A stretch of 52,276 bases of DNA, from the NCBI RefSeq assembly GCF_002571385.2, contig NW_019217897.1, positions 291,987 to 344,262 of the forward strand. The letters are read 5' to 3'. The notes under the pieces were generated by a model that was not told the DNA's origin, searched no databases, and saw only the letters and a program-made list of their open reading frames with translations. Positions 1 through 52,276 of the stretch are shown here, piece by piece; within the stretch, counting starts at the first letter, position 1, and each line of letters starts with the position of its first letter. The position numbers and the translations under genes were made by a program. The DNA comes from Stylophora pistillata. Lineage: Eukaryota.

Positions 1-11
1 GCCGGTTCAAA

Positions 12-2448
12 ATGTGGAAACAAAGATGCGAATTGCTATTCACCGGGCCTATGGCTAAAATTGACGAGGAAATCAAGTGTAAACATTTGTTGTACTGGTC
101 GGGAGAGCAAGGTATCGAACTGTTCAACAGCTGGGATCGGTCTGCAGACGAGCAAAAAAAGCTGGACAACTACTGGGAAAGATTTGAGCACTTCTTGAAA
201 CCACACTCGAATGAGTTAATAGTAGCGTGGGAGCTTTATAACCTTCGACAAGGTACTCTCTCTCTTGAGGAATTTATTGCGAAACTAAGAATTCTTGTGA
301 AGGAAGCCAATTATCCAGCCGAACACAACGATCGTTTCCTTAGAGATTTTCTTGTACTGGGTATGAAATCTGACCGTATACGTAAGGACTGTTTCAAGGT
401 TGGAAATACTCTCACGTTTAACACAGCTCGCGAGATGGCCAAGTCAGAAGGGTCAGCAGAAAAACAGCTTCAGATAATGAATACCGAGGTACACTCCATC
501 AATGCACCTAAAGGATACCAAGGCCTCAAAAATCAGCGACAAAACACTAGTTCAGGCAAATCCCAGGCTTGCAGGAATTCCGGCTGGGGTCCTCATTCCA
601 GAGATCAGTGCCCAGCGAAAAACGCAACATGCCATTATTGTCATAAAGTAGGACACCTAGTTAAGGTATGCCTGTCAAAGTTAAAAAAGAAAGATGTGCA
701 TGACTTTGAAGCTATAAGTAATGGTGCATGCGAGTCTGTACCAGACCCCAATGATCACATATTTCTGGGCCCAGTTGGTGTAACACCCTTAACCAGGTGC
801 CCGGCAGGAAAACAGACACCCGTCCTATGTAAGATAGACTCTGGTGCAGAAACCAACATCATATCCACATTCTTGTACAATCAACTTGCCCCTAAGGTTA
901 TGAATCTACAGAAACCTACCGCCAAGCTAACAGCATATGGTGGAACTGAAATCCCGAGCTTGGGCTCCTGCCGAGTTTACCGGTTAAGGGCCCTAACAAC
1001 CCATAACGCAAAGTAATCCAGGCAGAAGTTGTAGATGTCGATGGGCCTCCCATCATTGGTAACATATCAGCCCAAAGTCTGAATCTGCTGAAACTTAAAT
1101 GGGCCGTCGCCGTTGAAAGTAACAGCAAATCAACCAGTCAGTCCTTTAAACTATTAGACGCACATGGTAGGCCACATCCCTTCCCACTGACGAAAGAATA
1201 CCTTCTGAAAGAGTATCAAGATGTCTTTACTGGACTTGGCTGTTTCCCTGGCCCCCTATACCATTTAGAAACTAAGTCGGATATTCCCCCAGTACAACAC
1301 CCTCCACGGCAGATTCCAGTCCACCTGCAAAGTGCCTACCGAGGAGAACTACTACGGCTAACACGGGCAGGCATTTTAGTAGAAATACATGATGAGTATA
1401 CACCATGGGTCAATTCAACAGTGGTCATAAGAAAGCCCAACGGCCCGATCCGCTTATGCCTAGACCCTCGTGACCTCAATAAAGCCATTCAGCGCACCAT
1501 AAATGATGTGATACCCAAGGTCAGTGGCGCCTCCCACTTTAGTATCCTCGATGCCCGAAGCGGATTTTGGCAAGTTGAACTGGACGATGAAAGCAGCAAA
1601 CTTTGCACTTTCAGTACTCCATGGGGCAAATACAGATGGAAGAGGCTGCCTTTCAGACTTACCTGCAGCGGAGACGTGTTCCAAGAGAAAATGGACGATG
1701 TGTTTGGAAACCTCGATGGCCTGAGTGGTATAGCAGACGATACCTTTGTTTACGGCAAGAGCGAAGCAGAGCACGATCAGCACATACTGAATGTCCTTGA
1801 CACAGCACGGGAGAACAACATACGATTCAACCCGGATAAGTTTCGGTTTAAANCATAGTCAAGACAACGAGTGGGTCTGAGCTAAGACGCAACAGAGTCC
1901 AGCTAAAGCCTTTACCTTTCCAGAAAACACCAACAACCTGTGGAGAACAAGTTATTAGCAACCAGGAGAGTACACTGCCGGACAGCCATGAGACAAAGCC
2001 CTTACCTCTTCAGACGTCATCATCAGAATTACCTCAGGCGCCTGCCAAGTCACCGTTACCTTCCAACCAAGGCAGTAACAAGTTGCCTAGGACAACCAGG
2101 AGTGGCCGCATTGTAAAGGAGCCATCTAAACTAGACTTATAAGCTTCCTTTTGCTGTCCGAAGGCCGATGAAGAAACGCTCAGAGAAACACATAAACTCT
2201 GTTTTTACTGTTATTTTTGTTGTTTCTGTTTTCTTTTCTCTTTTTTTTTGTTGGCTGTTACTTGTTTTTAGAAACTTAGATTTCCGTTTTTAGCCTTTCT
2301 TAGGGTGGAGATGTTACATTAGCTAAGCTTACGCAATGGTCTGGCGCATGCGCAGAAAAGGACTAAGCACATGTTTTGGACACAAAGTTTATGTTCCTTG
2401 ATCTAAGATAACTAAATAAAATTACCAAAAGCAGCAAATACTTTTACA
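12..2448 (+). mobile_element. Ty3/Gypsy LTR retrotransposon (gag-protease-RT, pol C-terminus, PPT and 3' LTR); 5' part outside the window, middle collapsed at an N
   Basis: Gag with a CCHC knuckle (CHYCHKVGHLVKVC) and aspartic protease KIDSGAETN in ORF 12-1016. Frameshift near 980-1020. RT motifs LCLDPRDLN, LDARSGFWQ, RLPF and GIADD in 1421-1852. After the N at 1853 the typical pol tail RRNRVQLKP...TTRSGRIVKEPSKLDL* ends at 2142. RNase H and the integrase core are not seen. Confidence 0.93.
2312..2448 (+). repeat. 3' LTR (137 bp) of the Gypsy element
   Basis: Purine tract AGGGTGGAGA (2302-2311) directly precedes TGTTAC. The LTR ends TTTTACA at 2448 and contains AATAAA at 2415-2420. Similarity to the paralogous host segment (27256 onward) starts exactly at 2449. 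Confidence 0.8.
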
Positions 2449-2545
2449 GTTGCAGAACCAAAAAACCAGTGATCGTGATATAACCTAAGGGGAGTGGGAG
2501 AGGAGTGGCCAAATAGCTGAGGTGGAGTGCTTTACCCAGAATTAA

Positions 2546-3301
2546 GGGACCAGTCATTTATTAGAAGGGGGTTGGGCTGGTACATTTTGATTTTCCTATA
2601 CATAATTTCCCATGGGCCTGTCCTTGCCATTGCATAACATAATGTGGTCCCCCTTCGAGTCTATACATGAGTTAAGAAGACCTGCCCTCAACCACAGAAA
2701 CGGTTTTAATACAACTTAAATAAAACACACAGAAACTATTTAAAGCAAATGGCAAAAATAAGAGAAAGGCATAGAAGAGAAAAGCTGGACGAGGAAAGAG
2801 TTTTGGTTTAATCTCTAAACTACTGTCTGATGGTGAGATTCCAGTTAAGGAAGTAAATGTGGCTGCTCTAATATCCTTAAAAGGGACACAAGTTTACTGG
2901 CCAAAGCAAAATGATGGAAAGAGAGCTATAAGTGATCAAGCTTGTGCACTAAATAAAGAGTACTTGCCCTCTATCAGTTATTCAAACACTGAATCAGGAC
3001 AGTGATACTGAGTAATACTGAGTAATACATGAAGTTTTTTTCCAATGTGAAAAGACTGCTATACACCATGTTATGTTGGTTTGTTACGCCATCATTTTGA
3101 TAGGAAATCATATTTGACTTGTTGTTGATTCCTTCAGTGTTGTTTCTTTTTTGAGGAATGGATATTGGAATGCACAAAAATACATGGCCCATCAGAAATG
3201 GTCACACAATTTTATGCAGCCCCCATTTTCAGGAGCACAAAAAAAGTATGACCCCACCCCATTTGCACCAGCCCACCCCCCTCTAATAAATGTGCAGTCC
3301 C
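2546..3301. mobile_element. Non-autonomous DNA transposon (PIF/Harbinger-like MITE)
   Basis: TIRs gggaccagtcatttattagaagggggttgggctggt / accagcccaccccctctaataaatgtgcagtccc, flanked by TAA on both sides. The paralogous site near 27360 (agaattgataagct) is empty. Confidence 0.88.
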
Positions 3302-4435
3302 TAATAAGCTCCCTTGTAAACCATTCCTGACTTTCCTTCCTGCCTGTAAGGACTTAAGTTATACATATCAGGTGTCGAATAGCTTAACTGAATATTTTGC
3401 AACATAAAGAACCCACTGAAATGTGGTAAAGGGTTTAGAAATGACACGTGATTAAGACCAAAATTAACATGTAATGCATGAATTGTACAGGAAGGCAAGG
3501 TAAGGCGAGGTTTGAGGTTTTCCCTGTTTAAAGTACTTGTGACTACAAATCGACATATTCACAAACATTGTTATAACCGTCATCAATTACAGCTACTTAT
3601 TTCCCTTTCTCCCCTCTTTTTAAAGGGGTGATCAATATGGATGGTTACCAGCTTCAATTTTATTCTGTAACTTAGCTGTTCTGGCCCTAGGAGTCTGGGC
3701 AGTAGCATCAGCAAGTAATGAAGATGCCTCCCACTTGGTTTGTATACATGACATCTATTTTTTAGTTTAACCTGAGTTAAACTTGACTCAGACTTACAAT
3801 GATTTGAACTTGAAAACATAAGGTTTCAAGACAGAAGAAGCATTGCAACCATGTTGATGTTATTACTTGGGGTGAAACATACATCCTCTAAAAAGGAGAT
3901 AAAATATAAAATTTCTAAAGAAACTGTGGTGCTGCATTTGTAGGAGAGTATAACAAGGTAATTTGGTTTTTATCAGCTAAGTTGATGATGTAAATTAGCC
4001 GCCATAAAGAAACTGTGGCAGTGGCCAATTAACATCACGAATAGTTGATAGCAGAATATATTTTCTATAAAAAAGTAGTGGGAAAGAACAGATAATCTGG
4101 CTTAAGCAAGGTTCCTCCGTACGTACAATAATAGATTACCGCTCTAGAGACCATCTAAAATTCTTTAAAATCATAGAGGTCTTTAATAAAGAGTCACTCA
4201 GCCCAACAAAGAAGATTTACAAAATTGTAGAGTCAAGAAAGTTATCATTAAGTTAAAATTATAGTCACACAGCGCCAGCAGGTTGTCCAGCGGTGTTTGT
4301 TTAGTTTTATGCGCGCGCTCATACGGGTGACGCCTGACTGTTTTCTCTCTATTGTGTATCTTCCACCTTGTTTCGCCGTGTATGAATAAAGCGTATTCGT
4401 TGTGTAGTTCGCGTTACTTACTAGCGCAGGAATGC

Positions 4436-4850
4436 GCAGATCGATTTCAAAGCTTCAAAATCCCCTCCCTCAGGCAACCCCCCTAGGCATTTGAGGTTTT
4501 GAAGATTGGCTGGTTCAAATCCTTGCCCTCCCACCCTGTAAGGTGAAACTGCATTCAAATGCCCCCACCCAATATTTAGTTATTCTCTGTGTATCAACAA
4601 ATTCTGTAGAATTTCACAAAATCAGGTATTCGTTTTTGGAGTTCATGTTGGGTTTTTCACTCGTAAACATCATTCCTGGATGGGAAAACTGTCTTTCTAA
4701 GCCATTCTTTCACATAGGCAGACTTTTTGTCTTTCCTTAAAACCACTTTCAGACACTTTCATTTCAAATGCCTTACAGCCACCAGGGCAAGTTGGGTTGC
4801 CTATGGGTTGCCCGGGGGGAAGGAGGTTGACGTTTCAAATTGATTGGCCA
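4436..4850. mobile_element. Degenerate TIR-type MITE present in both duplicated copies (also ~28330-28730)
   Basis: Imperfect inverted ends gatcgatttcaaagcttcaaaatcccc...ggcaaccc / gggttgcc...ttgacgtttcaaattgatt. Confidence 0.55.
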
Positions 4851-7644
4851 CAACTCATCGCAGTGACTAAGTATTGTTTCTTAACTTATCACTAAACAAA
4901 AGATAAACATAATTTTGCTATCTCTTGTAGTGTCGTTGAGAATGCTTTTTACTATCATTCATGACATCATAACTATAGTCATCTGTTATAACTCCAATAA
5001 CTTGAGTAAGTTGAAACAGAAATGGGAATGAGTTTTGTTGAAACACTTTATGAAGCTCTTAAAAGTCTTCCTTTTATTCATTGTGATTATGCATGTATAT
5101 AAATCCATTGACAGTACTGAAGAAAGTATGACGTTTCTTTTCGGTTCCACCCCAATTAAAGTATTAGAACTCCAATATTGATTAATTTCTCCTCGCAATT
5201 AACATATACATTGCATGTTGCTGGGTTCATGTCTCAGAAAAATTATTTAGATTTTTACTGTTAAGAAATTATTTTTTAATCGGCATATTGCTTGTTACAA
5301 ACAGCTTACCACTGTATTAATCCAGCTGATGCATTTGTTTGTTTAGGTGTTTTACCTTTGGTTTCTAAATTTAAGCTCTCTGTACCGACGGTTACCACCT
5401 TCTATATGTACATTGAATTACATTCTGTTGCATATTGACCCTTGAATTATCTTGAGAACGTGAAGAAGACTGAGTTTTTTTTCATGTGTTCAAACATTAT
5501 TCAATACAACTTATTTGTCTTGTGACCCGAGCGATAACTGACTGAGATGGCAATGTCAGATAATTTCTCATAATAGCCCCACTACCAACAGACTGGAAAA
5601 AAAAATTAAAGAAAACACATACATGCAATTTCACCGACTTAATTACCAATAAATTTATTGATTTTTAGGAAGTACTTTGTTTTCAGCTCTTTTAACTGTT
5701 TGAACTACAGATAACCCTCTTTTAGATGTAAAAGTTTATTGGAATGTATTATATTGCGTCTATTTTTCAACTTTCAGAATCCCACCACAGGTTTTGTGTG
5801 GTGTATCCTTTGTGATTTACAGGCCAACAATTTGAAAAAGGCTTTTTCAGGACACCTGAGTAGTCAAATGGCTAGAATGAGGACGTAATACATAAAGCAA
5901 CATCAAACAAAAATTGTAAAGAATTAAGTAATTTAACTAACATTGTAGTACCTCACAACATGCAAAATACCTTGTACACTATCTCTCCTAGCTTTTCTTA
6001 AATCTAGTCTACTGATAAGAGTCTTCTTTAAAGAGAAAGAGTCCTGCGGTCCAGCTTACTTGTTTGCAAAATGTCTCACATATTGAAATTGAATTTGGAT
6101 ATTTTTTTCTTTGGACATGGAAAGTCAAAGTTGATTTTCTCACTTTGAGAAGACACATTTAATGCAGTACTGTTGAAGTGATCCCAAGTGAAGTTTCATA
6201 ATTATACAATGTTTTTCAGTCTATTCCATGTAGCATCTTTGAACATCCTAGTAGCAATGAAAGTCAAATTGAGCATTGTCATTGTCAATAAATTGTTTAC
6301 ACAGATGGAGCCAGCTTTTGCTTTTTAGAAATTATTCAGGTATAATCTTTATACAATTATACATTTATAGATATCTTCAAAAGCGAATGCGTTTTTTTTT
6401 CAGTTTAGGAATACCGCAAGGTTGCATGAATGTAAGTTTGTTTCTATACAACACTTACAAACATCATTTCCTTGACATCTATTCCATTCCAGAATGGCTA
6501 ATTTAAGTTTGATTTTAAAGGTAAGTTGTTGACTTTAATTCATCCTAGACAAAGGGCCTAAGTTTAGAAAAGGAGTCTTCCATCTTCCTTTGGAGGAGTG
6601 TTTGGGAAATTAAAGCCCTCTAGAAAAAGAAACAACCTCGGCTATTTGATAATCTGTCAGAGCAGACCTCTGAAAGAATTGGTGCTATTCTTAAATAAAA
6701 TGTTCTAATTCTTGTTCAAGAATGTTCTGTTACTCAAAGTGGAAAAGTGGCAAGAATAGTTCATTAGCTCTCAGTTGAAACTTCAGGTCAAATTTGTTCC
6801 TGCCGAACATAAGTCTAAAGATCTCCAATCTGAAAAAAGGGGATGCTTCCATGTAATTTTAACACTGTAGAATCAACCAAACAATCAGAACTACTCTTCG
6901 CAACAAATGGTAAAACGAACTCTATATACCTTTTTCCTTATTTTTGTTTTGAGAAAAAAGTAAGTTAGAAAGGAGTATGGAGATCCCTGCCCGCCAGAAT
7001 GATTCAGAAAAAAAATATCACAGAGACGTGACGTATCTTCTGACAGTTTTATGGGACGTAAAATTTTTCCAAAAGCATACAGCCTTAAACATTGTATGCT
7101 TCTGACATTGAAAATAATTGAAAGTTTCTGGCGAAACGATTTTTTTGACGGCAGGGCCGTCGAGTCAGCCACTTTCAAAGTTGTCAAAAAAGGGGTTCGT
7201 ACAACTAATAGGTTATTGAAGCCCATGTTAGAGACGAAAAAACATTTTGGATTAAGTGACGGCTCCGGTAGTAGATTAAGTATGCATAATCTAAAAATTT
7301 CATCTTGATTTGCAACTCATTACAACTCATGGTAAAGTATTTCAGAATATTGACAACCAAGATCAAAAGTTCAAATCAGAACAGCCTGAATTGGAATATT
7401 TAATTAAAACCCCACTCTGTCTGGCATGCCTTTTACAATGAAAAAATTGGTAGTTATCGCATAACTTTGTCTTCTACCACATACCTTTTTTTCAGAAACT
7501 TTGCAACATCCGTTTAGATGTATATAATTATGAACTTTGAGATTCTGTAAATTAATTTTGCTATATTCAGCTTTCCTTTATTTCAATCGACAGGTGTACC
7601 TTTGGTCAGCGTCATGTGTTTGCAAAATTGAACTGAAAACTAAT

Positions 7645-7760
7645 AAGTATAGGTAATCGCATGGGGCCGAGTTAAATTAAGGATTAATATCACGCGTGTT
7701 TTCGGAAGTTGCTGAAATTTCCCGAGTCGCGCAGCGACGAGGGCAATTTCTGCAACTTCC

Positions 7761-7793
<33 letters not shown>

Positions 7794-8030
7794 GAGGAAC
7801 CATGTGATTGGTTGTTTATAATATAAGGGGCAAAATGTTTTCTTACTGATCTCGCGCAAAATGGGATGCCATTATTACAAAACAATCAGAAATTTCTTTA
7901 CCTTGGCAGCCGTTGCTAAGCGATTTTCAGCCAATCATTTTGAAGTAATTTTGCAATTACAAAAATTAAGAAAAAAAATGCCCTCTGTCTTGACCAATCA
8001 CAATTCAGTAATTTTGCCGCTTATATTATA
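7645..8030. mobile_element. Foldback/palindromic non-autonomous element
   Basis: Hairpin of ~150 bp: aaattaaggattaatatcac...gcgcagcg...gtgatattaatccttaattt. Absent at the paralogous sites (~14545, ~20725). Confidence 0.75.
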
Positions 8031-8999
8031 ACAATAGGAAAAATGAATTGTTTCTCTAATTTTTATTATTTCTAAAAGGGTGTTTGAAGTTTTTGTCATT
8101 TACCCAGGGAAACAGGTAAAATATTTATACACGTGAAACTCTGATATGAAAGCATGTGTTGGCAAAGTCTAAATCAAGTTTTGAAACCTATATCAATTTT
8201 TAACTCCTACCTTAGTACAGAATCGAAATCGAAAGAGTGAACGGGAAGGATGTTTTTGAATGTCACACGCCTTAAGTTATCACGGAGAGACTTCAGACAA
8301 GAAGATGGATCGCACTTAGGAAACAAAAAGACTACATCATTCCTGGTGCTATATTTGTAGTCGGTCTCATCAGGACCGAAAGAGTTCAGATATAGCACGA
8401 TTGCATGCTCTCTGTTCAAAACATAACAATGCTGGAAACACTTGATGAAAGAAACATTTAAGATATTTCCATTTATTTCATCAATGTCATCTTCTCTTAA
8501 AATTAGAATTGGAAAAAAAACCTAGTGTACCAATGGTGTCCTGTAAAGACAGCGTAAGCAGCATCAGCTTTTTGGGGCTGTCATTTAGAATAGTTGAAAA
8601 CGGATTATTACCTTGCACGTCTATGACAGACGCGCTGTTTTAAAAGTTTCGAAAACAAGTTTTAAAAGAGTTTGCCGAAGTGTTTGTACTCGTCCCCTTG
8701 GTACTGATGATAAATTATGAAATATTCATTGCTCGTAGCACTAAGTTAACCAATTACTTGGCAAGGCGAAAAAAATAACGTAGCTTTTCTTTGCTTGGAT
8801 GGTTCATTGGGGGAATCGTTTTCATGACCGCATGAGAAACATTCACAGGAATAGTTTTCTGTGTGTGATGATGAGATGAGGCGTCGATCATAAACTTAAA
8901 GTAAAAATATAAATAAATAAAAGGGATTTTTTAGGGGCCCACGAGTTTCTCATAGAGATCAATTGCACCAATTTATTGTGTCTTGCATCAGAGGCATTC

Positions 9000-9540
9000 C
9001 TAAAGATGTCAGGTTTTGATTTATGAATCATGGTTCCTTTTGATAGCTACTCTGATCATTTTGCTAAGGTGCAGAATATGAGCAGCCCCACACGTACTCG
9101 CCGGCGTATTTGCAGTTTTAGGTCAAAGTTTTGTGGGCATGGTATACCTTACAATGGCCTTCTATTTGACAACCCAAACAGATACTACTTGAATGGCGTG
9201 ATATGTTGGCTGAGGGAATATATGCCTCACCAATACAAAAATTATTGTATGGGAGACGGACACGCATTGTCGCTAAGACCCTGTTAGAGTCGCTTGTAAT
9301 TATTAGTGTGTCAGATAAGATTAAGAGGAGAAAGCAAAGGCAGAAGCACTGCTTTGACCGGCACACTCAGGAAATTCCAAAAGTGAACACCCACCAGACA
9401 CTGCCTTTAGCTGACAGAGTCTGGTCAGAAGAATAACCCAAACCTAACTGAGTCTTCGCTACCTACGGTTACACCCACAACAGACCAGTAGTAAGCCTAG
9501 TAATCCCATGCGCGAATGCCGTCTGCCTTTGTAATCACAA
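9000..9540 (+). mobile_element. Highly degraded Gypsy-type integrase/3' remnant (second copy ~18540-19230)
   Basis: Translated fragments SP..KLLYGRRTR and KQRQKHCFDRHT resemble the C-terminal integrase region of Gypsy pol; many disruptions. Confidence 0.5.
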
Positions 9541-10164
9541 GATTCCGAGTACTGATTTTTGAAACAGACTTTGCTTTTAATCTATATGCACTGTAGCAGT
9601 TTGCTTTATAAAAGGATTTACTTCAAAAACCGGACAACTACAACGGAACTATTTTACAAACTGCTCTCTTGAATTACTTTCAGTTATCACTGAAATCGAA
9701 TATATGAAATCATTTATGTGCATTGCGGTTTCATGAAATGTATGAAAGCGATCCTCGCAGCAATCAACCCTACATATGTAGTCGAGAAAATAAGGCCTGA
9801 CAAAAAGATTAAGGCCCGTACAGAATTTGAACCAATGATAGGAATCAACAAAATTACCAGCTCCCAGTTGGCTTGTCAAATTAGTTGGTAGTCATACACA
9901 AAGTAACATCGCACTGTTCCCGCCTTGGCAGTTAAGCGAGAGATAAAGACCAGCTGTGGCAACGGTATAATTAAAAGGAGTGACGAACCTTTCTCTCTAT
10001 GGTTTCTCCTGTATGTTATGGATAGTATAAAATTCTATATACCTAGGGTATATGAAACATCTACTAAAAAAAGTCAAATGTCCATTTTACATTTCTCACT
10101 CGGAAAAGGGACTGTCATAATAAAAATGTGCAAGCAATTTTATAAAAAGTGTTGCACCCTATGT

Positions 10165-12533
10165 CTCCTTTATTCCCCTTTGTTCCTAAGGGGACATAGG
10201 TCCTCAACTAGAGCGCGCCACCTAACCCTATTTTGTGCAGTACCCTTTGCCTCATTCCACGTGGGATATTTCCTCTCTAACTCTGCAACTCTCGTAAGTC
10301 GCCAGGTGTTCCGGGGTCTCAATCTCTTTCGTTTCCCCTGCAGGTTCTATTCCAGTGCCTCTTGACTACATGTCCATCTGATGTCAACGTGTGGCCGATC
10401 AAGCCCCAAGCTCTTTGTCTTATCTCTTGCTCTATTGGACGCTGCCATGTTTGTCTCTAGAGCTCCTTATTGCTGATTTTTCGAGGCCACCAAATCCCAA
10501 GGATGTTCCTCAAGCTCTTATTGATGAACACTTGCAACTTCTGCTCCAAACTCTTGGTCAGCCTCCAAGTTTCAGAACCATACAAGAGCATCGCTTTCCC
10601 ATTTGACCCAAAAACTCTCAGCTTGATCATCGTTGTTAGTGCTGTGGATCGCCATATTGGTCTCAGCATCGCAAGTGCCTGTCTCGCCTTTCTAATTCGT
10701 GCCTCGTGTCCTCGTCAGTGTCTCCCGTCTTACTTACAATGCTCCCGAGGTATGTAAACTCACCCACTTCCTCAATCTGCCCCCTGCAATCGACACACCA
10801 TCGCCACGTTTGGTACCAATACGCATTAACTTTGTCCTGATGGCATTGATCTTCAGGCCTACCTTCGCACCTTGTATCTCTAAGGCTCGTGTCTTCTGCC
10901 TCATATCCTGTATTCTGTGCGACAGTAAGGTCAGATCATCGGCAAAGTCAAGGTCATCTGTGCATGTGATAAAGGTCCACTGAATACCTCTCATCCTGTC
11001 GAAGGCTTTCCTCGTCACCAAATCCAGGCCGACTAGAAACAGCAGGGGAGATATCAGGCAGCCTTTTCTCACCCCGTCCTCGTATTCAGTGATTGGATCC
11101 TCTGTCCATTGTGTACCACCTGTGCGGAAAAACCTTCATAGAGAGCTCTGATGATGGTGACCACCTTGGCAGGCATTCCGTTGTGCCGCAACAACCTCCA
11201 CAAAACCTCTCTGCTGATACTATTGAAGGCCTTTTCGAAATCCATAATTTTGATATACAAGGAGGACTGCCACTTAACCTTGTTCGATCAGCCTCCATTC
11301 GTCATCCACTAGCATCTCCTCCTTCCCCATCAACTGCTGTAGACCCTCAGATCTGTTGTGCAGCGCTAGCTTAAATGCGTTCCCAACCTCCAAGTCTTTC
11401 AGCTTGCTGACCTCAAAACGCACCCGGCCACTTTCCGCTTTCCTCACTTTGGAAATCTTTAGCCTGACTTTTGCCATCAACAAATGGTGGTCTGACCCAA
11501 CGTCTTCCCCACGCAGCACGTGAACGTCCTGCAGTGAACTCCTCCATCTCCTGCTAAATGCCAGCTGGTCGATCTGATTCACAATAACACCATCAGGAGA
11601 TCTCCATGTCCGCTTGTGACAATCCTTATGGGGGAACAGCGTTCCACCGATTACCAGCTCGTTTGCCTGACAGAAGTTCGCCCACCTCTCACCATTTTCA
11701 TTCATCACGGCTCTTGCCCCATGGTTACCCATCACCTCTTCTCTGCCTGTGTTGTCCATCCCCACCTTAGCATTCATATCTCCCCTGACAATCTTTCCAT
11801 CTCTACACGGCACCTCCTCCAAAACCATCCGTAAATATCGTCCTTCGCCTCCTCTTTTGCCTCATTTGTTGGGGAATAACATTGCAAGATGGTGACCTGT
11901 CGCCACCTCGAGTTGAACCTGGCTCTGATTATCCTCTCAGGTACCGGTTCCCTTTCCAGCAGGCATTGTGCAGCTTCTTTAGACAGAATGAAGCAAACTC
12001 CTCTTTCATGATTTTCACCTTCATCCATTCCTGAGTACAGCACAGTTTCTCCTCCAGCTATCCTCAACCTCCCACAAGTGTTCCATCTCATTCCACTCAC
12101 TCCCAGAATACTAATACCATATCTCTGCATCTCTTTGAGCATCTGAGCACACTTACCGGCCTCTAAAAGTGTCCTTCTATTCCATTTCCCGATCTTCACA
12201 CACGCTCGTGGCGACAGCAATTTCATCAACGATTTATGCGTCATTCTTTGCTTCGCACGGTGCTCCAACCGGGTGTTAGCATCTTGTACCCCTGCTTCCC
12301 GATAGGGCGCAGTGATAATTCTAGTTTCGGTTTCTGTAATGTTTCTTTTTCCGGGAGCGGATTATTGGCCCGCCGCCCAAACCCAACCTAGAGGACCAGG
12401 GGCTCTTCTTCGTCTGGTCTCTACCCTTCGACCAATCCGGTATGGTTCGACCTGCCAGGGATCACAGTCCCCGCCGGCACAGCTCTCTAGGTCCTTGAGA
12501 CACAAAAGCTCCACCACCACGACAAGGTGTCAG
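10165..12533 (-). mobile_element. RTE-clade non-LTR retrotransposon, internally deleted and frameshifted
   Basis: APE endonuclease motifs (GKWNRRTL, QCYSPT, GDMNAKVG, NQID, GSDHHL), RT motifs (DFEKAF, GCLISPLLF, DLDFADD) and C-terminal LLYGSETW. The paralogous copy at ~19845 (ctatgtaccaagg) lacks the insertion. Confidence 0.93.
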
Positions 12534-14049
12534 CCCAAGGGTTAAAAATTATTGTTTTTTTATACTAATCATAAGTTTAACGTTTGGTGCAGGAGTGAAT
12601 ACAAATTTATAAATAACAGGCAGTTTATGTAGGTGATTAAGTACTCCTGGCGGGGGCCTTCTTGACATGTGCATCCAAGGCCTCTTTAAACAGCCCGTAT
12701 CCTTCCGATTTCTTGAGTTCTTTCAGAATGATTCTTTCCTTCACTTTACTTGACTGTGATTTCTAATGAGCGTAACAAAAAATAAAGACTAGTACTTTTT
12801 TTAAGAACGTTAATGAACAGAAGTTACTTTGTCTCTTGTTAAAATTTTTACCACTGATGACTGCACAGAAATGTTTTAGTGAGTTATGATCAGATGGATT
12901 GAGATGGCAAATATAAGAGTGATTGAAAAGCCAACCCAATTAATTTAAGGACACCTTGAGGCTCTTCTGCGAACGGAGGAATCCCCTTTCTAAAAATCTC
13001 CCTACATGACAGCTCGCATCCGCAATTCATAGAAAATGAAATAGAGGATGACTAATGAAGAATAATGAAATATACAAGGGCCTAAAATATGACTCATTGA
13101 TGAGAATGGCTCGAAATTTCTGAAACGACACCTTCATGGCACCTAGCTTGACTCACAGGATAATGTGTGTAGCTTGTACCGGTTGGTTCATATATGCACA
13201 GCGGTGAAAATGAAGATATATCATCTCGTCTGGAACATGTGATGTATCACAGCTTTAAACCCACCTTAGAAGACGAATTCGCAGTACATTCGATTTTTCT
13301 CTCGCTCCGTTTCCCGTACATTTTCTCCAGTTCTACCTAGAATCGTAGAAGTGATGAACAAAAGTTAATTATTTGACATCCATAAATTTTAAAGCGAGCA
13401 TGCTTCCGAGATCGAGATCTTCCAACAGTCCAACATTGAAAGAGTGGGTGCACGCAAACTTACGCTATCTTGGTGGAAAAAACACAACTGCTTAGGGCTT
13501 TTAGGACGAGTTTTTGCAAATATGGCGTACAAGACACCGATAAACAAGCAGTTATTTAGTGTTTCAAATTAGAAATATGTTTCATTACGACCTTTTATAT
13601 CGAAGAAGAGGAGAGTAGATGTGTCCTTAAGCAATTTTATGAGACATGAAATTTAGTAAAAGCATAACACCTTTAAGATTGTACGCCTCTAATTTTACAA
13701 ATAGCTGAAATTTGATAGCGAAAAGATTTTTGTGACGGCAAGGCCATTTTAAAAATCAACCACTTTCAAAGTTGTTAAAATAGGGGTTCCGTACAACTTG
13801 CGCCTGGAGCCCATGTTAGAAAAAAAAATTTCCTGGGGTGAAGTCACGGCTCATTTAATATATCAAATCGGGAAAAGTTTTCATTCGAACCTATGGTAAG
13901 ACCTTGCGTGGTCTAGTTTAATGAATTCTCAGGGTCTACCAAATATAGCAATAATCAAAACAATTGCACATCTGGTGAATCAACAGTATTTCCAGAATTA
14001 CTTTTTACGACAAAAGGTGTAACGAAGGTGCGACAAACTCTCTTTTAAA

Positions 14050-17000
14050 GAAAGTTAGTTAGAAAGGAGCTTAGAGATCCCAGCCCGCCAAGATGCTTCA
14101 GATAAAATTAAGGGAGATGTGACGTATCGTGTAGCAGTTTTAAGGGACGTAAAATTTTAACAAAAGCATGCAAACTTTAAGATTTTATGCTTCTGAGTTC
14201 ATAGATTTTTTTCGACGGCTTAATCAGTTGATTAAATATGCATAAACGCGAACAGTCATCTCAACTTGCAACTCATAGCAGGCTCTCTGTTGCCGGTAAA
14301 ATAATTTAAAATATTGACAACCAAGATCACTGATATATTTCGGAACAGTCTGAATCGGAATATCTATTTAAAAAGCCACTCCTAGCAGGCAAGCTTTTCT
14401 CCTGTCATATTTTTTTTCATAAACTTTTCAATATGCATCGCATGAATAAAATTCTGAACTTTTTGATCGTGAAAATTATGTTCGGTTTAGCCTACCTTCA
14501 TTTCAGTCGACCTTTAATGAACGTGACGTGTTTCCAAAATAATAATTACAAAAGTGAATTCTTTCTCTTATTTTTGTTATAATTAAGAGGGGATCTTAAA
14601 GCTTTTGTCTTTTCTTCCCAGGGAAACAAGGCAACAAGTAAAATATTAATACATACAAAACTCTGATATGAATGTGTTAGCTCTACCAATTTTTAAAACC
14701 TATACTTATTCTTAAATTTTACCTGAGTAGGGAATCGAGATTGAAGCAGTGAACGGGAAGGATATTGTTGCATGTTACAAGCCTTATCAATTTCTCCTTC
14801 GCCTTCGTCTTTTTCCTTTTCCAGGAGTCTTTTCTTCTTCTGCAATTTCGTAAAATGTATATGAGTAGTTAAAGCTAAGAGACAACAGAATGAGATAAAT
14901 TGCACTTGGAAAACAAGCTGAACTTGTAGACTCAGTCTCATAACGACTAAAAAAGTTCACATATAGTACAATTGCATGTTCTCTGTTCAAAAGATTTCAT
15001 GTTGACAACATTTGATAAGAGAAACATTTAGGTCACTTCATTTCTCTCATGAAATTTCAACGTTATTCTAAAAATTAGAATAGAAAAAAAAACCTAGCCT
15101 ACCAATGGTTGTCCCTTGAAGACATCGTTGGCGGCATCATTATGAACAGACTGGAAAATTTTGACTGACTTGACCCTGTCTTGTTTGGGACCGTCATTTA
15201 GAATAGCTGGAAAGGGATCATTGCATTGCACGTCCATGACAGCGCCTCTGTTTTAAAAGTTTCGAAAACAAGTTTTGAAAGGGTTTTCCAGAATGTTTCC
15301 AGTCGTTCCCTATGACATTAAACAGTATGAAATATTCATTGCTCTTAGCACCGCGTTAGCCAATCATTTGGCAGGGCAAAATTTTAGATAGTTTCGAATT
15401 GCTTTGATGGTTCAATGGGAGTATCGTTTTAACAATCATATTGATAACATTTATGTGATGATTTCTTTGTGGTGGTTGATGAGATGATGCGACGATCATA
15501 GCAGAAGGTGAAAAATTCAAAGACAGGGATTTTTCTGGGGCCTACGACGTCCTCTTGTTGCCTCTTGTTTCTGATGCTAATCAATGCTCGACTTTATTGT
15601 GTCCAACTTTATAGACATATCTAAAGTTAGGGGTTCTTCATAGATGAAATGTGGAAATCTCTTAATGTGTCAGGAACAGATGGGGGTAAACACCTGTCAT
15701 TTTAAAGCGTCTTTCACCTTTGAAGATTAAAGTTTTAGGACAACTTAACCACTGTCGATCCCTCCAGCATGGAGATTGAGTACTTCAGAAATATTACCGA
15801 CCGAATGAAAATCTTGAAAAACTCGATAGAGAGGGATGTCAATGAACTGGTTGAAGCGGTTCTTAAACCGCTGGCTATTTTCTACGGCTTAAACGGTAAC
15901 AGAGATCCCCCATTGCCTCAGGAACTAGAGAGGAAAATAAGAGGATTTTTCACAGACGTCTACTGGACTTTGAGACTCCACTTGTTCTTGCACCTTGAAA
16001 ATCCTCTCGACATTAGCAGAATCCTTGAAGTGGGCGAATGGGGCGGCCTGAGTACCAATGACATGAGGGATATGGGTGACCAACACTTTAACCATTTTAC
16101 AGACCCTGGAAGCAACCTCTTGGAACTGGTGAGTGGATTGAGATTTCACATGCTTTGCTTTTACTAACTATCTCATCTCGCTAATCACTGCTGAGGGCCA
16201 TGGAAGGAGCTAGATTACAAACTGAAAAGAGATCAATTTGATTTCAGTAGAGCTTTTTTTTTGTCCTTGTCAGAACTATTTAAGTACTCTGAAACGGTAT
16301 CTAGCTTGGAAAGGGTACTGCTTTCTGGCTGGCGCGCGTTCGATCTTCCAAATTAACGGGGCATTTTAGTAAAAGAGCCTTCCAAAACCAATGAAGGAAT
16401 TTCAGACTAAGCATTTTAGATTTATTATGGCCCGTTTGGCGAGAGCGAGGTTTGTTCTGGCTCGGTCAAATCAAAAGGGTGAAGGAGCGACCATGTAATG
16501 TCTTGAGACCATTTAGTTTACATCCTGATGTTGAGTTTTTAATTCTACGAATTTTTGCATATTTTCTATATTTCAGCTCAGTTACCACCTGGAAAGTACC
16601 ACCCAAAGAGGGAGCAAAAAGCATGCCACAGATGTATTAGCATTAGCAAAATTATTCCTAGGCCATCTTCAAGCCGAAAACATCTTCCTACCAGACGTTT
16701 TGGTCATGGTTGAACACGTGCCTACGGAGAAGTTTTTCGTAGGTGCATCAATAGCAGTAAGTGACTTTGTAAGGCCTATCAGTTTGTACAATCGAATCAC
16801 TAATCTTAAAGGAAGCCTCGTAGCTGCAGTAATGCAGTTCCCTTATTCATGTCCTCCCTCTAAGCTAGATCTACGTAATTGGAGATTTTCATATGCCCGT
16901 AAAAGTCAAACCAGCGCGACAAGATATGATTCTTTGACTAGTGAGCTACCTTGCCAAAATTGTAGAACGTTGTTGACAAATGAGTTTTAGGGAAAGGGAG

Positions 17001-18110
17001 GGCCCACAGTTCTTGGTGCATGTGCAGAGTATTGTGCTGTAAATGAGCTTCTACCAGAGGAACAAATTTTTAGGCAGAGTCAGTATTTTCTCTCTAATGC
17101 ACAACTAGAGAGAAACTATAAGCGATGCGATACTCTTCTCAAAAGCTTTAGAGATATGTCGGAAATGTGCATAACTGCCTTGGAAACTGGAGACAGGGAT
17201 GAAATGGAGAGAGTGTACTGGAATGTGATAAACTTTATTCACATTTTTGGCCTAAGGCCAGAGTGTAATCGTTACTTCTGATTTTCTTTCGGTTTTCCTG
17301 GTTGTCAGGAATTAGCAGGGATGTAGGACCCGTCAAAAAAAATTCAACCTCTACTTTCCAGTAATTTGGGGAATCTATGGTAGACTAGAAGCCAAGTTAA
17401 CTAGGTAAATGCTAAAAACGAAAAAGAGCATTAAATTTCTCAAAACGTTCTCACCTAAGACAGTCGCTTTTTAGAATCGTTTAGAATTACTTTGGTTTAA
17501 CAATATCTCACAATCAAAGACATTCCTTAAAACTCAGGATTTAGCTTTGTCTTTCGTTTAAATGACAAGACTTTCTCGTTTGTAACTATAAAGATGTGAG
17601 TAGGATGAAATAGAAGCATACAGGCCCTCATGTTAGTCTCCTCTGGAACTGCATTCTGAGGCGTCATGCAGCACTTCCCCAAAAAGAAAGAGGGGATGTT
17701 GCGTGACATCTGAAAGCACGATGGTGGAGGGAACTACCTCTTGCAAGCAACGAAACACACGCAGAGAGGAGGGGGATGAACCAGTGAGCAGTATGACTCA
17801 CCCATCCTACTATGCTTAAGGGCTCCTTCTGACACAAGTCCAGTTAGAAACTCTTAAAGTTCGTGCATTTGCTTCTAAATTATAATAATAAGATGTACTT
17901 GTCAATTAAAAAATAAACTGAGTCAGAATAATCCATATATGCTATTACAATTGTTAATCAGCTTAGACTGAATCTCGTTATAATAATGTATTCAAATCAG
18001 TGGCAAATCAATAAAAACGCAATACAAAAGATTCTTACATAACTTGTTTGAGTAACATGGTATTCAATGAGATATTTAGGGTAAGGCCACACTTTCTTGA
18101 CCACAATAAC
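14050..18110 (+). repeat. Duplicated unit containing the deaminase-like gene; a further degenerate copy lies at ~20235-23590
   Basis: Colinear matches: 14075-15470 with 20235-21205, 16670-17390 with 21440-22105, and 17395-18110 with 22675-23590. Confidence 0.9.
15769..17281 (+). pseudogene. Two-exon gene (15769-16128, 16577-17281; ~354 codons) for an uncharacterised protein with PCxxC...CAE Zn-deaminase-like motifs; one in-frame TAG at 16988-16990
   Basis: ATG at 15769, donor CTG|GTGAGT at 16128/16129, polypyrimidine acceptor ttttctatatttcag| at 16576, phase-0 join in frame. Exon 2 reads LSYHLEST...FFVGASIAVS...ELPCQNCRTLLTNEF*GKGGPTVLGACAEYCAVNELL...PECNRYF* and stays open 96 codons past the TAG. 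Confidence 0.7.
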
Positions 18111-18942
18111 CTTTGTCATTTAGAACAATTGAAAACGGATTATTACCTTGCACGTCTATGACAGACGCGCTGTTTTAAAAGTTTCGGAAACAAGTTTTAA
18201 AAGAGTTTGCCAAAGTGGTTGTACTAGTTCCCTGGGTACTGATGATACATCATGAAATATTAATTGCTCGTAGCACTGACTAAGTTAACCAATTACTTGG
18301 CAGGGCGAAAAAAATAACGTAGCTTTGCTTTGCTTTGGTGGTTCATTGGGGGGATCGTTTTCATGACCGCATGAGAAACATTTATATGATTAGTTTTCTG
18401 AGATTGATGATGAGATGAGGCGTCGATCATAACTTAGAGTAAAAACATGAATAAATAAAAGGGATCTTTCAGAGGCCCACGAGTTTCTCATATAGATCAA
18501 TTGCACCAATTTATTGTGTCTTGCTTCAGAGGCATTCCTAAAGATGTCAGGTTTTGATTTATGAAAGACTGAATGGTTCATGGCTCTTTTTGATTGCTAC
18601 TCTGGTTATTTAGAGGTGCAAAATATGAGCAGCACTACAAGTACTCGCGTAATTACAGTTTTAGGTCATAGTTTTGGATGCATAGTATACCTTACAATGG
18701 GCTTCTATTTGATAGCCCATACAGAAACTACTTGAATAGTGTGACATGTTGGCTGAAAGAATAAATGCCTCACTAGCAAAATTATTGTATGGGAGACGAA
18801 CACGCACAGGCGCTAAGACCCTGTTAGAGTCGCGTGTGATTAGTATGGTGCCAGATAAGATTAAGAAGAAAAAGTAAAGGCAGAAGCACTGTTTTAACCG
18901 GCACACTCAGGAAATTCCAAAAGTGAATACCCACCAGCCCCA

Positions 18943-19073
18943 ATGACAGGTCAGAAAACGCGTGCACTGTAAGTACCTCCCGTTGTCCCATACAAAGCCT
19001 TAGAAAACTTTTTTAAGGCATTTTTTGGGACAACGGGAGGTACTTACAGTGCACGCATTTTCCTTCCGGTCAT
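18943..19073. mobile_element. Short palindromic MITE-like insertion
   Basis: Near-perfect hairpin gaaaacgcgtgcactgtaagtacctcccgttgtccca / tgggacaacgggaggtacttacagtgcacgcattttc. Absent from the paralogous site at ~9397. Confidence 0.8.
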
Positions 19074-21214
19074 ACACTGCCTTGAGCCGACTGGGCCTGA
19101 TGAGACGAATAACCCAAACCTAACCGAGTCTCCACTACTGACGGTCACACCCTCAGCAGACCAGTAGTAAGCCTAGTAATTCCATGCGCGAACGTCACGG
19201 TCGTCCACCTTTGTCAACACAAGATTCTGTTTACTGACTTTTGAAACAGACTTTGTTTTTTATTCATATGCACTGTAGCAGTTCGCTTTACAGAAGGGTT
19301 TACTTCAAAAACCGGACAACTACAACGGAACTATTTGACAAAATCGCTTTCTTGAATTACTTTCAGTTATCAATGAATTTGAATATATGAAATCATGTAT
19401 GTGTATTGGGGTTTCATGAAATGTATGCCGAAAGCGATCCTCGCAGTAATGAACCCTACTTATGTAGTAGAGAAAATAAGGCCTGAAAAAAATTCAGGCC
19501 CGTACGGAACTTGAACCTATGATGTAAATACGAATCAACAAAATGACCAGCTCCCAGTTAGCTTGTTAGTTTAGTTGGTAGTCATAAACAAAGCATCGTT
19601 GCATTGTTTCCGCCTTGGCAGTTAAGCAAAAGACCAGCTTTGTGGCAACAGTATAATTAAAAGAAGTGACGAACTTGCCTCTCTATGGTTTCTCCTGTAT
19701 GTTAAGGATAGCATAAAATTCTATAAATCCAGTGGTATATAAAACATATACCAAAAAAGTCAAATGTCCATTTTACATTTCTCACTCGGAAAAAGGATTG
19801 TAACGATAAAAATGTGCAAGCTATTTTATAAGTGTTTTACTCTATGTACCAAGGATTAAAAAAATACTTTTTTTCTTTTCTAATCTTTAGTTTAACGTTT
19901 GGTGCAGAAGTGAATAAAAATTTTTCAATAACAGGCAGTCTATATTAGATTATGTACTCCCAGCGGAGGTCTTCTTGACATGTGCATCCAAGGCTTCGTT
20001 GAACAGCCTGTAGCTTTCGAGTTTCTTAGGTTCTTCCCGAATGATTTTTTCCTTTACTTTACTTGACTGTGATTTCTAATGAGCGTAACGAAAAATAAAG
20101 AATATTACTTTTGTTAAGAACGCTAATAAAGAGAAGATACTTTTTCTCTTGTTAAGGTTTTTACCACTGATGACTGCACAGAAATGTTTTTGTGAGCCAT
20201 GATCAGATGGATTGAGATGGCAAATATTGGAGTGAGAGATCCTAGCCCACCAAGGTGCTTCAGAAAAAACTAGGGGGAATGTGACGTATAGTGTAGCAGT
20301 TTTATGGGACATAAAATTTTAACAAAAGCCACGCAAATTTTAAGACTTTTATGCTTCTGAGTTCACAGATTATCGAAACGAGATGGCAAAAGATTTTTTC
20401 GACGGCTTAATCAATTAAATATGCATAAACCCGAACTGTTATCTCAACTTGCAACTCATAGCAGGCTATCTATTGCTGTTAAAATATTTTAAAATATTGA
20501 CAACTACGATCATAGATATATTTCGGAACAGCCTGAATAAGAATGTCCATTTAAAAAGCCAGTCTTAGCTTGCAAGCTTTTCTTCTGTCACATAATTTTT
20601 TTCATAAACTTTACAATATGCATTTGCATAAATAAAATTCTGAACTTTGTGATTGTGATCGATTTAGCGTACCTTCGTTTCAATCGACAGGTGTACCTTT
20701 AATTTCCAAAATTAAAGTGAAGACTAATTATAATAGCAAAAGTGAATTGTGTCTCTTCTCTTTATCGTAAGAGGGGCTCTAAAAGCTTTTCTTTTCCGCC
20801 CAAGGAAACATGGCAACAAGTAAAATATTAATACACACGAAAATATATGAATGTGTTGGCTAGACCTCTTCCGATTTTTAAAACCTATATCTATATATGG
20901 AATCGAAATTGAAGCAGTGAACGGGAAGGATGTTGTTGTATGTCACAAGCCTTATCACTTCTATTGCATTGCACGTCCATGACCGCGCCTGTTTTAAAAG
21001 TTTCTAAAACAAGTTTTGAAAGGGTTTGCCAGAATGTTTCCAATCGTTCCCTATGACCATATACATTATGAAATATTCATTGCTCTTAACACTGCGTTAA
21101 CCAATCAATTTGCGGGGTAAAAAACTTACATAACTTCGCATTGCTTTGATGGTTCAATAGGGGGTATCGTTTTAAAAATCATATTGAAAACACTTATGAT
21201 TATTTCTTTTGTCA

Positions 21215-21425
21215 ATGAATTTGAATAGATGAAAATCATATATGCGTACATTTCATGAAATGTATGAAAGCCATCCTCGCAGTAATGAACCCTACTTATG
21301 TAGTGGTAGATATAAGGCCTGAAAATAAATCGGGATTTGAATCCATGACCTCTGCGATACCGGTGCAGTGCTCTAACAACTGAGCTAACAAGCCAACTGG
21401 GAGCTAGTCATTATGTTGGTTCGTA
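21215..21425 (-). mobile_element. tRNA-derived SINE-like repeat (older copies at ~9690-9890 and ~19375-19580)
   Basis: Minus strand reads ggcttgttagctcagttgttagagcactgcaccggtatcgcagaggtcatggattcaaatccc (A/B boxes). Same family as the tandem unit at 49991-50882. Confidence 0.8.
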
Positions 21426-21440
21426 CGAAGCTGTCTCCGA

Positions 21441-21990
21441 CCCAAAAACATCTTCCTAACAGAGGTTTTAGCGATGGTTGAATATTCGAGGAAATTTTTC
21501 GTAGGTGCATCAATAGCAGTACGTGACTACTAGGCCCATCTGTTTGTAAAATCGAATCACCAATCTTAAATTGAGCCTTGTAACTGCAGTAATAACTTTC
21601 TGTCCTGAATAATCCAAATCAACACGATTGGAAATTTTCATACGCCTGTAAAAGTTAAAATGACGCAAGATGTAGTTTCTTGACTAGTGAGCTTCCTTGT
21701 CAAAATTGTAGAACGTTGTTAATAGATCAAACGGGAAGGGAAGGGTGCTGTAAACGAGCTTCCATCAATTGAACAAGTTTATAAGGAGAGTGCGTGGCCC
21801 AAAAATCTAAAAATGGAGGAAAACCGTGTGCGATCCATCGCTCTTGTTTGGAAGCAATAGAAATTTGTCGAAAGTTTGCATATCTACCTTGGAAACCGGA
21901 GACATAAAAGAAATAGAGAGGACGTACTGGTAAATAATAAACGTTATGCACATCTTTGGCCTAAGGCCACAGTGTTATTGTCACTTTTGA
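21441..21990 (+). pseudogene. Degenerate second copy of the deaminase-like exon 2
   Basis: Matches 16675-17281 (FFVGASIAV, ELPCQNCRTLL) with stops and frameshifts. A ~30-bp deletion removes the GACAEY codons. Confidence 0.8.
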
Positions 21991-22866
21991 TTTTTTTTTC
22001 CGGTTTTCCTGGTTGTCAGGAATTAACAAAGGTATTAGACCCGTCAAAAAAAGTTTTGGCTCCTATTTTCCAGGAATATGGGGAATCTCTAATAAACTAG
22101 AAGCTAACTTCCGTTCTTTAAACTTTGAATCATATTTGCTTGGTTAAAATGACACTGATTTAAGTTGATGTTTTGGAAGAAATCGTTACGTAAGGTGAAG
22201 TTATTTTGTATGTTATTACAGAACATTTACCATTACATTTAAAAACGTACGTTTATTGACTTTATTGTCTTCTGTAAACCTGGGATTACCATAAAGTTTT
22301 CCACTTTCGATCTACAGTAGCTTCACTTCGTTGTAATTACTTTTAAGTATTAAAATACACTGCTTGTGTGATTTCCCCTCCACCTACTTTGTGACTGTTG
22401 TAGCTGTATTTCCTGTGATTAATCCTTGGATGAAGGGTATTGAACTGCGTTACCTCCCAATCGCAAGATAATAAGTTTAATAAAATGATGATTGTTGGAG
22501 AAAAAAATTGGTGTTAAGTTTCGATGATGGATCTTTTACACTTACAGAAATGTTCCTATATCTATTGGCTCAGTAAGTCAAAAGAAATATTCTTACTTTG
22601 CAATTTGTTCCAGAGGAAACGAACATAAAGCAATATCAATCTTTCTCGCTCTTTTGTATTCGTTGTTATCCACGTTAGACAAATAAATGCTCAAATAAAA
22701 AGGACAATAAATTTCTTAAAAAGTTCTCGGCTAAGACAGTTGCTGTTTAGAATTTCTTTGGTGTAACAATATCTCACAATCAAATGCACTCAATAAAACT
22801 CAGGATTTAGCTCTATCTCTCTCTATTAAAGACAAACTTTTCTCATTTCTGACGATAAATATGCAA

Positions 22867-23088
22867 GGGGCCGACCGTTTAACTCTTGAGGGGGGGTGGG
22901 TGATTTTGAAAAAAATTCATGCAAGCGCTTGTTGGAAGAAAAAAATTGCATGCAGCGTAAATGTAACAGAAAGAAAGAGCATTTAAAACGAAAAAAATTA
23001 TCCTGCCCAGCAGATTGATAGAAAAAAAATTTCTTCATGACCAGAAATCACCCACCCCCTCCCCCTCAAAAGTTAAATGGTCAGCCCC
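22867..23088. mobile_element. MITE (Harbinger-like)
   Basis: TIRs ggggccgaccgtttaactcttgagggg / cccctcaaaagttaaatggtcagcccc with CAA/TAA flanks. The paralogous site at ~17597 is empty. Confidence 0.85.
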
Positions 23089-24456
23089 TAAGTGGGATGA
23101 AAAAGAAGCATGCAGGCCCTCAGGTTAGTCGGCTCTGCAACCGTCTTCTGGGGTGTCAGGCTGCACTCCCCCAAAAAGAAAGAGGGGATGTTGCGTGACA
23201 TCTGAAAGAATGATGGTGAAGGGGACTACCTCTTACAAGTAATGAAGCCCATGCAGAGAGGAGGGCGACGAGCCAGTGAGCAGTGTGGCTCACACCCATC
23301 ACTGCCATTGCTGAGGGCTTCTTCTAACATGAGTCTAGTGAGAAACTCTTAAAATTAATGTATTTGCTTCTAAATTATCATAATAAGATGTACTTGTCAA
23401 TTAAAATATTAACTGAGTCATAAGGGTCAATACCGTGTATAGGCTATTATAATTGTTAATCTGCTTGAACTGAATCTCATCATAATTACAAAAAACACAA
23501 ATACAAAAGATTCTAAAAGAACTTGTTTGAATATTAAGATCATAGCATTGAATGAGACATTTAGGGTAATGCCACACTTTCATTAGCACAATAATGCTGA
23601 CAATAACACTCTTAAATAACCCCAAGCAATTTTGCAAAGCTGTTGCTTTGGAAACCAACAGGTACCCCAAAAATCTAAAGACCCCCAAACTCACAATTCT
23701 ATTTTCAGACTTTACATCCTAAATGCTAAACAGCTTGCCCACTTCTTAAAAGTTGTTCCACTCTTCACCATCTAAATGGAAAGAATGACAGTGATGATAA
23801 TGATGATGCAAAGAACTTGAAATAATATTTGTGATGTTTAAAACTGTATATCTTAACTCAGTAAATAAGGGGTTGTTCTTAATGCCTTTTACTCAATTTC
23901 ACCTATGTTAGAAAATACCTTCCAGATATAGGAATACTGAAATTTTGATCCACAGATTCATCCCATCAAGGTTTGACAAAATGTAACCTTCACTGATCCT
24001 ATGTCCCAAAGTATGTTACTGGGAAGCTCTATATTGAAAGCACAGCTGCTTGTGTAATGACTGTCTCTACTCTCAAATTTGAGCAACCAAAGCATCTTTT
24101 CAGTAAGCTCCACTCTTGACCTAATGCTGAATGCATCCAATTCAGATTCTGATCACTGACCTTCAAAGCCAAACAAGGCCAATCCCCAAGTTCAAAAAAA
24201 CATTGGAAAATGCAAGACAAGTACCTGAAAATGTTCACGTCAGGGCGTCATGTTGAATTTTCAAAAAAACTTGCAAAAAGAAAAAATGGAAGCCAGGCCC
24301 TTATACATCAAATGAGAAACCATCAAGTAAAGGATTTCTGATTAAGGTATGTGTCTTTCCCTACATAACAGAAAAATAGACATCCATCCATACATCAATC
24401 CATGCCCAACAGTTCAAAATTCAGTGACTTACACGACAAAAATACAAATACCAAAT

Positions 24457-26456
24457 TTATATTGGTTCTCCCCTGAGTTGGTTGATGGCATCAGCAAGCA
24501 TTCTGTTACACATGGCAGCATATGGATTCATCTGTACTACCACGGACCTTGCAAATGCATTGCCAAGCTCTGCAGCCTTTGTAAAGTCCTTGAGAGCTTT
24601 GTCTTCATTACCATTTAGGCTATGAATTAATGCTCGCTGTGTGTGTGCCTGAGCAGCAGCAGCACCTCTGTCTTTGCCTAGTTGGATAGCTTTGTCTAAA
24701 TCTTCCAGAGCACTGGGTATATCTCCTAAAGTCAAAAATCAATTGCAGAATTAGATTCAGTTTTGTTGCAGAAAACATCAAACCCCACCCAATACTCTCC
24801 ATCTTCCACAGACAAGATCTCACATAAAATGTATCTCATGCAAGGGTATGGTTAATGGGGTCTTGAACTTATTTAAGGCCATTATTGATTGCGCTAACAC
24901 AATTTTTGGCAAAATTTGGAACAGCAAGCATAAGTTTAACTCTTTATCATTTCCATCTAGCACATAATCAGCATATCTTAGGTTTCTTTGAAGACAACAA
25001 TTCTATGCAGAGTCCTGACTTGTTAGGTTGCTTACATTTATGCCTTCTAAGTTTCCTTCCAACTTCAGTCTACTTGCAATGTCTTGGGGTATGAAAGTTA
25101 CCATAATGCTGAGTTGTTTGTTATCAAAAGGACTAAGCACACCAGAAGTAAAGATGCCTTAGTCCCCTTTCCTGCTTTCATAGTAACCAAATGGCATTGA
25201 TGCTAACATGATGCTGGTATTAACCATACATCTTTAGATATTAAGTCAAACCTTTAATTCCAGTCTGGAATTAAGTACACTACTTAATTGTGTTATAAAG
25301 GAGCAAGAATGTAACTGGATATAAAGAAGATATGATCATATTTTTTTGACAATAACTTTACATTTTCGACTGGTTTTGTGTTTCGTTTTTGAAAAGCACA
25401 CTTTGAGAAAAAATAATGTAATTTTCAAAACTAGCAAAATTTTAAACATCATTTGGAAAAGATTCAAGCAATACTGGTAGCATAATATGCTTCTTTAACT
25501 TGATTAATCTATGAGGGCCCACCTTGCACCACCTGAACAACCTCCTCTGTCATATAAAATTATTATTTTTAAGTCTGCTCAATGACATAGAGCAGTAAAA
25601 ATGTTACACTTCAGGTGTGAAAAACATCGAAATCCAAAAAAGGAGCTGTTCTGGTGTTAGATACTCCATTTGTTAGTCCTTCTTAGTGCACTAATACAAG
25701 CCTACTTACACACAAGTTGGAGCCGCCATATCTGCCATTTCACATAAGGTAAATTGGAAAAAAGTTGAAAATTATAAAAAGCATCCTGTTTTCATCTTAG
25801 AGTAAAAGTAACTTCAGAAAGAGACTGCCTGAGCTTTCCATATAAGTGACCAGGACTTATTCCAGTTCCTATAGAAAGAATGCCAAAGTAGAACGGGAGG
25901 GTATCATCCATTTTCGAGCCTATTTTCGACTAAATCCCTAAATATCTTGATCTTGAATCCAAGTCCCAGTGAACCAAATCTCAATTTTCTAGTGAAAAAT
26001 TTGGCAACTTAGTTTCTAAGAGCCTTTTTTCTATAGCACATTCACCTGTATGTCATACCTTGTTCTTCCCCCTACAGCAAACTTATCTTACCAATCTACA
26101 TGATAGCAACTTTCAGAAATACAATAATTTCGATTAGATGATACTCAATAGACTTTGAACAAATAAAAACTTTAATTACCTTTTAACCTCCACAGCTGAG
26201 CTCTATTGTTGAAACACGAAGACCGTAGAGGGCAAATTTGGCAAGCTTGGTTAAAACACTCCAATGCCCCATCCAAGTCGCCTTGTTCCGCTTTCTCAAC
26301 ACCAGATGCCTCCAGTTGTTTAGCTGACATGACATCCTCAGTATTTTCTTCATTTATTTCGTTTTCATTTTGAAGCTTTGCAGCAACATCGCCCAAGGGT
26401 AACAGAGGATTAAAAATGCTTTCCAACACTGCTTGATCCTTCATACTAATCGCCAT
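24457..26456 (-). CDS. TTC36: Tetratricopeptide repeat protein 36; exons 26456-26180 and 24725-24457, 181 aa
   Basis: Recognisable TTC36 motifs DQAVLESIFNP, NNRAQ, ALEDLDKA and NPYAAMCNRMLAD. Start context aaaATGGCG; phase-1 GT-AG intron (G|gtaatt ... tttag|GA). Confidence 0.95.
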
Positions 26457-27255
26457 TTTGTTTGCAAACTCTGATCGAAAGCAATCTGGGTACAACTATT
26501 ACCTCATTTCGTGTCTCGCGTTGTTGCTGCGTGTTTCTTCCGCGCATTCTCCCGCGAGGTAGCTCCGCGTGGTGATGATTTATGTTCGTGTCACTTATTC
26601 AAAATAAATTTATAGAAAATAGTGGCATTTTCAGACTGTTAGTTACAGTTAGTCATATTTCCTTCTTTTGCTTTCCAAATACTCTTATTTTCTCAAGTTG
26701 TCGTCGTCAACTTGAGACGGAAGGGGAGACTGGGGTCTAAAGCATCATTCTCGTGACTGGCCTTAAAAAATCTACTAGATTTCAGATTGAGCCGTTTAAT
26801 CTTGGGGAGATTTTGGAAGATTCGCCATGGAGGGAAGTATTAGAGTCAGCTTACCGCCTGTATCACTGAAGGTCAGTTTATTTACTTTTGGCAGGTTCGT
26901 TTTCAAGCTTCCTTCCAGCTATGATAGGACACTATTGGTAGATCGACTAGTGGGACTGATTGTGCATATGTCAGTAGTTTTGAAATGATTGATGGATTTC
27001 TTTTAACGTTTCTAGATTGTGGTGTCAGTTCATTTTATTCTAACGATATGGTAAGTATCTAAAACCAGATGTTCTAAAGGCGTGTTAGAATGACATGAAG
27101 CTGAAATGAATTCTAGTTTACTATTGAAAATGAAATAAACTAGCTAGGAGAACTATACTTGGGGGGCAAAAGAGAACTCGACCAGCATTGTGATAAACTG
27201 AATAGGATAGACTCTTCATTATCTCCAGTGAATTAATTTTGCGTGGATTTTAAAG

Positions 27256-30200
27256 GTTGCAGAGGCAAAAAAGCTAGTGGTCATGATATAATCCTGTGGG
27301 GGCATGGGAGGGGAGTGGTCAAATAGCCAGAGTGGAGTGATTTGGAGCAGCTGTACTCAGAATTGATAAGCTTCCTTGTCAGCCATTCCTGACCTGCCTT
27401 CCTCATCATAAGGACTTAAGTTATACATATTGGGTGTCAAATACTAAACCGAGTATTTTGCATCATAAAGAACCGGCCACTGTAGAAGGTGGTATAGAGT
27501 TTAGAGATGAGGCCTTAATTAACTTGTGATGCATGAATTGTGCAAAAAGGCAAGGCAAGGTGAGATTTGAGGTTTTTACCTGTTTGAAGTACATGACTCC
27601 AATGGACATATTCACAAGCATTGTTATGACCATCATCAGTGATCGAAAGCTGCTTATTTCTGTTTTTCCCCTCTGTTTGAAGGGGTGATCAATATGGATG
27701 GTTACCAGCCTCTTATATATTCTGTAACTTAGCTGTTCTGGCCCTAGGAGTCTGGGCAATAGCATCAGCAAGTAATGAAGATGCCTCCCAATTGGTTTGT
27801 ATACATAACATCTATTTATTAATTTAACCTAAGTTACTGAATCCTGACTCAGACTTGCATGATTTAAACTTAAAAACATAGGGTTTAGAAACAGAAGAAG
27901 CATTAAAACCATGTTGATGTTATTATTTGGGGTGAATTTTCACATCCTTTATAAAGGGGGTAAATTTTTAAAGAAACTGTAATGCTGCATCGGTGGGGAA
28001 GTACAGCAAGGTAATTTGGTTTTATCAACTAAGTTGATAATGTAATTAGCGACCATAAAGAAACTCTCTGCAGTGGCCAATTAACATTACCAACTCAGTT
28101 GATAAAGCCATATATTTTCTATGAACAGGTAGTTTAATAGGAAAGTACAACTTCTGGCTTAAGCATGGTTTCTGTGTAAAATAATATATTCCTCTTTAGA
28201 CTATCTAAGCCTCTTTAAAATCATAGAGGCCTTTAGTAAAGAGTCACTCAGCTCAACAAAGAAGATTTAAAAAATTGTCAAAAAAAATATCAAAATGACA
28301 CTTTAAAATCATAGAGTCCCACAGGAACACGCTGATCAATTTCGAAGCTTCAACATCACCTCCCTCAGGCAACCCTCCAGACATTTGAAGTTTTGAAGAT
28401 TGGCTGGTTCAAATCTCTGCCCTCCCACCCCCTAAGCCAAAATTGCATTCAAATGCCCCACCCAATATTGAATGATTCTTTGTGTGATTAACAAATTCTG
28501 GAGTTGCTGTTGGGTTTTTCACTTGTAAACATCATTCTAGGATAAGAAAACTGTCTCTCTGAGCCATGCACTCACAGTAGCAGACTCTTTGCCTTTAAAT
28601 TACTCCCTTAAACCCGTGTAAGACACTGGGAAGATGCTTCCAGTTCAAGTGCCTTAGTCCCTACCAGGGCAAGTTGGGTTGCCTGTGGGTTGCCTGAGGG
28701 GAAGTACGTTGAAGTTTCAAATTGATCAAACTATAACTCATTGAAGTGACTCAACAGAAGTATTGTTTCTTAACTTATCGCTAAACAAAAGATCAACAAA
28801 ATTTTGTTATCTCTTGTAGTTTCTGTTGGGAATGCTTTTTACTATCATTCAGGACATCATAATTATAGCCATCTCTTATACCTCTGATAACACGGGTAAG
28901 TTTAATGAGAATGTGTTTTGTTGTAACATTTTATGAAGCTCTTAAAAATCTTCCTTTTATTCATTGTGATCTTACATGTAGATATATCCATTGACAGTAC
29001 TAAGGAAAGTATGTTATTTCTTTTCAGTTTCACCCCAATTAGTATTAAAACTCCAATATGAATTAATTTTCTCGCCACAATTCACATATACAACGCATGT
29101 TGCAGGATTGTCTCAAAAAAGCTATTTAGATTTTTATAGTTAAGAAATTGATTTTTAATCAGCACATTGCTTGTTGCAAATAGCTTACTACTGTACTAAT
29201 CCAGCTGATGCAGTAGTTTAAAGGCTGATAGTTTCGAAAGAAACTGTTTGGGGCTGCATCGGTGGGAGTAACGAAATAATTTGGATATATCAACAAAGTT
29301 GAAATGGTAAATTGGCCACCGTAACGATTACAAAAGCTGACGTTTCAGGCGTTAGCCCTTCGTCGGAGCGAATAGAGGAATTGTGGGTTGTGTGTGCTTT
29401 TAAAGGCAGAAAATGGAGCTACGTTATGCAGTAGTTTTTTTAGCTGGTTTACCTTTGGTTTCTACATTTAAGCTCTCGGTACCAACAGTTACCACCATCT
29501 ACATGTAGATTCAATCATATTCTATTGCTTATTGACCCCTAAATTATGTGAAGAACTTGAAGAAGACTCTGAGTTTTTTCCATGTGTTCAAACATTATTC
29601 AATGCAACTATGCAATCTTAGTCTCTGACTGTGTGCAGAGAGATCTAGAAGGCTAGTCAAACTAAAATGTTTGCACATCAGAAACAGTTTGTCTTGTGAT
29701 CCAAGTGGTAACTGTGGAATGGCAATATCAGATGTTCTCACAATGGCCCCATTACCATGACCATCAGTTGAAAAAAAAAGAAAACATACATGTGCAATTT
29801 TACCATCTTATTTACTAACAAATTTATTGATTATTAGGAAGTACTTTGTCAAAGAATTTCCTGACTAAACTGTTGTTTTTAGCTCTTTTTATTGTTTGCA
29901 TTATAGAGAACCCTCTTTTAGATGTAAATGTTTATTGGACTATATATATTGAATCTATTTTTCAACTTTCAGCTTCCCATTACAGGTTTTGTGTGGGGTA
30001 TCCTTTATGATTTAAAGGCCAAGAATTTGAAAAAGGTTTTTTTTAGGAAACTTGAGTCAACAAATGGCTTGAATGAGGTGCAATGACCAGTACACAAGGC
30101 AAAGTCAAACAAAAACTACAAACTTAAGAAATTGATTTGGAAGTAATTTAATTAACATTGTATTACTTCACAACATGCAAAAACCTTGCATACCATCTCT

Positions 30201-31022
30201 CCCAGCTTTTCTTAAATCTAGAGTCTCTTTTAAACATTAAAATATCCCATATATCATGATTGAATTTGGATATTTTTTTTCTTTGAACAAGGAAAATCAA
30301 GTGAGTTTTCTCACTTTAAGAAGACACATGTAATGTAGTCAAAGTGATCCCAAGTGAAGTTTCATACTGACAGTGTACTTCAGTCTATTCCATTTGGCAT
30401 CTTTGAACATCTTAGCAGCAATGAAAGTCAAATTCAGCATTGTTGTTATCAATAAATTTTTTACATGAATGGGGCCAGCTTTTATTTTTTAGAAATTATA
30501 ATCTTGATAACACTATGTCTTGTACATTATTAATAATAAATATCTTCAAAAGAGAATGAATGTTTTCAGTATAGGAATACTGCAAGGTTGTATGTATGCA
30601 AGATTGTTTCCATACAATACTTACAATCACATCATTTCCTTGACATCTATCCCATTACAGAATGGCTATCTTAAGTTTGATTTTGAAGGTAAGTTGTTGA
30701 CTTTAACTATGGTCCTTTACAAAAGGCCTAAGTTTAAAAAATGATTCTTCCATCTCCCAGTTCATGTGGAGGAGTGTTTCAGAAATTAAAGCCCTCTAGA
30801 AGAAGAAACAACTTTGGCTATATGATAATCTGTCAGAGCAGACCTCTGAAATAATTGGTACTATTTTAAAACAAAATTTTCTAACTCTTCTTCAAATATG
30901 TTCTGTAACTCAAATGAAAAGTGGCAAGAATAATTCATTAGCTCTCAGTTGAAACTTCAGGTATGCAAATTTGTTCCTGCAGAACATAAAATCTCCAATC
31001 TGAAAAAATTAAAACTTCCATG
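27256..31022 (+). repeat. Segmental duplication, copy A (paralogous to 2449-6853)
   Basis: Colinear with 2449-6853 except for copy-specific insertions. Confidence 0.95.
29220..29425 (-). mobile_element. Penelope-like element terminal fragment with a degenerate hammerhead motif
   Basis: Flanked by a 12-bp direct repeat atgcagtagttt (29208-29219, 29426-29437) and absent in copy A'. Minus strand has gctccgacgaagggctaacgcctgaaacgtcagc. Confidence 0.75.
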
Positions 31023-31409
31023 ACATTTGCAAGCTACTGGGTAACATAATGTTTATTAATTTTGGACTGTTTGATTTGATTTTTTCATTGTCTTTCTTTT
31101 GTTCTATAGCCCCTATCATGCTTGCTTATTTTTCAAAATCACCGCAATAGGGGTGGAGGAGAAGGTTACAGCTGGGCAGGTACATGTTTCGTTCAACATT
31201 TTAAGTATTGTTAGTGTTAATCACCTTAAGTTTGAACTTTGCTATTTGTACATGTGCAGTCACCTTACTTATGTCTTTCAATCAGTATTTATTAATAATT
31301 AATGCGTGAGGTTTCCTGGAGCAAGTGGCTAACATCCTCCACTCTTGTTATAATTCTAAGTTTGAGCAGCTGTTGGGAGGTGTTATGATTTGAGAGTCAG
31401 GAGAGGGAT

Positions 31410-31431
31410 ATTTAACAATTATTCCACGAGC

Positions 31432-31472
<41 letters not shown>

Positions 31473-31490
31473 AGCGCCGATTTGGCTATA

Positions 31491-31527
<37 letters not shown>

Positions 31528-31703
31528 TTTTATTAAAAACGTTAAATTAAATAATTTTATTAAATTTTTAGCTCCCTTTTAATTTTAAGCTGACACATAT
31601 GCTTACCATATTTGTAGATTATGGTATATTGGCTGATATACCATAATGGCTAAGCCAATAAAAATTCTTGAATTGCATTATCCAATGATCTAGTCTTTAA
31701 TAA
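31410..31703. mobile_element. Foldback/palindromic element, same architecture as 7645-8030 (degenerate relative ~36715-37090)
   Basis: Hairpin aacaattattccacgagcgc...gcgcgtagcgcc...gcgcgagtggaataattgtt followed by an AT-rich body. Confidence 0.7.
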
Positions 31704-32041
31704 AGGCAGAATATTCCAGTGGAGGAGGGGGGATGCTTGTTATACTAGAATCTCATAGTTGCTGTTGAAGAAGAAGACGCTCCAGACACCAATGTAATAT
31801 TTCTGTCTCTGTCATTAAGCCAGAGGGGAATTTTAGCATGTATCACAAAAATCAACTTCTAATGTGCTGAAAGTACTGTGATGCAAGAAGCTCCCTCCCT
31901 TCACAACTCCCCTGCCCCTCCACCCATGTTAAATTGTATGAGACCTCCAGTTGCAGAGAGATTGCAAACTGTTACTCAAGGTTTAACCCCACTTTTTAGA
32001 ATCTATTGTTCAGGTAGAGACAACTAGGACGTTAAAGACTT

Positions 32042-32207
32042 AAGGCTGTGCTCTATGGAAAATTGAATGGAGCCTAATGCCCTAAAACTGTGAAATCCAT
32101 GGTGCCCAGCATATGCTTAATTTGTATGAAAAAACTAAAATTCCTGAGTCACCCAAGAGCAAAAGTAAGGCGCTAAGTCCGCCAGGGTGCTGCTAGACCA
32201 CAGCCTT
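32042..32207. mobile_element. Small MITE
   Basis: Inverted termini aaggctgtgctcta / tagaccacagcctt. Confidence 0.5.
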
Positions 32208-32851
32208 GAAGACTTACACTCTGGGAGCTGCACACTGCATCATGACCTAGGCTATTAACCACTCATGTTTCATGCCTGCATGTGTACATCTGTTTTCACA
32301 TTATTAGTGTAACAATAACTTTTATTTTATTTGATGAGTGACTAAGTGAATAAAATTTGCACTCCAGGTTCAAATTATGTGACCATAGAAGGCCAGTCAA
32401 GCTCACAGCCAGCTCCTGGACACCCTTGAGAGATTAAATATCAATATAATTGATGCTTTTAAATAACAAACATTAACTCTGACGTTATCAAAAATGTCAG
32501 TCAAGTAACTCATCTATTAAGTATCTTAAGTTTCCAAACTTTTCATGTAGTAAAACAACATGTTTTTTAAATGGTTCAAAGTTTTTATTTTCTCCTTTAC
32601 TAATTTTCTAGAATTAATGTGTTAAATATAGTATTTGGAGCTCTCAAGTTAATTTGTTGCTAAAAGTTGAGATCTCGGATCTGACATCACTTTTCTGCTG
32701 TGGGTGGTAGGGTGGGGCATGCTCATGCCAGAAATTGAAGTAAACCCACCAACCCACCTAATGGTGGCTCTGCACAAGGATTTTCACTGTTGGAAAGTGT
32801 TCGGACCCATTACAAAGGAAATAAGTAGTAAGTTCTATCTAGAAACATAAT

Positions 32852-33065
32852 TTAACTCTTTAACACCCTAACATTAATATTCATATTCTTAGCACTGTTC
32901 TTGATACACTTCCCAAGGCGCTGACAAGGAGAATTTGTCGAACAACCAAGGGCTTCTCTAGTTGGTGATCAGTTCTTTTATTCTTGTGACCTTAGTGCTT
33001 GATGCCAGGGTGATATTGTAAGGAGAAATTAGATGCTGGTCACTGTCAGGGGTGAAAGGGTTTAA
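32852..33065. mobile_element. piggyBac-like MITE
   Basis: TTAA-ctcttt...aaaggg-(t)TTAA termini around ~200 bp. Confidence 0.65.
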
Positions 33066-33955
33066 GTTTAGAATCTCGAATCAACAATTTCATTGAGAAA
33101 TAATAGTTTCAGCATAAGAGGGAAAGATTGAATTTGTTTTCATTTATTTCACAATTGACTTAGGAGACTAGAGAGCTCTGGGTTGTTGTTATGGAGATTG
33201 AGATATTTTTTAACTTCAGAACTTAATATGTTTTCAAAAAGCATGGTAATCAGCTTGATTATCTTTTATAAAGCAGTACTAAATAAATGTTAATTACAGT
33301 AAGTTATAGACCTCCACATGGAGCAGCATGTACCAATCTGATGCATGCATGATGTAGTACTTTTGTAAGCAAGTGCCATTCTTGATCATGTATAATGCAA
33401 CAAACATGAAAAATTCCGAATTAATAATATTTTACAGTTTAAATTGGCTCTCAATAGCTGCTACTGTCAATGTTTCTTGACGGAAATTACTAAAATTAAG
33501 TATTGCTTGTCATTTTGTAATATGAACCATTTTTCTGAGTATGTGGGAGAAAATTTAGAGCACATCTGGGGAAAGAGTAGAAAAGGAGAATCAATTTTGG
33601 TATTATGAAGCATTTCATTTGGCATATACCATTTTCTCGGTTTTTTTCTCTTTTCAAGAAGTTTTAGAGATTAATATAATTAATTTACAAAATATTACCA
33701 ATGTTACAATTCACTCCATGCATTGAATAATGCAGGCATTGAATTCAGTCAATTTTTGAAATAAATACACACTTGCCAGTCATCTCATATGAGCATGATT
33801 TCAATCCATATTGTTAGATTTTGACTACATGCTTCTATAATTATCTGAAATAAATAGAGCAGTTGAGTTGTCTTGATATTTTACTTGTCATGATGTGAAT
33901 GTTGCTTAAATGAGGAAAGCTGTTAGGGGTACAGAGTAGTCCTTGCAATGTCAAA

Positions 33956-34220
33956 GGGAACAGGGATGGTGCAGTGGCGAGAGCACTCACCTCCCACCAC
34001 TATGGCCCAGGTTCAATTCCCAGACTGACCTGGCATCACTTGTGGTTGAGTTTACTGTTGGTTCTCGTCCTTGCTCCAAAGGTTTTTCTCCAGGTCCTCC
34101 AGTTTTCCTCCCTCCATAAAAACCAACATTCCAAATTCCAATTTGATCAGGAGTCAAATGTTATGAGCCACCAGCTCAGAAGATTTGGTGACTACTTCCT
34201 GCATTATCAACTTTTGATAA
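33956..34220 (+). mobile_element. tRNA-derived SINE
   Basis: gggatggtgcagtggcgagagcactcacctcccacc...ggttcaattcc (A/B boxes), then a SINE-type body (ggtttttctcc...ttccaaattccaattt). Confidence 0.75.
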
Positions 34221-34233
34221 ATTATATATTTAT

Positions 34234-34395
34234 TATTCTATATACAAGGCTAAAAGATTAGAAAAAAAATAAAATGTTTGAACCAAATGTTTATGGCTGT
34301 TTCCCATCATCAGGATGATGATGGCAAACAGCTGAAAACATTCTGTTCAAACATTTTAATTTTTTTCCTAATCTTTTAGCCTTGTATATAGAATA
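34234..34395. repeat. Long inverted repeat (~75-bp arms), probably inverted Penelope-type ends
   Basis: tattctatatacaaggctaaaagattag...catcatc / gatgatg...ctaatcttttagccttgtatatagaata. Confidence 0.8.
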
Positions 34396-35940
34396 TATTT
34401 ACTTCACTAAGCGAACATTATGGACACCATTCTTTTTATTTTTTATTTGTTTTGTCAAAAACTTGTCCCACAAGCTGCTATACATGTGGATAACATTGAA
34501 GGTTGAAATATGCTCAAAAATTGACAAGACCTCGTTCTCTCAGCCAGATGTTTATTTGTTTCACAACCTCCACATCACTCAAAGCTATGATACGACACGC
34601 AGAGATGAATTTACACACTGCAGAACAAGGAAGGCAATTTAAATGTACTGTTTCCTAAATAAGCTGAATTTTCCTTCTCAATAAATTTGAACTGAGGTGG
34701 TGGCATATTCTCACTGAGTTTAATGGTGTGTTTTCTTTTACTCAGTTCTGACAAATATCTGATCAAGTGGCAGTTATCAGCAAGAGCTGTCCACTGAGTG
34801 TTATACCAATGGCGCAATTTATTTACTGTGATCAGGTTGAAATTATTGTGTAGATTTTAAATCCTGATGTTTTATCACATAAAAGATGATTTTCTTTTTT
34901 TTCAGTAAAGATTTGGTGTAATGGGGGCAGCAATGGACTCCTCATTTTAAGTAGCAGGCTGATGTGATAATGAGTTGGGTCATTAATTAACTGTGATAAA
35001 AACAAAAATCCTTGGCTAAATGTTTAAAAGGTAAAAAAATCAAGAAGCATTTAGTGGCCAGCAAATAGTGACAATACAAATCAACATGCCTGGTTGATTT
35101 GCATTGCATATTTGGGTTAACATTGTTGTCATCTTGGTTATTGGTTTTTTTAAGTGAAAACAGTGCAATTTGTACTTGCAAGTCAATCTCCAAGGTACCC
35201 CCCCCCCTTCCTTTCTAGGATTAGGATAGTTTTGTGTTCTGTGTAGCCCCTCCTTGGTTACCTAATTGTAGTAATGCTTCAATCAAGGAAAAAATTCAAT
35301 TGACACTAATTTTGTGTTTACATTAAGATGTGATGACTATGTTGTCGATTTGTGTAAAGAATTGATTTATTAGTGGCTGAATATAAGGAATAAGTTTGAA
35401 AAACAGTTACATTGTGACACACTGAGTTGGTGACAACCACCTCATTGCATTAGTCACTTGCTTAAGGTGGATAAAAAAGAAAGGAAAGTTTCCATATTTT
35501 CATATTTCTTATATAATGCTCACTCAAAAGTCCTCACTTCATCATGCATCTACAGCAATGCTCCACAATATCCCTGCAGCACATACTATGAATTTTTTTT
35601 CAGTGACTGAATTTCAAATTGAGAAAGACTTCCTTCAATAGATGTCATAATTTCTCAGCAACAATAGGTTGCAATGCACCAAAAGTTCCAGTTAAGGAAA
35701 CTATACACAAACAAGCCCCTTGCACAGACAAATTTTTCTTCTTAAACTTTTATCGCACAGATAGCAATCAAAATTTACATACAGAGCAAACAGAAAATTC
35801 AGATTCATAAGAAAAGAGAAATTAGGTAGTGTTCTCTGCAGCATTTTTCTTCATAATCCCTGCAAGGAGTTATTTCTGAGAAAATACCTCTAGGCTACCG
35901 GTAAGTGCTTGATTCAAATGGTTTCTTCATTCATCTCAAG

Positions 35941-38900
35941 TTACTGGGCATCCTCTAGCTTAGCTTTACGCTCTTCTTCCTTCCTTTCTGCTTTTCTTTT
36001 TTCCCTAAAAACTTTTAAGTGCCTACGTTTGAATAAGTCACGCTTCCTTCTTTTTCTGTACTTGTGCTTTTTCATCTTCTTACGACGTATCTTGAGAATG
36101 CCCTTAAATCTCTTGCATTGTAAAGTTTTGGTATCTTGTGTGTCATCACCAACTGTAAGTTCATGTGTGTCATGATCCCCGATGATTGTTCTGATGATCC
36201 TTGAACAATGTGGAAAAATCAACTCTTGGATTGTTTCCTTAGGAATCTCAGGCAATATTACATCATATCCAGGGTTTCCACCAGGGAAAACTCTGCCATC
36301 ATTGGTTGTGTTAAGAATCAATAAATTTGGTCTCTGAAGCAATAACGGAACAGTAGAAAATAAAGGGAAACTTTTGGTGGAATGTGCCGCTTTGTTCAAT
36401 TGTGCTGCTGTTCCAGTTCCCAAATCTGCAAATGTAAAGCAAAACAAGAAATGACAATTATGTTACAAAACGAACATAATATTGTTTAATGTCGCCAAAG
36501 CTCTTGGAATGTTAGATTTGTGACAATTTCGAAGAAAGCCCACAATTTGGTGACCAGGTTTCAACTTAAGTTTAAGTCCTTGAAACTGAGACAATTATAG
36601 CAATAAATTGTTGTGTAAAGCTGGTGCCAAGTACTAGATAATTAGAGTCATTAAATGTAATTGTTATTCACTGGATGAGCTGAATGCTTTATGAACTTTT
36701 TAACTATTACTATACATTAGCCTTACTACAAAAAATCTGATTGGTCAACTGCATTCAATCAATATACAAGTGTGTGAAGTTGACATGAAATTCCCAGTAT
36801 CTGCAGTGGGTATTGCAGTTATCATGTTGAGTTTTAAGTCTGCCTAGTTTCCCAGCCATTCATCCAAGCAGTGTTCTCAAACTTTTCAAACTCAATGAAA
36901 AGAATCTTCTTTTGCAGATCGTTTACCAGATGTATAATAAAACAATTACTGTAATCAGTTTTTGTGTGATATCATAAATCATCAAACATCAAGTCTGAGT
37001 TATCTGCCTCAGCTTTCTGCTTTGCCAAATGACTCAGACTTCTGTTTTGATAATTCGTGAAATCATGGTCGACCTCATCCAATAATTGCTTAATATCACT
37101 GCCAATTGAGACCATACCAAATTGAATGGCAAAAACAGAAAAAAAAGCTCCAAACTCATGGTGATGCAAAAATCTAAAGTACACTATTCAATAAACATGA
37201 AAGGCATGAAAAGACAAAGGCAGAATCTGAACCAATCAAACAGCCAATCAAGATTCATCTGCTGATACGGAATGGCCATGGCTAACATAATTGAAAATGT
37301 GGCAATGAACTCAACTCAAATGTTGTTTTCACTCCACTCCAAACCTCTCTGTTAGCTCAGCTAAAAAAAATTCTTGTCTTAAATCTATTTTGTTTTACAC
37401 TATTTTTTGAATATTAAGAGTTTTGGTGAGACAGGAAAAGATAGGAAGGATCAGCAACGCCTTGAATTGGAAACATTAGTTATCATTTACATGCCGATGA
37501 CAAGTGTATGCAGAAAGCTACATATTAAGAGTAAGTCTACCTTCAAATCGGTTATGTAAGTTTACGGAGTAACTGCAGAATACCATGCCACTCATTTACA
37601 TTTTTACATTGTGCATCTCACAACAAGATCTCTTTTGAAAAACAATGAACAACTTTGAACTTTTATTTATTTCACACTGTTAATGGAAGTTAATATTTAT
37701 ATGAAAAATAGGAGAGAGAGAAGAATAAAAGTAATATTTGGTCATAAAGATAAGTTTGAGAGGTGCACGGTGTCCAAAGTAGCAAAAGCTTTCTAGTTGG
37801 ACATCATAATGGTCATATAAATAGATAGCAGCCTAAATAAAAGTAAATCAGCGGTAAAGTAAGTAAAATGATTAGGTTTAGTTGAACAAGGTTGAAGTTT
37901 CCATTTTTCCTTAAGAGTAGATCAGTAGCAAAGTAAAATGATCAGGTTTGGTTGAGCAAAAGTTGATGTTTCCATTCTTTTTTAAAGCTATTGTAAGGCA
38001 TATATTTAAGATAAGTGGGTACGATTTCCCATATCTTTGAAGCAGAGAATAATTATAAAAGATGATTTTTGGTGGATACTCTTAGTCTAAAAAAATTATT
38101 ATTAGAAGCAAATCTTGTATTATAATTATGTTTTTCAGATGCTGGGGTCAGGATATCAAGGAAGATATCTGGAATGCTATCACTTTTAATATTAATCTTA
38201 TATGTAAGGCAGCATATTCTGAATTTATAAATAGCATCCAACTTTAGAATTCCTAATAGTTTTTAATAGGGATTGGCACTTTCTCTAACATTTGCAAAGA
38301 AGATGCTGCCAGGACATTTCTTCTGCTTAATACAGAGGCATTTTAAGTTAGTATTGGTGGCACAGCCCCAGGTAGTTATACCATAGCTTAAATAGGGATA
38401 GATCAAAGCATAGTATAATTTTTTTAACATATTAAATTTGACATGTCTCAATATTGTAAGAATTCCAGTGTTTCTTGCTATTTCACTGTTTATATGTTAT
38501 ATTTGCGGTTGCCAATTTAGGTGCTTATCGATATAGACTCCCAGGTATTTTATATAATTCTTTGATTCAATGTTTTCAATATTTATCCTGGGGTGGTATC
38601 TAGGAGATGAAATTAACATAACTAGTTTTTGCAAAATTAATAGACAACTTATTTAGTGCACAGTATTTATAGATTTAAGCTCATGATTCATAACAGATTC
38701 TAGATTATGTGGGTTGTCACAAGTAAAAAACAAGTTGGTATCATCAGCAAAGCTCTGCACTGAAAGTTTATCAGTGCAATTGGTAAATCATTAACATAAA
38801 GTAGAAATAAAAGTGGACCTAGAGTTGAGCCTTGAAGTATACCACATGTTATAATTTCATTGGCATATCTAGTGGAATCTACTTTGACATATTGGTTACG

Positions 38901-40732
38901 GTTTTGAAAAGAACTCTCAAACCATTTATGCGAGACTCCTCAAACGCCATATAAAGAGAGCTTAGACAGTAGAATGCTGTGATTTACTGTGTCAAAGGCC
39001 TTTGACAAATCAAGAAATAGACCACATGTGATTTGTTTTCTATCAATTACTAGCTTTAAATTGTCTGTAATTTCAAGAATAGCCTGCTCAGTTGAGTATC
39101 CTTTCCTGAATCCAAAATGATATTTGTATAAGATTTGGTGTTTTTCTATGAAGGAATATAGTGGATTGTAGACTAGTCATTCAAGTATTTACTGAAAGGT
39201 GAGAGAGTTGCTATAGGGCGATAATTGCTAGGGTTTGTAGCATCTCCATTTTTATATACTGGAGACACCTGAGAGACTTTTATATATCAGGAACAATGCC
39301 AGTTTCTATAGACTGGTTGTAAATATATGTTAGAGGTATTGACAATGGTTGAGCAGCTATTTTGATTAATTTGTTAGGGATATCTAGGGATGACTTGTGG
39401 TCATTTAAGCATTTAACTATTGAGCAGACTTGGGTTTCAGTAACACAAGATAGAACAAAGCTGTCTACCGGGGTTGATTTAATGTACTGGGTAGGATTTC
39501 CTTCACGACATACCCCTCTGTAATCCAGAAAAGGAAGCGATCGCTGTACGTTTATGAGCTAACCCCCCGAAAAAATACCGGAGGGCGTCTGCATCTGAAG
39601 GGTTTATAGTTTATAGTAGTTTATAGTGGTTTATTCACAATTAATCACACACAGAAAGCAAACAAAAACTAACAAACAATACATTAACAACAAAAATACA
39701 TGAAAAATTGTGAAAGGAGATAGAAGAGGTTATCCCTTTCTAGTCCACCTCCTTAACATATATAGCAATATTAAAAAATCCTAATTACTTGTCTATAAAT
39801 TCAAAAACTATGTATATACAATTGGGTATACTTATATAATAAAAGTTTAAAATGGTAATTAGTATAAATCGTGTTTCAAGTAAATTCATTAACTATCTTA
39901 TTTCTAAAAGTTCTTAAGTCTTTTGCTTCAGCGGTCTCTATTCTTAAATTGTTCCATAAATTAACAATGTGAAGAAAGAGTGTTTATAGCAATTTAACTT
40001 GTCAGATTTCGTCTTAAGCTTGAAGCAATTGTTGGATCTCAGCGGTCTGTATTTGTCAGAAAAGCTAAGGAATTCGTATGGATTCAGACAATTCAGTCCA
40101 GTTATTGTCCTGTAGCATTCAGTGAGTGATGATAAAGTTCTCCTTTTTTCTAATGATGGCCATTTAAGTCGTTTCAATCGATCTTCATACGACATATCAT
40201 TTGCAGTTATACCAAGCGCAGATCTGGAAGCTCGTCTTTGGACTTTTTCTAGAGTAGCAATGTCTTTCTTTAGATGTGGCGACCATACTGGGGAACTGTA
40301 TTCAAGGATTGGCCTTACAAGGAAAGACATTGCTACTCTAGGAAAAGCCAAAAGACGAGCTTCCAGATTTGCAATGTCTTTCTTTAGATGTGGCGACCAT
40401 ACTGGGGAACTGTATTCAAGGATTGGCCCTCCTTGTAAGGCCAATCTTTAAATACAGTTCCCCAGTATGGTCGCTACATCTAAAGAAAGACATTGCTACT
40501 CCAGTAAAGATATATTTTCGAAAAACGTTTGTATGTTGAGGTGTTCCCTCGATCCGACAAAGAATATCACATGGTGTACAAACTTCATCACGATGGACGA
40601 TGTGCATCAATGTAAAGGTACAGTACCTTCTATCAAAATGCGAGTAGTCACTTTTGCACTCTGGCTGTGTAGAGTTCGTAAATACCAAGTAACTGCTCGA
40701 CAGATAACCTGCCTTTGAAATAACTGCTTCAT
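35941..40732 (-). CDS. AURKAIP1: AURKAIP1/mS38-like mitochondrial small-subunit ribosomal protein (DUF1713/COX24-type basic domain); exons 40732-40627 and 36425-35941, 196 aa
   Basis: C-terminal LQCKRFKGILKIRRKKMKKHKYRKRRKR matches the mS38 signature. Exon 1, MKQLFQRQVICRAVTWYLRTLHSQSAKVTTRILIE, looks like a mitochondrial presequence. Phase-1 GT-AG join (G|gtactg ... ttgcag|AT) is in frame. Confidence 0.85.
37650..39505 (-). mobile_element. Degenerate L2/Crack-type LINE (RT and 3' end) in the AURKAIP1-like intron
   Basis: Minus-strand RT remnants (NYRPI, DLSKAFDTVNH, STLGPLLFLLYVND, FADDT) and LYYALIYPYLSYGITTWG; many stops. Confidence 0.85.
39602..40500 (-). mobile_element. 5'-truncated CR1/L2-group LINE 3' end with a rearranged 5' junction
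   Basis: RPILEYSSPVWSPHLKKDIATLEKVQRRASR...YEDRLKRLKWPSLEKRR, and a 3' tail of AATAAA plus (ACTATAA)n at 39602-39636. Confidence 0.85.
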
Positions 40733-41319
40733 CTTCGACAAATCTCAAGCCGCACGCGCCGCCATAGTGGATAATAGTAGTACACAGATTCTCACGTCCA
40801 AATCTCAGGCGTGGCAGCTCATTACACTAGCAGGGGAACATTATTTGAACTGTTCCAACAATTTTGTACATAGCGCCGACAGTTCCCGTGAGGTATTACA
40901 GAATAGTTCAGCTAGAGTTAGATTAATTTTCACAGTAAGCGATGCTTCTGTTATCTAAAGCAAACTGTGGATGCTAACAGGGTAACCCACTTACTCCCGT
41001 AAGACCAGCTATCTAGTTTTGTTAAACTAGCTATCTAGCCTTATTCTGCCATGTATCTGTCCTATACCGTCATATCGCCCAATTTCACGTCAGTTTAAAG
41101 ATAAATTCCTGTCTCACCCAACATCCACAACAATCAAATGATTTAGTTGATAAGGAGTACGAGGGGCAACACTCTCACTTAATGAGAAAGGTACATCACA
41201 TCATGAACGCGAACAGGTACAGAAAACAAACGAACTTAAACAAATTTTAAACAGACGTGTATTTATTAAACGTTGTGTAAACCTTATTATCTCAAAATTA
41301 ATAATAATTATCTTTTATC

Positions 41320-42480
41320 ATCACCAGTATGGATTCAGACCACATCACTTTACTACTATGGCCATCTCTCGGCTTAGAACTTGTCAATAATATTTATGAA
41401 GGTTTTGAAAACAACCAGTACACTGTCCGTGGAGTCTTCATTGATCTTAGAAAGCATTTGATACAGTCAATCACGAAATACTTCTGGATAAACTAACTTT
41501 TTATGGCATTAGAGGTATCCCATTAACTTGGCTTACTAGCTATTTGTCCACAGACAGCAGTGCGTTGTGGTCCATGACGATACATCTTCATATAATCCGG
41601 TCGTTTGTGGGGTTCCCCAGGGTTCAGTTCTTGGACCTTTACTTTTTCTTTTATACGTTAATGATCTTTTTCATGTCTCCAACCTCTTGTCTATCATTCT
41701 CTTTGCTGATGGTACAAATATCTTTCTTCGTCATAATGACCTGGCTACCTTAGCAACCATTCTCAATGTAGAGCTCTCTTATGTTTCTTGTTGGTTTTAT
41801 GCTAACAAACTTACTGTTCATCCTGACAAGTCTAAATTCATCATTTTTCACCATCGACGTAAACAAATTAACTCCTCAGATATAAATATGTTTATGAATA
41901 ATTATTTCATCATGCGTGTGCAGGAAGACAAATCATTTCTCGGGATTATCATTCATGAAAATGTATCTTGAAAACCGCATATTTCTGCTGTATGTGATAA
42001 AGTCTCTAAAGAAATAGGAGTCTTGTGCAAGTCAAGGCGATACTTACCTTTTAACACTTTGAAAACTTTATATAATTCTCTTCTTCTACCCTACATAAAT
42101 TATGGCAGTTTAGTATGGGCATCTTCTTATGCTTCTTACCTTAAACTCCTTTATGTACTTCAAAGGAAAGCCGTTCGTATAATTACTTTTTCTCCTCAGC
42201 GCACATCCTCTAAACCCTTTTTTCTAAGCATAATATTCTTTCACTTTACTCTTAGTCTATAAATTCCATGTCGCCTGTTTTGTATTCTCACATTTTAATA
42301 ATCTTTTACCTGCTCCTGTTTCCTCGATGCTTCCTTTTAATTCTGAATATCACAATTATTTGACTCGTTCACGTTTTAATCTGTATAAAACCTGTCATAA
42401 ATATCAATTTGCTATCACTTGGCAAGCTCCTATTATTTGGAATGATATTCCGTTATCGGTGGGCAATAATCTCACAGGAA
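41320..42480 (+). mobile_element. Degenerate LINE RT fragment (L2/Crack-type), runs into a gap
   Basis: QYGFR, FDTVNHEILL, GVPQGSVLGPLLFLLYVNDL, LFADGT, LYNSLLLPYINYG; frameshifted. Confidence 0.88.
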
Positions 42481-42630
42481 GNNNNNNNNNNNNNNNNNNN
42501 NNNNNNNNNNNNNNNNNNNNNNNNNNNNNNNNNNNNNNNNNNNNNNNNNNNNNNNNNNNNNNNNNNNNNNNNNNNNNNNNNNNNNNNNNNNNNNNNNNNN
42601 NNNNNNNNNNNNNNNNNNNNNNNNNNNNNN

Positions 42631-42730
42631 CAATTTCTCCTCACTTATTTTAAGACCATAAGTATTGGTCCGGCCGGGGCTCGAACCCTCGACCTCCCGC
42701 ACAACCCAATCCGGCGCTCTAACCAACCAA
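42631..42730 (-). mobile_element. tRNA-derived SINE 5' part next to a gap
   Basis: Minus strand reads ttggttagagcgccgg...gaggtcgagggttcgagccccggccggacc (A/B boxes). Confidence 0.65.
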
Positions 42731-42739
42731 TTCAACCAA

Positions 42740-42747
<8 letters not shown>

Positions 42748-42772
<25 letters not shown>

Positions 42773-42781
42773 AACGTCAGC
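42748..42781 (+). ncRNA. Minimal type I hammerhead ribozyme motif within a Penelope-like end (42745-42885)
   Basis: gct-CTGACGA-a-GGGC-taac-GCTC-GAAA-c-GTC-agc: both core boxes intact, stem I gct/agc, stem II GGGC/GCTC, vestigial stem III. Confidence 0.7.
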
Positions 42782-42849
42782 TTTTTTATTCGTTACGGTG
42801 GCCAATTTGCAATTTCAACTTAGTTGATATAACCAAATATCTTGTTACG

Positions 42850-42884
<35 letters not shown>

Positions 42885-42965
42885 TTCAGACTTGTATATT
42901 TCTCTTCCAATTGTTGCTGTCACGGTAGTTAGCCGCACGCCTCTATCGCCAGGAAAGACAGGTTT

Positions 42966-43310
42966 GGCCCAATTCAGACGTCGTGTTTAAATGCAATTAA
43001 GTTCGACTTAAGCACTGCAGAAACACGACTCTGATTCAGGTATCAGGCTTTATTGAAGAGAAGTAACAATTCATTCTAGTAACTTCCCATGAGAACGTAA
43101 TCCCGTCAAAATACAGCAGTAGCATTTTTTAATTTTGTTTGGCTCAGCGAAGACACGACGTTTGAATCGCTGTCGCGCCAGAGTCGTGTTGCCCGATAGA
43201 GCTTGTCGAACTAGATTAAAAAGTTTAATTCCGACGCCGTGCTTTTGTCCAACTTAATTTCTGGACTGAGTTCGACACAGCAGGAACACGACAATCCAGT
43301 GAACTGGGCC
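42966..43310. mobile_element. MITE with GGCCCA(A/G)TTCA termini
   Basis: ggcccaattca ... tgaactgggcc followed by taa; internal subterminal repeats (gtcgtgtt / aacacgac). Confidence 0.6.
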
Positions 43311-44500
43311 TAAGATTGGTCCTTGCGGGGCCCGTTATCAGTAAGAGAGAGTTCACTGCAGTTTGATCGTTAAGTCCGATTGCAGGTTTTTACTGGACTC
43401 CAGTAAAATAGGACCTAACCTCGTCGCTGTAGTCTTAAACTTATCTTAACAAGTAACAGCTGACATCTGATTACGACTCACTGTCTCAGGTAGCATGAGA
43501 CTCTTAACTGTTTACCATTCTGTCATTTGATCGAGGCGACACGTTCGAATTTGGTCAGCGCTCTCACCCTTAAAGAGACAACTAGGTCTACCAAAAGGTG
43601 TCACGATGATAACAACAACAGTGAGCGCGGCTTATCCTGGTTAGTTCAAGTGGATAAGTTAAATTTGAGGATAGGTTGTTTTTTCTCTTTGTTCAGAAGA
43701 CGGCTTCCTCTTCAGCCTTATATCATGAACATAACCTCGAGTACAGATAAAAGTGTAACAATTACAATCAGACTGTCAAGCTTTCAGTTATTTTTTATTA
43801 CTTTTCAGTTTTTATTGATATTCAAGTCTGGGAATGAGAACACCGTTAAACAAACAGTATGGGCCACCATAATTTAGTAGAACAAAAAACGTACTATGTT
43901 GATTATAGAGCAAGTCGGATTCCTTAATTTTCATACTTTCTAAGTATTTATAAGCTGACAAACATAAGTATTTATAAGCTGACAAACATGGACCGAAAAT
44001 GCTATTGTTTGATAAAAACGCAAATTTTATTTGTCAATAACAAAATTATATATGTCATGATTCATTCATTACTTAAAATGAGTAAACAGCAAAAAGGTAT
44101 GAAAAATATACTCGAGTGCTTGTAAATGGTATAATGGGGCTCGAAATGGAGGCGCGACTCATTAGACATTTCTTTGAGTCCCGATATAGAGCACTGCTAC
44201 TATTTACGATTGGTGCTATAGCAATAGGAACCTGTACTTTTCTTCTGGAGGTCGCATATTGCGTTCTGCCTAATGTACACATCTCAAAACAGAGCTTTTT
44301 ATTGAATTCAATGGTCATTTGCGTATATCATAGAGCTCATCAGCATCGTTGAACTACCTCAAAGCTAGCCGTCCCCGACCCAAGAACATGGCTGCAAGTC
44401 ATAATTCTTTACAAGGCAGATAGATAATTCTGACTTGAGAGCACTGGACCATTCCGTATATTAACCATTTTCTGGTGGATTATGCGAATCGTTCTTAATT

Positions 44501-45325
44501 TCACACCCCAATGGCTTTAACGTCCGTTTCTTCAACGCAGCCGCACTCAATTATTTGTCTAAAATGCAATGGAAGAGAAATACCGACAGCAAAACACATG
44601 ACGTAGAGGTAAATAACCCTCTCGACAAACCTTATACATCGGAGCATTTCTTCAGAATTTTGGAAACGGTATATGACAGAGCAGGTTACATCCAAAGCTA
44701 TAATTGTTATTATACCTATGGAAATCAAAATCGTATAACACACAGACATCTTATTTTTTCTTAAAAAGCCTAGGAAAGTATTCGTGTCTGCCAGTTCCTC
44801 CGAGTCGTCCTCAGTAAAGGTGCAAATTCTCCACGACACCACAAAGACAAGGCCCATGATCAGCAAGCAGGCCACAGTTATGGCAAGATGAGATGAACAC
44901 AAATCTGCGGCGGAGAAAATAACCAAGAATAATCCAATACCACCACTGATGACTACAAGAAAAATCAATGCTGCTTTGGGAGATATTGCCTTCGTGAGGC
45001 CGATTATAGTGTGATGCTCGATTGCCAGCATTGCCAAAATGTTGTAAATCATAAGGAATCCAACAGAAGTCATCAGAATGCTGTTTGTTCCGCACCACTC
45101 CTCCTCCTGTTTGTTTTTGAAAGCTATTGTGGCCTCGTTGGCATTCAAACTGAGAAGGATGAGCTGTAAAATACTCTGGCAAATCATCAGTGGCCTGCTT
45201 TTCTGAAGAATCGTGTATTTCGTTTTGTCCTTGAAGCAGCTGGTTAATAGTCGTGCGTTGTGGAAGAGACCAAACAGATGAAACATTATGAGCAACCAGT
45301 AGCACAGCTCCATGATATCCACCAT
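44501..45325 (-). CDS. Intronless 274-aa seven-transmembrane protein, divergent class A GPCR-like
   Basis: Seven hydrophobic segments; TM1 GLFHN, Cys at the top of TM3, NILAMLAIEHH at the DRY position, TM7 ISLPLHF. Two paralogs lie nearby. Confidence 0.8.
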   Translation of the reverse strand: MVDIMELCYWLLIMFHLFGLFHNARLLTSCFKDKTKYTILQKSRPLMICQSILQLILLSLNANEATIAFKNKQEEEWCGTNSILMTSVGFLMIYNILAMLAIEHHTIIGLTKAISPKAALIFLVVISGGIGLFLVIFSAADLCSSHLAITVACLLIMGLVFVVSWRICTFTEDDSEELADTNTFLGFLRKNKMSVCYTILISIGIITIIALDVTCSVIYRFQNSEEMLRCIRFVERVIYLYVMCFAVGISLPLHFRQIIECGCVEETDVKAIGV

Positions 45326-46944
45326 CCCGCTAAGAAAGAGTGAGGTGTCGGGTCTACAGTTCTCAGATTGGTTTTATGCAAAAACAACACTCTCTTTATA
45401 TCCAAATGAAATATAAAGATTTATTATGTAAACCATAAGCAACATTCGTGACACTGAGGCTAAGTTATCAATATTGCTCCCTTGATTTTACCGTGAGTTT
45501 GTCACGGTCAGTTATGTAGTATGCTCCTAATCAGCAAAACTTTGTTTGACTCAGTCTGACATGAATTAAAACAGGTTGTCAAATTTCCAGTCTGTTTATT
45601 CAGCGGAACGAATTAAAGGTTTCGCGTTTTTTTATTAGTTGCGGTAACAGGCCTTCAAGAGGCTAAACAACGAGCAATATTGGACGATGAAGAAAGAGCT
45701 TTGAAAATGCACGGAAGGCTCGCTTAGTCACGAACCATGACCACAGCGGCATCATGCCAAATTCTCTGGCAAGATACATTGGATGAATTTCAATTTCTTA
45801 AAAGTGTTTCCGAGGCTTGGTATCGCATCAGAGTTGAGGCTGAGTTTAGGGAAAGAGGAAAAGTTGAGGTAAAAAACTCAACGAGGAAACTCACTTAATT
45901 ATAATTGTGCAAACCAAACATAACAATATGTTGGCGATCTCTTAAACCTCTATTGTTAATTGTTCTCGTTTCTTAAAGCGCAAGCCCACCGAATCCATAG
46001 ACAGTCTGTCTTGGGAACAAATATAATTTCAAATTTTATCAAGTTTCATCTCTTCGATCTTCAACAAGCCGATGTGGGAGCACGGAATCGGCAAAGTATG
46101 GCATGAATCTACGGTACGGTCCTTCGATACTTTTCATTTCCGACTTTCAGTGTTTTGGAGCTGTCACTGGAAAAAAAAAAAAAACGAGGCATTAAAAAAA
46201 GGTAGAAATACTTTAAGCTTGGGTCTAATCCAGAACCGCCAAAGTGCTCAGCTTAATATAAATCAGTTAAGCACCCACCACTGGAGCCCAGGGGTTTCAG
46301 TTGTCTGAAGGCAAAAAAGGACACATTGTTCATTATGCTCACTATTTGAATTTCAGTTGAGCGCCCTAAGAATTGTGAAGTCTCTTTTTAGTGATTTAAG
46401 CAATGAGTTCTCACGGATTAATACTACGGCTTCTACTTAAGCTCTCTGAAAAATTGAAGATTAGGGGTAGACAGTAATTCCGATAGCGAAAATAAGATAT
46501 AAAGGTATAGTAGGAACTTGTGTGGAAGTCCAAGTTTAAATCATCCAGACATATCAACTTATATTCAAATGCAAACGTTACTCTCAATACCCCAAACAGT
46601 CAAAACTAGGAATTTCTTATAACGGCTGAAAGTCGAATAACCTTGGACGTGGAATTTGTATGATCATACAAACACGTCACATACGACAAGCTCATGATGA
46701 AAACCGTCCTTGACTATCGTGTATATCATAACAACATGGTGGTGAAGATATATAACACAAATCAATCGACCGGGTACCGAACATCTCATCCTTCTGCGAA
46801 GTAATCCGTGAAAAGAATGTAAAGCGGAAGTTACTATGATAAACCTTCCCACTGAAAATGGGTTAGTTTACGAAGGGTCAATAAAGTGCGACAAACCAAC
46901 CACTTTAGTTTCATGCCGGATCGATTTTCTCCCATTCAAAATCA

Positions 46945-47979
46945 TTAGCACTCAGTTATAATTAAAAACTGTAAGCAAAAGGGGAGAAAAATTCCTACTA
47001 CAAGCCAAATCACGTTGGTAGAGAAGAGGTGAACCAATTTTTTTACATCCACCCATTGTTGTACATCGCTCATCTGCACTACTCCCGCTAAATTTGAAAG
47101 AGTAAAAAAAAAACGCAGAAGACAGCTAAACCTGTCAACCAAGACACAGTCCCTTTACCTTCGACTGCAGAATCTTGTGGCGTGACTTGCGTTATATCTG
47201 GAGCACCACGTAAATAAATCTTCCAGGCTGATATCAACAGAATGATACTGCTTAGCCCACAGGTTGCGGCTGAAGCAAGATGAAGGCTGATAGTTTCGAA
47301 AGAAACTGTTTGGGGCTGCGTCGGTGGGAGTAACGAAATAATTTGGATATATCAACAAAGTTGAAACGGTAAATTGGCCACCGTAACGATTACAAAAGCT
47401 GAAGTTTCGAGCGTTAGCGAAAGGGCTAACATTTGCTCCGACGAAGGGCTAACGCTCGAAACGTCAGCTTTTGTAATCGTTACGGTGGCCAATTTACCAT
47501 TTCAACTTTGTTGATATATCCAAATTATGAAGAACGATGAGGCACGTACAAAGACCTGCCGTAAAGAAACATCCTGCCCAGAGTAAACTACCACAAGTTA
47601 TAATTCCAGCAATTAATACTGCTGAAATGGCTTGTATAGGAGAAAATATACGCTTTAAATCAAGAATGGAGAGGTCTTCTATTGCTTGTATTTCCAGCAG
47701 GTTGTAAATCAAGAAGAACGTAATGCAGGCCATAAACAAACCTTTAACGTCGTACCTTTGCTTTTCTTGGTGGTCGCTGAAATCGTTTGTTACCTGACAT
47801 GCATTAAAAGTAAGAAGAATCAGTTATAGAAAACACTGAAATATCATGGCTGGTCTGCACTTCTGAAGTAAAATGTATTTCTTTTTGTTCTTAAAGCAGC
47901 TTCCGCTCAACAACAGTCGCACGTTAAGTAAAGCTCCGATGAGATAAAACGTCCTCGAAAGGATAAATATGGGATCCAT
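46945..47979 (-). pseudogene. Pseudogenised paralog of the 7TM family
   Basis: MDPIFILSRTFYLIGALLNVRLLLSGSCFKNKKKYILLQKCRPAMIFQCFL*LIL... has TAA at 47826-47824 where the paralogs have Q. It also carries an insertion at 47286-47526 and a frameshift in a T-run near 47110. The C-terminus VGIFLPFCLQFLIITEC* aligns with VGISLPLHFRQIIEC. Confidence 0.85.
47286..47526. mobile_element. Penelope-like terminal fragments in inverted orientation, inserted in the 7TM pseudogene
   Basis: Arms ~47338-47418 and ~47448-47528 are reverse complements. Contains ccgacgaagggctaacgctcgaaacgtcagc and is nearly identical to 29221-29370. ATGAAG flanks both sides. Confidence 0.8.
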
Positions 47980-49990
47980 GGCCGCAGTAAAAATCAACTA
48001 TCAATCAAGACCCACAGGCTGATCTGAAAGAAAACTAGATTTGCAAGAATGCTCTTCCGCTCTCTGTTTTTGTAACATCACGCAAGATAGAAGCCGTCAT
48101 GCATAAAGCGCGAACAAATGCTCGACCTTTTAGCTCACGCAATTCCTCTTCACTTTGATAATGTTAGTGAAAAACTGTACATGATAGAATGGTTCCATTC
48201 AAAACATATTTAGTTAAAAGCCAATTTAAAAGACTGAAATCTGAAGTTTTGTTCCCATTGTATTATAGCTTATTATGACATAACTTAGACACAACGAGCG
48301 CTCTGACTGGTCAAAGGTCTATTGTTTATTTGCCTGTATACCCATAGAAAACTGAAACATCTTACCGTCCTGTCAACTGGCGCCGCGAGGGGCGAATTCC
48401 CAGCCTTTGGTTTGAAGGATGTGACGAGGACTCTTAGATCGCCAAAAACAACGACAAATAATTCATTATATATTTTATTTGATATTTTAATTAAAATGCA
48501 GTTTAACTAATTGGCTGCTCTCGCGTTTTAAGTCTTTATTTTTTGTAGCGCAGTTTAAGTAAGAGAACTTCAGAACTTTTTGGCTAGAATTTCCGAAAGT
48601 GCTCGCCGGGAAGGACAAGTTGGCATGCTTCTTATTAAAGAAAATTGTAGCGACAAACTAACTAGATTTTCATTTAGATATTTATTTGATGAAAACAAAA
48701 ATCTCTTGCAAAGTGAATGAGCGCTCAAGATTAATGGCATTTCCGTTTGCTGTCCGAGATTTCACCTTTCGTTTGATAGTTTTTAACAAGTTTAAGCGTT
48801 TTAAACTCTCTCTGTAAATTTTAACGAGTACTCCAAGAAAACTTAAGTTCAAGCTGAGGCAGTAGAAACAAATCTGGTTGAAAGAAAATAATGTACCAAG
48901 AGTAAACAAAATAAATGGTCGGTGTTTGAATATTAGTGCACACGGCTCCATGTTGTTGTCTTCCGATTGTAGTGTCCAGGCCTCCAAGTCCATGCCCAAG
49001 GCCCCAAGAGATTTAGACTCGAGTACTTATTATGCACTGTGAATGAGAGCAGGGTGATGAGAAAATTTAGGATAACGAACAAACAAGGTGAACTGTAAGC
49101 GAACTGTGTAAGCGAATTCCTGAACGTTACACCGATTTTGCCGCTTTTGTCGTGGTGCGGTCCAATAATGTCATTTAAGAATCTAAAGTTAAGTTATCAT
49201 GATCGAAATAAATTTTATCAGTTAAAATTCTACAACCGATCTTTATTTTGCTGAAATACCTCCGGAAAAACTCAAAACTGCTACCCATGCTGCAAACTTA
49301 AAAAAAAATTTCCGTACAGATTATCAGATCGTAATCGCAGCGATAGGCCATTTCTGGCCGAAAAAAACGTTTTCTCCCTCCAAATTGAAGTGTTCTTCGG
49401 AAGCACTTTATAGCTTGAGCCTTTTCTTGAATATCGCCATTTCTCGTTAGTTTTCATTACAATTTCTGCTCAGTTTCTCCGTGGCATAGCTTTCATTCAG
49501 CGATAAATTACCATTCTTCTCTCTTCTGGCTGACAGTTTATTCAGTTTCCGGCGCTTTGATTGGTTTATCGCAATTTTTAATGGTTTTAATGATAATCAG
49601 CGACTTGATCACAAAATAATATTAAGTCAATCATTCTCTCTGAAAAACCTCACTCGTATTTTAGGTCGTTGAAGAAATAAACCACACTTTGGGATGTTGG
49701 GAGAACACTCCAAAAGTTTATAAACCACTCGGCTGCGCCTTGTGGTTTACAAACTTTTCTCGTGTTTTGCTCCTGTATTTACGCTATAACACTGTTCTTA
49801 GCACAAACCCTTATCGCCAAAGGACAACCTGTTTTTAAAGGAAATGAACAAGATCTTCCCTTGACTCGGCTATGTTTGCAAGTAATGGCGGAAACGATGT
49901 CTACGAACCCTTTACTTAAAAAGGAACTATAACTATCAGGTGTGAAGATCTACACATTAATGTAAACGGTCTCAGTGAACAAGATACCGG

Positions 49991-50882
49991 ATGAGATGCA
50001 ATGAATATATGAAGTTCATATATTTTGAACTGCGGTATTAGATACGTATGATGTGCGATCCTCGCAGTAGATAGCGTTATTTATGCAATAGCGAAAATCA
50101 GACCTGAAAAAAATCAGGCCTGTACGGGACTCGAACCACTGACCTCTGCGATACTAGTGCAGCGCTCTACCAATTGAGCTAACAAGCCAACTGGGAGCAG
50201 GCCGTTAAGTTGATTCGTAATAAACCCGTGAAAGTGATAAATGAGATGCAATGAATATATGAAGTTCATATATTTTGAACTGCGGTATTAGATACGTATG
50301 ATGTGCGATCCTCGCAGTAGATAGCGCTATTTATGCAATAGCGAAAATCAGACCTGAAAAAAATCAGGCCTGTACGGGACTCGAACCACTGACCTCTGCG
50401 ATACTAGTGCAGCGCTCTACCAATTGAGCTAACAAGCCAACTGGGAGCAGGCCGTTAAGTTGATTCGTAATAAACCCGTGAAAGTGATAAATGAGATGCA
50501 ATGAATATATGAAGTTCATATATTTTGAACTGCGGTATTAGATACGTATGATGTGCGATCCTCGCAGTAGATAGCGCTATTTATGCAATAGCGAAAATCA
50601 GACCTGAAAAAAATCAGGCCTGTACGGGACTCGAACCACTGACCTCTGCGATACTAGTGCAGCGCTCTACCAATTGAGCTAACAAGCCAACTGGGAGCAG
50701 GCCGTTAAGTTGATTCGTAATAAACCCGTGAAAGTGATAAATGAGATGCAATGAATATATGAAGTTCATATATTTTGAACTGCGGTATTAGATACGTATG
50801 ATGTGCGATCCTCGCAGTAGATAGCGCTATTTATGCAATAGCGAAGATCAGACCTGAAAAAAATCAGACCTGTACGGGACTC
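49991..50882 (-). repeat. Tandem array of a 250-bp tRNA-like/SINE unit (at least 3.5 copies, continues into a gap)
   Basis: Unit starts at 49991, 50241, 50491 and 50741; copies are nearly identical. Each full unit has a tRNA-like segment (e.g. 50188-50116) followed by a T7 run. Confidence 0.95.
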
Positions 50883-50991
50883 NNNNNNNNNNNNNNNNNN
50901 NNNNNNNNNNNNNNNNNNNNNNNNNNNNNNNNNNNNNNNNNNNNNNNNNNNNNNNNNNNNNNNNNNNNNNNNNNNNNNNNNNNNNNNNNNN

Positions 50992-51805
50992 TTGAGCAAG
51001 TGATTTGAACAGGGAGTTCGTTTGGATTGGTGCTGAGGCTCATATTATCTTCAAAAAGAATCAATTGTGCGAAAGTTGCAGATAAAAGAATTTCCACTGC
51101 CAATAAACCTACGGTGTTATAAATGAATGCCAGAAGCCATGTAAGGGTTTCTTCGTTATACAACTCCCTTCCTTGAATCCATAGAATACAAATGTAATAT
51201 ATGGAAACCAAACTAGAAAAAAGTGTGATCGCCTTCCATATGTTTTTCACAGTTGACTCTTCACGTTTGAAATCGAGTTTCGGCTGCATTTCTTTTAGAT
51301 CATCCATCGCTTTATCGACATCGCATAAAAACAGTATCCACGCTAAAATCAATACGCAAACAGTCAACAGTGTACAAGCAATGAATTTAAACCAGTAAAA
51401 TATTGCACAGGTAACAACTCCAGCAATCAACGCTGCTGCAATCGCTTCAACGGAAGATAGCGCCCGTTTAAGGCCAAGTATGGGATGGTCCGTTACTGCT
51501 ATTACCCCCAACATGTTGTAAAACAAGAAAGGCCATAACAGATGAATTAGCTCACCACCGGTTCTGTTCCACTTATTTTCTTGATCATCAAAGTAGCTGA
51601 ACATTTGCCCTGTTCTGTTGGTGTTCCAAACAAGGACAATCAGTTGTAGAACGCACTGAAAGATCATGATTGGTCTGCATTTCTTTAGAAAAATGTTCCT
51701 CCGTTTGTCTTTGAAGCAGCTCAGTAACAATCTTAAGTTAGAAAAAATTAAAATGAGATGAATAGCGTCTGTAACCAAATATAAGCACTTGATGAATAGA
51801 ATCAT
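50992..51805 (-). CDS. Third 7TM family paralog, intronless; C-terminus lost in the gap
   Basis: Likely start caaccATG at 51805. Shares N.RLL.SCFKDK, L.K.RP.MI.Q..LQLI, YN.L and I.GL..A.S with 44501-45325. Open for at least 270 codons up to the Ns. Confidence 0.78.
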
Positions 51806-52276
51806 GGTTGATATGCAGATTGCTAATCGTAAAGCGACTATCAGATTTGTATTGATAAGGTTATCTCTTCCCTCCTTGAACAAAGTGGATTGGGACAAGC
51901 TTGTAGAAGTGAGTAGCGAGAGAACTTAACATTAAACAAAAGTTTGAACGGGCTACTCAAATTACCGACTGGCAGACAATATAGATAAGAATCAAAAGAA
52001 TATTCTGGAATTTTAATTTGGTGACCACTTGGTTTTGATTGACAGTCATGCGAACAAATCATTCTTTACCAGAATACTCTTAAAGATGCTCCTAATACTT
52101 TCATTTTAGGGAAGGAATAAAAAGAGGGAGTTCTATAACCAATAAGTGAGGTAAATAGCAAATTTTTCTGATGAAAGCGCTGGTCTGCTTGCCAAAATTA
52201 ATAAAACATGAAGTTCAAGGAATAGGAAAATTTATGGAGATCCAAGTCAAGGTCGACAAGAGCGACGCCATGCTCC

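What the first reader, a model, noticed from the sequence alone, without database searches (positions are those of the whole stretch)
15769..17281. Hidden two-exon gene with Zn-deaminase motifs in reversed order (PCxxC before CAE)
Seen: the ORF track splits this locus, but a canonical GT-AG intron (16129-16576) joins the pieces in frame. The ~354-residue product contains FFVGASIAVS, then LPCQNC, then GACAEY about 16 residues later. Established: CDA-fold deaminases (AID/APOBEC, TadA, YwqJ-type toxins) use (H/C)xE followed by PCxxC to bind Zn, with E catalytic. Inference: this may be a circularly permuted or motif-swapped nucleic-acid deaminase family with a helical N-terminal domain, possibly immune-related. 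I cannot name the family.
Basis: partly seen in the sequence, partly recalled or inferred. Interest (0 to 1): 0.85.

Follow-up and report, generated by a model that had tools for sequence, protein, structure and literature searches.

The report
Coral family with reversed deaminase motifs
This is a real two-exon stony-coral gene, stopped early in the reference animal but open in transcripts from other colonies, from an unnamed fast-evolving family whose near-invariant Cys-x-x-Cys and Cys-Ala-Glu motifs resemble a zinc deaminase centre written in the reverse of the usual order.

Summary
Exon 1 (15769-16128), a GT..AG intron (16129-16576) and exon 2 (16577-17281) join in frame. There is one TAG at 16988-16990.

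The genome is Stylophora pistillata. It carries at least 16 related places. One is an intact paralog that RefSeq models as a 353-aa two-exon protein.

PolyA RNA contigs cover both exons and skip the intron. All three RNA runs read C at 16989 (TCG, Ser), so the TAG is an allele, not a fixed break.

About 150 family members were found. Every named one comes from Scleractinia, and none has a Pfam domain. Among 149 members, C245, C248, C268 and E270 (paralog numbering) are conserved in 148-149.

A confident model (pLDDT 89) puts PCxNC and CAE each at a helix start. The order of elements up to PCxNC follows the deaminase template.

Links to YwqJ-like deaminases come from several sources, but all are below threshold. 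No solved structure matches significantly, and I could not measure Cys-Cys distances.

Best reading (about 45%): a zinc-dependent, deaminase-like enzyme with PCxxC in its usual place and the CxE moved behind it. Strict circular permutation is not supported. An immune role is only suggested, by copy expansion, dN/dS near 1 and the nonsense polymorphism.

The parts
15769..16128 (+). Exon 1, 120 codons: N-terminal helical domain. It ends in the family-conserved DPGS..LE motif.
   Evidence: Homologs lie upstream of exon-2 homologs at 4 loci. PolyA RNA contigs cover 15795-16068. No Pfam hit.
16129..16576 (+). Phase-0 GT..AG intron, 448 nt.
   Evidence: Sequence. No polyA RNA contig lies in 16139-16564. 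The homologous intron in the C379 paralog is 83% identical. The junction is inferred; no contig bridges it.
16577..17281 (+). Exon 2, 234 codons plus TGA: alpha/beta core with both motifs, then a C-terminal helical hairpin.
   Evidence: Paralog model with pLDDT 89.3. RNA contigs run from 16576 to 17600 and beyond.
16733..16762 (+). FFVGASIAVS: strand 2 and the loop before helix 2. This is where deaminases carry Gx[CH]xE. Here it reads G-[AS]-S-x-A-V-S and is as conserved as the Cys motifs.
   Evidence: G178 147/147, S180 144/147, V183 147/149. hhalign places SIAVS on the YwqJ AGIAG stretch just before HAE.
16949..16963 (+). P-C-Q-N-C: two predicted zinc ligands at the start of the helix after strand 3.
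   Evidence: C245 149/149, C248 148/149, N247 127/149. Helix 124-131 of the model. The homologous stretch in P0043 matches PF14431 positions 115-136 of 138.
16988..16990 (+). Premature TAG (codon 258) between the two motifs. It is polymorphic: 16989 reads A in the window and in the DNA-like run X15, and C (TCG, Ser) in three RNA runs.
   Evidence: Ser is also the family consensus at that column.
17015..17035 (+). G-A-C-A-E-Y-C: predicted third zinc ligand and catalytic Glu at the start of the next helix.
   Evidence: C268 149/149, A269 146/149, E270 148/149, Y271 145/149, C272 only 132/149. Helix 148-155 of the model.
17282..17600 (+). 3' UTR, at least to 17600.
   Evidence: RNA contigs of X7 and X9 run through it. 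The X9 contig goes on beyond 17600.
21620..21987 (+). Decayed partial copy of exon 2. It keeps ELPCQNCRTLL and the C-terminal helices but has stops and a frame change, and the GACAEY part was not matched.
   Evidence: G000:C114:313606-313713 and 313815-313973, each with a TAA. ORF fragments.

Best explanation
The locus is a genuine two-exon gene of a multi-copy family that is named so far only in stony corals.

Shown:
- The reference allele is a null, with TAG at codon 258.
- Transcripts from other colonies carry Ser (TCG) there, giving an open 354-codon frame.

Inferred:
- The protein has an N-terminal helical domain, an alpha/beta core and a C-terminal helical hairpin.
- The core binds one zinc through C245 and C248 (P-C-x-N-C, start of the helix after strand 3) and C268 (C-A-E, start of the following helix).
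- E270 activates the zinc-bound water. This is the chemistry of Cys3-type cytidine deaminases.
- The core descends from, or at least works like, a YwqJ-type deaminase. PCxxC has stayed in its normal place. The Gx[CH]xE has gone from the normal place, where the family now has G-x-S-x-A-V-S, and a G-A-C-A-E sits one helix downstream. The active site is therefore built on the other flank of the PCxxC helix.
- The substrate is probably a base in a nucleotide or nucleic acid. Near-invariant R188, R195, N157 and S180 could hold it.
- The family evolves by birth and death and diverges fast, as conflict or immunity genes do.
For: Gene and family:
- Sequence and frame.
- At least 16 paralogous places, with exon 1 and exon 2 paired at 4 loci.
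- A RefSeq 353-aa two-exon paralog.
- 153 profile hits; all named ones are Stylophora, Montipora or Acropora.

Expression and allele:
- PolyA RNA contigs lie on the exons and not on the intron.
- 16989 reads C in all three RNA runs and A in the DNA-like run.

Catalytic set:
- C245 149/149, C248 148/149, C268 149/149, A269 146/149, E270 148/149.
- The fourth Cys, C272, is present in only 132/149, so this is a 3-Cys site and not a Cys4 finger.
- There is no invariant His.

Structure: the model has pLDDT 89.3. Both motifs sit at helix N-termini, and the element order is helix-strand-strand-helix-strand-PCxxC helix.

Links to deaminases:
- PF14431 is hit in 2 members (best E 0.023) and PF14424 in 1.
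- The P0043 hit falls on the PCxxC helix.
- Four of the eight non-family Atlas structural neighbours are YwqJ or dCMP-deaminase clusters, over residues 131-255.
- hhalign against YwqJ-related toxins gives 94 columns in canonical order, P 0.048.
- Local motif likeness: coral G-A-C-A-E-Y-C-P-V-N-x-L-L against YwqJ-type G-L-H-A-E-V-Q-A-L-N-x-x-L, and P-C-x-N-C against A-C-H-N-C.
- Gx[CH]xE is the YwqJ signature in PMC3239186.

Fast evolution:
- Exons are 76-79% identical to the C379 paralog, the intron 83%.
- dN/dS is 1.0 for exon 1 and 0.82 for exon 2.
- A young intact pair gives 0.80; older pairs give 0.24-0.56.
Against: - No piece and no member reaches any Pfam threshold.
- No PDB sequence hit.
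- Foldseek against PDB finds nothing at E <= 0.001. Cytidine and blasticidin-S deaminases appear only at E about 1, with rmsd near 11.
- Both VIA lists are filled by the C-terminal hairpin, and no deaminase reaches the top 50.
- Atlas TM-scores are under 0.5 and its feature score is 0.75. Both are at lead level only.
- hhalign P 0.05 is weak. Moving the CAE segment to the canonical place does not improve the score.
- Only three clear strands are predicted, against five in the template.
- The motif order contradicts every described deaminase clade.
- I had no coordinates, so proximity of the four residues is untested.
- dN/dS near 1 for this copy also fits simple decay of a null allele.
Confidence: 0.45

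Rival explanations
1. The three Cys hold a structural zinc that ties two helices together, and the protein is not an enzyme. It could be a nucleic-acid- or protein-binding adaptor. On this view the conserved Glu and the two Arg serve folding or binding.
For: No significant match to any enzyme family. Several members give weak Fer4 or zinc-ribbon-type hits that come from the Cys spacing. C272 is a Cys in 89% of members, so many could form a Cys4 site. The CxxC-to-CAE loop varies from 17 to 36 residues.
Against: C-A-E is conserved as a block: A269 146/149, E270 148/149, Y271 145/149. That is exactly the catalytic signature of Cys3 deaminases. C272 is replaced by V, S or P in some members. The non-family structural neighbours are mostly deaminases.
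Confidence: 0.2
2. The core is a zinc hydrolase of a fold unrelated to deaminases. It has converged on a Cys3-plus-Glu centre, and its substrate may be something other than a nucleobase.
For: A high-confidence model has no significant PDB match. The motif order is unlike any deaminase. Only three strands are predicted. A transglutaminase-like cluster is also among the Atlas neighbours at TM 0.39.
Against: Both motifs resemble the YwqJ versions beyond the ligands themselves: P-x-C-x-N-C, and G-x-C-A-E....N..L. The element order up to PCxxC is the deaminase order. Three separate weak signals agree on YwqJ. No His is conserved that could make a Cys protease.
Confidence: 0.2
3. At this particular locus the gene is a dying pseudogene. 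The family may be functional but this copy does nothing.
For: The TAG sits between the motifs in the reference and in DNA-like run X15. dN/dS against the nearest paralog is 0.8-1.0. Seven of the ten non-stop coding differences in other colonies change the residue. Decayed copies lie nearby on the same contig.
Against: Three RNA runs from three studies carry the open TCG allele. One of them, a polyA run, matches the window at 99% or more. All near-invariant family residues are intact in this copy. There are no frameshifts.
Confidence: 0.1

Closest known systems
YwqJ-like deaminases (Pfam PF14431; toxin domains of bacterial polymorphic toxins, with some fungal members)
   Same: P-x-C-x-N-C at the start of the helix after strand 3. 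A G-x-[CH]-A-E....N..L helix. An insert between strand 3 and CxxC. Reduced elements after helix 3. This is the only named family hit by Pfam (E 0.023 and 0.096), by Atlas features (0.75), by Atlas structure (TM about 0.4) and by hhalign (P 0.048) (PMC3239186).
   Different: In YwqJ the GxHAE comes before PCxxC; here it comes 17-36 residues after. The canonical site reads G-x-S-x-A-V-S. The coral proteins add an N-terminal helical domain and a C-terminal helical hairpin, have an intron, and have no toxin-delivery or immunity partners. No score reaches the family threshold.
Tetrameric cytidine deaminase and blasticidin-S deaminase (Cys3-zinc members of the CDA superfamily)
   Same: The same ligand set and catalytic residue: C-A-E plus P-C-x-x-C, with both motifs at helix N-termini. 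These appear among the weak Foldseek hits (7zob, 1wn6, 2z3j).
   Different: Motif order is reversed. E values are about 1 with rmsd near 11. Those enzymes are about 130 aa and five-stranded, whereas the coral core has three clear strands and extra domains.
Metazoan AID/APOBEC-like deaminases, including the cnidarian clades (PMC5889660)
   Same: Lineage-specific expansions, clustered paralogs, rapid sequence change and null alleles within a species. This is the evolutionary style seen here.
   Different: Those proteins carry HxE then PCxxC and hit APOBEC-type profiles. The coral family hits none of them, and its weak affinities are with the C-terminal-hairpin YwqJ side, not the helix-4 AID/APOBEC side.

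Membership tests
Deaminase (CDA) superfamily | [H/C/D]xE at the start of helix 2, between strand 2 and strand 3 | tested here: not met
   That place reads G-[AS]-S-x-A-V-S-x-F-L-R-P with no Cys, His or Glu. The only CxE lies after PCxxC.
Deaminase (CDA) superfamily | PCxxC at the start of the helix that follows strand 3 | tested here: met
   C245 149/149, C248 148/149, P244 105/149. Strand 99-106 is followed by helix 124-131 in the model. The motif aligns on the PCxxC of the YwqJ and TadA-like profiles.
Deaminase (CDA) superfamily | Motif order: CxE/HxE before PCxxC | tested here: not met
   CAE follows CxxC by 17-36 residues in every member scanned.
Deaminase (CDA) superfamily | Significant profile match to a deaminase family | tested here: not met
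   Best hits are PF14431 E 0.023 (cut-off 25.9 bits; the only member whose score I saw, P0043, gave 13.3 bits) and PF14424 E 0.074. hhalign P 0.048 and 0.17. My control, YwqJ against TadA-like, reached only P 0.014, so this test has little power.
Deaminase (CDA) superfamily | Three-layer alpha/beta/alpha fold with sheet order 2-1-3-4-5, superposable on solved deaminases | tested here: inconclusive
   Foldseek E >= 0.85 for deaminases. The VIA lists are swamped by the hairpin. Atlas TM is 0.28-0.43 to deaminase clusters over residues 131-255.
Deaminase (CDA) superfamily | One catalytic zinc and hydrolytic deamination | not testable with these tools
   Needs metal analysis and enzyme assays.
YwqJ-like clade | Gx[CH]xE signature (PMC3239186) | tested here: inconclusive
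   G-A-C-A-E is present and near-invariant (G266 108/149, with A in 35). It sits on the helix after PCxxC. Taken alone, the segment lands in the GLHAE register at P 0.29.
Cys4 zinc finger or zinc ribbon | Four invariant Cys/His ligands (CxxC plus CxxxC) | tested here: not met
   C272 is present in 132/149 and is replaced by V, S, P and other residues that cannot bind zinc (also T, R and G).
Papain/transglutaminase-like thiol peptidases | Conserved Cys-His-Asp/Asn triad | tested here: not met
   No His is conserved at 93% or more anywhere in the C-terminal domain.

The most novel reading that the evidence does not exclude
Stony corals carry an expanded, rapidly diversifying family of nucleic-acid deaminases. 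The family derives from a YwqJ-type bacterial toxin domain. Its metal-binding and catalytic CxE has moved from helix 2 to the helix after PCxxC, so the active site is rebuilt on the opposite flank of the PCxxC helix. No deaminase described so far has this architecture. The proteins would act as mutators or editors in defence against viruses, transposons or symbiont-derived nucleic acids, and null alleles would segregate in populations as they do for APOBEC3.
Probability: 0.2. Interest if true: 0.85.

Novelty: new variant of a known kind. Interest (0 to 1): 0.62.

Why it matters
If the reading holds, this would be the first deaminase-like family whose catalytic CxE lies behind the PCxxC. That would show that the zinc centre of this very old fold can be rebuilt from a neighbouring helix. 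It would add a new scaffold to the enzymes mined for base editing.

It would also give corals, whose innate immunity is poorly known, a candidate mutator or editor family with the evolutionary marks of conflict genes.

Even on the weaker readings, this is an undescribed family with no Pfam domain. It has about 150 members, named so far only in stony corals, with a clear and testable metal site. It also carries a natural null/functional polymorphism that could be used for association studies.

Tried and rejected
1. Chance ORF or false intron: rejected by the paralogs, the RefSeq model and RNA coverage.

2. TAG as a fixed pseudogene break, as recoding or as RNA editing: rejected. Three RNA runs read C at 16989, and A>C is not a known editing change. 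Allelic variation is the simple reading, although DNA and RNA of one colony were not compared.

3. Cys4 zinc finger: rejected. The fourth Cys is not conserved.

4. Strict circular permutation: not supported. The element order up to PCxxC is canonical. An artificially reordered alignment scored no better: P 0.04 against 0.048.

5. Internal duplication of the strand-2/helix-2 element (F-V-G-A-S-I-A-V-S against F-L-G-A-C-A-E-Y-C): hhalign finds that register, but over only 10 columns at P 0.084. It is kept as an idea and not claimed.

6. Homology to giant Bacteroidota adhesins (E down to 1e-13): spurious. A 79-aa tandem repeat gives the same 27.7-bit match up to 14 times.

7. Chordate relatives suggested by the Atlas taxon labels: not confirmed. 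All named sequence hits are corals, and the 388-aa representative has the length of a Montipora protein.

8. PF14431 in the coral genome by six-frame search: no match at E <= 1.

9. PDB by sequence or profile: only chance helical hits.

10. BFVD viral structures: nothing.

11. A second phylum sample for YwqJ seeds returned the same genomes as and added nothing.

12. The joined spliced product was not sent to any search or fold tool. Exons and the two halves around the TAG were searched apart by reference. For full length I used the paralog's own database protein. One script joined the exons only to number codons and classify variants.

Full report
THE OBSERVATION

The window is G000:C114:291987-344262 of a 398-Mb assembly. 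Database names identify it as the coral Stylophora pistillata.

- ATG at 15769.
- 120 codons to a CTG|GTGAGT donor at 16128/16129.
- A pyrimidine-rich TATATTTCAG|CTC acceptor at 16576/16577.
- The same frame running on to TGA at 17279-17281, with one TAG at 16988-16990.
- FFVGASIAVS at 16733-16762, LPCQNC at 16946-16963 and GACAEY at 17015-17032.

Nineteen residues separate the second Cys of CQNC from the Cys of CAE, counting the TAG.

As the operators required, I searched exon 1, the part of exon 2 before the TAG and the part after it separately, by reference. The joined product was not sent to any search or fold tool. One script concatenated the exons only to number codons.

IS IT A GENE?

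None of the three pieces hits Pfam or a PDB sequence. The genome itself settles the question.

- Exon 2 has at least 16 related places, and its last third has 14.
- Exon 1 has homologs at C379, C591 and C1641, besides the window's own copy. Each lies 1-2 kb upstream of an exon-2 homolog on the same strand.
- The C379 copy is intact. Its exon 1 is L002:2436-2801 and its exon 2 is L002:1201-1893, both on the minus strand. It has the same GTGAGT donor and TTTCAG acceptor.
- Its product equals RefSeq LOC111338716, 353 aa.
- In a third paralog group, a protein from a run assembly reads ...DPGSKVLEM|FRVVAAS.... ORFs called on unspliced DNA read ...VTFQ|FRVVAAS.... The splice therefore sits at the homologous point.

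At the window's own locus, two polyA RNA runs give contigs on 15795-16068 and on 16576-17600 and beyond. Neither gives any on 16139-16564. One X7 contig starts exactly at the acceptor, with five unplaced letters. A random-primed run covers the intron and the upstream spacer too, so it probably holds DNA or pre-mRNA.

No contig bridges the joint. The exon-1 contigs stop near 16070, next to a variant site at 16071 (seen in run X2); contig breaking at such a site is my reading for why they end there, and it is not tested. The junction at this locus is therefore well supported but not directly seen.

THE TAG

At 16989 the window and a DNA-like run (X15, depth 75) read A. All three RNA runs, from three studies, read C. 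One of them is a polyA run of the same organism label that otherwise matches the window at 99% or more.

TCG is Ser, which is also the family consensus at that column. The stop is thus an allele of the reference animal, and an open allele is transcribed in other colonies. DNA and RNA of one colony were not compared, so I cannot exclude other explanations formally. A>C is not a known editing change.

THE FAMILY

- A full HMMER scan of 1.84 billion representatives found 81 hits.
- A profile search found 153.
- Every named member is a scleractinian: Stylophora, Montipora foliosa, M. capricornis, Acropora digitifera and A. millepora.
- Pocilloporidae and Acroporidae sit on the two deep branches of stony corals (established knowledge). 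The family is therefore old within Scleractinia.
- None of the listed members has a precomputed Pfam domain.
- No paper in the library mentions the locus names.
- The Atlas labels look-alike clusters 'Chordata'. I could not confirm that label. It conflicts with the named hits, and the first representative has the length of a Montipora protein.

On contig C114 there are five copies within about 100 kb. Several have stops, including a partial one inside the window at 21620-21987.

Against its nearest paralog, the window gene's exons are 76% and 79% identical. The intron is 83% identical and the upstream 300 nt 87%. dN/dS is 1.00 for exon 1 and 0.82 for exon 2. Another young, intact pair gives 0.80. 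Old pairs give 0.24-0.56 with saturated dS. This is birth-and-death evolution with fast change outside a small fixed core.

THE FIXED CORE

Conservation in 149 aligned members, in numbering of the 353-aa paralog:

- C245: 149/149
- C248: 148/149
- C268: 149/149
- A269: 146/149
- E270: 148/149
- Y271: 145/149
- P189: 149/149
- L192: 149/149
- G178: 147/147
- S180: 144/147
- V183: 147/149
- R188: 144/149
- R195: 145/149
- W221: 145/149

C272 is kept in only 132/149 and is replaced by residues that cannot bind metal. The site is therefore three Cys plus Glu, not a Cys4 finger. No His is conserved, which argues against a thiol protease. Three Cys and a Glu in C-A-E and P-C-x-x-C contexts are the zinc centre of Cys3 cytidine deaminases (established knowledge; PMC3239186).

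STRUCTURE

With 21 sequences the full-length model was poor (pLDDT 64). With 49 sequences the exon-2 domain of the paralog folds with pLDDT 89.3 and pTM 0.84. The elements, in exon-2 numbering, are:

- helix 14-29
- strands 41-47 and 52-57
- helices 66-86
- strand 99-106
- helix 124-131, beginning at C123-x-x-C126
- a confident loop
- helix 148-155, beginning at C146-A-E148
- a long helical hairpin, 171-218

Up to the PCxxC helix this is the deaminase order. Both motifs sit at helix N-termini, as deaminase zinc ligands do.

Foldseek against PDB found nothing at E <= 0.001. Cytidine and blasticidin-S deaminases appear only near E 1. Both VIA runs were filled by the hairpin, and BFVD gave nothing.

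LINKS TO DEAMINASES

Several sources of different kinds (Pfam profiles, the Atlas look-ups, my own hhalign) agree, but each is weak.

(a) Scanning all 49 members against Pfam: 2 hit PF14431 YwqJ-deaminase (best E 0.023) and 1 hits PF14424 (E 0.074). In P0043 the hit covers ARKRDGTYKPPCTNCRNTFKHL against profile positions 115-136 of 138, which is the PCxxC helix.

(b) The Atlas's own model has YwqJ or dCMP-deaminase clusters as four of its eight non-family neighbours. TM is 0.28-0.43 over residues 131-255. The best named feature hit is also YwqJ, at 0.75.

(c) I fetched YwqJ-related toxins from bacterial genomes. hhalign of the coral core against them gives a 94-column alignment in canonical order, P 0.048. 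PCxNC lands on ACHNC, and SIAVS lands on the AGIAG stretch just before HAE.

The CAE segment alone falls in the GLHAE register, but at P 0.29. Moving it to the canonical place does not raise the score. My control, YwqJ against 30 TadA-like domains, reached only P 0.014. These tests therefore cannot decide the matter.

By eye, G-A-C-A-E-Y-C-P-V-N-x-L-L resembles G-L-H-A-E-V-Q-A-L-N-x-x-L, and P-C-x-N-C resembles A-C-H-N-C. Gx[CH]xE is the stated YwqJ signature. That clade often lacks elements after helix 3 (PMC3239186). The cnidarian AID/APOBEC-like clades described so far keep the usual motif order (PMC5889660).

READING

The most likely mechanism is a zinc-dependent hydrolytic deaminase-like enzyme. 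Two ligands come from the normal PCxxC helix. The third ligand and the catalytic Glu come from the following helix instead of helix 2.

In the deaminase template, helices 2, 3 and 4 lie side by side on one face of the sheet, with helix 3 in the middle (established knowledge). A site between helices 3 and 4 is therefore geometrically plausible. This step is inference.

The old helix-2 site now reads G-x-S-x-A-V-S and is as conserved as the Cys motifs. It may line the pocket. It may also be a decayed Gx[CH]xE, but the internal-repeat test was not significant.

A strict circular permutation is not what the model shows. An immune or conflict role is suggested only by the mode of evolution.

My odds:
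- real gene and family: above 0.95
- zinc site: about 0.7
- deaminase-related origin: about 0.45
- nucleic-acid deaminase activity: about 0.3

SURROUNDINGS

The neighbours give no functional link. Retrotransposon gag and RT fragments lie at 12-1858 and 41567-41971. Other ORFs have no Pfam hit.

Noticed in passing
window 21620-21987 (+): A decayed partial duplicate of exon 2 lies 4.3 kb downstream. It keeps ELPCQNCRTLL and the C-terminal helices, has TAA stops and a frame change, and the GACAEY segment was not matched. The start of the parent's 3' UTR is also recognisable just downstream.
   Followed up: partly
G000 contig C114: 210968-211663 (-), 275571-276214 (+), 284703-285269 (+), outside the window: Three more family copies lie on the same contig within about 100 kb. 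One is intact and two have stops. Together they form a loose birth-and-death cluster.
   Followed up: partly
window 12-1016, 1421-1858 and 41567-41971 (+): Retrotransposon fragments. There is a weak gag hit (E 0.0095) and two reverse-transcriptase ORFs (RVT_1, E 3e-19 and 1e-10).
   Followed up: no
window 35944-36447 (-): A 168-aa ORF has a COX24_C hit (E 5e-7) and a weak NPR1_like_C hit. It may be an exon of an unrelated gene.
   Followed up: no
window 15469-15768 compared with L002:2802-3101 (-): The 300 nt upstream of the start codon are 87% identical between the window gene and the C379 paralog. That is more than either exon. The duplication carried the promoter region, and the coding parts have since diverged faster than their flanks.
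   Followed up: partly
window 44504-45325 and 50867-51898 (-): The two long intronless ORFs that another note calls GPCR-like give no Pfam hit at E <= 0.01.
   Followed up: no
P0063, P0071, P0074 and similar (Bacteroidota T9SS adhesins): Giant proteins with up to 14 near-identical 79-aa tandem repeats reach E 1e-13 against the coral domain. Each repeat scores only 27.7 bits, and the low E value comes from summing the repeats. This is a trap for phmmer-based homology calls.
   Followed up: yes
L050 (record titled Vagococcus sp. WN89Y): Its cdd gene is 77% identical to that of E. coli, and the genome is grouped in the same phylum as E. coli by the genome tool. The record title looks mislabelled, or the assembly is contaminated.
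   Followed up: no

Follow-up and report, generated by a model that had tools for sequence, protein, structure and literature searches.

A tandem family of stony-coral seven-helix proteins with a predicted GPCR fold and no match to the Pfam 7tm profiles

The stretch of DNA analysed here (the window, 52,276 nucleotides; Stylophora pistillata contig NW_019217897.1, positions 291,987-344,262, forward strand) contains three minus-strand seven-transmembrane (7TM) paralogs, referred to as copies 1, 2 and 3. They belong to an unnamed family which, as far as sequence comparison reaches, has so far been seen only in stony corals. According to predicted models, the family proteins very probably adopt the fold of the GPCR superfamily. 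They evade the standard receptor profiles and are therefore likely an overlooked set of chemical sensors. Our tentative reading is that they are GPCR-fold receptors which detect small external molecules at the cell surface and likely signal through a heterotrimeric G protein by a non-standard activation route. The features are given below, with all coordinates as window positions.

43790..44500, minus strand: 3′ UTR of copy 1, ~700 nt (RNA depth, contig starts, motif positions)
44501..45325, minus strand: copy 1, intact 7TM gene with a single coding exon, 274 aa (ORF, AlphaFold, RNA)
~46948..47979, minus strand: copy 2, pseudogene (tblastn, six-frame translation, RNA depth)
47280..47532, no strand assigned: high-copy hairpin repeat, ~241 bp, inserted in copy 2 (inverted arms, contig depth, flanks)
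49991..50882, minus strand: 250-bp tandem array of 3.6 copies, next to the gap and immediately on the downstream side of copy 3
50883..50991, no strand assigned: assembly gap, 109 N, hiding the last codons and stop of copy 3 (bridged by X17 record 1)
50992..51805, minus strand: copy 3, fast-evolving paralog with an open frame and transcripts, 271 aa visible and 277 once the gap is bridged

The tandem paralog cluster is real. In the whole-genome search, the similarity of copy 1 to copy 2 (E 9.5e-19) is far beyond chance, and copy 1 matches copy 3 at E 3.6e-17. An earlier note on this DNA had placed three same-strand paralogs here, and the ORFs, the six-frame translation and the whole-genome search agree with it. 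The signature of intracellular loop 1 (ICL1), HN/LN/SN, Q...Q and EHH/EDL/TDH are likewise present as it described them; in copy 2, the signature is interrupted by a 2-residue insertion and a stop. Its reading of LPLHF as the substitute for NPxxY holds for copy 1, but the corresponding residues are LPFCL in copy 2 and LSATF in copy 3. The erosion of DRY is also there, but EHH was set in the wrong register, as hhalign pairs DRY with I102-E103-H104, one residue upstream (position C+25).

Copy 1, which ends in a TGA codon at 44501-44503, is transcribed from the minus strand: the stranded RNA depth is 7-24 (0.4-2.1 in the opposite direction), and one X15 transcript contig covers 44031-45408 gap-free. 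Along its 3′ UTR, the RNA depth is 0 across 43300-43741 and 6.5-24 starting with bin 43742; transcript contigs begin at 43828 and 43866, and AATAAA signals lie at 43794 and 43811. Copy 2 is a pseudogene, disrupted by an in-frame TAA at 47824-47826 (codon 52), by the insertion of the hairpin repeat and by a change of frame between 47091 and 47076. It lacks the TM3 Cys, is 64% identical to the intact relative P0025 over residues 1-143 (tblastn), and has a sense-direction RNA depth of 0 except in the repeat bins. The arms of the repeat (47338-47418 and 47448-47528) are 81 nt long and 98% alike, its summed contig depth exceeds 56,000, and the ATGAAG flanking both sides is likely a target-site duplication.

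The copies had been described as intact, pseudogene and gap-truncated; the first two labels stand, but copy 3 is not functionally truncated. Its visible sequence already extends beyond TM7, and an X17 transcript contig closes the gap with six further codons and a stop (letters read by eye). This copy is transcribed from the minus strand: its RNA is one-directional (depth 0.9-5.5, against 0 for the opposite direction), and X9 and X17 contigs cover it. Missing from the protein are the TM3 Cys, the larger part of ECL2, and the Gly and Pro of TM7; Ser stands at 7.50, and the branch length in the tree is 1.58. The adjoining array is separate from the receptor gene, and every full 250-bp copy of it contains a tRNA-Thr(AGT)-like unit.

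A genome-wide census, which the earlier note had proposed, finds ~21 family loci on 6 contigs (8 intact, 11 disrupted, 2 gap-cut), with 11 loci within ~60 kb of C66 and 4 on C114. The share of disrupted loci and the absence of copy 4 from the contigs of two RNA runs bear out tandem clusters with birth-and-death turnover. The genes have a single coding exon and lie in tandem clusters with frequent pseudogenes, and the recent paralogs are under purifying selection (dN/dS 0.53-0.54, significant for 3 of the 4 pairs compared). Clustering in tandem with numerous pseudogenes agrees with a working definition of a chemosensory multigene family (PMC11886862), and a chemosensory role of the putative receptors is plausible. 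Of the earlier reading, the 7TM GPCR fold, the orphan status with no Pfam match and the tandem turnover are upheld; the intronless structure, offered as a chemosensory hallmark, is no evidence for chemosensation, because 142 of the 150 listed 7tm_1 matches in this genome, ordinary GPCRs, also lie within one reading frame. Positive selection on the extracellular halves did not appear in pairwise counts for two pairs, where dN/dS was 0.58 and 0.44 in the outer half and 0.50 and 0.63 in the inner half. The number of loci is low by the standard of chemoreceptor repertoires, and the single-exon tandem layout is common to ordinary coral GPCRs; both observations count against a chemosensory reading.

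The two named sources of homologues, Oculina and Desmophyllum pertusum, are both stony corals, and relatives of copy 1 in other corals are 52-55% identical to it. The two paralog lineages of the cluster are old and occur in Oculina too, where the tandem pair has consecutive locus tags. In a quick tree, copy 1 groups with Oculina P0009 (SH-aLRT 97), and the 9 rows from the S. pistillata genome are spread over several clades with outside sequences.

The assignment to the GPCR superfamily depends on structure prediction. Two AlphaFold models form bundles of seven membrane helices (pLDDT 76.6 and 85.4, the latter for copy 1; pTM 0.76 and 0.83), with the N-terminus predicted outside and the C-terminus inside. 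Four PDB structure searches returned only GPCRs among the listed rows. In Foldseek, proposed earlier as a check, every listed row is a GPCR and none reaches E 0.001. In a Foldseek-independent search (VIA) with a predicted model as the query, all of the best 50 rows are GPCR entries, with Z 14.8-16.9 (the caution level for helical bundles is Z 13), rmsd 3.8-4.9 A and 224-257 aligned residues; the predicted bundle is thus matched over the whole domain. Structures of class A, class T and class C (GPR156, GABA-B) are tied within ~1-2 Z units. The named language-model neighbours of a paralog are all GPCR-type families (7tm_1, Dicty_CAR, Git3, 7tm_2, Ocular_alb), and they concur with AlphaFold, Foldseek and VIA on the 7TM GPCR fold claimed in the earlier note.

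By sequence, the family matches neither a GPCR profile nor a solved structure significantly. None of 34 members matches a 7tm Pfam family at E up to 1 (25 of 31 families listed), and copies 1 and 3 have no Pfam 7tm match at E up to 10. Among 30 class A controls, the best E against the family HMM is 0.047. The HHpred-type comparison with 7tm_1 gives no proof of class A ancestry, with an hhalign probability of 0.9%; TM3 is its sole matched stretch, and there Cys falls on Cys, in keeping with the class A register.

Ancestry in class A is nevertheless probable from the register of a few anchor residues. N1.50 is N in 68 of the 77 members and P7.50 is P in 74; C3.25, the TM3 Cys, is kept in 66, so that its reported survival in a single copy is true of the window but not of the family. 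N1.50 and C3.25 lie 54-55 residues apart in 36 of the 57 top-listed members and 55-56 apart in 18 of 26 class A controls (PF00001, 7tm_1). Together with an ECL2-region Cys, the TM3 Cys occurs in 62 of 77 members, and both are absent in 6 (Fisher p 2.6e-4, uncorrected for relatedness); this co-occurrence points to a likely TM3-ECL2 disulfide. L3.43 and P7.50 also sit at class A spacing, and the coding regions are single-exon, as in the class A genes of S. pistillata. The family differs in its length (~270 aa vs 333-421 in 27 aligned controls) and, as had been noticed before, in having almost no N-terminal ectodomain, with a median of 19 residues preceding N1.50 (68 members) vs 24-108 in 27 same-genome class A controls.

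The activation motifs of class A are missing. The D2.50 column of LAxxD holds Q in 72 of 77 members, 27 residues past N1.50 in 47 of them (the control D lies 28 residues past in 24/27), and the L[AS]xxD regex matches, in 20 sequences, all fall outside TM2. R3.50 of D/ERY is absent as well: Arg occurs within C+23..C+27 in 5 of 66 members, and position 3.50 is mostly E, Y, H, F or I. CWxP is found in 0/77 and NPxxY in 1/77 members, compared with 19/27 and 24/27 class A controls. The family has a signature of its own (N-x-R-M-L-x-x-C-F, Q-x-x-x-Q, G-x-x-L-P), a mean of 4.7 K/R per sequence in ICL1 vs 0.4-1.3 in the outer loops, and outer halves more variable than inner ones (entropy 2.61 vs 2.22, p 0.001). 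Conservation is strongest in inner TM1 (z -1.15), TM2 (-0.79), TM7 (-0.60) and ICL1 (-0.48) and weak in ICL2 (z +0.71) and inner TM5 (z +0.63), unlike in the class A control. Columns at 80% or more are absent from ICL2, inner TM5 and inner TM6, whereas those of the control include R3.50, a P and a Y within ICL2, Y5.58 and F6.44; the TM5/TM6 columns are the least reliable of the family alignment, and the control, picked by best Pfam-profile fit, therefore favours canonical motifs. The C-terminal tail of 39 of 76 members ends in V/I/L and is hydrophobic at -2, vs 1 of 27 class A controls. The conserved hydrophobic tail and the conserved TM1-ICL1-TM2-TM7 face, in place of the G-protein cavity, are new observations.

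Bitter taste receptors of the TAS2R type have short termini, ~280-300 aa and no DRY or NPxxY, and form a tandem single-exon birth-and-death family. The coral family resembles them in these respects, and TAS2R14 is one of the equal-best structural matches to the family model (Z 16.9, rmsd 4.5, 240 aligned). TAS2Rs, however, are described as lacking the C3.25-ECL2 disulfide (PMC13172528), whereas the coral family appears to keep the cysteine pair. On this ground, and for want of a TAS2R Pfam match, membership in class T was rejected, and TAS2Rs serve as a working analogy only. The OR-like genes of Nematostella described by Churcher and Taylor (PMC3017388) are also cnidarian, often single-exon, tandem candidate chemoreceptors, but in that description they retain D/ERY, the TM4 Trp and NPxxY. 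The OR motifs LxxPxYxxxxxLxxxD and MAxDRY (PMC7042368, PMC3017388) occur in 0 of 77 members each, although many genuine OR-like members also go without them, per the source paper. The cAMP-receptor-like/GPR157/GPR143/Git3 group, likewise without extra domains, supplies language-model neighbours of paralog L004 at 0.90-0.91, but the shared features (140-149 of 256) fall below the same-family level of 170, there is no Pfam match, and the GPR157 motifs TM2 LSL/V/IxD, ECL2 WCW[IVL] and TM7 QGxxN (PMC12716839) occur in 0, 0 and 1 of 77 members. Finally, the 'superdark' TM184/PRRT proteins (PMC13581589) and GPR137/TOM1 share a GPCR-like fold without detectable homology or class A motifs; they are portrayed as ancient, conserved, low-copy and largely endolysosomal, in contrast to the multi-copy, turning-over coral family, and the main text of PMC13581589 makes no mention of coral or cnidaria.

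How the receptors would signal is the point on which the readings diverge. Gi-, Go-, Gq- and G12-type alpha subunits are encoded in the genome (class names taken from C-terminal motifs), and G-protein coupling of the family receptors is slightly favoured. The earlier note had suggested possible G-protein independence. The loss of DRY and NPxxY does not imply it, because TAS2Rs are reported to couple gustducin while bypassing both motifs (PMC13172528); that the cavity-lining ICL2, inner TM5 and inner TM6 hold no conserved residue lends the idea modest, indirect support. Receptors of GPCR fold that dispense with G proteins and, in the manner of atypical receptors or TM184C-like proteins, engage arrestin, GRK or a PDZ scaffold through the TM1-ICL1-TM2-TM7 face and the hydrophobic tail are a rather unlikely explanation. 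The conservation peaks on that face, the residues at 3.50 and the family-wide tail motif fit it, as does the precedent of TM184C, described as having the fold and recruiting arrestin and GRK with no clear constitutive G-protein coupling (PMC13581589). The same conservation pattern is weakened by the unreliable TM5/TM6 columns and the control biased to canonical motifs, and TAS2Rs and GPR156, among the closest structures, were solved with G proteins.

It is also doubtful that the family senses endogenous or microbial signals (immunity, self/non-self, paracrine) or comprises organelle-resident GPR137/TOM1-like regulators, its birth-and-death being no more than the ordinary turnover of tandem genes in corals. 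The conserved relatives of copy 1 and the old two-lineage pair would suit a conserved ligand, and transcripts are present in bulk polyA 'coral metagenome' runs. The family is also present in Desmophyllum pertusum, a deep-sea coral without algal symbionts, and a role in symbiosis only is therefore unlikely. Atlas points to THH1/TOM1 (0.89) and GPR137_N (0.88), but a score <0.9 counts as no more than a lead, and Pfam gave no match to GPR137 or TOM1; the TM3-ECL2 cysteine pair suits an extracellular or luminal pocket, and disruption of more than half of the loci is high for essential receptors of endogenous ligands. A seven-helix membrane protein of another kind (transporter, channel, enzyme), sharing with GPCRs the common helical arrangement only, has very little probability. 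The lack of a significant sequence match, the rmsd >3.8 A and the Foldseek E >0.001 would allow it, but against it stand the exclusively GPCR rows, with Z above the caution level and whole-protein coverage, the N/C/P anchors in class A register and the concurring language-model neighbours.

If the proteins are cell-surface receptors for external molecules, the N1.50/C3.25/L3.43/P7.50 register suggests descent from rhodopsin-like receptors. The ligand pocket would lie in the variable outer halves under a TM3-ECL2 disulfide cap, and Q50, Q54 and N95 may form a polar core that replaces D2.50 and the sodium site. Anchoring of the receptor to a trafficking or PDZ-type scaffold may fall to the basic ICL1, to C30, which might carry a lipid, and to the acidic-Lys-hydrophobic tail, and paralog turnover would retune the ligand range. 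Environmental chemical sensing is put forward tentatively. Improbable as it is, the family might even be a stony-coral chemoreceptor class apart from ORs and TAS2Rs, invisible to Pfam, which abandoned the G-protein cavity, signals by the TM1-ICL1-TM7 face and a PDZ-type tail, and includes receptors for cues of larval settlement or feeding.

A recent cell-atlas study, in which the sensory input ahead of larval settlement in corals is called unknown, tallied GPCRs solely by Pfam 7tm_1/2/3 (PMC12225738); with a GPCR fold and no Pfam match, this family would be missed by such counts. The analysis provides a defined candidate list (8 intact genes, the family signature, and the conserved Oculina and Desmophyllum relatives) for look-up in existing single-cell and larval data and for ligand screening. 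Should the ligand turn out to be endogenous and the family an ordinary orphan one, the value would shrink to a gain in annotation. With the class A frame kept, the activation motifs lost, and the opposite cytoplasmic face and the tail conserved, the family would offer a natural test of R3.50-free signalling.

The 7TM genes in the window belong to a real and expressed family with a predicted GPCR fold and live gene turnover, which is apparently undescribed. The window holds three of its members, all on the minus strand, and a fourth lies just outside; two exons of other genes lie upstream on the contig and are possible synteny anchors for the cluster.

44501-45325, minus strand: copy 1, intact ORF of 274 aa
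about 46950-47979, minus strand: copy 2, disrupted
50992-51805, minus strand: copy 3, 271 aa open, then entering a 109-N gap
C114 (contig of this genome, G000) about 349.3-350.2 kb, just outside the window: copy 4, frameshifted
26172-26495, minus strand: exon of a TPR-repeat gene
35941-36462, minus strand: exon of a COX24_C-domain gene

In a whole-genome search with copy 1, copies 2 and 3 were recovered at E 9.5e-19 and 3.6e-17, so their similarity is beyond chance, and the tandem same-strand arrangement described in the earlier note stands. Transcription of copy 1 was followed in pooled raw reads (X24, 4 runs, of which about 2% was read), where the depth is 6.5-24 over 43742-45288 in the first-mate-plus direction and 0-2.1 in the opposite one, falling to 0 across 43300-43741. 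Under the usual stranded-library convention, this RNA comes from the minus strand and carries a 3′ UTR of about 700 nt. A single contig covers 44031-45408 in an ungapped match, and the 15 joints shown (of 40) all lie outside the coding region, which therefore forms one exon, with room for an intron in the 5′ UTR. Five sites of copy 1 vary among the RNA reads (44774, 44843, 45004, 45005 and 45017); of the seven alternative alleles, one is silent and six are conservative changes (F to L, I to V, I to M), while at 44774 and 44843 the assembly letter occurs in 0 of 14 first-direction reads.

Copy 2 is a pseudogene, as had been proposed. Compared with its intact relative, the homologous protein P0025, its coding sequence is stopped in frame by a TAA at codon 52 and changes frame further on; the TM3 cysteine is lost, and a high-copy hairpin repeat of roughly 241 bp, with ATGAAG on each flank, interrupts the copy. 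This palindromic repeat (47280-47532) is of very high copy number with a 6-bp flanking duplication, and its centre may resemble the minimal hammerhead core of Penelope-type elements. This identity was not confirmed by an Rfam scan of 46800-51000, which returned only tRNA matches and a sub-threshold match to the MIR6135 hairpin, and passages of a paper on Penelope-type elements and hammerheads name no coral (PMC4209133). A contig from sequencing run X8 links 47893-47986 to 46098-46197, skipping 46198-47892, and its junction has a short TTAAA microhomology and no GT-AG ends. Such a junction may reflect a deletion allele that has lost most of copy 2, or a library artefact.

Copy 3 is transcribed, at a low RNA depth (0.9-5.5 vs 0 in the other direction). 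It had been regarded as truncated by the gap; the gap is bridged by one contig from X17 (run type unrecorded), which, read by eye, supplies six codons ending K-N-T-T-Y-I and then a stop, which makes copy 3 a complete gene. Its sequence has nonetheless diverged: the TM3 Cys, the Gly and Pro of TM7 and most of ECL2 are gone, and its branch in a quick tree is long (1.58); the TM3 Cys is also missing in its relatives P0112 and P0082. For copy 4, contigs from X9 and X17 pass over the locus (6138-7391 of the fetched stretch L076, C114 about 349.0-350.3 kb) and carry 150 different letters instead, which suggests a likely presence/absence polymorphism. Raw reads with loose ends matching this skip were also seen. 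Directly upstream of copy 4 (L076:7392-8364) lies a minus-strand transcript with a raw-read depth of 15-28 and no obvious long ORF, possibly another gene's 3′ UTR or a non-coding RNA. Between copies 2 and 3, RNA of about 1-8 depth at 47941-49266 runs opposite to the receptor genes and is a possible antisense or non-coding transcript.

The window also holds other elements. A 250-bp tandem array at 49991-50882, 99% identical and abutting the assembly gap, contains three tRNA-Thr(AGT)-like units and is a tRNA-derived repeat, a tRNA gene array or an assembly expansion. Retroelement remnants were read by eye at 3-1858, 10734-12361 and 39944-42653; from their motifs, we take them to be a Gypsy-like gag/protease/RT stretch and LINE-like endonuclease/RT fragments. 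Two ORF pieces at 15739-16990 on the plus strand (142 and 151 aa, unmatched in Pfam up to E 10) are probably exons of an uncharacterised gene.

The genome holds at least about 21 loci of the family on six contigs, of which 8 are intact, 11 disrupted and 2 cut by gaps, together with three small fragments; eleven loci lie inside about 60 kb of contig C66. The census, suggested in the earlier note, combined five protein searches of the genome with an HMM scan covering 23 fetched stretches besides the window, and it is a lower bound, with 4.7 kb of N immediately following the window and further gaps in C66 and C603. Three more genome searches with divergent queries gave no new locus, which suggests that few detectable members are missing from the census; no extra copy was found in C114:352801-382800. 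Outside this genome, copy 1 has 30 protein matches with 42-98% identity, four of them from named species (three from Oculina patagonica, two with consecutive locus tags, and one from Desmophyllum pertusum), and a profile search at E up to 0.001 gave 147 sequences, each representing a cluster at 50% identity. The quick tree, built on 70 rows as a subset of the fetched proteins and supported by SH-aLRT only, separates two large groups (SH-aLRT 100), with the window genes within the smaller one. Since copy 1 clusters with the Oculina protein P0009 (97) and copies 2 and 3 with P0020/P0024 (95), the tandem pair is old.

Recent paralog pairs have dN/dS values of 0.53, 0.54, 0.53 and about 0.7, with significant purifying selection in the first three (p 0.002, 0.0003 and 0.003) and p 0.14 for copy 3/copy 4. 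These are the four usable pairs out of 11 computed, six being saturated (dS above 1.3) and one (g1/g2a) set aside for an out-of-frame slice, and the ratio is inflated by a pseudogene partner in two of the four. The class A controls gave 0.30 and 0.39 (two of ten pairs unsaturated). In pairwise counts, dN/dS differed in no consistent way between outer and inner halves.

The fold is predicted rather than read from sequence similarity. Pfam scans gave no meaningful match for the family, a sequence-profile search of the PDB gave one match at E 5.3, and hhalign gave no significant alignment to 27 coral class A receptors. AlphaFold models from 34 and then 77 sequences have seven long helices (pLDDT 76.6 and 85.4), in agreement with the proposed 7TM topology; a hydropathy scan (19-residue, threshold 1.4) finds seven segments in copy 3 and six in copy 1, whose amphipathic TM2 stays below the threshold. 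The rows listed by Foldseek are GPCRs only, at E 0.0016-0.022 and none at 0.001 or better. An independent search of 48,161 chains listed 50 rows, all GPCR entries (Z 14.8-16.9, rmsd 3.8-4.9 Å, 224-257 residues aligned), among which TAS2R14, cannabinoid receptors, peptide receptors and GPR156 tie. No TM184, GPR137 or TOM1 structure is among the PDB rows listed, from which their exclusion does not follow. A language-model search with the paralog L004 placed unnamed clusters at the top and then GPCR-type families only, and that with copy 1 gave unnamed clusters and weak TOM1/GPR137 leads. GPCR-annotated rows also lead in a viral structure library, none at E up to 0.001, and no viral origin is claimed. 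The modelling gives strong support to a GPCR fold; the receptor class is not fixed by these predicted structures.

The best-kept residues among 77 aligned members are N23 (68), C30 (70), Q50 (72), Q54 (64), C78 (66), N95 (68), G248 (74) and P252 (74). The TM3 Cys, noted as surviving in one copy only, is indeed missing in copies 2 and 3 but kept in most of the family, as the count for C78 indicates. It is kept or lost jointly with a Cys at the TM4 end or ECL2 (both in 62 members, neither in 6, one only in 9), suggesting the class A disulfide. The N23-C78 distance is usually 54-55 residues, and N1.50-C3.25 in the class A receptors of this genome 55-56. The motifs quoted in the earlier note are present, with corrections: hhalign aligns the TM3 Cys on Cys and DRY on I102-E103-H104, at a probability of 0.9% only. 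The residue at Cys+25 is always Arg in the controls and E, Y, H, F or I in the family, while CWxP occurs in 0/77 and NPxxY in 1/77 members. The strongly basic ICL1 fixes an N-out topology. Outer helix halves are more variable than inner ones (p 0.001), and the inner conservation is located on TM1, ICL1, TM2 and TM7. A family-wide C-terminal tail, previously overlooked, consists of an acidic stretch, often a Lys at -4, and hydrophobic residues to the end; the last residue is V, I or L in 54/76, combined with a hydrophobic -2 in 39/76 vs 1/27 controls.

Most likely, the proteins would be surface receptors derived from rhodopsin-like GPCRs. Gene structure, expression, turnover and constraint are observed and the fold is predicted, while we infer the ligand class, cell type and transducer: the variable outer pocket would bind small molecules, the polar core would be rewired through Q50, Q54 and N95, and the tail and basic ICL1 would place the receptors via a scaffold. 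The tail presumably looks like a class II PDZ ligand, and also like the C-terminal valine signals used in export. The main alternatives, each less likely, are signalling independent of G proteins and a role that is endogenous, immune or tied to organelles. The single-exon layout, offered earlier as a chemosensory sign, cannot separate these readings, because 142 of the 150 listed 7tm_1 matches in the same genome also span the profile in one frame, in a search that scored the best 147 of 3006 candidates and is thereby biased toward single-exon genes.

In solved complexes, the G-protein cavity is bordered by ICL2 and the inner parts of TM5 and TM6; there the family has no column at 80%, unlike the control. 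Residues 1-264 of copy 1 were also modelled in complex with the 63 aa encoded by the last exon of a coral Gi-type alpha subunit; both runs, made without alignments, with an uncertain partner fold and without folded controls, scored 0.00, which speaks neither for nor against binding. One alpha subunit gene (L080/L081, C139:44971-49069), which we take to be of the G12/13 type, has its Pfam match in only two large exons; the genes we presume to be Gi, Go and Gq are multi-exon. In the preferred reading, the surface receptors would signal through a G protein along a path without R3.50, as do TAS2Rs (PMC13172528).

The family differs from class A by Pfam, D2.50, R3.50, CWxP and NPxxY, and membership also failed for Nematostella OR-like genes, TAS2R and GPR157; by analogy, its function may come closest to that of TAS2Rs or of other chemoreceptors from small tandem families. 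It is a new family-level variant inside the GPCR superfamily. No published description was found in a literature search whose reach left out most subscription papers, and a search for the four accession numbers gave 0 papers. A coral dark-gene paper gives 115 membrane-associated dark orthogroups (PMC13044578), which may include this family; for Pocillopora, 15 'taste receptor' homologs are reported (PMC9897584). Divergent lineage-restricted 7TM families are an already known kind, and the function of the coral family is putative. The genes supply testable candidates for coral chemosensation, with an unusual pattern of cytoplasmic conservation.
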